Assembly (NCBI GenBank): GCA_964035545.1
Contig: OZ037765.1
Coordinates: 33,665,504 to 33,729,503 of the forward strand
Direction of reading: 5' to 3'
Length of the DNA: 64,000 bases
Source: Bugula neritina
Taxonomy: Eukaryota > Animalia > Bryozoa
In this document: positions 1 through 64,000 of the stretch, one piece after another
Position numbering within the stretch: position 1 is the stretch's first letter
How the letters are laid out: the number at the start of each line of letters is the position of its first letter
Notes under the pieces: generated by a model
What the model saw: the letters and a program-made list of their open reading frames with translations, nothing else
The model's database searches: none
Told to the model about the DNA's origin: nothing
Position numbers and translations under genes: made by a program

Positions 1-90
1 TGTTGGGTTTGAGAAAAACTGAATTTAGCTAGAACTTTCATTTTTAAAATTTATATTTATTCACAAACGTGGTTATCATTTATATATATA

Positions 91-230
91 TGGAATATGA
101 AATGGAGAGCAATAAACTTGAGTTCATGGCAGCAGACAGCTGACAACAGAGCTGCGTGGAGAGCTGCAACCAAATTTAAGCCTAATCCATAAAACAGTCA
201 TAGTCGTATCGACTGACTGCAAGAGAGATA
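91..230 (+). mobile_element. Probable 5'-truncated non-LTR (RTE-like LINE) 3' fragment inserted in a (TA)n tract
   Basis: Reads WNMKWRAINLSSWQQTADNRAAWRAATKFKPNP*, resembling the W-x3-A-x-D/N-R-x2-WR motif at RTE ORF2 C-termini. Flanked by tatatatata on both sides. Confidence 0.4.
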
Positions 231-301
231 TATATATATATATTTAGATGTCAATTTTGCTACAAATTAATGTGGATATGAGTTATGTGCAGTGAGTGCA
301 C

Positions 302-812
302 TTCCATGCTTTACCAGGTTGTGATTAAATTAGCACTTTTATGGAAAAAAAAGAAACCAATTTATATTCCTTCTTGAAAAACCATTCAGAATGTGTTGAA
401 AGCTTTGAACAGCTTGGAAAGTATACTTCAAGTCACAACTGCACCTACTTAAATAGAAAGTTTGTAAATAAGCAGAGATGATGTTTGATATGCTTTATTC
501 TGTTCTCCAACAAAGATGACTCAATAAAATTTGCAGCATTCCCCACAAAAATGAATTTATGCTGCACGTAATATATTTATCAAACAGCCACCAAGAGAAG
601 GGCAACAATTGCTTTTGTCAATACACCATTTCCAGATTATTATGAGTAGAAATTGTTGAGAATGGCAGCATCACTATAAAATGACTGACTCAAGCCCGTG
701 TGCCCAAAAATGCATTGAAAGACACATTATAATGCTGCTGCAATACATTCTGATATGAAAAACAAAAATTTCAAGTGCACTGGTGTAGGTCAATGCAAGG
801 ATTGTCTAAACA
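302..812 (+). pseudogene. Decayed relic of an invertebrate transposon-associated protein C-terminus (XPG/PIN-like H-A-x2-GCD motif plus Cys-rich tail)
   Basis: Broken frames give FHALPGCD* at 302-328, then ESFEQLG, YALFC, EFMLHV..YQTA and FKCTGVGQCKDCLN in the expected order. Many stops and frameshifts. Confidence 0.4.
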
Positions 813-1616
813 GAAGATACTTTGGAAGAAAATACACAAATGAAATTAATGACAGTTATATATAATTATGGTAAGAAAACTATGTACAATAAAACACTAC
901 GTTGAAACATCTGTTATATAACTTGCTTCAAACAAGAAATTTTACAATATATACATGTTTCAATCATCCCAATATTTTTGTGATCTTGAAATAAATTTAA
1001 AGAATCTTGTTACTTTTTACAGATATTTAGTGATTACCGCCAGATCAATAGAAGACTCATTTGGTAGGTTCCCAAAAGATGTCAACATGTAACCATAGTA
1101 TATGTCTTTTAAACACTTAATTCTTTGACACATCAGCATAAAAAGCTTAGGTGATCTTACATAACTAGCTTCTTTAATAAACTTATTACGTAGGCTTCTC
1201 CCAAATGTATTAAGTATCATCCATATAGCAAACATGTAATTTGATTGACAACACAGTTTTGAATTGAATAGTGTTTTAAAATTTATAAATTCAGAATCAG
1301 TGTAGAAATATAAAAAAGAAACAACAAATTTTAGTTTCTCACCTACTTTTACTGTTTTTATAGAAGGCTGGTTATTAGTGGATGCTATTCTGCACAATCC
1401 TCGTTTACTTTTATTACCCATTTAAGATGCCAACTTGCTTTTTTGCAATAGCTTGAGTTAAAATAAAGATAGACTTTTAGAGTATGTAAATTTGGAATCA
1501 GCACAAACTGTTGATCTAGAAACAACTATTTTTGAGTGGCCACCTAGTAAAGTGTAATGAGGTGAGTTTTTGAGCACTTTTTGGGAGGTTACTTCTAAAC
1601 TGACACTGAACAGTCA

Positions 1617-3740
1617 GGTTGTGTACAGGTAATATGACTACGCTTTGTATCCTGTATATTATTTTACATACTTTAAGTGGTGTATATATATATATATATT
1701 AAAGAGAGGTAATAGTGATATTGTGAAGTAGTAATAAACATGTGACACACAAACCTCTCAGGTAGACTGGATATACCACAGTGACTCATATTCAACTGTT
1801 TAAGTGATGTGAGTGATGACACATCATCTGGTACTCTGTTGAAAGTATTGTATCCTATGTCTAGTATCTCTAACTGAGTCAGCTGAGAGAAACTGTAATA
1901 AAAAGTTATACTATGACAAGAGAATAAAATTACACATAACATGTAGTTTATGCAGAAAAGAGATATACATGTGACCACAACTGATATTTTACAAATATAT
2001 TATTGGTTGTTTGTCAAAGTCATAATATCCCGGTTAACCTGGTGGCCTTAGCACCTAATATGATGCCAAGGCCACCAGGCCACTATGATACTGGGTTTTT
2101 TCTTGCACGTCATAATATCAAAAATGCATGAATTACTCATGAAATTATCACGAGTCCTATAAATTTTATTCATGGTCATTTGAGAGGAGGGCTCTAAATA
2201 ATTGCACTCTGCCCTTACTATTTAATTGTATATAACACAGGGAACCCAGGCTGAGTACAGAGATTATAGACACACCCTATAGCCTGGATACTATTTTATA
2301 TACTATATAAGTTGTGTATAAATATAAGTTACAGAGTAGTTATAATAACGATGTTGTGAAGTAGTAATAAACATGTAACACACAAACCTCTCAGGTAAAC
2401 TGGATATATCACATCTATACATATTCAACTGTTTAAGTGATGTGAGTGATGACACAACATCTGGTACTGTGTTGAGAGGATTGTCTCTTATCTCTAGTAT
2501 CTCTAACTGAGTCAGCTGACTGAGACTGTAATATAAAGTTGTACTATGACAAGAGAATAAAATTACACATAACATGTAGTTTATGCAGAAAAGAGATATA
2601 CATGTGACCACAACTGATATTTTACAAATATATTATTGGTTGTTTGTCAAAGTCATAATATCCCAGTTAAACAGGTGAGTTTAGCACCTAATATGACGCT
2701 TACAAATAAACTGGGTTTTCGTGCATGTCATAATATTAAAAATGTTTGATGCACATATGAAATTTTCACGAGCCTTAATAATTCTCCCTATGGTAATTCG
2801 AGAGGAGGGCTCCCTAAATAATTACACTCTACCCTTACTATTTAATTGTATAACACAAGGAACCCAGGCTGGGTACAAAGATTATAGCACCATCCTATAG
2901 CCTGGATATTATTCTATATACTATATATAAGTGTGTATAAATATAAGTTACAGAGTAGTAAAAATGATGTTGTGAAGTAGTAATAAACATGTGACACACA
3001 AACCTCTCAGGTAGACTGGATATTCTACATAAACTCATATACAACTGTTTAAGTGATGTGAGTGATGACACAACATCTGGTACTGTGTTGAGAGTATTCC
3101 CTCCTATGTGTAGTATCTCTAACTGAGTTAGCTGACTGAGACTGTAATATAAAGTTATACTGTGACAAGAGAATAAAATTACACATAACATATGTATTTT
3201 GTGCAGCACAGAGATATGCATGTGACCACAACTCCGTATTTTACAAACACATTTTGATTATTTGTCAAAGTTGTGTCCCAAATAAAGCTTTGACTTTAGC
3301 AGCTCATAGTATGACTACTGCAAATTTACTGGGTTTGCTTGTGCATGTCAAAATATTAAATATGTTTGAATCACTTATGAAATTTTTATAATTCTAAACA
3401 TGGTCATAATTACACTCTACCCTTACTATTTAATTGTATAACACAGGGAACTCAGGCTGAGTACAGAGATTATAGTCACACCCTATATATAGCCTGGATA
3501 TTATTTTATATACTATATAAGTTGCGTATAAATATAAGTTACAGAGTAGTAATAATGATGTTGTGAAGTAGTAATAAACATGTGACACACAAACCTCTCA
3601 GGTAGACTGGATATACCACATTCACTCATATTCAACTGTTTAAGTGATGTGAGTGATGACACAACATCTGGTACTGTCTTGAGAGTATTCCCTCTTATGT
3701 CTAGTATCTCTAACTGAGTCAGCTGACTGAGACTGTAACA
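1617..3740 (-). repeat. Tandem duplication of an exon+intron unit, four LRR exons, period 591-633 bp
   Basis: Exon 3' ends lie at 3595, 3004, 2388 and 1755. The flanking intron sequences are clearly homologous. Confidence 0.92.
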
Positions 3741-4788
3741 TGAAGAAGTAGCCATATAGATTACACTAGTGCTGTATAGTGTAACAGTATAGTGACACAT
3801 AATGTATGTCTACTATAAACTACATAACAAATTCATATCTAAATCATATCATGAGTGGAAGTGCTCTGACTCAGTTATACTCAACTAAATACTCACTTAT
3901 TCAGACTCTCCTTGTCAGTTATATCACGGAGTACCAAACAGACAGCATGAGAAGCAATCTCTCCTATATTCTTAGGAGTTGTCCCCTTTAACTTGAGGTG
4001 AGTGAGTTGATAACTCCCAACTTGAGTTTTCACTTCACTCAAAGTATATGATTTGGTTGTAGCATCGTCTACATCTTCCAAGTCTACAGGATCCTGTCCA
4101 GAATGTCTGAACCAGATTCTGAAACTCTCTGTAACAACACAGAGATAGTATTGTTCCTATACAGATGCTGTAACTAATGCTTATAATATTATAAATCTGT
4201 GGCTACACTTTCTTTTTACCACAACTTTATCACAGCCAGTTAATGCAGGTTGAATAAATACAGATGGTTCACAGTGTATTCTACTTCATGTAAAAACATT
4301 TTGGGGATCTCTCAATAATCATGAAAGTATAACTACCATAGTATCTGATAAACTCAACATAATTAGCTCTGTACACGTGACATGCAGTTTAAAGAGGCAA
4401 TTATTGGGAGTATTTTTAATTGCAGTGGTGACTATTTAAATCTATATAACTACATAACTAATGTCTGTGATACAAACATGTGGCTACTGGCTATACCATT
4501 CTCAATCAAACTTTTCTCACAGTATAACTGTATAAATTGTTAGAGTTGGTTTTATATAAGGTTTGCTACTTCATCTAATAATGCATAATTTAAAATACTC
4601 TGAAGGTGTGCATTTTGATTTACAACTGAAGTATATTAAAGGTTTAAAGTCAGTGAATTGTGACAAGTGTTGTATTTTCTACATTAATAAGCCATTCGAT
4701 TATTTCCTAAGCGAAACGAGAGAGCATACAAATATATCTGAGAGGATTGAAAATATCACAAACGGACATACTACATACCTGAAGACAT
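1755..4788 (-). CDS. Leucine-rich repeat protein, 5' part only (continues toward or past the window start; C-terminus not seen)
   Basis: Phase-consistent exons on the minus strand: 4788-4779 (ATG TCT TCA G), 4128-3897, then four 138-nt phase 2-2 exons 3732-3595, 3141-3004, 2525-2388 and 1892-1755. All junctions are GT-AG. Each 138-nt exon encodes two 23-aa LRRs (LSQLTQLEILxIxxNxLxxVPDVV / SSLTSLKQLxMxxCxISSLPE). Confidence 0.88.
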
Positions 4789-5062
4789 GGTGTTATTCTG
4801 TAATGAGTCAACAAATCATTAGCCAATCATATCAGACCTTCAATAATGCCTCTACTATCCATTACAAGATTGCATAATCTTCTACATGCTGGAAATATAC
4901 AACAACAATAATATTATGACTAATTTCAAGTTATAAAATACTGAAAACACATGTATTTTGTATTATAAAATGCTATCAATTAATATAACATATTATAGTC
5001 TTTGTAAACTTTTGATACAAATCTCAAAATTTCCTATCAAACCAGTTGTTGAAACTCTAGTT

Positions 5063-5895
5063 GTAAAACCATCAACATATGAGGGTATAAAACTATCAAC
5101 ATATGAGGGTGGTATAAAACCAACAACATATGAGGGTGGTATAAAACCATCAACATATGAGGGTGGTATAAAACCAACAACATATGAGGGTGGTATAAAG
5201 CCAGCAACATATGAGGGTATAAAACCATCAACATATGAGGGTATAAAACTATCAACATATGAGAGTGGTATAAAACTAACAACATATGAGGGCATATAAA
5301 ACCATCAACATATGAGGGTGGTATAAAACCAACCATATGTGAGGGTATAAAACTAACAACATATGAGGGTGGTATAAAACCAACAACATATGAGAGTGGT
5401 ATAAAACCATCAACATATGAGAGTGGTATAAAACTAACAACATATGAGGGCATATAAAACCATCAACATATGAGGGTGGTATAAAACCAACCATATGTGA
5501 GGGTATAAAACCATCAACATATGAGGGTATAAAACCAACAACATATGAGGGTGGTATAAAACCATCAACATATGAGGGTATAAAACCAACAATATGTGAG
5601 GGTATAAAACTATCAACATATGAGGGTGGTATAAAACCATCAACATATGAGGGTGGTATAAAACCATCAACATATGAGGGTGGTATAAAACCATCAACAT
5701 ATGAGGGTGGTATAAAACCAACAACATATGAGGGTGGTATAAAGCCAGCAACATATGAGGGTATAATACCATCAACACATGAGGGTATAAAACCATCAAC
5801 ATATGAGAGTGGTATATAACTATCAACATATGAGAGTGGTATAAAACTAACAACATATGAGGGTGGTATAAAACCAACAACATATGAGGATGGTA
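5063..5895. repeat. Minisatellite, 24/27-bp unit (aaaaccatcaacatatgagggt[ggt]at)
   Basis: Direct tandem units upstream of the LRR start codon. Confidence 0.95.
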
Positions 5896-7791
5896 TAGAA
5901 GCATTACATATTCAACCATCAAAGAATACAACAGAGTTACTGTAAATCTATTTTTTCAGACCACAGAGAGCATGATTGATATAGTAAGGAGTCAAAGTCA
6001 CATTTACATGAATAGAATGAATGACACTTCAGATAAACATGGAAATGGTTAGAATGTGAACTTGATGTCTCAACAATTGAAATATTGACCTTTGACAATT
6101 GGCCAGGCTATAAAATAACTGGACTCACATTGAAGTATGTGAATGAGGTAAAATAATAGCAATAAAAATACAACAAAAATGGTTGAACTTTGATTTTAGT
6201 GCTGAAATCCAGGATATCTTATGCATATATGCCAACAGCTATAGGTATGATCACACAAACAAAATTGTCCTCACCCTCCCCTAAAGTCAAGCCAATTGCT
6301 TGTAAATCATTGCACTTTCCATAGAGCATGCATTTTTACTTCATGACATTGAGTGACAAAGTAAGAACTTAGAAGAGCAGTTAAGAAAGTGATTAAAAAG
6401 GTGAGTTTCTAATCTCTAGTTGGAAACAAAATCAAAAGATAAAACTGCTGAAAATGATATGAAAGAAAGACCACTATTCAGCACTCTCAACCATGCATAT
6501 GCACAGAATTAAATACATAACTCATATCGGTCCATATACAAGTTCAACCTTTACCAATTTTCATACAGGAAAAATAACAAACCGTTCTATTCCAAATTTT
6601 TACACAACCTGCAATTTAAACTTCATTGAGCATCTAATGCTGAAGTTTCCATTCACACATTTAAAATCCAACCATTGCAATATTTTAGCAAAATTGTCAA
6701 AAATTAAAAGCTACAGGCAACAATAAAAATTACCCTTAGTTAAACTGGCCACATTTGGCTTTTGGCCACATTTTGCTTTTGCTTGGTCTATGATATTCAC
6801 AACATAATGTGCAACAGAAAGCTACATAAAAATACAATATAGTATACTAAAAGTAGATTTAATTCAGTGTTAATTATCATTAGTACCAACAGTAATACTA
6901 ATATAAATTGTGTAACAAATAATTTAAAAGGTTAAGTTTTTCATTTATTGCTGAGTTGCAAACTGAAACATCGACACCTAATTTATGCACATGCTCCATA
7001 GAGTGTGTAGTGGCTGTGAGAAGTATACCTCTCAGTACCCTCTACCAAACATTTACAGTATATTATGATGCAACTGATGTCTCAAGGATGACAACTCCTG
7101 TGCAGCACCACATCACTCTCTATGGTGACACCATCGGAACCTTATCTTAACTAATCAGGATCAACCCCTCATATATAAACAATGTCTTCTGGTGTTCAAA
7201 GCAGTCTAGATGATAGTTATTAGGCAGACAAGTTAACTTAAGTAACAACTACTGATGTATTCTTTCTCTTTTGCAATTATCTATGAGTTTTCTCGTGTAT
7301 AATTCAATATTAAAAGAGTTTTTTCAAAAAGCAATCAACTGGTTCGGTTCTTCACATAACCTCACACTGGATATGCAGTAATTGCTCGAGCACACAACAA
7401 CAGCTTCAAGAGTAGTACACAAAACTACAACAAGTGTAATAGGCATGACAATTATTCAATGTAAAAATCTAATTTCATATTATGATCATCATATTGATAT
7501 TCATTATCATGATGATTGTTTTTATCATTTTTATTTACGGGTTAATCAAACTTCTTGCAGTCGCATGACAGTGGGCAGTGTTGGAATGAATACACAAAAT
7601 TTTATTCGCTACACTTGCAGAATAAAAGTGAAATATATTGAATTATTAGATAAATAAGTTATTACTATAACCTATAACCATAAGTATAAGCATATAAATA
7701 TCAAACAAGTATCAAATGTGAATCTGAATATGTGACACTGACTTACACTTACACTTACAGTTAGTGTTACTGTTACAGTTAGTGTTACTAT

Positions 7792-8142
7792 TGTAGTGAG
7801 TAGTGCAAGTACAAATACAGGAATCGCCCTCTCCCTATTCTTGGAATACTTGGACTCTTATGTAGCAACCAATTAGCAGCTCCGGAAGATATGCTTCCGA
7901 GTCACGTGACACTTCCCGGGTTAATAAGATTATATCACGTTGTTGTAAGCGGAGGCTTGTAGTAGTAACATGTGTTAGTAGTTGACTCTTGTATAGGATA
8001 ATTGATGTGATGTTTGGTTTATGCTGTATTGTGGATAATAAATATACTTACTCGACAGCTACCTTAGTAATTGATAACAGAATAACCAGCTAACTATACG
8101 CAAGTAAATAACTCACGCTCAGTAATTGCACAAATTACTACA
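7792..8142 (+). repeat. 5' LTR of outer element
   Basis: TG...CA termini; matches 17109-17459. Confidence 0.96.
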
Positions 8143-8143
8143 G

Positions 8144-8161
8144 TGGTGGCAGCGGTGGGAT
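8144..8161 (+). promoter_or_regulatory. Primer binding site, tRNA-Leu (AAG/TAG type)
   Basis: TGGTGGCAGCGGTGGGAT, 1 nt after the LTR. It is complementary to the 3' end of eukaryotic tRNA-Leu (...ATCCCACCGCTGCCA-CCA). Confidence 0.88.
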
Positions 8162-8177
8162 CTTGCGTATAGCAGTC

Positions 8178-9128
8178 ATGGCAGAAGACGGCACGGAGCT
8201 ACCCATTCCACTGAATGAAGGTGAGAGAGATAATGTTGATATACCTGTGGAACCAGTGGTGTTAGATGAAGAAGTGAGAATTCTTAGAGAGCATGGTGAA
8301 GATAGATATCGGCTGAAGGCGCCCAACTTCACTGGCGAAGAAGCAGTGGAGCAGTTCATCCAAGAATTCCAGGATGTGATGGAGATTGCAGAATGGCCGC
8401 CAAGGGTGGCGTTGCTAAAGCTCAGGATGGCGCTGACGGGCAAAGCTAAGCCGTACGGAGCTGGACCTGACATAGACGGAATCTTTGCTTCCCTGCGGGC
8501 CCGTTTTGGCATCTCTCCCATAGATGCGCGGGCCCGTCTACAGAGGATGCGGCGTGATCCTCACACGTCACTAGAAGAGCACGCTGCCACGGTGTACCCA
8601 TTAGCGCAGATTGCATTCCGCGATCTGCCTCCGGTACACCGTGAGAGGTATACCTATGATGCCTTCGTGCAGTCCATCAACGACTTGGGGCTCCACCATC
8701 AACTCCAAGCGAGGGGAGTCACCACAGTCGAAGATGCACTTGCGGTGGGAGAAGCCTATCTCTTGGCGACTCATATGCACCGCAACCGCGTGGCCTCCCG
8801 CCAGGTGACCACGGAGCACTCTACTGCTCCCACCGAATTAAATGCGGAACCCTCCGCGGTGGCTAGTGTGAACCAGATGTCACTAGCGTCAAAAATCTCA
8901 CAGATGTCTGACATGCTAGATAAACTGGTCACCACATTAGCCTCCCCAAGCCAGGTAGATACTGCCCGTGAGCCTTGCGGGCCGCAGGTACAATCACCAG
9001 GCATGGGGCACCATTTCTGCTGGGAATGCGGAAGGCCAGGACATTTCCAGAGAAACTGCCCTCAACTCCCACCAGGGTTAAACTACCCCGGCCCGCAGAT
9101 GTTCCCACCTCCTGCGGGCCGTCTGTGA
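8178..9128 (+). CDS. gag: Gag of outer element, with CCHC zinc knuckle
   Basis: ATG at 8178. Capsid-like region (APNFTGEEAVEQFIQEF...W). Knuckle CWECGRPGHFQRNC. Confidence 0.9.
   Translation: MAEDGTELPIPLNEGERDNVDIPVEPVVLDEEVRILREHGEDRYRLKAPNFTGEEAVEQFIQEFQDVMEIAEWPPRVALLKLRMALTGKAKPYGAGPDIDGIFASLRARFGISPIDARARLQRMRRDPHTSLEEHAATVYPLAQIAFRDLPPVHRERYTYDAFVQSINDLGLHHQLQARGVTTVEDALAVGEAYLLATHMHRNRVASRQVTTEHSTAPTELNAEPSAVASVNQMSLASKISQMSDMLDKLVTTLASPSQVDTAREPCGPQVQSPGMGHHFCWECGRPGHFQRNCPQLPPGLNYPGPQMFPPPAGRL
9077..9121 (+). promoter_or_regulatory. -1 ribosomal frameshift signal (G_TTA_AAC plus 10-bp GC stem-loop)
   Basis: Slippery heptamer at 9077-9083 in the gag frame; pol is in the -1 frame. 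After a 5-nt spacer, CGGCCCGCAG (9089-9098) pairs with CTGCGGGCCG (9112-9121). Confidence 0.75.
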
Positions 9129-9501
9129 ATCACCCAGGGAGGCCCGCGCGTCTGTCGCCCCACTGGGCGCCGCGCGGAGATGCTGTGAAGTGGCGACCCC
9201 CGCGGCAAGTAGGCTCAAGCCACTCGCCGCCTGGGTCCTCTACGCCACTCCGGCACCAACACGGAGCCGGCAGACGGTTGACCACAGAGCCTGCGAGGGA
9301 AACGGTACAAGCGCCGCAAGGCGTACTGCCCCAACCTCGGCAGCTGGTCAATAGTCGCCGCCAACCGTGGACCCCTCGACCCACAGCGAGGGAGGTGCAA
9401 CCACGGCACACTCAATTGCAGCCGCACGGAAGTAGCTACTTCCTGCCAGGGAAGTTAGCCGGCAAGCCTGCCAACTTCCTCCTGGACTCCGGCTGCACCA
9501 C
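9083..9501 (+). CDS. pol: Outer pol, part 1 (up to aspartic protease motif FLLDSGCT)
   Basis: -1 frame to gag. Ends at the inner-element insertion right after LLDSGCT. Confidence 0.85.
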
Positions 9502-10052
9502 TGTCACAAATTCTGAGTGGACATATACCTATAGACTTACCGGGTTTTTCCTAATGATTATACACGAATGTTCATAAATATTCTAGACTGATCAAAGAGA
9601 TGGGTCATTGTTCATTGTTATTGTTTTCATTAGTCATGTTAACTACTGCCCAGCAATGTAAACAAGGTGTTGCGCAATAATTGCGAAATAACCATGGAAA
9701 TTCCAATGTTTTGTTTTGTTTTGATTTTCTATAAATAGTACTGGCATGTGGGGAATGTTTTGTACTAGAATCTTCTATACTGGAATGCTTGAGAATGTTC
9801 TAGAGTGTTTTGTTTACTATAAATACTGAGGCAGTTGTGTTTACGAATCAGTTCCTTTTTATAAGTTCATTCTCGGAGTTCATTTTTACAAATTCATCTG
9901 TGCATATCTTACTAGAGAAATAAAGTCTACTTTATATATCCACAACTCTATTTACTCACAACTGGATTAGCAAGCTGTATGCTACTTGTCTATACACTTC
10001 TGACTACCAGACTTTTCGAACTCGTCACACTGCTACCAACAGTTTTGTGACA
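9502..10052 (+). repeat. 5' LTR of inner element
   Basis: Matches 13355-13905; 9-bp terminal inverted repeat. Confidence 0.96.
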
Positions 10053-10054
10053 AT

Positions 10055-10071
10055 TGGGGGCTGCTCCGGGA
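10055..10071 (+). promoter_or_regulatory. Primer binding site, tRNA-Pro-like
   Basis: TGGGGGCTGCTCCGGGA versus the canonical tRNA-Pro PBS TGGGGGCTCGTCCGGGA (CG to GC swap). Confidence 0.75.
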
Positions 10072-10148
10072 AGTCTCAGTCGCACACAGGGAAGTTATTA
10101 GTTACAACGTGAGTATACACAGGATTAATTAACAGTTGTTGAGACATT

Positions 10149-13100
10149 ATGGCGTTGTTGGAGAGAGTGACACAGATGGGTAAAGATCTTGGACTGGTGG
10201 AGGACAAGCTCGTAGCTTTTGTTGAAAAGAACCTACCCATTGTTGCTGCACAAGAGGAAAAAGAAAAGGCACGAGAGGAAAAAGAAAAAGACCGAGAGGA
10301 AAAAGAAAAGGACCGAGAGGAGCGTAGATTAGAGCGTGAGGCGGAAAGGATCAAGCAAGAAAATGAGAAAGCCATAATGGAGATGAAGATAAAAGCTGAT
10401 CAGGAGGCAATGGCACTCAAGATAAAAGCTGACCAGGAGGCAGAAGAGAGAAGACAACAACATGAATTAGATATGGAAAAGCTGAAAGCTAACACAAGTT
10501 TGGAGCACTCAAGACATGAGAGCACCAGGTTAGAAATAGCTAACAAACCAAAACCAAAAATACCATTCTTTGATGAGAAGGTGGATGAAATGGATAGCTA
10601 TTTAGAGCGGTTCGAGTGGGTTGCCGAAGGATGTAACTGGGACAAGGGAGATTGGCCCTACCATCTCAGTCAGTACCTAAGGGGTACAGCAACAGAAGCT
10701 TACATCCGGTTATCACCTACCGACCGTAGAGATTATAAAAAAGTCAAAGAAGCCTTGTTGGAGCGCTTTAACTTGACTCAAGAGGGCTACAGAAAAAAGC
10801 TCAGAGAGGCAGAAGCTTACGAAGATGAAACTCCTGCCCAACTATTCACTAGGATAGAAACTTATGTGCACAAGTGGGTAGAACTTTCAGGGGGCATGGA
10901 CATAGCCAAACTAGTGGCGACTGAACAATTTATATCATCATGCCCAGACGACCTAGCTGTGCATTTAAAGCAAAGTTCCTACAACAGCAGTGAGGATATG
11001 TGTGATGCAGCGTCACTGTTTTTGCACGCCCGTGGAAGAAAACTAGCAAAGACAAAGAAAACTAATACAAAAAGGATGGAAAACACACCTGCCGGTAGCA
11101 TGAATGCTGAACAAGGAAGTAAAAGTGATGGTGCATGCTTCATCTGCAAAGATAAGTCACACATTGCTCGTAACTGCCCACGGCGAGGGAAGAAGTACTG
11201 TTCACATTGCAAGATGAACAATCACAATACTTCAGACTGCAGAAAATATGGTGGAAGGTCAGTACATGCTGCTGCTGCAATAGCGACTACTCAGAATAAG
11301 ACTATGGTCACAGATCCAGGAATGTCATCTAAAGTGGAAGAACCTACGGAAATCACAGTTAACGGTAAAAAGTTTGTCAACGCTGCTGTCTGCAAGAATG
11401 GACCTAAATTCAAAGATGGGGGCACAGCAATATTTGATGCGGAAGTTAATGGCCAACGAGCTACTGCAATGCGTGACACCGGCTGTGGTTGCATTGTAGT
11501 CAATGCAAAGTATGTGCAGCCTCAACACTTAACTGGAGAATCAGTTTATCTGAATATGGCTGATGCAAGTGTTAGGGAGGCTCAATGGGCACTTATCTCA
11601 GTACGCTCACCATTTTACAATGGTGTCGTCAAAGCTGCAGTAATGGACAAGACGATTTGTGACCTGCTTATTGGGAATGTGGATGGAGCGAGATCAGCTG
11701 ACCAGCCCCTGGAAAACTGGAAGGACTGCGCCGTAACCACAAGAGCTCAAGCTGTCAAGGAAAAGTCAGGAGACAAACCACTGATGGTTGATTCAAATGC
11801 TAACCCATTAAGTATAGGGAAAGATGAGATAGCCAGACTGCAGAGGGATGACCCCACATTGGAGCGTTTCTTCGATGCAAAAGAAGTGAAGGAGAAAAAG
11901 GGAGGCATCACTAGGTTTGTGGTGAGGAATAAGATTCTGTACCGTGAGTACACCGACTCGAAGTCTGTCAGTGTAAAACCTGTTAAACAACTCATGGTAC
12001 CCAGTTCACTGAGGAAGGAAGTTCTACAGAAAGCTCATGACTGCATAATGAGCGGACACCTAGGAGTAAAGAAAACCACTGATAGAGTGCTTTCCAACTT
12101 CTTCTGGCCAGGACTAAACGGAGATGTCGTACGTTTCTGTCAATCATGTGACATTTGCCAGAAGACGGTGAAAAAAGGCTCAGTCATGAAAGTTCCAGTA
12201 CAGGAAACACCACTAATTGACACCCCATTCAAGAGATGTGCGATAGACCTAGTCGGACCAATTAACCCTCCAAGTGAGAAAGGACACCGCTACATCCTAA
12301 CTTTAGTTGACTATGCTACAAGATACCCTGAAGCTACACCATTGAAGAACATTGACTCAGCTACTGTAGCTGAAGCGCTGCTTGACATATACAGTCGTGT
12401 TGGGATACCAGAGGAGGTGATAAGCGATCAAGGAACTCAATTCATCTCAGACTACATGAAAGAGTTTACCAGATTACTTGACATGCGGCAACTTCCTACC
12501 TCACCATACCATGCAATGGCCAATGGACTTGTGGAAAAGTTCAACGGAACCCTCAAGAGTATGTTAAAAAAGTTGTGTGCTAAAGAGCCAAGACAGTGGC
12601 ATCGGTTTATCAATGCGGCTCTATTTGCATATAGAGAAGTCCCACAGGAATCAACAGGCTTCGCCCCATTCGAGTTACTCTATGGAAGAACTGTGCGTGG
12701 ACCAATGTACATCCTGCGACAACTTTGGACAAAAGAAGACACTGCCGATGAAGTCAAGACCTGCTATCAACATGTTTTTGAATTGAGAGAGCGTTTAGAT
12801 GACATGATGGAAATGGCACTAGCTTCGCTAAAAGACAGTCAAAAAAGATACAAACACTATTTTGACAAGAAAGCTAAGCAGAGAGACTTCAAATCTGGTG
12901 ACAAAGTGCTCATTCTTCTACCTACGGATGGAAATAAATTGCTGATGCATTGGCAAGGACCATTCAATATTGAGGAGAAAGTCAGACTGAATGACTACAT
13001 TATCAACATTAGAGGCAAGAGGAGAACATACCATGCCAACATGCTGAAGAAATACTTTGAGCGGGAGACGCCTACCGACTCTATGACTGTTGGAGCTGTG

Positions 13101-13277
13101 ATGACTCTAGATGCTGCTGGTGCTGGAATTATTGATTACGATAAGGAAAGAGAAGGCGAAGATGATTTGTTGGATCTGTACAATAAGAAACAACAGAGTG
13201 ATGAGATGGAATATGTATTCACAAAACTTCAGAATCAAGGTGGAGTCAATCAAAGGAAAGGACAATGTTGGAGCTGA
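10149..13277 (+). CDS. Gag-protease-integrase polyprotein (1042 aa), no RT
   Basis: Coiled coil, capsid/SCAN-like region, two CCHC knuckles (CFICKDKSHIARNC, CSHCKMNNHNTSDC), protease AMRDTGC, IN zinc finger (H..GH...CDIC), DDE core (AIDLVGP, ISDQG, VEKFN), GPF module. Confidence 0.93.
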   Translation: MALLERVTQMGKDLGLVEDKLVAFVEKNLPIVAAQEEKEKAREEKEKDREEKEKDREERRLEREAERIKQENEKAIMEMKIKADQEAMALKIKADQEAEERRQQHELDMEKLKANTSLEHSRHESTRLEIANKPKPKIPFFDEKVDEMDSYLERFEWVAEGCNWDKGDWPYHLSQYLRGTATEAYIRLSPTDRRDYKKVKEALLERFNLTQEGYRKKLREAEAYEDETPAQLFTRIETYVHKWVELSGGMDIAKLVATEQFISSCPDDLAVHLKQSSYNSSEDMCDAASLFLHARGRKLAKTKKTNTKRMENTPAGSMNAEQGSKSDGACFICKDKSHIARNCPRRGKKYCSHCKMNNHNTSDCRKYGGRSVHAAAAIATTQNKTMVTDPGMSSKVEEPTEITVNGKKFVNAAVCKNGPKFKDGGTAIFDAEVNGQRATAMRDTGCGCIVVNAKYVQPQHLTGESVYLNMADASVREAQWALISVRSPFYNGVVKAAVMDKTICDLLIGNVDGARSADQPLENWKDCAVTTRAQAVKEKSGDKPLMVDSNANPLSIGKDEIARLQRDDPTLERFFDAKEVKEKKGGITRFVVRNKILYREYTDSKSVSVKPVKQLMVPSSLRKEVLQKAHDCIMSGHLGVKKTTDRVLSNFFWPGLNGDVVRFCQSCDICQKTVKKGSVMKVPVQETPLIDTPFKRCAIDLVGPINPPSEKGHRYILTLVDYATRYPEATPLKNIDSATVAEALLDIYSRVGIPEEVISDQGTQFISDYMKEFTRLLDMRQLPTSPYHAMANGLVEKFNGTLKSMLKKLCAKEPRQWHRFINAALFAYREVPQESTGFAPFELLYGRTVRGPMYILRQLWTKEDTADEVKTCYQHVFELRERLDDMMEMALASLKDSQKRYKHYFDKKAKQRDFKSGDKVLILLPTDGNKLLMHWQGPFNIEEKVRLNDYIINIRGKRRTYHANMLKKYFERETPTDSMTVGAVMTLDAAGAGIIDYDKEREGEDDLLDLYNKKQQSDEMEYVFTKLQNQGGVNQRKGQCWS

Positions 13278-13308
13278 TTATCTAAGCCGAATTGACTCAG
13301 AATTTTAA
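13186..13308 (+). pseudogene. Out-of-frame RNase H C-terminal remnant
   Basis: NNRVMRWNMYSQNFRIKVESIKGKDNVGADYLSR* matches the Ty3 RNase H tail R-x2-RW...G-x2-N-x2-AD-x-LSR. It lies downstream of IN, as in Gmr1-type order. Confidence 0.85.
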
Positions 13309-13354
13309 GTAGTTAGGAGAAATGATCAAGATAATTTCTCTTAGAATGGGGGGT

Positions 13355-13905
13355 TGTCACAAATTCTGAGTGGACATATACCTATAGACTTACCGGGTTT
13401 TTCCTAATGATTATACACGAATGTTCATAAATATTCTAGACTGATCAAAGAGATGGGTCATTGTTCATTGTTATTGTTTTCATTAGTCATGTTAACTACT
13501 GCCCAGCAATGTAAACAAGGTGTTGCGCAATAATTGCGAAATAACCATGGAAATTCCAATGTTTTGTTTTGTTTTGATTTTCTATAAATAGTACTGGCAT
13601 GTGGGGAATGTTTTGTACTAGAATCTTCTATACTGGAATGCTTGAGAATGTTCTAGAGTGTTTTGTTTACTATAAATACTGAGGCAGTTGTGTTTACGAA
13701 TCAGTTCCTTTTTATAAGTTCATTCTCGGAGTTCATTTTTACAAATTCATCTGTGCATATCTTACTAGAGAAATAAAGTCTACTTTATATATCCACAACT
13801 CTATTTACTCACAACTGGATTAGCAAGCTGTATGCTACTTGTCTATACACTTCTGACTACCAGACTTTTCGAACTCGTCACACTGCTACCAACAGTTTTG
13901 TGACA
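13355..13905 (+). repeat. 3' LTR of inner element
   Basis: Matches 9502-10052. Confidence 0.96.
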
Positions 13906-13910
13906 ACCAC

Positions 13911-15744
13911 CAACCTCCTTAGCCGTCAGTTCTTTGACACCCTCAGCGCTAAGGTCAAGGACAGGTTGGCACCGTACGAGGGGGATCACGGCACCTTGGC
14001 AGACGGGTCGTGCATTCCCTTCTACGGCATTATTGAGCTAACTGGTTACGTCCGTAACCAGGCCATCCAGGAGACGTTTATCGTCGGGCAGCTCAACGAG
14101 GATGCTATCCTCGGGATGCCATTCTTACAACGACACGGTTGTCGCATTGATTTCAGTAAATCTGCGATGATCATGGGCGACAAGGAGCTCGCTTGTGTCG
14201 ATAAGTTTGGTCGTCCTCTAGCGGGAGCAGTGCAGGTAGTACGGAGCTGTACTATACCAGGCCACTCCCGGGCTACCGTCCGCTGCAAGGTAGACGGTGG
14301 CCAAACCTCTAAGTTGGGAGTTGTCGAAAGTACGCACTCGAGAGTCCAACTTGCCCGTAGTTTTAGCCGGCTCACGGGGCAAGGAGAGATCTCAGTGCAG
14401 TGTGTCAACCCCTTCTCAGAGACAGTAGACCTACCACCCAGATCCATGCTGGGTCGCTTCCATCCTGTCCAGGAGGAAGCCATTGGGCCGTCGTCGGGAG
14501 CTACGACGGAAGGTCCTCAACAGAGCCCGTCTCAAGGGCGGAGGACCGTCCCAACCCACGCCTCCCCTCCTCCAGGGACGCGTGGCTGCACAGGCAACGG
14601 GAAGCGCCAGGCTATGGCTAGGTTGCCACATGGGTACAGTGAGGCGTTCAGCCACACAGACCACGGAGCCCGCCTAAATAGAGCAGGCTGCCGTGAGGTA
14701 CCGCGGGCGGCGAGGACCGCCCCTGCTCAGCCACTTCAACAGAGGGCTGACACGCCCCCGGAGGCTGCCCAGAGCCTCCGCGCCAAACCTGTATGGGCTG
14801 GTAACGTTAGGGAGCTGCCGAAGCTTCAGGAATGCCTTCCTGGGGTGGTAGCCGACGTGTACCGAGCGAAACAGGAGGGGCGACGACCCAGTAGTACACA
14901 ACGGCGACAGGGATGCGCCGAGTTACGGCTGTACTGTCAACGTTGGAGCTCTCTGCGGGTCGGGCCAGATGGTCTGCTAACCATGACCTTGGCCACCAAC
15001 AGCAGACAGCCAGCCAGGAAGAGGGTTGTCTGCCCAGTTGCCATCCGCCGGAAGTTGATACAAGACACTCACGAGGAGACTCACGGAGGAGTCCAAGGGG
15101 TGGTCACCAAGCTACAACTCCGGTGGTACTGGCCTAACATGGAACGGGATATCCGACGCAGAGTGAGACGGTGCAAAGTCTGCCAGACCAACAAGCATAG
15201 CCGTCTCCCTGGTAAAGTGGGGCGGCAGACGCATTGTGCGAGAAGGTCTCGGCAGGCGGAGACTGTCAACCTGGCCGGAAACACCTCCATGACACGTCAG
15301 GAAGACTTGGCGAGGCGAGAAAGGCCACTTCCGTCCTTGAAAGTGCGCCCACCGCCCCCAACGTCAAGCCTGCCATCATCACCACTTCCGGAACCAGAAA
15401 CAGGTCCGGAAGTGCAAAAACCCCCCGTGGGAGGGGCTCCGCAAGGAGATGCCAACATAGGACCAGCACCACACACTAGGCAACTTCCAGCGTGTCTCAG
15501 AGACTGTGTACGTGACCGCGGTATAAGCGGCAGTAACAAAAGTCTAGAGAGGCCTCGCGTAGGAAAACAGGCAAAGAGCCGTGGGAGTTGTGATCACCAC
15601 GAGAATCTCAACTTTTGCCTCGGCGGAATCTCACACGAGATTCATCCGCTGGAAGTGAAAAGCCCTAGTCACGTTTCACAACCACGCTGTCCGGTCTTTT
15701 CCTATGTTGATGCAGTCGAGAGTAGACGTGCCAGTAAACAGTAA
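13911..15744 (+). CDS. pol: Outer pol, part 2 (rest of protease, spacer, IN H2C2 zinc finger, degenerate tail)
   Basis: Removing the inner element and one TSD restores DSGCTTNLLS in frame. ILGMPFL protease motif and THEETHGG...WYWPNM...CKVC are present. No YxDD or DDE core. Confidence 0.85.
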
Positions 15745-15767
15745 TCAGATACCACTTTCATTCCAAA

Positions 15768-16815
15768 ATGTCTTACTATTCTGGATCGAAGGGTGAGTTA
15801 ATTATGTTTTTGGTACGATAACTAGACTGCATCAGTCAGCTACACTAGCTAGCTGGAGATTCGATAATGATAAACAGTGGTGGGAATACACGTCGACTTT
15901 GATTTTAAATAATCTGTCATAGCGAGTGTGTTCTCCATCAACTATTCATTAGCCTGAATCTCACGAGTGTAACTGAACAGAGTACCGGTCAGGCTGTACA
16001 CGCCGACGGTGTCTCAGTGTATAATCTTTAACACTGCTACTCTTTCAGATCACACTCGAGTGACCACCTCCCGGTCACGAGACCAGCCAACCTCTCTGTC
16101 TATGGAAGAAGAGCCTGTAATGGAGAATGGCATACCAGTAGTACTCCGCCGACGACACCGTTGGGTGTCAGCCACGACAGAGAGGAGAATTGAAGAAGCC
16201 TGGGGACCCAGTGGACCACACCGAACCTGCCAGGTCTGCTTTGAGGAGTGCCCGTCACACCGCTCCTTGCGTTTACATGTGGATGCCCATTTCCTACTCC
16301 ACTTCTGTCCCTGCGGCTTCCACGACGTCTACCCGTATCCCGTGACAGTACATAAGCTAAGCTGCTTCGCCGGAGAGAACCACACTGTTGATGAAGACAG
16401 TTTCCCCCTATACCTGGATGCCATCAAACCAGTCATCAGGAAGGCTATTACCCTGGCCGCACTAACGTCAGGGTTTCACGTACTGATACTATCTGCCCGC
16501 CATAAGTCCCCTATGGTTCAGGGCCCACCTCCTACCCCCGTCAACCCTAGCAACACCCCAGAAGTAGAAGAAACAACCATATCCCGTATCACGGAGACCC
16601 CCGTAACCCCACCAAGACCTAGCCAGCTGGCTAACGTAGAAGAGCGGCTTCTAAGACTGCAAGCCGAGTTCACACAACTTGCCCCTGACTTGCTGGATAC
16701 GACGACAGGTCTATACCAGTTGAAGGACTCAGTGGGACGACTGAAGAGGCGGCTACGGGCCCGACAGGCTCGACACAGAGCACGGTCGCTACAAGAAGCA
16801 GAGTCCAACCAATGA
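15768..16815 (+). CDS. Accessory ORF3 of outer element: tandem zinc finger plus coiled-coil protein (about 263 aa), probably two exons
   Basis: caaaATG at 15768, exon 1 15768-15792, donor G|GTGAGT, acceptor tctttcAG| at 16048, exon 2 16049-16815. The phase-1 join gives an in-frame GAT. C-x2-C-x12-H-x3-H, then C-x-C-x12-H-x3-C, and a Leu-heptad/basic C-terminus. Confidence 0.72.
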
Positions 16816-17108
16816 GAATGCCTGGGGTAGGCACCTTCGTTGAGCTATAGTTCGTTTAGGATATGACGAGCGCTCCGACATTGGCCCGCGTGCTGGTAAG
16901 CACCCTCTCTCTTAATAGCTGACTAGATGTGTGTGATCGATCACCCTGTTGTCTTCTAATGTAAACGTTGTCGTGTTTAACTATTTCTTTTCTTACTCTT
17001 TGTGGGTTTACTTATGAATATTTCCTTTTTGGATTATTGTATGGTTTTTCATTATGTTTTTTTATTATTGTGTTATCAGAAAGTAGGGCTTTCTGCTGGG
17101 GGGGACGG

Positions 17109-17459
17109 TGTAGTGAGTAGTGCAAGTACAAATACAGGAATCGCCCTCTCCCTATTCTTGGAATACTTGGACTCTTATGTAGCAACCAATTAGCAGCTCC
17201 GGAAGATATGCTTCCGAGTCACGTGACACTTCCCGGGTTAATAAGATTATATCACGTTGTTGTAAGCGGAGGCTTGTAGTAGTAACATGTGTTAGTAGTT
17301 GACTCTTGTATAGGATAATTGATGTGATGTTTGGTTTATGCTGTATTGTGGATAATAAATATACTTACTCGACAGCTACCTTAGTAATTGATAACAGAAT
17401 AACCAGCTAACTATACGCAAGTAAATAACTCACGCTCAGTAATTGCACAAATTACTACA
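17109..17459 (+). repeat. 3' LTR of outer element
   Basis: Matches 7792-8142. Confidence 0.96.
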
Positions 17460-18237
17460 CTATAACTATAGCAAGCTGAAGCTGATCAGAAACTGAGTGA
17501 TCATAACATTGAAATAAAATGCATATGATACTGAGCATTTATCATTCTGATTTTGCAGTAAACATAATGATAAAATATGAGTAATAGAATAATTATATCA
17601 TTATTATTATTATTATTCCCAAACGGTAATAGCTTGGTCTGGTAGCAATCGAGGAAGTAAGCAGGAAATGGTGAATTAAAAATGAATGTAGTTGATGAGC
17701 TTTTAGGAAGTCGATTAACAACATCGTCATTATTCTGAAAATTCACAAGCCTGGTCATAGGGGAAGTTCGTTATTTTGGCGACGGAGCTTCCAGTGTAGA
17801 GTGAAGTCTGGCACTGTAACTTTCAGTAGAGCGGCGCGGTTACCTCTACATACGTAATACTATCGGCTTTGAACTAGAACTATAGTTTCAGTTCAGTGAC
17901 TATTTGTAACTCCAGCGCGTACATTACAGTACTTCTTAGTTATTTACTTATTATGCGGCCTATTATTAGTATTATTAGTAAAATAATACTTATTACTTAT
18001 TAGTTTTAGTAAGTATTACAGTATAACACTAACAGTAACTATAAGACTTGGACTAAGTTATAAGTACTATTAAAACTAAACTGTAATAAGGGAAAGTCTA
18101 TAAGTATAACTTATAGTTTGAGTTATAGACCTTCACCTTAGGCTTTGCCTTATACTTAAAGTTTATACTTATAGTTATACTTATACTTATAGTTATAATA
18201 CTAGTATTATTAATAGTAGTATTACTAATAGTAATAC

Positions 18238-18395
18238 TGAGTCTAGTACTAGTAGTAGTAGACTAGTACTACTAGTAGTAGTAGACTAGTACTACTAGTA
18301 GTAGTAGACAGTAGTACTACTACTAGTAGTAGTACTACTAGTACTGTACTACTACTAGTAGTACTAGTAGTACTCACTACAACTAGTAGTAGTAA
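18238..18395. repeat. Low-complexity (TAC)n/(TAG)n/ACTAGT tract
   Basis: Seen directly. Similar tracts at about 58600 and 63761-64000. Confidence 0.85.
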
Positions 18396-19234
18396 TACTT
18401 ACCACTTACGGACTTACCCTTAGTCTTATTATTTATAGTTACAGTTATACATTATTACTTACACTATGACTTACACTTAATTGTAGTTATAATAAATATA
18501 AGGATTATCATTATAATTATAATCATAAAGCTACTAGTACTAGTACTACTGCTAGAAGTAACAATTGGCTATTGCAAAACCTAATTTAAATTAAACATGC
18601 AAAATTTTAATCACGAGTCACCTTTAGCTTTTCAGTTTGAGCAACAATAATAACCTGGGAATGAGTGCTAGACTGCTAGTCCAGTCAGTAATACTGGTTG
18701 TCATTGTGATCGTGATGCTTGGAGTTAGTTTGTCACTGAGTGCCATGTATTTGTAAGCTATACATATTGACTGATTAGATTAATTATCATACTATTCTTC
18801 AGCATAAATACTCATGATCATAATAATGTAATTTCGATTTCTTGATTCACATTTTTTAGAATTTCTTTTGACTTTTGTTAGTATGGTTTACATCATTTTT
18901 ATTCTGATCTTTGCTTGAAAACCATTCTGCTGCAGTAGTCGAAAAAACTTTAATAGTCTTTATTTTCTTAGTAGATTTTGGTTTAGGGCTTGAATTAAAA
19001 GTCTCGCAAAGACAACTCCTTTCACTACATTTCTAATCTAGAACACGGGCTGTGCACAATTGCTCCTTTTCCGCCATCTGATGTTGTTATTTGAATCTAA
19101 ACTAAGCTTTTCTAATTAATTCTTTTTATGATCAATAAAGGTATTATAGCTCATCTTTCTATAGTACCAGTGTAAATTTTTTGGTTTGGTATGATATCAC
19201 AATTGTGTGTTGAAAGCTTAAATTAGAGTTTTAA

Positions 19235-20003
19235 AGGATTGCTCAATCTTAGTTTATTACAATCACATTATAATTATGAACTATAATTTAATGTGTATGC
19301 AAACAATTGTGACTTTGCAAAGGGATATGTGCCTAGAAAACAGCTTTTCAAAATTCCAATTTTGAGGGCGGTAAAATTTTCAGCCATGAAAAAGAATAGC
19401 CTAATACGTGACGTGTGAACGCCAGTAACTATGCTGCACGTGCTAACTATAACGCTAGTATTCAAGGTTGCTGAGCACAATATCAACCAATAACGCTCAA
19501 GCAGTTACAGTGCGCTATATAGGTCAACTTTGGTGCGCCCGTAATATTGCACAATCTGACCTAGTTTAGATCGATTGCAGGCATTCATCCTAAAGAATGC
19601 ATGCTTTTGCAATGCTTTTTTCTAATGGTTACAAGCAAAATATAGCCTAATGTTATTACATACATGTTATTTAAAATGTCAAAAAGCTATAGATTAAGAG
19701 AATTCACATTTGCACTTCTATAAATATACAAATTACGAGCTGAAAGATCACATCTCACAGTCATATTTCTATAGTAATTCATTTGTATAGTCACGTGACC
19801 AGCAGGAATGCTGGCGCTGTTACGTCACAGTTCCCAGCTCATTTCAAAATCGGCGTTTTGGCTGTTACCAATCTACACCCTCAACTTCAACTAACTTTTT
19901 CTACCTTTGGTCAAATGCTTTTTGTCAATGCATGCTTAGAAAAACACAATATTGTGTGTGTTTGACCTAAATGGCCATTTATTAGACAAGATAGAGCAAT
20001 CCT
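19235..20003. mobile_element. Non-autonomous Kolobok-like DNA transposon (769 bp)
   Basis: TTAA on both sides (19231-19234, 20004-20007). 16-bp TIR AGGATTGCTCAATCTT / AAGATAGAGCAATCCT (15/16). AGG...CCT termini. Confidence 0.7.
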
Positions 20004-21575
20004 TTAAGGTACAGTTTTTTTGGTATGGTAGAACTATTGAGTTGTTTGTTCGTTTTTTCTTAAAATACTCCTAATTTACCAGACACCATATTACTTTGAG
20101 AGGTTTGTTGGCAATTTGGAATATAGGCTAATCAAAGCAGGGTTTATTTAAGCAATATAGTTGGGTTTTTATATTTATTGTTCATCATTTCAACTCTTTT
20201 ATTGAATATTTATTGTTTTTGGTCATTCATTACTGGTTATTATTGGGTCTTGTAGGTACTCGTAAGTTGTATATTGTATATATTTCAATAACATTTCTGG
20301 TGCTTCAATATTAGCTTATACTTTTTGCAGGTGGTAGTATAGCACAAAAGCTAGAAATTCAGTGAATATACTATTTATATTGCAGTAAAAAGATTTAAAG
20401 CCAGTAAAAGCCTTTAACAAAAGTAATAAAAGCTAAACACTTTTACTATAACTGAAATAATATTTTCTATTTCCAGTAGCACACATCAAGTTTGCCATTG
20501 GCTTACTTTACTTTATAGGCTATCTGCAATTTTAGTCCTCCCATTTTCAAGCTTTCCATTTACAATTTGAGTTACCTATAGTTTAGCTATTACTGATAGT
20601 GTCACCTTGCATTACTCTAGTTAGCAACCTGTTTTTTCATTATCCAGGTAGTAGGAGATGTGGTAGGTTGTAACTAACTTTTTTTGCAGGACTGCCATTA
20701 AAATGTGTTTTTTCGGAAGAGATTTTTTAACTGTACAACAATTTACGTTAAATTTTATCCTGCAATATACTATTACAAAATGTATATTTTACATTTTATA
20801 AATTGAACTTTCAATTTTAAATCTCACTCTCTTTCACTAAAACACAATTTACTGGAATGTAGCGATAAATTAAGAAAAGTGGGCTCAGTAAATAACTTCT
20901 AGCCAATTAGGTGCTGGTGACAGAAAATATTAGCACTTGCCTGTCAGAATGCTGAGCAACAAGTTCACTGTCTGGCCCTACGCTTAGAGTTGAGTTTTAG
21001 CTTTGATATAACCACGAAACCACAGTTTTAGTTTTCATTAACTTGTTTATTTCAGAAGCTGCCTATGAAAATCATATATCAAGCTAGATGAGGTATTGAA
21101 TATCTGTATAACTTATTATTATTGAAAACCCTTCACTGGCTAATGTGCTACATACACATACCTTATTCTTTTGTATATCCCATTAGAAAGTTGCTTGTTG
21201 CAGCACGGAGTTGGTGGTCACCTAGTGCATTGGCTGGGGGCTTGAAGTTCAGACATAGATGTGTGTACAAATACTGTACCCAATCACCCCAACTCAGTGC
21301 TGCATCTAGCTGCCTTCTAATGAGATATACAGAAGAATATGGTATGCCCTTTAGGTGCAGTGGGAGGGAACATAAGATAGTGTAAGTTCCTCAAGTTTCC
21401 TAAGTAAACTCTTTTGCTACATTTCTGATCTAAAACACAGGCTTTTCCCAATTTCTTCCATTATATAAAGAGTGATTCAGATGGGGGGGTCAAAGATCAA
21501 TGTGGATTACCAATACACAGATTGTATTTTTCTTTCTGAAGTCATTAGTCACACAGCTTTGGGGGTGAAGGTCGT

Positions 21576-21911
<336 letters not shown>

Positions 21912-22006
21912 GGTTCACAGTTCATACTTCCTCTGTAGTTTGAGTAGAATAGAGGAATACATGTGACAGAGTTTACTGACTGCACCAGAAGTTCCTCTCC
22001 AGGAGT

Positions 22007-25000
22007 ATGAGGACCAAAAGAGGAAGGAGAGGAAAGACACCGGAGCCCAGCTCTGACAGACTACAACTTGAGTGGGAGAAAGTGGATGACTTGTTCTTAC
22101 CTGTAGTTCCTCGAGGCAGCTCCAAGTTCCTCCCTGTTAGAGTGTTGGAGCTGACCCTACTCTCCAGGTAACTGAGCTTATGATATCTCTGTGTACAATC
22201 ATAGTGTTGGCTTGTTTTCCAATGCTGGTAGGGGGGGGGGGGGGGGTTGCTGAAGGCTAACATGCTGGCTTTATTGCTGCCTATTAGTGTTATGTTGATG
22301 TTGATGACAGAGTGCAGTGTTTCTTCCATATTTAACTAAGCTGCCGTCCCTAAGCCTCAAGTCTTGACCTAAACGAATACCAGATTTAACTCAGATATCC
22401 GTTAAATTCAGCCATTTTGTCCCTGTGCACACATACATAAGCCGCAAAATTGGTTCCAAGCGGTTCTTTTGCCCGAGATATACAGGGGGCACTGTAAATA
22501 TTACTGGGGTATGTTTTAGTTGAAAGGAAGCTGTTGGGATACTGACCATTTCATTGTAGTAACTTTCACCAGAGCTGTATTCACATTGATTGAGGTGCCA
22601 AGTTGTGGCTCCCCAAATAGTTGTGGTTCTAACAGATATTAGTAGCTTATCAGGTTGGCTGTGTCTCAACCCTTCCTGCTGTCCAACATTTATGAGTCAT
22701 GGCTACGTATTACGGATGTCTTACTTCCTAATAAATGTTAAATTAATTAACTTGTTGGACTCATTTACATTACAAGACAATTGATCATCAATGGCTGTGT
22801 TTAGTTTAGCTTCCTCCACTTTACCACAACTGATGTGGTCTTCTGTATCAGTGGTTAACTACTTGATACTAATTTTAGTTGACTAAGTACTGTATGATAT
22901 ATACTAGTAATTTATTAACTCAGTACTGTATGATATATACTAGTAATATATTAACTCAGTACTGTATGATATATACTAGTAATATATTAACTCAGTACTG
23001 TATGATATATACTAGTAATATATTAACTTAGTACTGTATGATATATACTAGTAATATATTAACTCAGTACTGTATGATATATACTAGTAATATATTAACT
23101 CAGTACTGTATGATATATACTAGTAATATATTAACTCAGTACTGTACTATTTAGGTTTGCCCAGACAGGGTTACCTGTGGAAGTACAGACTCTGGGCAGG
23201 TGTCAAACTCACTATCTCACCACATCCGAGGCGTTCGCACTGACTCACCTGAACTCCAGTCAGCTGAAGTATGACTACGGTGATGAGCCGTTCAGTACGA
23301 GTGACATCGTAGTGGAGTTCGCAGAGTTCAAGGCCTTCTTTGAGATTGTGACAGACACGGTACGCTGCAAGGTGGCGTCCGACTTGGGATTCACTGAAGG
23401 CGGCTGGCTGCAGATTAATAACACAGTAAGTGGAGGTCTTTGTGGGAGATACTGCGGCGGGATATACTGAGGTGGGACATACTGAGGTGGAATATACTAA
23501 GGTGGGACATACTGAGGTAGGATATACTGAGGTGGGACATACTGAGGTGGCATATACTAAGGTGGGATATACTAAGGTGGGACATACTGAGGTAGGATAT
23601 ACTAAGGTGGGACATACTAAGGTAGGATATGCTAAGGTGGGACATACTGAGGTAGGATATACTAAGGTGGGACATACTGAGGTAGGATATACTGAGGTGG
23701 GATATACTAAGGTGGGACATACTGACGTGGGACATACTGAGGTGGGATATACTAAGGCGGGACATGCTAAGGTGGGACATCCTGAGGTGGGACATGCTAA
23801 GGTGGGATATACTGAGGTGGGACATGCTGAGGTGGGACATGCTAAGGTGGAGGTGGTTTTAAAGTTTGCCCATAAGGAAAAGTAGTGTTTGTTTTTTAGT
23901 AAATTTAAAGATTCATTGACAACTAATGCTATTTATAAATATATAGTAAAATATTCTCTTCATTTATAATATCTGTTTACAATGTTCACTGTGTGTAACA
24001 TTGTATACTAGTTGTGGATGTGAGTTTATATATATCTATATGTTGTAGGTATGTCCATATGTGTGGGTGGACAGCGTCCGGTACGTGCCTTTGGAGGTTA
24101 TGTGTCACGCTGCCGAACTTCTCAGTGCTGATGACATTCCGTCAGCGCTCACGGTCACTCAGCAGCAACTTGACTACCTCAACCGTCTCTGCTCCAAGAG
24201 TCAGCGCTCCTTCACCTTTGACCAACACTCGATGCTGGTCTCCGTATGTACTCCATTTCTCTCCTGTAGCTTACACTTCTCAAGCTTTTTCCTTGTTTCA
24301 GACATCTTTACATCTAGAGTTGTCCCTAAACTAAATACATCTGGAGTTGTCCCTGCTGATAGTTACTAGTTACTAGGAGATGCTGTTTTTGTCACAGCTC
24401 AATTTTGTTTCCTGAAAAGTTTTTTTCTGGAAAATTGATATCAAATTGAGTCTGAAACTCTTCACTTTTTTAGACCGAGTGCTTCGGGAAATTACATTAT
24501 ACTCCATTTGCTTTATAGTCTCTCCCTTTCTACCAACTGAACATAGTCTAGCTGAACACAGTCTAGCTGAACACAGTCTAGCTGTATGCACAATATGCCC
24601 CTTCTCTTCTGTCCTATTCGTGTTGCATTCGAAAGCTACTCACCGCACACCATTTTATGTACACTCCAGGTTCTTCATCTCAAAAAAGTGGTGGATCCAG
24701 TAATCATTGAACTCCCCACCAACGACCCCTTTGCTCACGCTACTTATGTGGATCCATGCCTGGACTCACAGGAAATAGAAGAGATTAAATCTAAGGCTAA
24801 AGTGGCCATGAACTGTTACTACAACTCAGTTATGTTACAGAGACTGCATGGAGACCTTGACAAAGGTATCATATACTGACACAGTACTGGCCATAGCTGT
24901 GCCCCCCCTCCCCCCCCCCCTACTCACCATAGCTGTGTCCTCCCCCTACTCACCATAGTTGTGCCCCCTACTCACCATAGTTGTGCCCCCTACTCACCAT

Positions 25001-28000
25001 AGTTGTGCCCCTTACTCACCATAGCTGTGTCTCCTACTCACCATAGTTGTGTCTCCTACTCACCGTAGTTGTACCCCCTACTCACCATAGCTGTGCCCCC
25101 TACTCACCATAGCTGTGCCCCCTACTCACCATAGCTGTGTCCCCCCCTACTCCCCATAGCTGTGCCCCCTACTCACCATAGTTGTGCCCCCTACTCACCA
25201 TAGTTGTGTCCCCTACTGGCCATAGCTGTGCCCCCTACTCACCATAGCTGTGCCCCCTACTCACCATAGCTGTGCCCCCTACTCACCATAGCTGTGTCCC
25301 CCCCTACTCACCATAGTTGTGCCCCCTACTCACCATAGTTGTGCCCCCTACTCACCATAGCTGTGCCCCCCCCTACTCACCATAGTTGCGCCCCCTACTC
25401 ACCATAGTTGCGCCCCCTACTCACCATAGTTGTGCCCCCTACTCACCATAGTTGTGCCCCTTACTCACCATAGCTGTGTCTCCTACTCACCATAGTTGTG
25501 TCTCCTACTCACCATAGTTGTACCCCCTACTCACCATAGTTGTGCCCCCTACTCACCATAGCTGTGCCCCCTACTCACCATAGTTGTGCCCCCTACTTAC
25601 TATAGTTTGGTACTCAGTTTAGTTTCAACTTTCAAGCCAGCTCAGTCAGTTGTAGTGACTAAGAATAACTCTCAATAAAAGTTAGCTATAGTAAGAATAG
25701 TAGTTTTATAATACTAGTTCAGAGTCTACTGAAAACATCATCAGTAAGTGGTGAGACATTTCAAACTAATTCAAGACGTGTTTGCGTAAACATTATTATA
25801 AAAACAAAATTATTTAAAGCAGTGTGTAGATGATTGCTAAGGTGTACATGAATATTTTAATGCTGGGTATATGAAGTGTGTCAGGGATTCTTTAAGAACT
25901 CTAATATTTAACTTTACATTAGAATGTCAGCATGGTGATCTAAGAATATGCTATAGAGTACTAAACTTTCAATAATTCAATATGGCCGATAGTTGGAATT
26001 CTCAACAGGTTTTTGGTTCATGTTTTTTAGAAGGAGAGAAAGTTCCATCTGGTGGATCAGATCCAATTTTGGCCTCAATACTTAACAATGACAACACAGT
26101 GTCTTCTGCACTCCCTTCTGCAGTGTCTTCTGCACTCCCTTCTGCAGTATCTTCTGCACTCCCTTCTACAGTATCTTCTGCATTCCCTTCTACAGTGTCT
26201 TCTGCACTCCCTTCTGCAGTGTCTTCTGCACTCCCTTCTGCAGTATCTTCTGCACTCCCTTCTACAGTATCTTCTGCATTCCCTTCTACAGTGCCTTCTG
26301 CAGTGTCTTCTGCACTCCCTTCTACAGTGTCTTCTGCACTTCTCAGTCCCGGCCCGGAGTCTTCCACAGCCCAAGATCAACCTTCCAAAACAGGTAAGTC
26401 TGTATCTCCTCCAATGACTGGATTAGACATATTTCGTTTACATTCAGTGCAATGATAATCCATACCTTTGGTTAGTTCATTAGTCATTTTATTTTAAACA
26501 TTTTAGCGAAACGTCGGCGTGAAGAGCAACCGTTGGCAGAAAATGAGTCAGTTGGTTCCAAGGCTAAGAAAGTCAAATCTGTTTCGTCTGCTGAATATTT
26601 CACACTCTGGTGCCAGCTGCAGTCTCAGCTGTTTCCTACCAAGTATGTCATTTTATGTTATATATACTATATGTTATATACTGTATGTTATATATATATA
26701 CTATATGTTATATACTATATGTTATATACTGTATGTTATATACTGTATGTTATATACTGTATGTTATATACTGTATGTTATATACTGTATGTTATATACT
26801 GTATGTTATATACTGTATGTTATATACTGTATGTTATATACTGTATGTTATATACTGTATGTTATATACTGTATGTTATATACTGTATGTTATATACTGT
26901 ATGTTATATACTGTATGTTATATACTGTATGTTATATACTATATGTTATATACTGTATGTTATATATATACTATATGTTATATACTGTATGTTATATATA
27001 TACTATATGTTATATACTGTATGTTATATACTATATGTTATATACTATATGTTATATACTGTATATAGTGTATATTATCAGTATACAGTATACACAGTGT
27101 ATCATCAGTATATAGTATATACTGTATATTATCAGTATATAGTATATACTGTATATTATCAGTATATAGTATATACAGTATATTACCAGTGTATAGTATA
27201 TACAGTGTATTAACAGTATATAGTATATACAGTATATTACCAGTGTATAGTATATACAGTGTATTACCAGTATATAGTATATACAGTGTATTATCAGTAT
27301 ATAGTATATACAGTGTATTATCAGTATATAGTATATACAGTGTATTATCAGTATATAGTATATACAGTGTATTACCAGTATATAGTATATACAGTGTATT
27401 ACCAGTATATAGTATATACAGTGTATTACCAGTATATAGTATATACAGTGTATTATCAGTATATAGTATATACAGTATATTATCAGTATGTAGTATATAC
27501 AGTGTATTATCAGTATATAGTATATACAGTGTATTACCAGTATATAGTATATACAGTATATTATCAGTATATAGTATATACAGTGTATTATCAGTATATA
27601 CAGTGTATTACCAGTATATAGTATATACAGTGTATTACCAGTATATAGTATATACAGTGTATTATCAGTATATAGTATATACAGTGTATTATCAGTATAT
27701 AGTATATACAGTGTATTATCAGTATATACTGTGTATTGTCAGTATATAGTATATACAGTGTATTATCAGTATATAGTATATACAGTATATTATCAGTATA
27801 TAGTATATACAGTGTATTATCAGTATATACTGTGTATTGTCAGTATATAGTATATACAGTGTATTATCAGTATATAGTATATACAGTGTATTATCAGTAT
27901 ATAGTATATACAGTATATTATCAGTATATAGTATATACAGTGTATTATCAGTATATACTGTGTATTGTCAGTATATATATTATATTTTGACAGGGAGGAG

Positions 28001-30570
28001 AGACACAGCACACTGACACCTGATATAGTTGCCAGATTATGTAAACTGGACAGCAGGTTCCAGCAGTTGCCCCTCACACTCACTCTCGGCTCAGTTGTTT
28101 ACAATTCTGTCCTCAATATTATTTTACTGTGGATAAAAGCTGCTTCCCAAGTGAATAGTTATCTCAGGTGTGTAATATATAGTATCTCAGGTGTGTAATA
28201 TATAGTATATCAGGTGTGTAATATATAGTATCTCAGGTGTGTAATATATAGTATCTCAGGTGTGTAATATATAGTATCTCAGGTGTGTAATATATAGTAT
28301 CTCAGGTGTGTAATATATAGTATCTCAGGTGTGCGATACTCTATTGTGTACAGTATTCTATTGTGTACAGTACTCTATTGTGTACAGTACTCTATTGTGT
28401 ACAGTATTCTGTTGTGTACAGTATTCTATTGTGTAGTACTCTATTGTGTACAGTATTCTATTGTGTACAGTATTCTATTGTGTACAGTATTCTATTGTGT
28501 ACAGTATTCTATTGTGTACAGTATTCTATTGTGTGTAGTGTTCTATTGTGTAGTATTCTATTGTGTACAGTACTCTATTGTGTACAGTATTCTATTGTGT
28601 ATTGTACTCTATTGTGTACAGTATTCTATTGTGTGTTGGTGTGTAGAGAAGTCCGGGACCGACTAGTCTCTGATAAGGGAGAAGATGCGACACCTAAAAG
28701 TCAAGTGAATGCCCTCCGCATAGCCACAGATGCAATCTCAACACCCATGTTTTGGAACGCAAAGTTCCACAGAGTGCCACCTGGTGGGTTAATCTGATGA
28801 ATGAGATCTTGGCTGATCAATACTGCTACTAGTTCTCGGGTCTTCACTGGACTATGTCTGTCTGTTGTAGAGGCAGGGGCCAAGTTCAACAAAGTACTGG
28901 TGGAAGTTGTGCGTCGCCATCTTTGTCGCGCTAACGTCACCGGGGATGTGATTCCATTCGTACTCTGTGGAATGTTCGGGGCTCAAAACTCCATTGGAGC
29001 AGCAAACTTCCACTATCTTCAGGTAATTCTCTGTTCTATTCGAGTTTATTCACCAAAAATCAATTAAAAATTTGTCTCTTCTGGTTCTGTATGTGTTAGT
29101 GATGTGTTACAGGAGATAATGAGTATCGCGTACATAGCCATGGGACTCTCCACAGCCCCGCCGTTTAGTGCCTACACTGTCGCATCTCAGCGATTGACTA
29201 AGCTCATCAACATCTCCAAAAGCTGGAATACTAACCTCGCCCTTTTCCAGGGGAAGAATAGCTATTATAAGCGTCTTCGACAGGGCGCTTTCTCCAACAC
29301 CTTGGAATTTCTCTATCACAGGGTTTACTCACCATTTCTAAGAGAAGCTGGCCCTCCCCTATCCCCTGCATCATCTTCCCCTGTTTTATCTCCCCCTGTT
29401 TCATCTCCCCCTGTTTCATCTCCCCCTGCTTCATCTCCCCCTGCTTCATCTCCCCCTGCTTCATCTCCCCCTGCTTCATCTTCTGCGTCTACTACCTCCA
29501 GTGTTCCACTCCAGTTACCAGTAAGTACAAAGTGTGCGGTGAACCCCACACCTCTGGTGTCACCCGCTGTGCCACCCCCATACAGTTCACGAAACACACA
29601 TCCACCACAACCTGTACAGCATCCATACCGTCATCAGTATCCTATACCCACGTACCCCTGGCCACCACTCCCTCATTTCATTCCTCCACCAGCTCCTTCA
29701 GTCCGGGCATATCCTGTACAGTCGCCTAGTGAAACATATAGGCCAGTTCTTCCTCCCAGTTCAATTCACTCTGGTACGATCCCTAGCCCCGCCTACTCTG
29801 TCCCTATCCCCACCTACTCTGTCCCTAGCCCCGCCTACTCTGTCTCTATCCCCACCTACTCTGTCCCTAGCCCCGCCTACTCTGTCCCTATCCCCACCTA
29901 CTCTGTCCCTCAGCCAAACCATGAGCCTGTCTCTGCAGTTCAGCCCCACACAAATTTCCCCATTCATACAAGTTACTGGGAAACTCTTAGGAATCTATCT
30001 CAGGTCAGTCCACCTAATAAAACCCTCTCTAGTCCAGCCCACACTGCCCCACCACTGTCCTCCAGTTCGCAGGCTAAATCTCCCAACACCATTTCACCTC
30101 AAGTAGCAGCGCCTCAACCCTCACCCTCTAGTAAACCGTCAGAAGTTGACCCCCCTCCCCCTGCTATGCAGCAATACGTCTCCTCCACCTCTACTATACC
30201 AAACCCTCCTAAGAAGCTACCTTCGGCTGAGGCTGAGCTCATTTCTCTCAAGCGTTTCCATGGCAAGAAGATTCCAGTGTTCAAAGCTGGTCTCAATTCT
30301 ATTGAGTGGGTACTGCTGGAGGACGTGCAGAAGACGTACTACTCACGGATGACTGCTGAGAGCTTCCTCGGTCTTCTCTCCTCCACTCTGCCAGGCATCG
30401 CGGTGCCCATATCAGGTGATGCCTCCAAAGCGTTCAAGTCTCACTACAATATGGAAGAAAGCGAGTTGTTTGAAGAGGACATTATGCTCACGTTCTATTC
30501 CTTGAGTACCATCGTAGACAAGTTGCCACCCGCAACCACAAATGTGAAATCTCAGTCCAACATTCGGTGA
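22007..30570 (+). CDS. Uncharacterised 10-exon, probably nuclear protein (about 1080 aa) with a Pro/Ser-rich region
   Basis: Exons 22007-22167, 23155-23425, 24049-24243, 24670-24865, 26031-26393, 26507-26642, 27994-28167, 28647-28783, 28871-29022, 29113-30570. All GT-AG with matching phases; 3243 nt with no internal stop. NLS-like KRRR...KAKKVK. An additional upstream exon is possible. Confidence 0.82.
22886..23146. repeat. Intronic minisatellite, 36-bp unit
   Basis: agtactgtatgatatatactagtaatatattaactc; ends next to the acceptor at 23154. Confidence 0.95.
23445..23850. repeat. Intronic minisatellite, 15-bp unit
   Basis: ggtgggacatactga variants, starting just after the donor at 23426. Confidence 0.95.
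24885..25608. repeat. Intronic minisatellite, about 22-bp unit
   Basis: ctactcaccatagctgtgcccc, starting about 20 bp after the donor at 24866. Confidence 0.95.
26653..27976. repeat. Two abutting intronic minisatellites (14-bp then 27-bp units) filling the intron
   Basis: tatgttatatactg to about 27064, then cagtatatagtatatacagtgtattat. Confidence 0.95.
28157..28635. repeat. 23-bp donor-containing repeat followed by a 17-bp CAG-ending repeat
   Basis: agtatctcag|gtgtgtaatatat x8, then tattctattgtgtacag repeated. Confidence 0.95.
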
Positions 30571-31190
30571 CCTTACATGTTTCATTAGGTTTTTGAGTCT
30601 CAATTTGTTTTGTGCTGTAGGTCTTAGTTATTGCTGATGTGTTATGAGCATTTCATGGACAAACATGTTTCATTTGCATATACTTTACATCCTTATTCTC
30701 AACCTTGTATATATTTTGTAGTCATTCTTGTTTGCGTTCTTGCCATTATGTAGTTTTATTCAAAGTTGACAATTCCTTAGTGTACATTCTCACACAATAG
30801 TGCCAGTGTCTAATATGCAATCTCCAAACGTTTATATTTAAACTTATTTTACTAAAATAAATCATAGTGCAGTATTTTAATTTCTAGGTCGGGTTCACTT
30901 CATCTTCTATTTCATAAGCCTAGACAGTGTTTGTCATATTACACAGGCTTTTAGTTTAGCTTATAGTTGCTAGTTAGACTCAGCACAGAGTTTAAAGTCA
31001 CTTAGTACCCTTCGGTTATATACACATTAAACTCCTAACCACTGCACTCGTGACCCCAAACTTTGTGATGCATCTACTAAGTTGTTTCTAGTTCTGACCA
31101 TGGGGTATTTTTTAAATGTAAGAGTGTAAATAATTTCTCATATAATCAATTTTCCTACCTTCTAGCTACAAAAAGCAGGTTGTAATAATT

Positions 31191-31577
31191 GGATCCACGA
31201 CTATTTGAAAATGACAATTGGACAACACCTGTTTGGAAAATGGACAAGTGGAAAATTAACATCTGGAGAATGAAGAATATTCAACATGGCCTAGTCCAGA
31301 GGGGCGTTTAGTATCTGGTCGGTTTCAAAATAGCCTATTGTAAATGTGAACAATTTTAAAATAGAACTACTCGGTAACTAATTCTACTTCCATGATAGCC
31401 TAACTGATACGGCCATTATAACTATTTTTATATAAAGCTACTTTGGAATTGACCAGATACTCAATAAGCTCTCTGGACTAGACCTGAATATTCTTCACTT
31501 TCCAAATGTCTTTATTCTAATTGTCCATTTTCCAAATAGGTGTTTCCCATATGTCATTTTTGAAATGTCGTGTCACC
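31191..31577. mobile_element. Degenerate palindromic (foldback/MITE-like) element
   Basis: Long imperfect inverted arms, e.g. gaagaatattca/tgaatattcttc, ctagtccagag/ctctggactag, tttggaaaatggacaa/ttgtccattttccaaa. No clear TSD. Confidence 0.6.
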
Positions 31578-34500
31578 AAAACTTGCATGGTAAAAATGGT
31601 ACAAGTAATAATAGCACAAATGGAAAAGTAGATGAAATGGCACATTTTCAATTTGAGTTGTTGATTGGGCGTTTGTTTGGGTTCGGGAAAATTCAGCATC
31701 AATTGTGCCATATTTTTACCTGTGTTATTTTTACTGGGCACCATTTACTTGAGCATAAGCATATCACAATAGACCTTTTCTTAGTGTCCATGAAACTCAA
31801 TAATATACAATTAAGAGTTGTGTACGCTAGCTTAGTAGGTACATCTGTCATCCTTGGCATTTTTGTAGCTTTTTTATCAAATCTTTGTTGCACTGTCAGT
31901 TGTCCCTGCATAGAAAGATAATATAGAGGAAAATCAATGGCTGATGTTGAACTTCCTTTGTACTCAGTAAGCCTACCTACCAGTTTATTAACTAAAACAT
32001 TTTAGTCACAGGGTAAATGTTTCACTTATATATGGTAATCCAACCTCAACTGTATTTTCTAACTTTTAAACTGGATTAAACACAGTTCTATATAGCATGA
32101 ATTGTGCAGATATTCTCATTTTTCATATCAAATGATTCCCTAATGAATTTAATCTAATCAAGGAAAAAAAGCCACAAGTTTTATAGCCATGAAAGTTGGT
32201 TTGAAAAAAGATATAATTATTTAACAGATTCTATGAATTATGAATGCATGAAAGACCACATTATTTATCTTGAGTTGATAATACAACGATGCCCCTCAGT
32301 TGTTCATGTCCCAAATACTGTACACCTAAACAATATGTAATATTGTGGTAGATTTTAGTGGTGCAATCATTATTGTATTAATCGAAAAGGTTCACTTTAT
32401 ATGGTTATTATCTTGTGAGTTCGACACTGTTGGAGTGTAGCTATGGACAGCAGTGGCACCACTAGTAACCACCAATCAGGACAGTCACACTAATTGATAG
32501 CAGGTGGAGCTAGCTACTCGTAGTTGCAGTGCGCTGAGTAGCTAGCCGGCAGAGCAGCTTGGGACTTCAATTAGAGTAGTTGTGTATTAAAGCTCACTAA
32601 TTATGTAATCGTTTCTGTTCATGCTAGCAGTAAATAACCTTCTTGTATTTGTGCAAATAATAAAGTATCTTATCGTAAACAACCTGGTGCAGTGGCTTTG
32701 ATTAAGTAGACCCACACATAATAATAGTGAACTGGCAAAATTCACTACAATATTATGTGAATGGAACAGTGTCAATTTCAAATAAAACCACAGCTAGTAT
32801 TTTATCATGACAAAAATTCTAAAAATAAATTTAGGTATCTTGTCAGCAGTTTGCTAAAGATTAGTATCAACCATTGCATTCTATCCCCTTTTCTGATATA
32901 CAGAGGTGTTTTTGGAGTTCTGCCCCCTCCCCTTCTACTGGGCTAAACAGTATAATAATGTAATATTGAGCCGTGCAATCCAACGTTGGAAGTAAATATT
33001 ATGTTAAGAATTGCTTCCTCTTTACTTATCGAAGATTTAAAGCCCAGACGCCAGCATCCTGTATAGTAGTGATAACCCAAAAACTACCCCTAGAATGTGC
33101 AGTATTGCGTCGAAAGACAACGCACCCTATTTACGTATTATTTCTTCGCAAAGTATACGTAGGCTGTGCTTCCGTATTTAACACGGCCATAAAAATCGAA
33201 ATGTGACTAGAAGCAGCACCATTTTAGGAGTGATGAGTACATTATTGGTACACACTATACAGCATTGTCAGCAATTCAAATGAGATTTGGAACTACTGCA
33301 CCTAGTGACCCCTCTACCTTGGTGCGGCTACAAGCATTTTTCGTAAAATGGAAACAAAATTGGAACTCACATCCTAATACTAGTAATACACTAATAGTAA
33401 TAGTTATACTTAGTAATTGGCAATATATAATTATAATAATTGAAGACTAAAGAAACAGTAGACACAGTAAGTAACAAAGTAACAAATGTTTAGAATTAAC
33501 CTGCAACGATATAGTTTTTGCTCTACGAGTAAAACATTTACAGATTAAATAATTACACTAACACTTACAGTTACACTTACAGTTACTGAGTTAGTGTTAC
33601 ACTTACTCTTAGAGTTAGAGGGCCTTTTTTGCATTTAAAATTAAATAGTCGCCAAAGGCTAAGCCTAATCATAATGTCAATGATAATCATAATTTTAAAG
33701 TTAAAGGTGATCGCTATAACTATAAATTTATCATAATATTAATATTTATATCAATAATAATCTTAATCATAATCATAATCATAATGATAAATCATTATCA
33801 TTATAAGTTTTATATTTATTATATGAATATCAAATTGTGATTCGATCACAATGTTGCTGATCACATGTGGTCATAATGATAATCATAACGACGTTCATAC
33901 TGATACTGATAGTGATAGTCAGTATAATAGTGACAATCGGTGTGATAGTAATAGTCACTAAAAGTAAAAGTACCACTAATGACAATGCTATCAGTATCAC
34001 TATCATACTGATGGTGAATGTGATGGTCGTACTCATACTCATAGTCATATTGATACTGATACTCATGCTGATCTGATAGGCATACTGATAGTGATAATAC
34101 TTCAACTTACTCGAAGTGATTGTCACACTGGACCATCCTAAAGGGAGAAAGGAGTATGCTGCATATGGGTAATATGTTGGACAGCCATACGTTATTAGTC
34201 ATACGGTTAGTACTGATTAGGCTGTATTGACTGAACAGGAACCTACTCCTGTCTGATGGAGGTCTCTGAGTTATTGCCTTGATTGTAACAGTTTTCCAGA
34301 TATGATTATGTCTGATATTGATAATAATAGTCATTTTGATGATCATAATGACAATGATTACAACCATGAATATCATGTTAAATCATAATAACAATATTAA
34401 TACTAATGCGATTGTTATTATAATTTGAGATGTCAATGTATTGTTAGGGCTAATAGTAATAGTAATACTAATACTAATATAGTAACTGTAATAAGCATAC

Positions 34501-35037
34501 TCATAGTGAGAGTGAGTTAGTCACTAGCATAGTATTAGTATAAGTATTACTATCAGTTATACTAATAGTAATAGCAAATTTAATACTAATAATAGTAGTA
34601 CTTTTAATACTAATGGTATTACACTATAACTATTAGATTTTGTATTACCATATATATACTGATAGAGAAATCTGGAGTTTATATGGTTATACTAATAATA
34701 ATACTAATATTATCACTATTAAAGCATTAGTCAAGTTAATAGTTCAACACTCAATAGTTTACTATAATTAGCTCTAAGTACTGAATATTAGTTATATTTA
34801 CTAAATTATAAATACACCTATAGTACTAAGGGCTATAGAACATTTTCTCTCAATGATTAGGCGCAGAGTTTACGGTCAACAAGTGTGGAATTACATAATT
34901 GTTCAATAAAAATTATGATATTGTCCATCTTATTAAAGTGATTAGTGTGATTAAAGATGTTGCACATTTGTAGATGCAATGCAACAGGTTATGTGACTTA
35001 TAACTGCCATTTCATCTAGTCCTCTGAACCAATCGTC

Positions 35038-38000
35038 ATGCCTCTTGGTAAGTTGTTATTGTTTTACGGACTTACTAGAATAGCTAACCAGACAGTGTTT
35101 AATATAGTCAATAAGGATTCTCATGAAATTTATTTGCTATATTTATGTTAAAAGTGTAAAGATGGTGTTGATTGTTTCCAAATTGGCCGCTTTTCAACGA
35201 ATATAATGAGGTTTCAAGTAAAGATGTTTATACGAAGCATTTTCAAGTATTGCAACAGCTGATGGTTATTTTGTGTCCCTACTCATAGTCTTTCAGTATT
35301 CAACACTATCATATCACTAGGAGGGTTGGCAGTGTACATTAGAGTAGTGGTGTAAAGACCGTGTATATGACGTGTGCATATAACATATTATATTATAATG
35401 TATAACATTTCTCTTCCAGTGTACATACATAGCACTTTGTTAGTTACATTATAATCGGTCTCAAAAATCATGGTAATGAGTGAGGGCAAACTTGAAGGAA
35501 CTTGCATATTTTCATCAATCATAATCGAAGTTTATAATTTATCAATTATACGTATACTAACTATACATATACTAACTATACATATACTAACTATACATAT
35601 ACTAACTATACATATACTAACTATACATATACTAACTATACATATACTAGCTATACATATACTAACTATACATATACTAACTATACATATACTAACTATA
35701 CATATACTAACTATACTATACTAACTATACATATACTAACTATACATATACTAACTATACATATACTAACTATACGTATAATAACTATACATATACTAAC
35801 TATACGTATACTAACTATACGTATACTATCTATACATATACTATACATGTTTATTGTAAATTATATTATTCATCAATATACTTGTAATTTGATACTGGAA
35901 GCATTTCTTGTAAAAGCAAGTATGTTGTTTATCACAATGAGAATAATTAGTTGACGTTCTTTAGATTGTATTGGGTGCTGTGCAGGCTGCAAGCCGAGGT
36001 GGATGAATCTAGTCAATAATATCTACCCTGCAAACCCTCAGGTGCTCAGTCTATGTCAAGGTTGAATTTTCTTTCGCCGGTGTTTCTTTCTGCCATACGT
36101 ATTTCCTTATTTACTCTGTAGATTCACACTTCAATATAAATATTATACAGAACTGTTAAATTACAATTGAAAATATATACTTCGCTCCTAACTCTTCCTA
36201 ATTTATATTGCAATTTTAGCAATGTACGTATTATGCATGTCAAAATCAATTTTTTTATCTTTAGAAGTATTGTCGATTATTTTGATTTAACTTAAAATTT
36301 ACAAATTGATAGAATGTAAGTTCAGGTGAGAGAGGACTGGACATATTATTAGTTAGCAGCACAGTGGAACAGCTCAGTGTATTGTAGGAGTTGTCTGTAC
36401 TACATTATGCTGCGTGTTAACAGGATGGGTTGATCAAAGCTAATATGCCAAAGCTCACCTACTACGCCCTTTCTAACCCCCAGAAGTTGGACAGGATTGG
36501 AGAGTATTTATCTAAACGGCTGAGCAGAGACCTTCAGAGGAACAGAATAGGGTTGGTTGCTGTATTCACATAATATATTGTGTTATATCCACATAATATA
36601 TTGTGTTATATTCACATAATATAATGTGTTATATTCACATAGTATATTGTGTTGTATTCACATAATATATTGTGTTATATCCACATAATATATTGTGTTA
36701 TATTCACATAATATAATGTGTTATATTCACATAGTATATTGTGTTGTATTCACATAATATATTGTGTTATATTCACATAATATATTGTGTTATATTCACA
36801 TAATATATTGTGTTATATTCACATAATATATTGTGTTATATTCACATAATATATTGTGTTATATTCACATAATATAATGTGTTATATTCACATAATATAT
36901 TGTGTTGTATTCACATAATATATTGTGTTATATTCACATAGTATATTGTGTTATATTCACATAATATATTGTGTTATATCCACATAATATATTGTGTTAT
37001 ATTCGCATAATATATTGTGTTATATCCACATAGCATATTGTGTTATATTCACATAATATATTGTGTTATATTCACATAATATAATGTGTTATATTCACGT
37101 ATTATATTGTGTTATATTTGCATAATATATTGTGTTATATCCACATAGTATATTGTGTTGTATTCACATAGTATATTGTGTTATATTCACATAGTATATT
37201 GTGTTATATTCACATAATATATTGTGTTATATCCACATAATATATTGTGTTATATTCGCATAATATATTGTGTTATATCCACATAGCATATTGTGTTGTA
37301 TTCACATAGTATATTGTGTTATATTCACATAGTATATTGTGTTGTATTCACATAGTATATTGTGTTATATTCACATAATATAATACGAATGTGTAGCTGA
37401 TCTAGCCTATAGTTAGCTCATCTGAAATATATTTGTTGGAGTTGTCATTTCATATACTGAAACTGCTCACCTTACGCTGTGGCATATCACATTAGCTCAT
37501 GACAATCCTGCAAGGTGCTTGCTCTAGGTTTGCCAGCATAGCTATGGAGGCAATGGACAAGCTGCTAGTGGCCTGTCACTCTCAGTCACTCAACCTGTTT
37601 GTGGAGAGCTTCCTTAAAATGGTGCAGAAACTTCTTGAATGTTCTGATCCAGAGATGCAGTGTCTCGCTACAGTATCAGTGAGTAGTAGTTAGTATTAGC
37701 TAGTATTAGTTAGTACAGAGTAGTGAGTATACGGAGTAATGGTAAGTATACAGAGTATACAAAGTAGAGTATACAGAGTAGAGTATACAGAGTAGAGTAT
37801 ACAGAGTAGAGTATACAGAGTAGAGTACACAGAGTAGAGTATACAGAGTAGTGAGTATACAGAGTAGTGAGTATACAGAGTAGTGAGTATACAGAGTAGT
37901 GAGTATACAGAGTAGAGTATACAGAGTAGAGTATACAGAGTAGAGTATACAGAGTAGAGTATACAGAGTAGAGTATACAGAGTAGAGTATACAGAGTAGA

Positions 38001-41000
38001 GTATACAGAGTAGAGTATACAGAGTAGAGTATACAGAGTAGAGTAGACAGAGTAGAGTATACAGAGTATACAGAGTAGAGTATACAGAGTAGAGTATACA
38101 GAGTAGAGTATACAGAGTAGAGTATACAGAGTAGAGTATACAGAGTAGAGTATACAGAGTAGAGTATACAGAGTAGAGTATACAGAGTAGAGTACACAGA
38201 GGACAGAGTGAGTGTAGAGTAGTAGTGAGTATAAAGTGTTTTATTAACTGTAAGTTGTCTTCTCTCTGTATTTAGTTTGTGAAGTTTTCCAACATTGAAG
38301 AGGATACACCCTCCTATCACAGAAGATACGACTTCTTTGTCTCTCAGTTTAGCGCCATGTGCCACAGTAACCACCACACAGCCAAACTAAGGTCAGTCGC
38401 AGGTCAATTGTGTTACGGTATTACTCTACTCTACCTAGGAGTTGTTCTCTCATAGGTCATTACTCTCCTCTACCTAGGAGTTATTCTCTCATAGGTTATT
38501 ACTCTCCTCTACCTAGAAGTTGTTCTCTCATAGGTCATTACTCTCCTCTACCTAGGAGTTATTCTCTCATAGGTCATTACTCTCCTCTACCTAGAAGTTG
38601 TTCTCTCATAAGTTATTACTCTCCTCTACCTAGAAGTTGTTCTCTCATAGGTCATTACTCTCCTCTACCTAGGAGTTGTTCTCTCATAAGTTATTACTCT
38701 CCTCTACCTAGGAGTTATTCTCTCATATGGTATTACTCTACTCTATCAAGAAGTTGTGTTATCAACCAACACAACATACTATACTATACTACAGGAGTTG
38801 TGTGTTCAATGCGACTAATATAAGTTGTTTTGTTGTATTCATCTAGTATCTATGTTATATATGTTGTATGTCTATAGCATTGAATACAGGCAGGTGATGT
38901 ATTGCAGTACCAGCATGCCCTAGTTTCCTGTCATATGGGCCGTGTGCATTACAGTTTTTATGCTGTTTTGTGACTGTTTTACATTGTCAGCATAAATACT
39001 AGTTTTAGAGTTTGTCTCCCCTGGTTTAGCCCAGTTTTATATCAATTGTATCTTTTTGGGGGATTTTTCTGGCCTCCCAGTTCCAAGACTTGTTGTGATG
39101 AGTCACAGTCTTTCTTTGCTCCCTCATACTGGTTTCGGAGAGTTTATTAGAAAGTGATATTGCTCAAATCATGATTGTTTAAACTATCAGTTTAATCATA
39201 GCCTCAGGTTCTATGCAGTGTGGGGTCTGTAGTCAGTCTGGTAATTCCCACCCCTCACTGCTAGGCTGAAGAAGGATGTCTACTCTAACATCTCCCCTTG
39301 ACGTATGCAGTTTGACAACTTTTATATGCTACTCGTTACACAGGATACGCACGTCTGGTATTCAAGGTCTTCAAGGGGTCATCAGGAAGACGGTGTGCGA
39401 CGAACTACAACCAGATATCTGGGCGCAGCACCATATGGACAAGATTGTGCCGTCTCTACTGTACAACATGCACTCAGGGCCAGAGTAAGTTACTCTACAA
39501 CATGCACTCAGGGCCAGAGTAAGTTACTCTACAACATGCACTCAGGGCCAGAGTGAGTTACTGTATAACATGTACTCAGGGCCAGAGTAAGTTACTGTAC
39601 AACATGCACTCAGGGCCAGAGTAAGTTACTGTACAACATGTACTCAGGGCCAGAGTGAGTTACTGTATAACATGTACTCAGTGCCAGAGTAAGTTACTGT
39701 ATAACATGTACTCAGGGCCAGAGTAAGTTACTGTATAACATGCACTCAGGGCCAGAGTAAGTTACTGTATAACATGTACTCAGGGCCAGAGTAAGTTACT
39801 GTACAACATGTACTCAGGGCCAGAGTAAGTTACTGTATAACATGCACTCAGTGCCAGAGTAAGTTACTGTATAACATGCACTCAGGGCCAGAGTAAGTTA
39901 CTGTATAACATGTACTCAGTGCCAGAGTAAGTTACTGTATAACATGTACTCAGTGCCAGAGTAAGTTACTGTATAACATGTACTCAGGGCCAGAGTAAGT
40001 TACTGTATAACATGTACTCAGGGCCAGAGTAAGTTACTGTATAACATGCACTCAGGGCCAGAGTAAGTTACTGTATAACATGTACTCAGGGCCAGAGTAA
40101 GTTACTCTACAACATGCACTCAGGGCCAGAGTAAGTTACTGTATAACATGCACTCAGGGCCAGAGTAAGTTACTGTATAACATGTACTCAGGGCCAGAGT
40201 AAGTTACTGTACAACATGCACTCAGGGCCAGAGTAAGTTACTGTATAACATGCACTCAGGGCCAGAGTAAGTTACTGTATAACATGTACTCAGGGCCAGA
40301 GTAAGTTACTGTACAACATGCACTCAGGGCCAGAGTAAGTTACTGTATAACATGTACTCAGGGCCAGAGTAAGTTACTCTACAATATGCACTCAGGGCCA
40401 GAGTAAGTTACTGTATAACATGCACTCAGGGCCAGAGTAAGTTACTGTATAACATGTACTCAGGGCCAGAGTAAGTTACTGTATAACATGCACTCAGGGC
40501 CAGAGTAAGTTACTGTATAACATGTACTCAGGGCCAGAGTAAGTTACTGTACAACATGCACTCAGGGCCAGAGTAAGTTACTGTATAACATGTACTCAGG
40601 GCCAGAGTAAGTTACTCTACAACATGCACTCAGGGCCAGAGTAAGTTACTGTATAACATGCACTCAGGGCCAGAGTAAGTTACTGTATAACATGTACTCA
40701 GGGCCAGAGTAAGTTACTGTATAACATGCACTCAGGGCCAGAGTAAGTTACTGTATAACATGCACTCAGGGCCAGAGTAAGTTACTGTATAACATGTACT
40801 CAGGGCCAGAGTAAGTTACTCTACAACATGCACTCAGGGCCAGAGTAAGTTACTGTATAACATGCACTCAGGGCCAGAGTAAGTTACTGTATAACATGTA
40901 CTCAGGGCCAGAGTAAGTTACTGTATAACATGCACTCAGGGCCAGAGTAAGTTACTGTATAACATGTACTCAGGGCCAGAGTAAGTTACTGTACAACATG

Positions 41001-44000
41001 CACTCAGGGCCAGAGTAAGTTACTGTATAACATGTACTCAGGGCCAGAGTAAGTTACTGTATAACATGTACTCAGTGCCAGAGTAAGTTACTGTATAACA
41101 TGTACTCAGTGCCAGAGTAAGTTACTGTATAACATGTACTCAGGGCCAGAGTAAGTTACTGTATAACATGTACTCAGTGCCAGAGTAAGTTACTGTATAA
41201 CATGCACTCAGGGCCAGAGTAAGTTACTGTATAACATGTACTCAGTGCCAGAGTAAGTTACTGTACAACATGTACTCAGGGCCAGAGTAAGTTATTATTT
41301 GTGTGAATGTGTAGAAATGATTAGACAGGGCTCCGGGCACAAATTGTTGTAAACTAAACCGTCAACTCAGTAAACTAGTCTGGTGACATTCAATATGCTC
41401 GTAATATCAAGCAGTAAATTGTCCAATCAGTTAAAAGCACTGCGACTACAATCTAGCAGCACTGTAATTCAGCCAATCATACTGTTTGTTGTTGTGTTGC
41501 CTAGTAACCCTCCAGCAGAGTCTGCTGTCACGGCAGACGAGGAACCGGCAAGTGCGGCAGCAGAGAAGGTGTTCAGAGACTTGGTGTGCCGAGCAGCGTT
41601 CAGCAATCTCAAGTCTGTTCTCCAGCCGGTCCTGCTGTACGTATAGTACCGTATACTCTGTGTGTAATACTGTATACTCTGTGTGTAATACTGTATACTC
41701 TGTGTGTAATACCGTATACTATGTGTGTGTAATACTGTATACTATGTACGTATAGTACTGTATACTCTGTGTGTAATACCGTATACTATGTGTGTAATAC
41801 TGTATACTATGTGTGTAATACTGTATACTATGTGTGTAATACTGTATACTCTGTGTGTAATACTGTATACTATGTGTGTAATACTGTATACTATGTGTGT
41901 AATACTGTATACTCTGTGTGTAATACTGTATATTATGTGTGTAATACTGTATAATCTGTGTGTAATACTGTATATTATGTGTATAATACCGTATACTATG
42001 TGTGTAATACTGTATACTATGTGTGTAATACTGTATACTATGTGTGTAATACTGTATACTATGTGTGTAATACTGTATACTCTGTGTGTAATACTGTATA
42101 TTATGTGTGTAATACCGTATACTATGTGTGTAATACTGTATACTATGTGTGTAATACTGTATACTATGTGTGTAATACTGTATACTCTGTGTGTAATACT
42201 GTATACTCTGTGTGTAATACTGTATACTCTGTGTGTAATACTGTATACTATGTGTGTAATACCGTATACTATGTGTGTAATACTGTATACTATGTGTGTA
42301 ATACTGTATACTATGTGTGTAATACTGTATACTATGTGTGTAATACTGTATACTATGTGTGTTTTATACCGTATACTATGTGTGTAATACTGTATACTTT
42401 GTATGTAATACTGTATATTATGTGTGTAGTACTGTATACTATGTGTGTAATACTGTATACTATGTGTGTAATACTGTATATTATGTGTGTAATACTGTAT
42501 ACTATGTGTGTAATACTGTATATTATGTGTATAATACTGTATACTTTGTATGTAATACTGTATACTATGTATGTGTTATACCGTGTACTATGTATGTTAT
42601 ACTGTATTCTTAGGCACATGGATAGCCATAATCTGTGGACAAAGACAGTTTTCCCTTCAGCTTGCTTCAAGATAATCATGTACTCAGTCCAGGTGATTGC
42701 CTTTTCGTATTTGTAATATAACTATACGTAGTGTAATATAACTATATGTAGTGTAATATAACTATACGTAGTGCAATATTACTATACGTAGTGTAATATA
42801 ACTATACGAAGTGTAATATAACTATACGCAGTGTAATATAACTATACGTAGTGTAATATAACTATACGCAGTGTAATATAACTATACGTAGTGTAATATA
42901 ATTATACGTAGTGCAATATTACTATAAGTAGTGTAATGTAACTATACGTGGTGTAATATAACTATACGAAGTGTAATATAACTATATGTAGTGTAATATA
43001 ACTATACGTAGTGTAATATAACTATACGTAGTGTAATATAACTATACGTAGTGTAATATAACTATACGCAGTGTAATATAACTATACGTAGTGTAATATA
43101 ACTATACGTAGTGTAATATAACTATACGCAGTGTAATATAACTATACGTAGTGTAATATAACTATACGCAGTGTAATATAACTATACGTAGTGTAATGTA
43201 ACTATACGTAGTGTAATATAACTATATGTAGTGTAATATAACTATACGTAGTGTAATATAACTATACGTAGTGTAATATAACTATATGTAGTGTAATATA
43301 ACTATACGTAGGCACACAGTTATTATACACACAGTCACATTGTCATACTGATATACTGTAGGCACAGTACAGTCACATTGTCGTACAGAAACTGATGAGT
43401 CATCTAGACATGCACAGCAAGAGTCCCGCCCGACTCAAGGCTCGTATAACCGACGTCCTCTCAGAAACCGTCATCATTGCTGCCGGAGGCTCCATCGGTG
43501 AGACTTGCTGCCTTCCTGCATATTCCCTTCACTTGAGATATTTTCTCTCAAACTGCTTGGGAGTTATGTGCCCTCACTTGTAAATCTCAACTAAGCTGAG
43601 TGTTTAGTGGCCACAGCTGGTAGACTGAGTCATATCCTCTCAGTTTAAATAACAGTATCAGGTCATGCTATAAATAGAATGTTACTTGATATTTTTATGT
43701 TACAGTTTTACATTTTTAGCAAACTGTTGGAGTAATACTAAGGTTAAATATAATATAATATAATAATTTCAACTATATAATAATAATATATATAATTATA
43801 AGACATTTACATAGTATTTGTGTGTACTAATGGCAATTCCCTTATATGGTATTATCACGCACATCAGCTATTTCCTTATATGGTATTATCACGCACATTA
43901 ACTATTCCCTTATATGGTATTATAATAAACAGTAGTTGTTTCCTTATATGGTATTGTATGTGACTCATCTTGCAGGCCCCTCAGTTTTGGAGGTATTCAA

Positions 44001-47000
44001 CAGTCTGTTGAGACATCTCAGAGTATCTGTGGAGTACACTGCTAACTCTGAGCAAGAACAGACAGACAATACCAGGTTCCAGGAGTCCATAATCAACACT
44101 ATAGGTACGTCTGCTCAACTGTACGTCTGCTTAGCTGTACGTCTGTTTTTTACCTCTCTGTCAATATTTATTCTATTGGTCTCTTTTCTTCTGACTAGTT
44201 TCTTTGAATGTGTTTCAAGTTTACATTTGTATTGGTTGAAGGCAAGTAAAGCAACTTTCTCTGTTCTAGGCGAGTTTGCTAACCACTTACCTGACTTTCA
44301 GAAAATTGAGATTTTGATGTTCGTAATAAATAAGATGCCCACAACTCCACAAGCTGAGAAGTAAGTTTAGGTTACAGCAATACATTGTCTTGTATCTTTA
44401 TGTATTACCATATATTGCTGTACACAGCGATAGTCATTATTGCAATAATATTTTAAAATTCTTTACAATGCAGCCACTCCTTGTGTAATGCATTAGGCTC
44501 CCCCCCCCCCCCCAGAGAGCGCTTGTCAATGTGATAAGATTTATCAAATGCTTTGCATCAACCAATAACCAAATCAGCTGAGCTCAGCAATCACTTTGAT
44601 AAAGACCTGTGACTGGCTCAGTATTGGACGTCCTGAACTGCATAGCCTACATCAACTTGTTACAGAGTTGAGCTGACGACCAACTCACAGTTGCAGACGA
44701 TGTTGCTGAAGACGGTGCTGAAAGTGGCCACCACCTACCGCACGGTCCTCATGAGTAACGCATTCCCCTCGAGTCTGAAGAACCCCCTCCTCCAGCTCTC
44801 CGTCGTCAACAAACCCTCCACTCGGCTGATGGTGCAGCAGATTCTCCACACTCTCATAGACCGACACAACAACCTCGACAAGTTCTCCAGAATCTGGTTG
44901 GTTTTATCATCAGCTGTAGGTCTACATTACCTTAGTTACCATGCTTACATTAGTTACCATGTTTACCGTGGTTACCATGTTTACCTTGGTTACCATGCTT
45001 ACCTTAGTTACCATGTTTACCTTGGTTACCATGCTTTAATTTTGGTTTTAGTTTGATATTTTTGTCTGTAACAATATAAAGAAATAAAACATTTTTAATT
45101 TTATTTTCACACTTGGGTTTTGAGTAATTTTTTCTTTGATTTCATGAAATTATTGCAAAAAGCATTGGAAGTAATTTGCATGATAGCGGAAAGTAAAAGC
45201 GTGTCTTGGATGTTAATATTGGAGTTCAGGGTATCTGTTTTAGTATATTTGTTACTGTATTATAAAGTTATGATCCTGAGTAATCCAAGGAGTTGGGTGT
45301 GAAACAAACATCCTCAGCTCATTTGGTAAACTTAGTAAATGCTGATGTAATAAATACGCAATTCATTAAATCATTGAATTGGCACAATTTCTTTATATAA
45401 CAAAGTGTTCATCAGAAAGACTCTACTTTCTACATTAACGCAGCACATAAGTTGTAACTGGTAATGTGATTGGTTGGTCATCTGTCGCTACTTCCTGTGT
45501 TAGGATACCGGAAGACATAGCAGAGCTCTACTTGACGGTGGAAAAGCCGTCGAGACAGGACGTGCACTTCATGAGTCATGGAGGTCAGCACATCCTGTGG
45601 CACCTGATGGAGAACCTGAGGTTACCAAACAACGACAAGGCTAACATAGAGTCCCTCTACACCACCATGTGTCTCCTGCTTGTGGAGCTTGTGGCCGATG
45701 AGACGCTGGTGGCCTTTGCGTCCTTCATACTCAATCTGCAGGTAATCTGGTAGAGTAGTGGTGATCTGCAGGTAGTCTAGTAGAGTAGTGGTCATCTGCA
45801 GGTAGTCTAGTAGAGTAGTGGTGATCTGCAGGTAGTCTAGTAGAGTAGTGGTCATCTGCAGGTAGTCTAGTAGAGTAGTGGTGATCTGCAGGTAGTCTAG
45901 TAGAGTAGTGGTGATCTGCAGGTAGTCTGGTAGAGTAGTGGTGATCTGCAGGTAGTCTGGTAGAGTAGTGGTGATCTGCAGGTAGTCTGGTAGAGTAGTG
46001 GTGATCTGCAGGTAGTCTGGTAGAGTAGTGGTGATCTGCAGGTAGTCTAGTAGAGTAGTGGTCATCTGCAGGTAGTCTAGTAGAGTAGTGGTGATCTGCA
46101 GGTAGTCTGGTAGAGTAGTGGTGATCTGCAGGTAGTCTAGTAGAGTAGTGGTGATCTGCAGGTAGTCTAGTAGATTAGTGGTGATCTGCAGGTAGTCTAG
46201 TAGAGTAGTGGTGATCTGCAGGTAGTCTAGTGGAGTAGTGGTGATCTGCAGGTAGTCTAGTAGAGTAGTGATGATCTGCAGGTAGTCTGGTAGAGTAGTG
46301 GTCATCTGCAGGTAGTCTAGTAGAGTAGTGGTGATCTGCAGGTAGTCTGGTAGAGTAGTGGTGATCTGCAGGTAGTCTGGTAGAGTGTGCAGAAGTAGTT
46401 TTAATTTGTTGAGTTTATGCCCGAGCATAACTATCTGTTTTAAGCTGTATGAAATTATACAATGTAGGAGGCAGCAATGGCCGATGACCTTTCACCCCAC
46501 CAGTGCGCTGTTCAGATACACGTCACAGTCATAGCCTTTGCCAGCGTATTTGCCGAGTTGGCCGGAGTCACGGAGCTACAGGAGCATATTAGTCAGGTAG
46601 TAGCTTCAGGTTATTTGGCGATAGTCATGACTACTAGGTACTATAAGCTGACAATAGTCATGAGTACTGGGTAATATAAGCTGGCAATAGTCATGAGTAC
46701 TAGGTACTATAAGCTGGCGATAGTCATGAGTACTAGGTACTATAAGCTGGCAATAGTCATGAGTGCTAGATACTACAGTATTCTGTTTATATTACTAGGT
46801 GGTGTCTAACCGTAAGTCTTTCTGTCCACATCTACTTCCTGAGTTCGCCATCTACGGCGCTGGAACGGAAACGTAAGTTATTCTCACGGCCAGCAAGTAA
46901 TATATGCTACAGTATAACATCCTCGTAGTTTCCTGTTAGAGCAAGTTTTCCAACTAGAGAAGTGGGATAACTCCTATTCCAGTGTCTGTAGATGTGTTTC

Positions 47001-48782
47001 TCTCTGCTGTAGACTCGTACAGGAAATACCAGAGAACTGTCTACTGGATAAAACAGTCTTCAAAACTTCTCTGGAACATTCTGGTCTGGACATTGCTAAT
47101 CTTTCCAAACCTATGACCATGCCAGGTAGAAAAACATCTAACAAAGTGTTTGTTTACAAGTCTACGTTGAATATAGGTCAGTATATGCTATTGGCCAATG
47201 GCATCACATCTGTGATTTCATTGGTTGACTAGATTTCTGCTGTGATTGCTGGATGCTGCCTTGCTAATACAACCAAAGGTCGCGCTGCCAGAGCCAGTCA
47301 CAAGTTCTAATACCAGATATTGTAATAGGATGGGATGAGTCGTGGCAACTGTGATTCTACTGCTAGTTTAATAAATCTGTTACTGTTAGACCACGTCGTC
47401 TACACACAGCAAATAACACACTGCTAGTATGTTTGCATTCTTTTGAGTTCAGAAACACACAAGATTATATTTCCAACTGCCTTGTGTTTTCTAAAGGGAT
47501 ACTCAACTGTCTACTTCCATTTACTATTCATCATAGTAATTTAATCTTAATAATCTGATTGTCTTTTTATAGTTTGTCTGTATGCTAATGAAATTCATCT
47601 TTATTGTTATTGGGCAATACACAGCTTTCTCCTTCTGAATACCCTCAGACCCCCTCCCTCTCTCTTCCCCCCCTCCCTGATCATCTCTTTTTCACGTCGT
47701 GTGATGGTCGGCTTTATATTTTAAATGTAACGACAACTCCAACATAATAATATGCACTGTTCTATTTCTCAACACTAGTATTGTTTCAACTCATGAGAAC
47801 ACAAACCTAGTAGTAACTGAGTGATAATATCTAGAGCCTAGACATGTTTCCTAGTTGTGTCACTTTCTTATTGTATTCATACAATGTTATATTATATCCT
47901 ACTACTATATGTTATACCATCATGTCGCACTAATAGTGCTGCTTGTATGACAGATAACATGGAGGTCTTCAGCGGGAAAGATTACGAGACCACATCTATT
48001 GGTAACCTTGAAATTGACAGTTTAGAGTCGTCACCCACTCTCAGACGGGTGAGTGTAGAGGTCATGTAGCAGTGTAGAGGTCGCGTAGCAGTGTAGAGAT
48101 CATGTAGCAGTGTAGAGGTCTTGTAGCAGTGTAGAGATCATGTAGCAGTGTAGAGTTCATGTAGCAGTATAGAGGTCATGTTACTGTTACAGAATAGCAC
48201 AGTGATACCAGCTGACGAGAGGCTGACATTTAGTCAAATTAAGACAGCGTTGGCCTCGGAAGAAGATCTGGCAGCTGTTGAAGCCATCCGCAGACAAACA
48301 CGGCAGGAGTTTGAGACAGCCCCTCTTGAGATTATTATGAATCGGGCGACTAGCAGAGTAAGTATATGATTAGTAGAGAAGTACACTACTAGTAACAATA
48401 CAATATCATTCTCTTCATGATTTGCTGTTTCAACTGATGTGTAGTCATGATCTAAAACAGCCACTATTTGATTTTATAGTTGCTATTCCAATAAGCGTTG
48501 AATGCAATGTGTGACACTATTTCCAGTATTTCTATAGCAGTATTAAAATTACCAGTAAGTGTAGTTCAGGTATAAAATGAGTTGACCAAGCGCAGCAGCC
48601 AGTGAAAATACCCGGTCTATTTGTTATATTGTGATGGGAGTTGTACCACCTTGTTTCAGAGTAACTTGCATGACCGACTGTTTGAGATCCTAGGAGATGA
48701 TGACGTGGACGGCGCACTGATTGACACACAGCAGGCTGTAGCTATTGAGAACATCAAATACCCCGCTATGTTTGTTTATTGA
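35038..48782 (+). CDS. EFR3: EFR3 homolog (PI4KIIIalpha plasma-membrane scaffold), about 785 aa, 19 exons
   Basis: Exons 35038-35047, 35965-36041, 36424-36551, 37528-37678, 38276-38391, 39344-39484, 41505-41636, 42614-42692, 43362-43497, 43976-44104, 44270-44360, 44666-44896, 45504-45741, 46468-46596, 46799-46872, 47013-47125, 47954-48048, 48193-48357, 48660-48782; phases consistent. N-terminal palmitoylation-type Cys cluster CIGCCAGC, KLTYYALSNPQKLDRIGEYL, FVKFSNIEEDTPSYHRRYDFFVSQF, C-terminal IKYPAMFVY. Confidence 0.96.
35546..35846. repeat. Intronic minisatellite, 15-bp unit
   Basis: atactaactatacat. Confidence 0.95.
36563..37380. repeat. Intronic minisatellite, 23-bp unit
   Basis: attcacataatatattgtgttat; starts 11 bp after the donor. 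Confidence 0.95.
37713..38200. repeat. Intronic minisatellite, 14-bp unit
   Basis: agtagagtatacag. Confidence 0.95.
38418..38757. repeat. Intronic minisatellite, 39-bp unit
   Basis: cattactctcctctacctaggagttattctctcataggt. Confidence 0.95.
39457..41294 (+). repeat. 34-bp tandem repeat duplicating the EFR3 exon end plus 5' splice site (54 donor copies)
   Basis: Unit gtaagttactgtataacatgcactcagggccaga. First GT at 39485 and last at 41287, a distance of 53 x 34. Confidence 0.96.
41645..42608. repeat. Intronic minisatellite, 21-bp unit, fills the intron
   Basis: gtgtgtaatactgtatactat. Confidence 0.95.
42712..43310. repeat. Intronic minisatellite, 20-bp unit
   Basis: gtgtaatataactatacgta. Confidence 0.95.
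45734..46386 (+). repeat. 30-bp tandem repeat containing CTGCAG|GTA (22 donor copies)
   Basis: First GT at 45742 and last at 46372, a distance of 21 x 30. Confidence 0.96.
46616..46775. repeat. Intronic minisatellite, 33-bp unit
   Basis: tggcgatagtcatgagtactaggtactataagc. Confidence 0.9.
48052..48181. repeat. Intronic minisatellite, 19-bp unit, fills the intron
   Basis: agtgtagaggtcatgtagc. Confidence 0.92.
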
Positions 48783-48975
48783 TTCTTTGATTATTTATTG
48801 TTTTATAGACTAATATATTTTATGTGGTTAGAGTTTTTACAATTCTTCATTGTCATTTGTCGTATAGCTTTTAAATATTTTTTTTTTCAAAAATTATCAA
48901 ATTTGATTTGTTGCAAAAATAACTAAATATATGAAAAATTAATCCCAGAAAGTCATAAAGTCTACGTCATTGAAT

Positions 48976-51900
48976 TTAATCTGCAGAATTGTCTGCCCGT
49001 GGTTGACAGGAAATGGAATATGCATGCAGTTGGTTCCCCTTGTTTGGTGTGGATGCTATTGATGGCTTCCACTCCGCATTCTCTCCCTCCGTTCTCTGAA
49101 GTGACCAGTTCACGGCCACATTTCTGATATCCTGCAGGGACGAGGTGTCCGTGCAGAACGTGTGAGTAATTTGACTGGCATAGCCCGTATCCCCGGCGCA
49201 TCCAGCATTGGAGTGTTCGGAGGACTGGTGAAAGGGCACCGTGTGACTAGCATAGCCTATGTCCCCGTTACTATGAACTGCAGAGTTATCGGAGGGTTTC
49301 TGAGGCTGATGAACAGTCTGCTTTTCTTCTACTTCTTCTCTTTCTGCTGCTGTGTCTAGAGCACCTGCTGTCACTGTGTTTAGAGCACCTGCTGTCACTG
49401 TGCCTAGAGCACCTGCTGTCACTGTGTCTAAAGCACCTGCTGTCACTGTGTCTAGAGCACCTGCTGTCACTGTGTCTAGAGCACCTGCTGTCACTGTGTC
49501 TAGAGCACCTGCTGTCACTGTGTCTCTAACGTCTGCTGCATCTACTTTCATATAACTCAGCTCCTCGTCAGACTCAGTCTCTAATCCTCGGTTGGAGACG
49601 TGAAAAATATCTGCAGATAAATACAGCCAATCAGGAGAACACAATGAATACAGACAGTAAAGTGAAATAATCTGTCCAGATCAGCTCCAGAACATTGAAA
49701 CAAGTTGATAAAAAAAACTTGAAATGCACTTTTTTGACCAGCATTTCTGTTAATAATCAGCATTTCTATTAATAATCAGCATTTCTATCAGTGAAGAAAT
49801 TTAATCTCTAAAAATTGACTAGTCAAGATTTAATATGGAAAAAAAGCATCAAAATTCTATACAATGTTAGTGTGAGAAAGTGCAGACAACTCTTATATTA
49901 TTACAAGTGCTTCAGGAAAGTTAGCTTTGTCATTAAATGTTGAATTATTAGCCTTTCTTTCCAGGCCAGGTTGGGTTCAGTATGAATGCCACTCAACTAT
50001 GCCCTGCGAGGGCTCAAGCCCTGTTGCTACTGACAACAATCACTAATTCCTTGTTCGTAGCATATCAACTAAGGGGTAAGAACTGTCACTAAATTTATTA
50101 CAAAACGTGACGTGAAGCAAACTGAATGACCAATAGTATGCAAGATATATTTGAAAGACATTTCCAGTAACATGATGCTCATAGAGCGCTTTGTGTTTGA
50201 TAAGTAAACCAGTCAATTATGTGTATCAGTCAATACCTGGAGATGCCTGGGAAAGACGACTTCTCGGAGATGTTTGTGGAAGACAACTCCGTGGAGATGG
50301 TGGAGTACCTGGTAACAAATACTATGTATGTCATTGATTACATAATACAGAGCCGCTTCAGTACTCTCGGGATAGCCTGGGGTTATACTAGTGGTGTTAC
50401 AGGGGTACACATAGTAGTGATGTTACAGGGGTACACATAGTAGTGGTGTTACAGGGGTACACATACTAGTGGTGTTACAGGGGTACATATACTAGTGGTG
50501 TTACAGGGGTACACATACTAGTGGTGTTACAGGGGTACACATAGTAGTGGTGTTACAGGGGTACACATAGTAGTGGTGTTACAGGGGTACACATAATAGT
50601 GGTGTTACAGGGGTACACATACTAGTGGTGTTGCAGGGGTACACATAGTAGTGGTGTTACAGGGGTACACATACTAGTGGTGTTACAGGGGTACACATAG
50701 TAGTGGTGTTACAGGGGTACACATAATAGTGGTGTTACAGGGGTACACATAGTAGTAGTGTTACAGGCGTACACATACTAGTGGTGTTACAGGGGTACAT
50801 ATAGTAGTGGTGTTACAGGGGTACACATAGTAGTGGTGTTACAGGGGTACACATACTAGTGGTGTTACAGGGGTACACATAGTAGTGGTGTTACAGGGGT
50901 ACACATACTAGTGGTGTTACAGGGGTTCACATAGTTGTGGTGTTACAGGGGTACATATACTAGTGGTGTTACAGGGGTATACATAGTTGTGGTGTTACAG
51001 GGGTACACATACTAGTGGTGTTACAGGGGTACACATACTAGTGGTGTTACAGGGGTACACATAATAGTGGTGTTACAGGGGTACACATACTAGTGGTGTT
51101 ACAGGGGTACACATACCAGAGGTATTTTCTCTCGAAGCTGAAGAAATGGGGGAAACGTTGGGTGAAGTGTTTGAGAGATGTGGCGGGGAGAACGAGCACC
51201 TTCGCTGAGTCAGAAACTCACTTCCACTAAAATTTACGGGACTAGATGACGCAATATCCATCTATAAATAGACAAGAAACACGCAGGCTAATGTCTATAA
51301 ATAGAAAATAAGAAAGTAGAGGGGCGTGACTAGAATGTCTGGCGTAATATATCCATTATTGGGGCCACATAGACAATTTAAATTTATAGAAACGGTTTAA
51401 ATTTGATTGTTAATTATTATAGAAGCGTTTAGGTTTATAAAAGCAGTTGGCTGTGCGAGAACTAACCAGGGGAGGTGATTGCCACAAGTCGCGAGATGCT
51501 ATGGGCTGTACCTCCGGCAACAGAGAATCGGACGAGTCACTTTCCTGGTCGACAAACAGCTTGCGGCGCAGACTAGCGTTACTGAATGAGTCACCTCTGT
51601 TCAGCTCCTCACTCTGAGATTCCGAGAGTACATATTGCTCTAAACAAAGCGGCAATAGTGCACTGTATATCACACTGTATATCACAATGTATATCACAAT
51701 GTATATTACACTGTATATTACACTGTATATCACACTGTATATCACAATGTATATCACAATGTATATTACACTGTATATTACACTGTATATTACACTGTGT
51801 ATTACACTGTATATTACACTGTATATTACACTATATATTACACTGTATATTACACTGTATATTACACAGCGTATTACACTGTGTATTACACTGTATATTA

Positions 51901-54838
51901 CACTGTATATTACACTATATATCACACTGTATATTACACTGTATATTACACAGCGTATTACACTGTGTATTACACTGTATATTACACTGTGTATTACACT
52001 GTATATTACACTGTGTATTACACTGTATATTACACTGTGTATTACACTATTACCATATATAATATAATTATATTATACGCAAGAATCAAAAAGGTTACGA
52101 TGAGAAACATTGAATAATATATTATACTACATGATAACTTACTTAGAAGTTGCTTCAAGTCCACAGAGAAAGGAATGTGAAGGTCTGTTTGACAGGAAAC
52201 TGAAACAATGATGACAAGAATTACTCTTCCTATACAGTTACTAATAATAGAATACTCTTCCTATACAGTTACTAATAATAGAATACTCTTCTTATACGGT
52301 TACTAATAATAGAATACTCTTCCTATACAGTTACTAATAATAGAATACTCTTCCTATACAGTTACTAATAATAGAATACTCTTCTTATACAGTTACTAAT
52401 AATAGAATACTCTTCTTATACGGTTACTAATAATAGAATATTCTCCTTATACAGTTACTAATAATAGAATACTATACTCTCCCTATACAGTTACTAATAA
52501 TAGAATACTCTTCCTATACAGTTACTAATAATAGAATACTCTTCCTATACAGTTACTAATAATAGAATACTCTTCTTATACGGTTACTAATAATAGAATA
52601 CTCTTCCTATACAGTTACTAATAATAGAATACTCTTCCTATACAGTTACTAATAATAGAATACTCTTCTTATACAGTTACTAATAATAGAATACTCTTCT
52701 TATACGGTTACTAATAATAGAATACTCTTCCTATACAGTTACTAATAATAGAATGCTCTTCTTATAGAGTTACTAATAATAGAATGCTCTCCCTATACAG
52801 TTACTAATAATAGAATACTCTTCCTATACAGTTACTAATAATAGAATACTCTTCCTATACAGTTACTAATAATAGAATACTCTTCTTATACGGTTACTAA
52901 TAATAGAATACTCTTCCTATACAGTTACTAATAATAGAATGCTCTTCTTATAGAGTTACTAATAATAGAATGCTCTCCCTATACAGTTACTAATAATAGA
53001 ATACTCTTCTTATACAGTTACTAATAATAGAATACTCTTCTTATACAGTTACTAATAATAGAATACTCTTCTTATACAGTTACTAATAATAGAATACTCT
53101 TCTTATACAGTTACTAATAATAGAATACTCTTCTTATACGGTTACTAATAATAGAATACTCTTCTTATACAGTTACTAATAATAGAATACTCTTCCTATA
53201 CAGTTACTAATAATAGAATATTCTTCTTATACAGTTACTAATAATAGAATACTCTTCCTATACAGTTACTAATAATAGAATACTCTTCCTATACAGTTAC
53301 TAATAATAGAATACTCTTCTTATACAGTTACTAATAATAGAATATTCTTCTTATACAGTTACTAATAATAGAATACTCTTCCTGTACAGTTACTAATAAT
53401 AGAATACTCTTCCTATACAGTTACTAATAATAGAATACTCTTCTTATACAGTTACTAATAATAGAATGCTTACCATTCCTCACAGCTTTGCTCTCCTCCT
53501 CTATATTCGCCAGAATGTTGGTCTTCTGAACCGGCTCAGTGAAGGGAGACGGGGCTATCTGGGAACTCTGGAAGAAGCTGTCTATGTAATCCTGAGAGTG
53601 GTGAAACGTCTTCAGCTCCGTTCTACAATTCCAGTCGTACAGAAAAAGATAATCTCAAAAATTATTCTTAAAAACTAAAATTAAAAAATAACATTTTTTA
53701 AAATTCAAAGTGCAACACCTACTAAAATACAGAGGAATAATACATATGATATATAACATATTTGTTTAGCTGTATATGATGCATTGTGGGATACAACGGC
53801 AGCGTCAGCAGCATGCTATATGTATCACAACATTGAACAGAGATATTCAATACGTATGCAGTTGCATAACGTGCGCTTCATACATGCTACAAACTGGTAT
53901 AATGAATTACTGCAGATTTCCCTTGAACACAATACAAAATTACTACAGATTTCCCCTGAACACACCTATGCTGTCTCTCCAACCTCGCAGTGACATCACC
54001 AAACTCCTGAGGAGCCAGAATAGCTTGCTGCTCAATATCCCACTTGAATGGTAGCTTCTACAACAGTACGACTCAACACTCTGACTATTGAGTACTTCCT
54101 GTATCAGTGCGACTCAACACTGTGACTATTGAGTACTTCCTGCATCAGTACGACTCCACACTATGACTATTGAGTACTTCATGTATCACTCAACACTATG
54201 ACTGATGAATATCTGTTGTTAGATACAACTTTGAGAATATTTTAGTGAAACCATCAAAATGATTACAAATATTGACACTTACTTTCATGCACTGTGTATG
54301 TACACTATAATAGTATACTATATAGTTCACTGAAAGCATTAGTCAAATTCTGATAATTTATTCCCAACACACTTTCTGTTCTCATATGAAAGAGATAATG
54401 ACATTGATACGACAGATAAGTTCTACAACCTTGACCTTCATAATGATATACAGATAGGCATAGAATCTTTTCAACTCAGACAACACAAGTTGAAAGTTGA
54501 ATGGAAAATAAAACTCCATGAAGTGCTTTTCTCTTCCACCCTGTAACTCTATCACTTAGTATTATGTGTTACCTTAGAGCTTCCACCCTGTAACTCTATC
54601 ACTTAGTATTATGTGTTACCTTAGAGCCAGGGGTGGAGTCAACAGTCTTTTTGAAAATGCCAGGGGTTACCACCGGGTGCTTCAGGCGTTCTAAATCTGT
54701 CTCGAAAGGATTGAATATTGGTGAAGGAGTATTCTGAATGCTAGCATTCTCACTGGTGATGCGGGTGATAGGGGGACTGCTCAAACATGTGTGAACAAGT
54801 GAGGATTGCGGGCTAGAGTGAGGAAACATCCCCGGCAT
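48976..54838 (-). CDS. BORA: Protein aurora borealis (Aurora A activator), about 513 aa, 8 exons
   Basis: Exons on the minus strand: 54838-54620, 54057-53966, 53622-53474, 52199-52143, 51639-51467, 51261-51117, 50308-50237, 49610-48976; phases consistent. Motifs NPFE..TPG, FKWDIEQQAILAPQEF, IDSFF...IAPSPF, SCQTDLHIP.SVDL, SLRRKLF, and many SP/TP sites. Confidence 0.9.
50386..51116 (-). repeat. 26-bp intronic repeat starting exactly at a BORA donor
   Basis: gtatgtgtacccctgtaacaccacta on the minus strand, about 28 copies. Confidence 0.95.
51661..52050. repeat. Intronic minisatellite, 12-bp unit
   Basis: cactgtatatta. Confidence 0.95.
52222..53470. repeat. Intronic minisatellite, 31-bp unit, fills the intron
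   Basis: tactcttcctatacagttactaataatagaa. Confidence 0.96.
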
Positions 54839-57800
54839 GAACACACAACTCCCTAGAGACTCAGCTATATATGCATGGAAACTTTCTTCTGTCTTCAGTC
54901 AACTGGCAACAGATGCACCAAATAGCGGAACTCTTAGATATAACAAACAATATAATATTATAAAAATAAATACCATGGCACATTTATAACACCATCGAGA
55001 TAAAAAAACTATTATTTTTTTAAATGTAAGTCAATCTTTGATGAGTTTTTATTAAACAATTAAACAACTAAAATATTTGAGAAAAGTCCTTGTAAAATAA
55101 AAACAAAATAATTTTTTTGTCGGATTTTGACTCGAAGACTTGTAATAGATCAATTAAAGATTTCAGTTGAGTTGAAAATTTCAGTTTGAGTCAGAAACTT
55201 AAATTGTGGCAAGTCAGCATCAATTCAAACCTGGGTGACTCAAAACTACCTCTAGTAACAAATGAGCTATGACAAGTGCGGAATAAATAGTACCATTCGC
55301 TGCACATTTAATGAATTAAATCATACGAATATAAGTAAGAAATTCTCATTAGTGTTCAACAAAAAATAAAAAAATTAAACTTTAGATTTAATGTTATATC
55401 TAATTTCTCCAATTTAAGTTATTAACATAAGACTAGAATAATTATAAAATCCAAGATAAAAATAAACTATATATATAAAAAAACATAATATAAAATACAA
55501 AATATACAAAATATATAATACAAAATTATAAATATTGAAATATTTGTTTGAGCTTTTAGGTTAACAAACTACAATAATAGCTGCTGGTGTCATTCAAAGC
55601 CAAGCTTAATCCCAATTCAATAAAAGACTTTCAGTCTGACGTTCAGAAAGAAAATTAAAATCTTTCTTAGTTTTAATTGGAATTTAAGTTAGACATAATT
55701 ACCTAACTCTAGTATTTGTAGGCCAATTACAATTATGGCAACAATGAAGGTCATTCTCATGCTTAAAGCGAACCATCTAGTATAAAGTATTGATGTCATC
55801 ATTATGACAGTATAAAATATGATCACTGGTAGATGCACTTGTGTTAATAGCTATACTCATACTCATATTGATAAACATGCTCACTTGCAAAATTTATAGT
55901 AAAACCCCCAGTAAGAACTTCAGCACTTTGACCTTCATCTCAGAAGTTCAGTAGTGATTTTCCTATTCTCACTTTCAGTTTATATCAGGATCAATATGGG
56001 TTTTATTAGTATATTCACTTATAAGCATTACTTCTAATACTACTACTAACCAACTATAAGTATAACTACTAGTATTACTATTACTATAACGAAAAGTTAG
56101 TGAAATTAACAATTATTATTAAACTTAAACTTAAAGCTATTATAATCATTGTTCATACAACTTACAAGTATGAATATTAAATGTTAATATTCAAATATGA
56201 CAATTACTATAACTATAAGTACCACTATTAGTATTAGTATTAGTATAAATTGAATTATTCAGCAATTGTATTTAATTTTATATTGATATTTATATTGAAT
56301 TTGATACTCATTTGATTAATTCATCATCATTATGATTATCATTATCATTATGGTGATCATCTTGTTTAACTAATCATTATGATTACCATTATGATTATCT
56401 CATAGTTATACTAATACTTATAGACTATAGTTTGGGTATAGTTATTAAACTTTGAAGTTGAAATATTAATAATATTTTAATTTTAGTAAAGTAAAAGTAA
56501 AACTGTTTCAGTTTTACTTTTAGTTTTAGGCCACTTTTTATTTTACTTTACACTCGCCCTCGGCCTCTACTACTTCTACTCTCTAGAGAAAGACAAGGAA
56601 CAAACTTAAAAAAGTACTGTCAGTAAATAAATAATAATTTAAATATAATGCTTATCAATAAGCGCAAAGGAACAAGATTCAGGTGTTGAAGGCTGGAATG
56701 TTGCCATTGTGGTTATTTGAATATACCTCCTTCGTACAAACCAGTTATTTTTGAATGAGCCTTCAAATCAGTTGCTGTTTAAAAAAAACTCCTCAGATTG
56801 TTTTAGATATTTGATTGAATGGTAAGGCGGGCCACCCGTTTGATCATTTAAATATCGCGGTACGATTTTTGGCACTCTTGTTTTCTGCACTGAGAACTGC
56901 TAGGAGCAGCAGCAAATTAAGGCTTTTTGTTATTTGAACTGTGAACCCCCAGCTTTAAGCTTGCGAGCTTCCCGCTTTACTAACCTTTAGCTCAGTGCGG
57001 TTTCAAGCGAATTTCTTAACTTTATGGCTGATGCTGCTAGTCAAATTAAGAATTATCTTATCTACATTGCGTTGCCCGCTACTGAACTGAAACTATGGAC
57101 GTTATAGTTCAATGTTGCCAACATTCTCCCAAAGTCACTGAGTCATAGGTATTAATATTGTAAACTGTAATACTTCAGTGTGTTGAGAATTGCATCAATT
57201 ATGCATATTTTTATAGTTTTAACGACTATAAGTCAAAATAAAACATACAATGCATTATTAATAAATGCAACACAATCTTCTTCCAATAGCAGATTTCATC
57301 AGTAAACTTTTAATAGTCTCCTATACGCCTATACGGGCTATGCCTTTAGCTGCACAGGGTATAGAAACATAATTTAAGCCATGACATGTTTTCCTGTATG
57401 TAAGATTGTACTGGGCATGTGTATAATCTTACTATAAAATGCTGTGCTTGATACTTGGCCATATAAAGTGTGTGTGCATGCATGTGTTTATTAAAGCTAT
57501 CATTAAAAAAGAAAAAATACCAAACTGTTATTTGCAAATTTTCTGCATTGAATTAATTTACCTAAGTCAGTGGGTGAAACATTGTTGGTTGATATAATCA
57601 ACTGTTTCAGAGAGTTCTATAGCAATACCTCCATAAGAATATAAAATGTCTATTAATTTCTCATGATTTATTAATTAGCAGCATTGTATATTTGCATATT
57701 GTAACTCATTTTAAAAATTTTAGGCTGCCATCATGATGGTCCAAAAAACAATATATATTTCTTTGATAGTAATAGATTGTTTGTAATGTAAAAAATGGTG

Positions 57801-59817
57801 CTGTTAATGTAGGTCTAGATTTGTTTTTTTCAATTTTATAGACATGCAAGTTTAAGTTATATAAACCTCAGCTTCTCTGTTACCCTTGTAGCAGATTTAT
57901 GATGTGACTAAATTAAACTGTGACAGGGAACAATTTTATGCTCTACATGTCTTTACATTTCACTACAACATAACCAACTTCCTTTCTTGCTCTAATATCA
58001 CAAAAATTGATCTATTTTGTAACTATGTTCGTGATTCAAAATAGTATTTATAATGTTGGATGCTTTCAAATATTCGAAATTTAAATAAATTGCAATTGTA
58101 GTCTTTAAATGTAATGCTATAGATTTTTAATAGAACACTAAATTTGCAAATTGAGGATATTGTAGGTTATCTCTGGAGTTGTCTTTCTTATTGATGGGCC
58201 ATTAGTATACGCTTTATTTTCATTGGATGAAAACAGAAAGAAAAAAGCACACGCCGTGTTAATGTTTACAGTAAAATCATAGGCTTTGCAGACGCGACCT
58301 ATCATTTGCTGTGCAACTGCAAGGTTGTGCTAACAGTGGTAAACTCAAATTGAAATTGTCAACATGAGCATGACATTGGATTACTTTTAGTTACCGTTAA
58401 AGATTAGTTAATTGCTAAATCTCGTTTTTATTTATTCGGGGGAATCAGAGCACCATTATGATTGTCAGTAATAAGTATCAAGTTTAACTAATTAAGTATC
58501 AGTATGAGTATCAGTATAAGTATTTCACTATTTCACTTTGAATTAATATTATAATCAATTTGAGGAAGGAAAATTTGATTACTTCTGCCTCTGGTTTTAG
58601 TACTAGTAGCACTAGTAGTAGTACTCTAGCAGTAGACAGTAGTAGTTATACTTATAGTAATTATATTTATAATAATTGAAGTTCAATTTGAACTAACTTC
58701 CACTAGTACTTGAGTACTTTTAGTTTCATCCGCTTACAATCATCAAATAATAGGGACTTTAGTTATCAACATCATGATCATCATAAATATAATTATATGT
58801 ATCCATATTTTCGTATTAAATTAATATGATATTAATTTAATATTAATATGAATATCAGGTTACATTATCTATATTATATCATTATTAGATAACAGAATGA
58901 TTATCATTATGATTATGTGACATGTCTATTCTGAAAGTAAATTTAAAAACATGTCAATATTCAATTTGATACTTGCAGTTAACGAGTTGTAATTAGCATT
59001 GTTGTATCCATATAATTATTATTATAAGTATACTTATAGCTGTGGAATTGAATAATAATAATTTTGTGATCAATTTATATGAATTACTTAGCTTATTAGT
59101 TACCTATTAACATACTCATAGCTATATCTATACTATTACTTGTCTAGTATAATCCTAATTCAGTTGAAAGTATTGCACTTTCATCTTCAAACTGAAACTT
59201 GGAAGTATGTGTTGTTTCAAATGCCAAACCCTGACTGTGCAATTCGATTTCACCTTACAATTGCAGCCTTGCCTCACTGTTTTTCTATGCTGTCATTTTT
59301 CAACAGGACTCTACCTTTCTCTATTACTGGTTTAAGCTATGTTTATTATAATTATGTACTTTTAGTAAATCAGTTTAATTTTTCTGCTCATGAAATACAG
59401 TAAATACACTGCAAAACAGAAACTTTACTGCCAGCCTAATCAACAAAATAAGTTTTGCATTTGTTTTGAATTTCCAGATTTTCTTGTGCTGGTCAAATAT
59501 TGTGTGGATCCTGCAGTTTTTAAGCTTTACTTCATATGCCAGCTCAATGGCCGTAAATGGACAAAGTCATTTAGGAATTAGAGCTCTTGTTTATGCAGCT
59601 AACCTCCCTTTACTTTTCCAGTTCATATAATTGATTAATAACTTTAATAATCATTATGCTAATTAGAAGCCAAACTTGCGAAACCTTGTAGCTTTTTGTA
59701 CAGTGATTATTCATACTAGCTTTTTTCCTTGACTTCCTGTTTACTCTACTTGGTATGCAAATGATTTAGCAACTTTATGCCCAGTCATTGAAACTGTGAA
59801 GAGTCTTGTTGTGTCAC

Positions 59818-59982
59818 TGCAGGAGACCACACTCTACCAATAGACTGAGTTCTTAGTTGCAGGAGGCCACACTCTACCAATAGACTGAGTTCTCAGTTGC
59901 AGGAGCCCACACTCTACCAATAGACTGAGTTCTTAGTTGCTAGAGACCACACTCTACCAATAGACTGAGTTCTCAGTAGCAG
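59818..59982 (+). repeat. 40-bp repeat duplicating a TGCAG|G acceptor just upstream of the ABCB1-like ATG
   Basis: tgcaggagaccacactctaccaatagactgagttcttagt x4, then gcaggcagacATG. Confidence 0.9.
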
Positions 59983-59988
59983 GCAGAC

Positions 59989-62900
59989 ATGGCTGATACT
60001 GCCGAAAGTGTCGGACTGCTGGGAGAGGGAGAACAGCCGACTACAGCTGCCGATGATAAGCCTCCAACTTCTAGTCCCGAGGAGTCAATGCCCAGCCCTG
60101 AGGAGGCGGATACTAATGTAGATGACCCTGAGGTCAATGAGGCTGCCGCAGATGGTGAAGCAGACCCTCCAGCTGCCGTAGAAAACGGTAAACCAGCCAA
60201 TGAAATTGCCGATGTCAGCGTGGAGATACTGGGAACTGGAGGTGAATGGGTCTATTACTACTATGACTGTATACTCTACTACTGTGACTGTATACTCTAC
60301 TACTGTGACTGTATACTCTACTACTGTGACTGTATACTCTACTACTGTGACTGTATACTCTACTACTGTGACTGTATACTCTACTACTGTGACTGTCTAC
60401 TCTACTACTGTGACTGTATACTCTACTACTGTGACTGTATACTCTGCTACTGTGACTGTATACTCTACTACTGTGACTGTATACTCTGCTACTGTGACTC
60501 TATACTCTACTACTGTGACTCTATACTCTACTACTGTGACTGTCTACTCTACTACTGTGACTCTATACTCTACAGTATAGTGTAATACTGTGGTGTAAAT
60601 GCTATGAGATTGTCACTATCAATATCACACTTCTGCTGATACAACTGGCAGACAAACTAATTAATAAAACATGTGGTTTAGCTTGACAAATCTGCCTATT
60701 AGATACTGGAAATCCTTTCAAGATTAGTCACTGACCCGTTGAATAGAAACTATGCTATGGAAAGTGGGTCAACACGCCGTGTGTAGTGAACCTTCCTTCA
60801 CCCTTTGTTAGTGTAGAAACTTAGCTCAGGATTTGGCAGTTTTATTAAAAGCTTCGACTTTTGTACCTTTGGCATGATTTGTTGGTGGTACCCCAGTGTA
60901 TTATGCAACATTGTAAAGAAAACATTGCTAGTGGGAGATGAAAGTGTGAACAGCTGGCATGAACCAGCTCTCCCATTCAATGCTCAAAATTTTGAAAACA
61001 TGCTGGTACTGCTATACTTGTGAGGTGTTGCTATATTTAGTGAGCAGTTTCTTCTGTCAATAGTTAGAGCATGTGTGTGTTACATGCAGCTAGTGTGATA
61101 GTATTGTGGTCAGTATTGTGTCTACTGTAGTGTATAGTGTATACTGTGTACTATACACTACAGTATACACTATACACTACATTATACGCTATACACTACA
61201 TTATACACTATACACTACATTATACACTATACACTACATTATACACTATACACTACATTATACACTATGCACTACATTATACACTATACACTACATTATA
61301 CTATACACTACATTATACACTGTACACTACATTATACACTATACACTACATTATACACTATACACTACAGTGTCTGGGCCCCATGCGACCTGATCCAACT
61401 ATATTAACAAATAATTAACTGATGTTGATTTTATTAGCTATGAATTATCACTATGCCACTACTGTGTAATATGATAGCTCTCTGACAGATGAGTGGTTAC
61501 TGCGGGTTGCCTTACCCCCCCCCTCCTACTATTCACGTGAATCTGGTCTCCATTGTGTGTTGGTGAAAGCATGTTTGGAATGACTAAGATAACAGTAGGT
61601 CATAAAGCACGTGTTATTCTATCCCCAGCTACTACTCTACAGGGCTCTCAGTAAGCTCTGTTACACGCACTAGGTAGGATATAGATAGGCTCATCTCTCC
61701 TCTACGTGTTATTCCAGAATCTTCTCTCTGCAGACTATAATTACTACTGAAGGCTGTTATTTGTATCTGATACTCAAGTATCCAGTGGTCTAGCTTGTTT
61801 ACAGACAAATTACTGCTATTAACTGAATAAATAAATAACTTTATCTGAGGTGTGTTAGGAAGCCAGCTGCTATGCTAATGCTAGTCCGAGCTCTACACGA
61901 CTGTAGACTGTCCTAGCCCTGGGCTATGGTCTTGTCCTTCACCTCGCGTGTCTTGAGCTAGTCATACCCTCAGTCCTCTAATATAAATTCAAGTTTTTTC
62001 TGTTTTCAAATATTTTTGCCACTGATTTGCCATCACAGAGTTTCCAATAAAAATAAGGAAACTGTTCAGTCTGTCGTTGTAGACTGTGGACTCTTCTTTT
62101 GCAGCGGGAACGTCTGCGGGCTATGTGGAGGTGCCCCAGGATGCTCAGTCTGTGGGCAGTGAAGAGTCTAAAGCTAAGTCTAAAAAGAAGGAGCCCCCCA
62201 TGGTCAGTCTGGGACAAGTGGTAAGATCTCGCTCTATTCTATGATTTTATCACCCATTAGCCTGAGGCCTCAAGTCCTGACAGTCTGCAGGAAGGCAAAG
62301 CCCCTCAATTAGCAGAAGAGTCATAGAAGATTGGCAGCTTCAAATGTTTGATACTCCGTCTTTATGGGCTGTAAATATTTAGTTTTGTGTTTCCCAACCG
62401 ATCTACTAGCTGTGGGCTGTCTGGGCAGAGTTGGCTGTGGGCTGTCTGGGACAGAGTTGGCTGTGGCCAACAAATACAACTTCAAATCTCTGTATGGGAT
62501 CTATTCTGCTGGTGGTGGTGACTCATGTGCTAATTGCTGCCGGTTTGTTTTAGCTTCGATACGCTGACAGTATGGACAAGCTGTTTATGTTCATCGGTTC
62601 CGTGGCCGCTGTGGTGCACGGCTGTGGCTTCCCCATCATGATGCTCGTGTTTGGCAGAATGCTTGACCAGTTCCTCGACACAGGGCAGCTCTGTGACATC
62701 TGTGCCAATCTCACTGACGTCATCGCTGACTTTAACAGTCAGCAGAATGACAGCGACTTTACTTGTGACACTTTCCTCAGCTCCAGTCCTGAAGATCTGG
62801 CGATTACTAAGTGAGTGACACCTACTGACTCAATACAGTACGTAGTCTGACACCTACTGACTCAATACAGTACATAGTCTGACACCTACTGTCAGTAATA

Positions 62901-63747
62901 TCACTTCACATTGCAGTCACGGTGGTGGTGAAATGATGGCATTTTGGAACAAATTCTGAATTCTGTTTACTCATAAGAATTGAGAAATAGAGTGCTATTT
63001 TTTGTCATTATAAAGTTGTAAAATATTAAAATGCTTCAAAGAGTTTGTCAACTGATGGCCTGATAGAAGCGCAATTGTATGTCATGAGACAGATGACTAC
63101 AATATTCTTCAACTCTTTACTATTGCATTTTTACAGGAATTTCTTCACTTACCAAAATCAAGTCCTTGGTGCCAATGACACTGGCTTACCACAGACCTTT
63201 GAGCAAGATGAACTTTTGGCCAACATGGTGCAATTCTCTATCTATTATATAGGTCAGTATTATGACATCACTCTGTGTATATATCTTATATAGGTCAGTA
63301 TTATGACATCACTCTGTGTATATATCTTATATAAGTCAGTATTATGACATCACTCTGCGTATATATCTTATATAGGTCAGTATTATGACATCACTCTGTG
63401 TATATATCTTATATAGGTCAGTATTATGACATCACTCTGCGTATATATCTTATATAGGTCAGTATTATGACATCACTCTGTATATATATCTTATATAGGT
63501 CAGTATTATGACATCACTCTGTATATATATCTTATATAGGTCAATAACAAGAGCTCTCATTATGTTTTGTTTTAGCTATTGGAGCCGGAGTGTTTTTGTG
63601 CTCGTACCTGCAGATGACTTTCTGGTGTCTTGCGGCCAAGAGACAGGCCCGGAGAATTCGTCTCATGTTTTATAAAGCAACTCTGAGACAGAATATCGGT
63701 TGGTTTGACGTGAATCCATCAGGAGAGCTGAGCACTAGACTTGCAGA
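59989..63747 (+). CDS. ABCB1: ABCB1/MDR1-type (P-glycoprotein) ABC transporter, 5' part (runs off the window)
   Basis: Exons 59989-60241, 62105 (or 62083)-62220, 62554-62810, 63137-63252, 63576-63747. Motifs LRYADSMDKLFMFIGSVAAVVHGCGFP, YLQMTFWCLAAKRQARRIR and LRQNIGWFDVNPSGELSTRL. Paralog assignment (B1/B4/B11-like) is not resolvable here. Confidence 0.9.
60255..60572. repeat. Intronic minisatellite, 21-bp unit
   Basis: tactactgtgactgtatactc, starting about 13 bp after the donor. Confidence 0.95.
61150..61369. repeat. Intronic minisatellite, 19-bp unit
   Basis: ctatacactacattataca. Confidence 0.93.
63245..63543 (+). repeat. 41-bp repeat containing the donor ATAG|GTCAGT (8 copies)
   Basis: First GT at 63253 and last at 63540, a distance of 7 x 41. 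Confidence 0.95.
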
Positions 63748-63760
63748 GTGAGTGAGACCA

Positions 63761-64000
63761 CAGTACTTCTAGTAGTACTAGTACTTCTAGTACTAGTACT
63801 ACTAGTACTACTACTAGTACTACTACTACTACTACTACTAGTACTAGAAGTACTTCTAGTACTACTAATACTACTACTACTAGTACTTCTACTACTACTA
63901 GTACTACTACTACTAGTACTTCTACTGCTACTACTACTAGTACTACTACTAGTACTACGACAACTACTACTACTACTACTAGTACTACTACTAGTACTAC
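63761..64000. repeat. (TAC)n/ACTAGT low-complexity tract
   Basis: Seen directly after the donor at 63748. Confidence 0.92.

Follow-up and report, generated by a model that had tools for sequence, protein, structure and literature searches.

Organisation of the LRR gene

The window, that is, the whole 64,000-nucleotide stretch of Bugula neritina DNA that was analysed, carries on its minus strand four LRR cassette exons (E1-E4), two exons upstream of them (N1 and N2) and a probable last coding exon (T). These features, the introns of the array and an open frame beyond T are as follows.

4779-4888, minus strand: N1, a mostly untranslated exon; ATG at 4788-4786 plus three codons; donor GTATGT, phase 1
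3897-4128, minus strand: N2, a 232-nt exon of about 77 residues; phase 1 in, phase 2 out
3595-3732, minus strand: E1, a 138-nt phase 2-2 cassette exon with two 23-residue LRRs
3004-3141, minus strand: E2, a 138-nt phase 2-2 cassette exon
2388-2525, minus strand: E3, a 138-nt phase 2-2 cassette exon
1755-1892, minus strand: E4, the final 138-nt cassette
1893-3594, minus strand: the three homologous introns between the cassettes (453, 478 and 495 nt)
1600-1754, minus strand: the intron after E4, 155 nt, its first ~110 nt homologous to the other introns
1458-1599, minus strand: T, the probable last coding exon; 46 codons, TAA at 1460-1458; predicted splice from E4
1017-1421, minus strand: an open frame of 134 codons that continues the frame of T beyond two stops

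E1-E4 had been described in the first-pass annotation as four 138-nt phase 2-2 LRR exons, and their coordinates, splice sites and phases all proved to be as claimed: each exon has a CAG acceptor, a GTTTGT donor and phase 2 at both ends, and encodes two 23-residue LRRs. The motifs quoted for the four exons (DIRGNT/HIGGNT/EIRDNP/DIGYNT and NMSECG/YMSLCR/NMYRCD/NMSHCG) were read exactly as given, the GAA/TTA/AGA/CAC codon was located at codon 37 of 45, and recounting against E1 returned the same numbers of amino-acid-changing and silent codons (6/1, 7/1 and 8/1). The description of the framework as almost invariant holds for E1-E3, which differ at 2 of 99 bases per pair, and less so for E4 (7 of 99), which has extra framework changes at codons 1, 17, 19 and 23 that are absent from most other copies. 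GTTTGT is a non-consensus donor; it stands at all four cassettes (3594, 3003, 2387 and 1754), is conserved in the family ORFs described below, and could bear on exon skipping.

Each of the four exons matched LRR families in Pfam with E values of 1e-7 to 1e-5, and three of them passed the gathering cut-off for LRR_4 or LRR_8, E2 falling just below; the match is beyond chance. In a search of the PDB, the cassette repeats aligned in register with SHOC2 (E 5e-18). As judged from these alignments, the cassettes belong to the LRR superfamily and are of the 23-residue SHOC2-like type. A cassette on its own was predicted with low confidence (pLDDT 58), and that model was set aside. The duplicated unit consists of an exon plus an intron (591-633 nt). 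The three inter-cassette introns are alike close to the exons and diverged in the middle, in keeping with the earlier remark on mid-intron divergence: they differ at 11-14% of aligned sites as a whole, and 52 of 154 columns are variable in the most diverged middle part. All four exon copies lie on one strand, the window holds no fifth copy and no inverted or orphan cassettes, and no inverted repeats were found in positions 1-12000.

Upstream of the array, in-frame stops precede the ATG of N1, and an RNA-like contig from run X12 covers 4780-4888 with 3 differences; runs X7, X8, X10, X11 and X12 were typed as RNA by guess, none by record. N2 also has cover in RNA-like runs, and its homologues share 80, 59, 58 and 29% identity with it. 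An AlphaFold2 model of N2 reached a pLDDT of 86.5 with strands at residues 3-8, 41-47 and 63-67, and an N2 profile matched LRR proteins in the PDB (best E 1e-4). This confident fold together with the PDB profile matches suggests that N2 is likely an N-terminal cap with about two degenerate LRR-like strand-helix units. N2 matched no Pfam family, fold searches with its model returned no match (best Z 3.6; best E 0.67), and comparison of its profile with the cassette profile gave nothing. A death-domain reading of N2 was not accepted, the match to FAS being weak (E 0.36), and three long matches, to S-layer, Ig-like and fungal repeat proteins, were dropped as chance. By hand translation, a loose end in run X10 joins the end of a cap exon of this kind to a cassette, and one in run X12 places the start codon of a paralogue six residues before the conserved IWF motif.

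Spliced together, N1, N2, E1-E4 and T give 936 nt encoding 311 residues from ATG to TAA with no internal stop, and all introns of the model are GT-AG; the entire gene is probably inside the window. Provided that T is the last exon, the 311-residue model has neither a signal peptide (N-terminal 11-residue hydropathy maximum -0.35) nor a membrane helix (top 19-residue hydropathy 0.77). No NACHT or NB-ARC domain was found N-terminal to the LRRs, where the ATG lies 80 codons before E1 with no Pfam match, and Pfam returned no ROC-COR, NACHT or death domain anywhere in the gene model. The gene thus likely encodes a small cytosolic binding protein comprising the putative cap, eight cassette LRRs and a short tail. 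Rfam gave 0 matches in positions 1-8000.

Several other features surround the gene. A 27-nt minisatellite of 32.6 copies occupies 5064-5911, just upstream of the first exon found. At 7792-17459 lies an LTR retroelement with two identical 351-nt LTRs, a gag with a zinc knuckle and an integrase zinc finger; inside it, at 9502-13906, is a second LTR element whose 552-nt LTRs are identical and whose one frame, of 1044 codons, holds a SCAN-like gag, a protease and an integrase, with no reverse transcriptase among the matches listed. Both elements are gypsy-type and very recent, and lie 2.9 kb upstream of the LRR gene. A weak Pfam match to BORA_N at ~51500-51620 on the minus strand (E 0.0014, below the cut-off) probably marks an exon of an aurora borealis gene. 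Together with the spliced, AT-rich LRR gene and the gypsy-type elements, this match fits an invertebrate animal.

The cassette family and variation at the x positions

A protein search with E1 returned 53 matches, 43 of which were close exon copies with 73-89% identity. These 43 ORFs were called across the cassette and its flanking intron and may include alleles of several individuals; four contig sizes recur among them, suggesting that there are arrays elsewhere. The multi-copy nature claimed in the first-pass annotation is borne out by these copies, which contradict a single-copy invariant locus. For site counts, the 40 ORFs that aligned without indel were combined with the four window exons, giving 44 copies, and three ORFs were left out for an indel, a truncation and a degenerate start. 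All 44 cassette peptides are distinct, and the family has at least dozens of distinct cassettes.

In the DNA-like run X1, summed depth was ~113,000-144,000 over the cassette framework and ~28,000-32,000 over T, compared with ~100-137 for long single contigs. The resulting cassette-to-T ratio of ~4-5 to 1 is like that of the window's gene and is not a copy number; since overlapping contigs were summed, the depth is read only as pointing to a family of probably hundreds of copies. In the reads, most copies fall in subfamilies other than that of E1, with majority differences at codons 9, 16, 22 and 32, so the family has subfamilies beyond that sampled by the protein search. Loose ends at 1787 in runs X1, X7, X11 and X12 mark a second, common class of cassettes whose second repeat ends differently. 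An exact 22-base pattern matched no locus in contigs of metagenomes, genomes and viruses, and an alignment scan gave 1 locus from 90 candidate stretches, which at 47% identity was taken as an unrelated LRR.

The x positions line the concave sheet in LRR structures, as stated in the relevant passages of PMC11378527 and PMC3341825. We chose 12 x positions from the LxxLxLxxN/CxL motif and used the 33 others for comparison. Over the 44 copies, mean entropy was 1.70 bits at the x positions and 0.31 bits at the others, a contrast reached in 0 of 100,000 permutations, so that the concentration of variation at the x positions noted earlier from four exons extends across the family. Variation is uneven among the x positions: 8 and 31 are nearly fixed and 14, 36 and 37 are saturated, position 14 taking 11 different residues across copies. 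We further compared 113 pairs picked for likeness of the upstream intron, whose near-identical translation differed by 12%; in these pairs, differences amounted to 53% at x positions, 7% in the framework and 18% in the downstream flank, which was unselected. Among nine variable sites, 0 of 36 pairs were associated at p under 0.05.

Codon models were fitted with our own code to the four exons (three for the intron yardstick), with no recombination term. On the four exons, omega_x was 14-16 (LRT 21-24) and an omega of 1 was rejected on all three trees; M1a versus M2a gave LRT values of 22-28, likewise on all three, and the framework omega was 1.6 in this fit, not below 1. These omega values are inflated because silent divergence is low, the framework differing at 2 of 99 bases as against 11-14% in the introns. 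Measured against the introns between E1-E3, omega_x was 3.55 (p 0.0002); against their most diverged middle part it fell to 1.76 (p 0.09), and x positions differed significantly from the whole intron in 1 of 3 pairs. The proposal of diversifying selection therefore stands under the codon models and the whole-intron yardstick, and is less firm under the mid-intron one: selection for diversity at the x positions is well supported by these sequence comparisons, and its strength is uncertain.

The first-pass annotation had also proposed exon-level conversion or shuffling. Low divergence of the framework, silent sites included, points to homogenisation centred on the exons, or to constraint. Between E3 and E4, 2 of 100 bases upstream and 14 of 136 bases in the exon differ; this mismatch of flank and exon could, like the unlinked variable sites, reflect exon exchange, but selection alone can give the same. 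Taken as a whole, the earlier interpretation is partly supported. None of the contrary outcomes named in the annotation (x-position dN/dS of 1 or less, an exon tree that simply tracks the intron tree, a single-copy invariant locus or no transcription) occurred.

Splicing and the end of the gene

Runs X8, X10 and X12 cover the exons, with hardly anything in the intron bins; in X1, all 30 bins have cover. Exact 138-nt exon-to-exon joints were found in X7 (4 contigs), X11 (1) and X12 (5), which come from three studies, and none in the DNA-like X1. The shorter side of the joint is 81 letters in X7 and 25-26 letters in X11 and X12, and only the joint of X7 exceeds 31 letters on both sides. These RNA-like joints belong to the family, not provably to the window's locus: cassettes are spliced exactly to each other in the family, and transcription, too, is supported at the family level by the exon-only cover and the joints. 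A joint of 1892 to 3595 is not readable as exon skipping, because any paralogue's cassette-to-cassette joint maps in this way.

T was not included in the first-pass annotation. It begins behind a CAG acceptor, its orientation and phase fit E4, and DNA-like and RNA-like runs alike cover it at high, multi-copy depth. An unspliced contig of run X7 spans 1565-1780 and contains cassette, intron and T together, and the arrangement is therefore present in another sample. In a search limited to proteins of at least 82 residues, T had four homologous ORFs (67-73%), in which likeness begins exactly at the acceptor and is preceded by unrelated sequence. A phase-0 reading of T was rejected as incompatible with the phase-2 donor; the homologous ORFs use the phase-2 frame. 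T matched no Pfam family and no solved structure. Taken together, T is the probable last exon of the gene. The expectation of a C-terminal ROC-COR, death or NACHT domain to the left of the window is so far unsupported, as T with its stop at 1458-1460 follows the array by 155 nt, and neither T nor the 134-codon frame, the two segments scanned, had a Pfam match to ROC-COR.

Other observations bear on how the gene ends. In four runs, no contig linked a cassette donor with the acceptor at 1599, against ~20 contigs with cassette-to-cassette joints, and some RNA-like contigs have upstream of T ~300 letters that are not on the cassettes. Among the differences listed for T, 3 of 17 are silent against 24% expected, and on these differences T shows no sign of protein-level constraint. 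The four homologous ORFs continue past the window's TAA to stop in three different frames after 83-112 residues, so the tail of the window's gene copy may be decaying. An RNA-like contig of run X12 runs on from the end of a cassette (loose end at 1748-1755), through letters matching the first intron bases, into 255 letters that start, by hand translation, another LRR type, which suggests longer family members or an intron-less relative. Searches with T, the cap exon and the cassette gave 16, 19 and 105 candidates, respectively, with no longer fused form among them, a weak negative because the gene callers there ignore introns.

Within the 134-codon frame beyond T, part of T recurs in degenerate form 67 codons downstream. 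An open run of this length is expected at a given position with a probability of ~2e-4, and other minus-strand open stretches in positions 1-1600 reach at most 60 codons; the frame had no Pfam or PDB match.

Known LRR systems and the possible function of the family

The tandem, equal-length, symmetric phase-2 LRR exon design of Ectocarpus and Tetrahymena is present in the Bugula gene, with exact joints in its family. In Ectocarpus, ROCO and LRR-only loci carry tandem equal-length phase-2 LRR exons, and the type I exons share with the cassettes positive selection at the concave face, an immune role there being a candidate only, as given in excerpts of PMC3341825 and PMC11378527. By the same excerpts, the Ectocarpus exons are 72 nt long with one repeat, whereas those of Bugula are 138 nt with two; the ROCO proteins have a ROC-COR domain, whereas none was found here; and inverted or non-coding intronic LRR exon copies occur, whereas the window has none. 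The LRR genes of the ciliate Tetrahymena with 90-bp exons, for whose expansion unequal crossing-over has been proposed, resemble the Bugula gene, so far as excerpts of PMC6564038 go, in being very many and young, with exact-length exons, phase-2 introns and mostly no membrane helix; they differ in carrying one 30-residue repeat per exon, as opposed to two of 23 residues here, and mostly purifying selection is reported for them gene-wide. The scallop proteins CfLRRop1-6 are likewise LRR-only invertebrate proteins and proposed pattern-recognition receptors; six genes are described for them, and the excerpted description in PMC5877582, on which alone the comparison is made, mentions no cassette exons or hypervariable face.

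Proteins with a similar repeat but other architectures were also compared. SHOC2 and LRRD1 (PDB 7txh, 9ijj and 9fqr) share the 23-residue cytosolic repeat type, in register, a likeness to the repeat consensus that does not imply orthology. TLRs and LRR surface receptors have a signal peptide and a membrane helix, unlike the Bugula model if T is the last exon, and NLRs have a NACHT or NB-ARC domain before the LRRs, which the Bugula gene lacks. SHOC2 and LRRD1, moreover, are conserved single-copy scaffolds. Lamprey VLRs (PDB 2o6s and others, E 1e-10) vary at the LRR strand positions that also vary here, and their germline gene is incomplete, with a signal peptide and flanking donor cassettes. 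VLRs are described in the excerpted PMC5877582 as secreted or surface-anchored and somatically assembled from an incomplete gene, in contrast to the Bugula gene, which is complete and intron-containing, without a signal peptide or orphan cassettes in the window. A literature search, from whose scope most subscription journals fell outside, found no account of a large effector-less cytosolic family of two-repeat-cassette LRR proteins in an invertebrate. Brown-algal ROCO and Tetrahymena LRR genes already have the cassette design, and its invertebrate two-repeat version would be what is new.

On balance, we slightly favour the reading that the locus belongs to a large family of spliced genes composed of interchangeable LRR exons with two repeats each, and encodes a cytosolic binder of ~311 residues whose concave face would be diversified to recognise changing foreign proteins. 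The exon-plus-intron unit would multiply by tandem duplication through unequal crossing-over, exon-centred gene conversion would keep the framework and flanks alike and re-deal the variable codons among copies, and selection would favour new residues at positions 11, 13, 14, 16, 34, 36, 37 and 39. Since the model has no signalling domain, the protein would act by binding, and might, in the cytosol, block or tag a protein from a parasite or microbe, or else signal via a separate partner. The repertoire would be inherited, as many genes times about four cassettes, rather than built per cell. It is the pattern of variation alone that suggests an immune role. More tentatively, and as a possibility we hold in some doubt, hundreds of genes for small, effector-less cytosolic LRR binders might form an inherited, antibody-like intracellular library, with about a thousand two-repeat cassettes being continually re-dealt from gene to gene by conversion and possibly exon skipping, and with each protein directly neutralising or tagging a foreign protein.

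The working members of the family could instead be LRR receptors of greater length that end in a ROCO-, LRR-death- or kinase-like signalling domain, with the locus serving as a shortened copy or a cassette reservoir, or splicing past T to exons beyond the left edge of the window. We regard this as rather unlikely, even though the cassette-to-T joint is unseen, RNA-like contigs carry the non-cassette letters upstream of T, T is seemingly unconstrained, LRRD1, an LRR-and-death-domain protein, is among the closest solved relatives (E 2e-16), and brown algae, in the excerpts of PMC3341825 and PMC11378527, have LRR-only loci beside ROCO genes. Against it, T follows E4 closely in fitting orientation and phase, also in another sample, the X1 depth ratio, though not a copy number, is like that of the window's gene, and fused forms are missing among the candidates inspected, the last point being weak for the reason given above. 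That cassettes are re-dealt within the individual, by somatic conversion or combinatorial exon skipping, so that each cell or zooid has its own receptors, seems very improbable: the symmetric exons, the identical and weak-looking GTTTGT donors, the near-identical flanks and the unassociated variable sites would suit it, but the locus is a complete open gene and not an empty frame with donor cassettes, inverted or orphan cassettes are absent from the window, germline exchange accounts for the same data, and the joint of 1892 to 3595 is how any paralogue's cassette joint maps.

The cause of the diversity can be questioned as well. Any arms race is expected to leave the same signature, and the diversity could serve a conflict not involving pathogens, such as colony or gamete self/non-self recognition or the binding of transposon proteins; a cytosolic location suits transposon or selfish-element targets, and two nested LTR elements with identical LTRs lie upstream of the gene. 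Allorecognition and gamete proteins are mostly surface-exposed and encoded at few loci, whereas the model lacks both a signal peptide and a membrane helix and the family has many copies, and we consider such a conflict improbable. Drift without selection for diversity, in which young duplicated exons have a constrained and homogenised framework and freely drifting x positions, appears more improbable still: the mid-intron p value, the suppressed silent sites and the inflation of omega by multi-base codon changes speak for it, but omega_x exceeds 1 with every yardstick (1.8-16), differences are three times as frequent at x positions as in the unselected downstream intron flank, and neighbouring x positions 8 and 31 are nearly fixed while 14, 36 and 37 are saturated.

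If the reading of an inherited family of cytosolic binders is true, Bugula would provide an animal example of a hugely expanded inherited repertoire that is intracellular and carries no signalling domain of its own, and would show that the design seen in brown algae and ciliates, with phase-2 LRR cassettes of exact length, arose again. With a nearly fixed framework and about 8 of 46 positions varying, the family would also be nature's equivalent of engineered LRR binders, and a single genome with hundreds of copies would make it possible to test what drives such arrays, whether selection, conversion or splicing.
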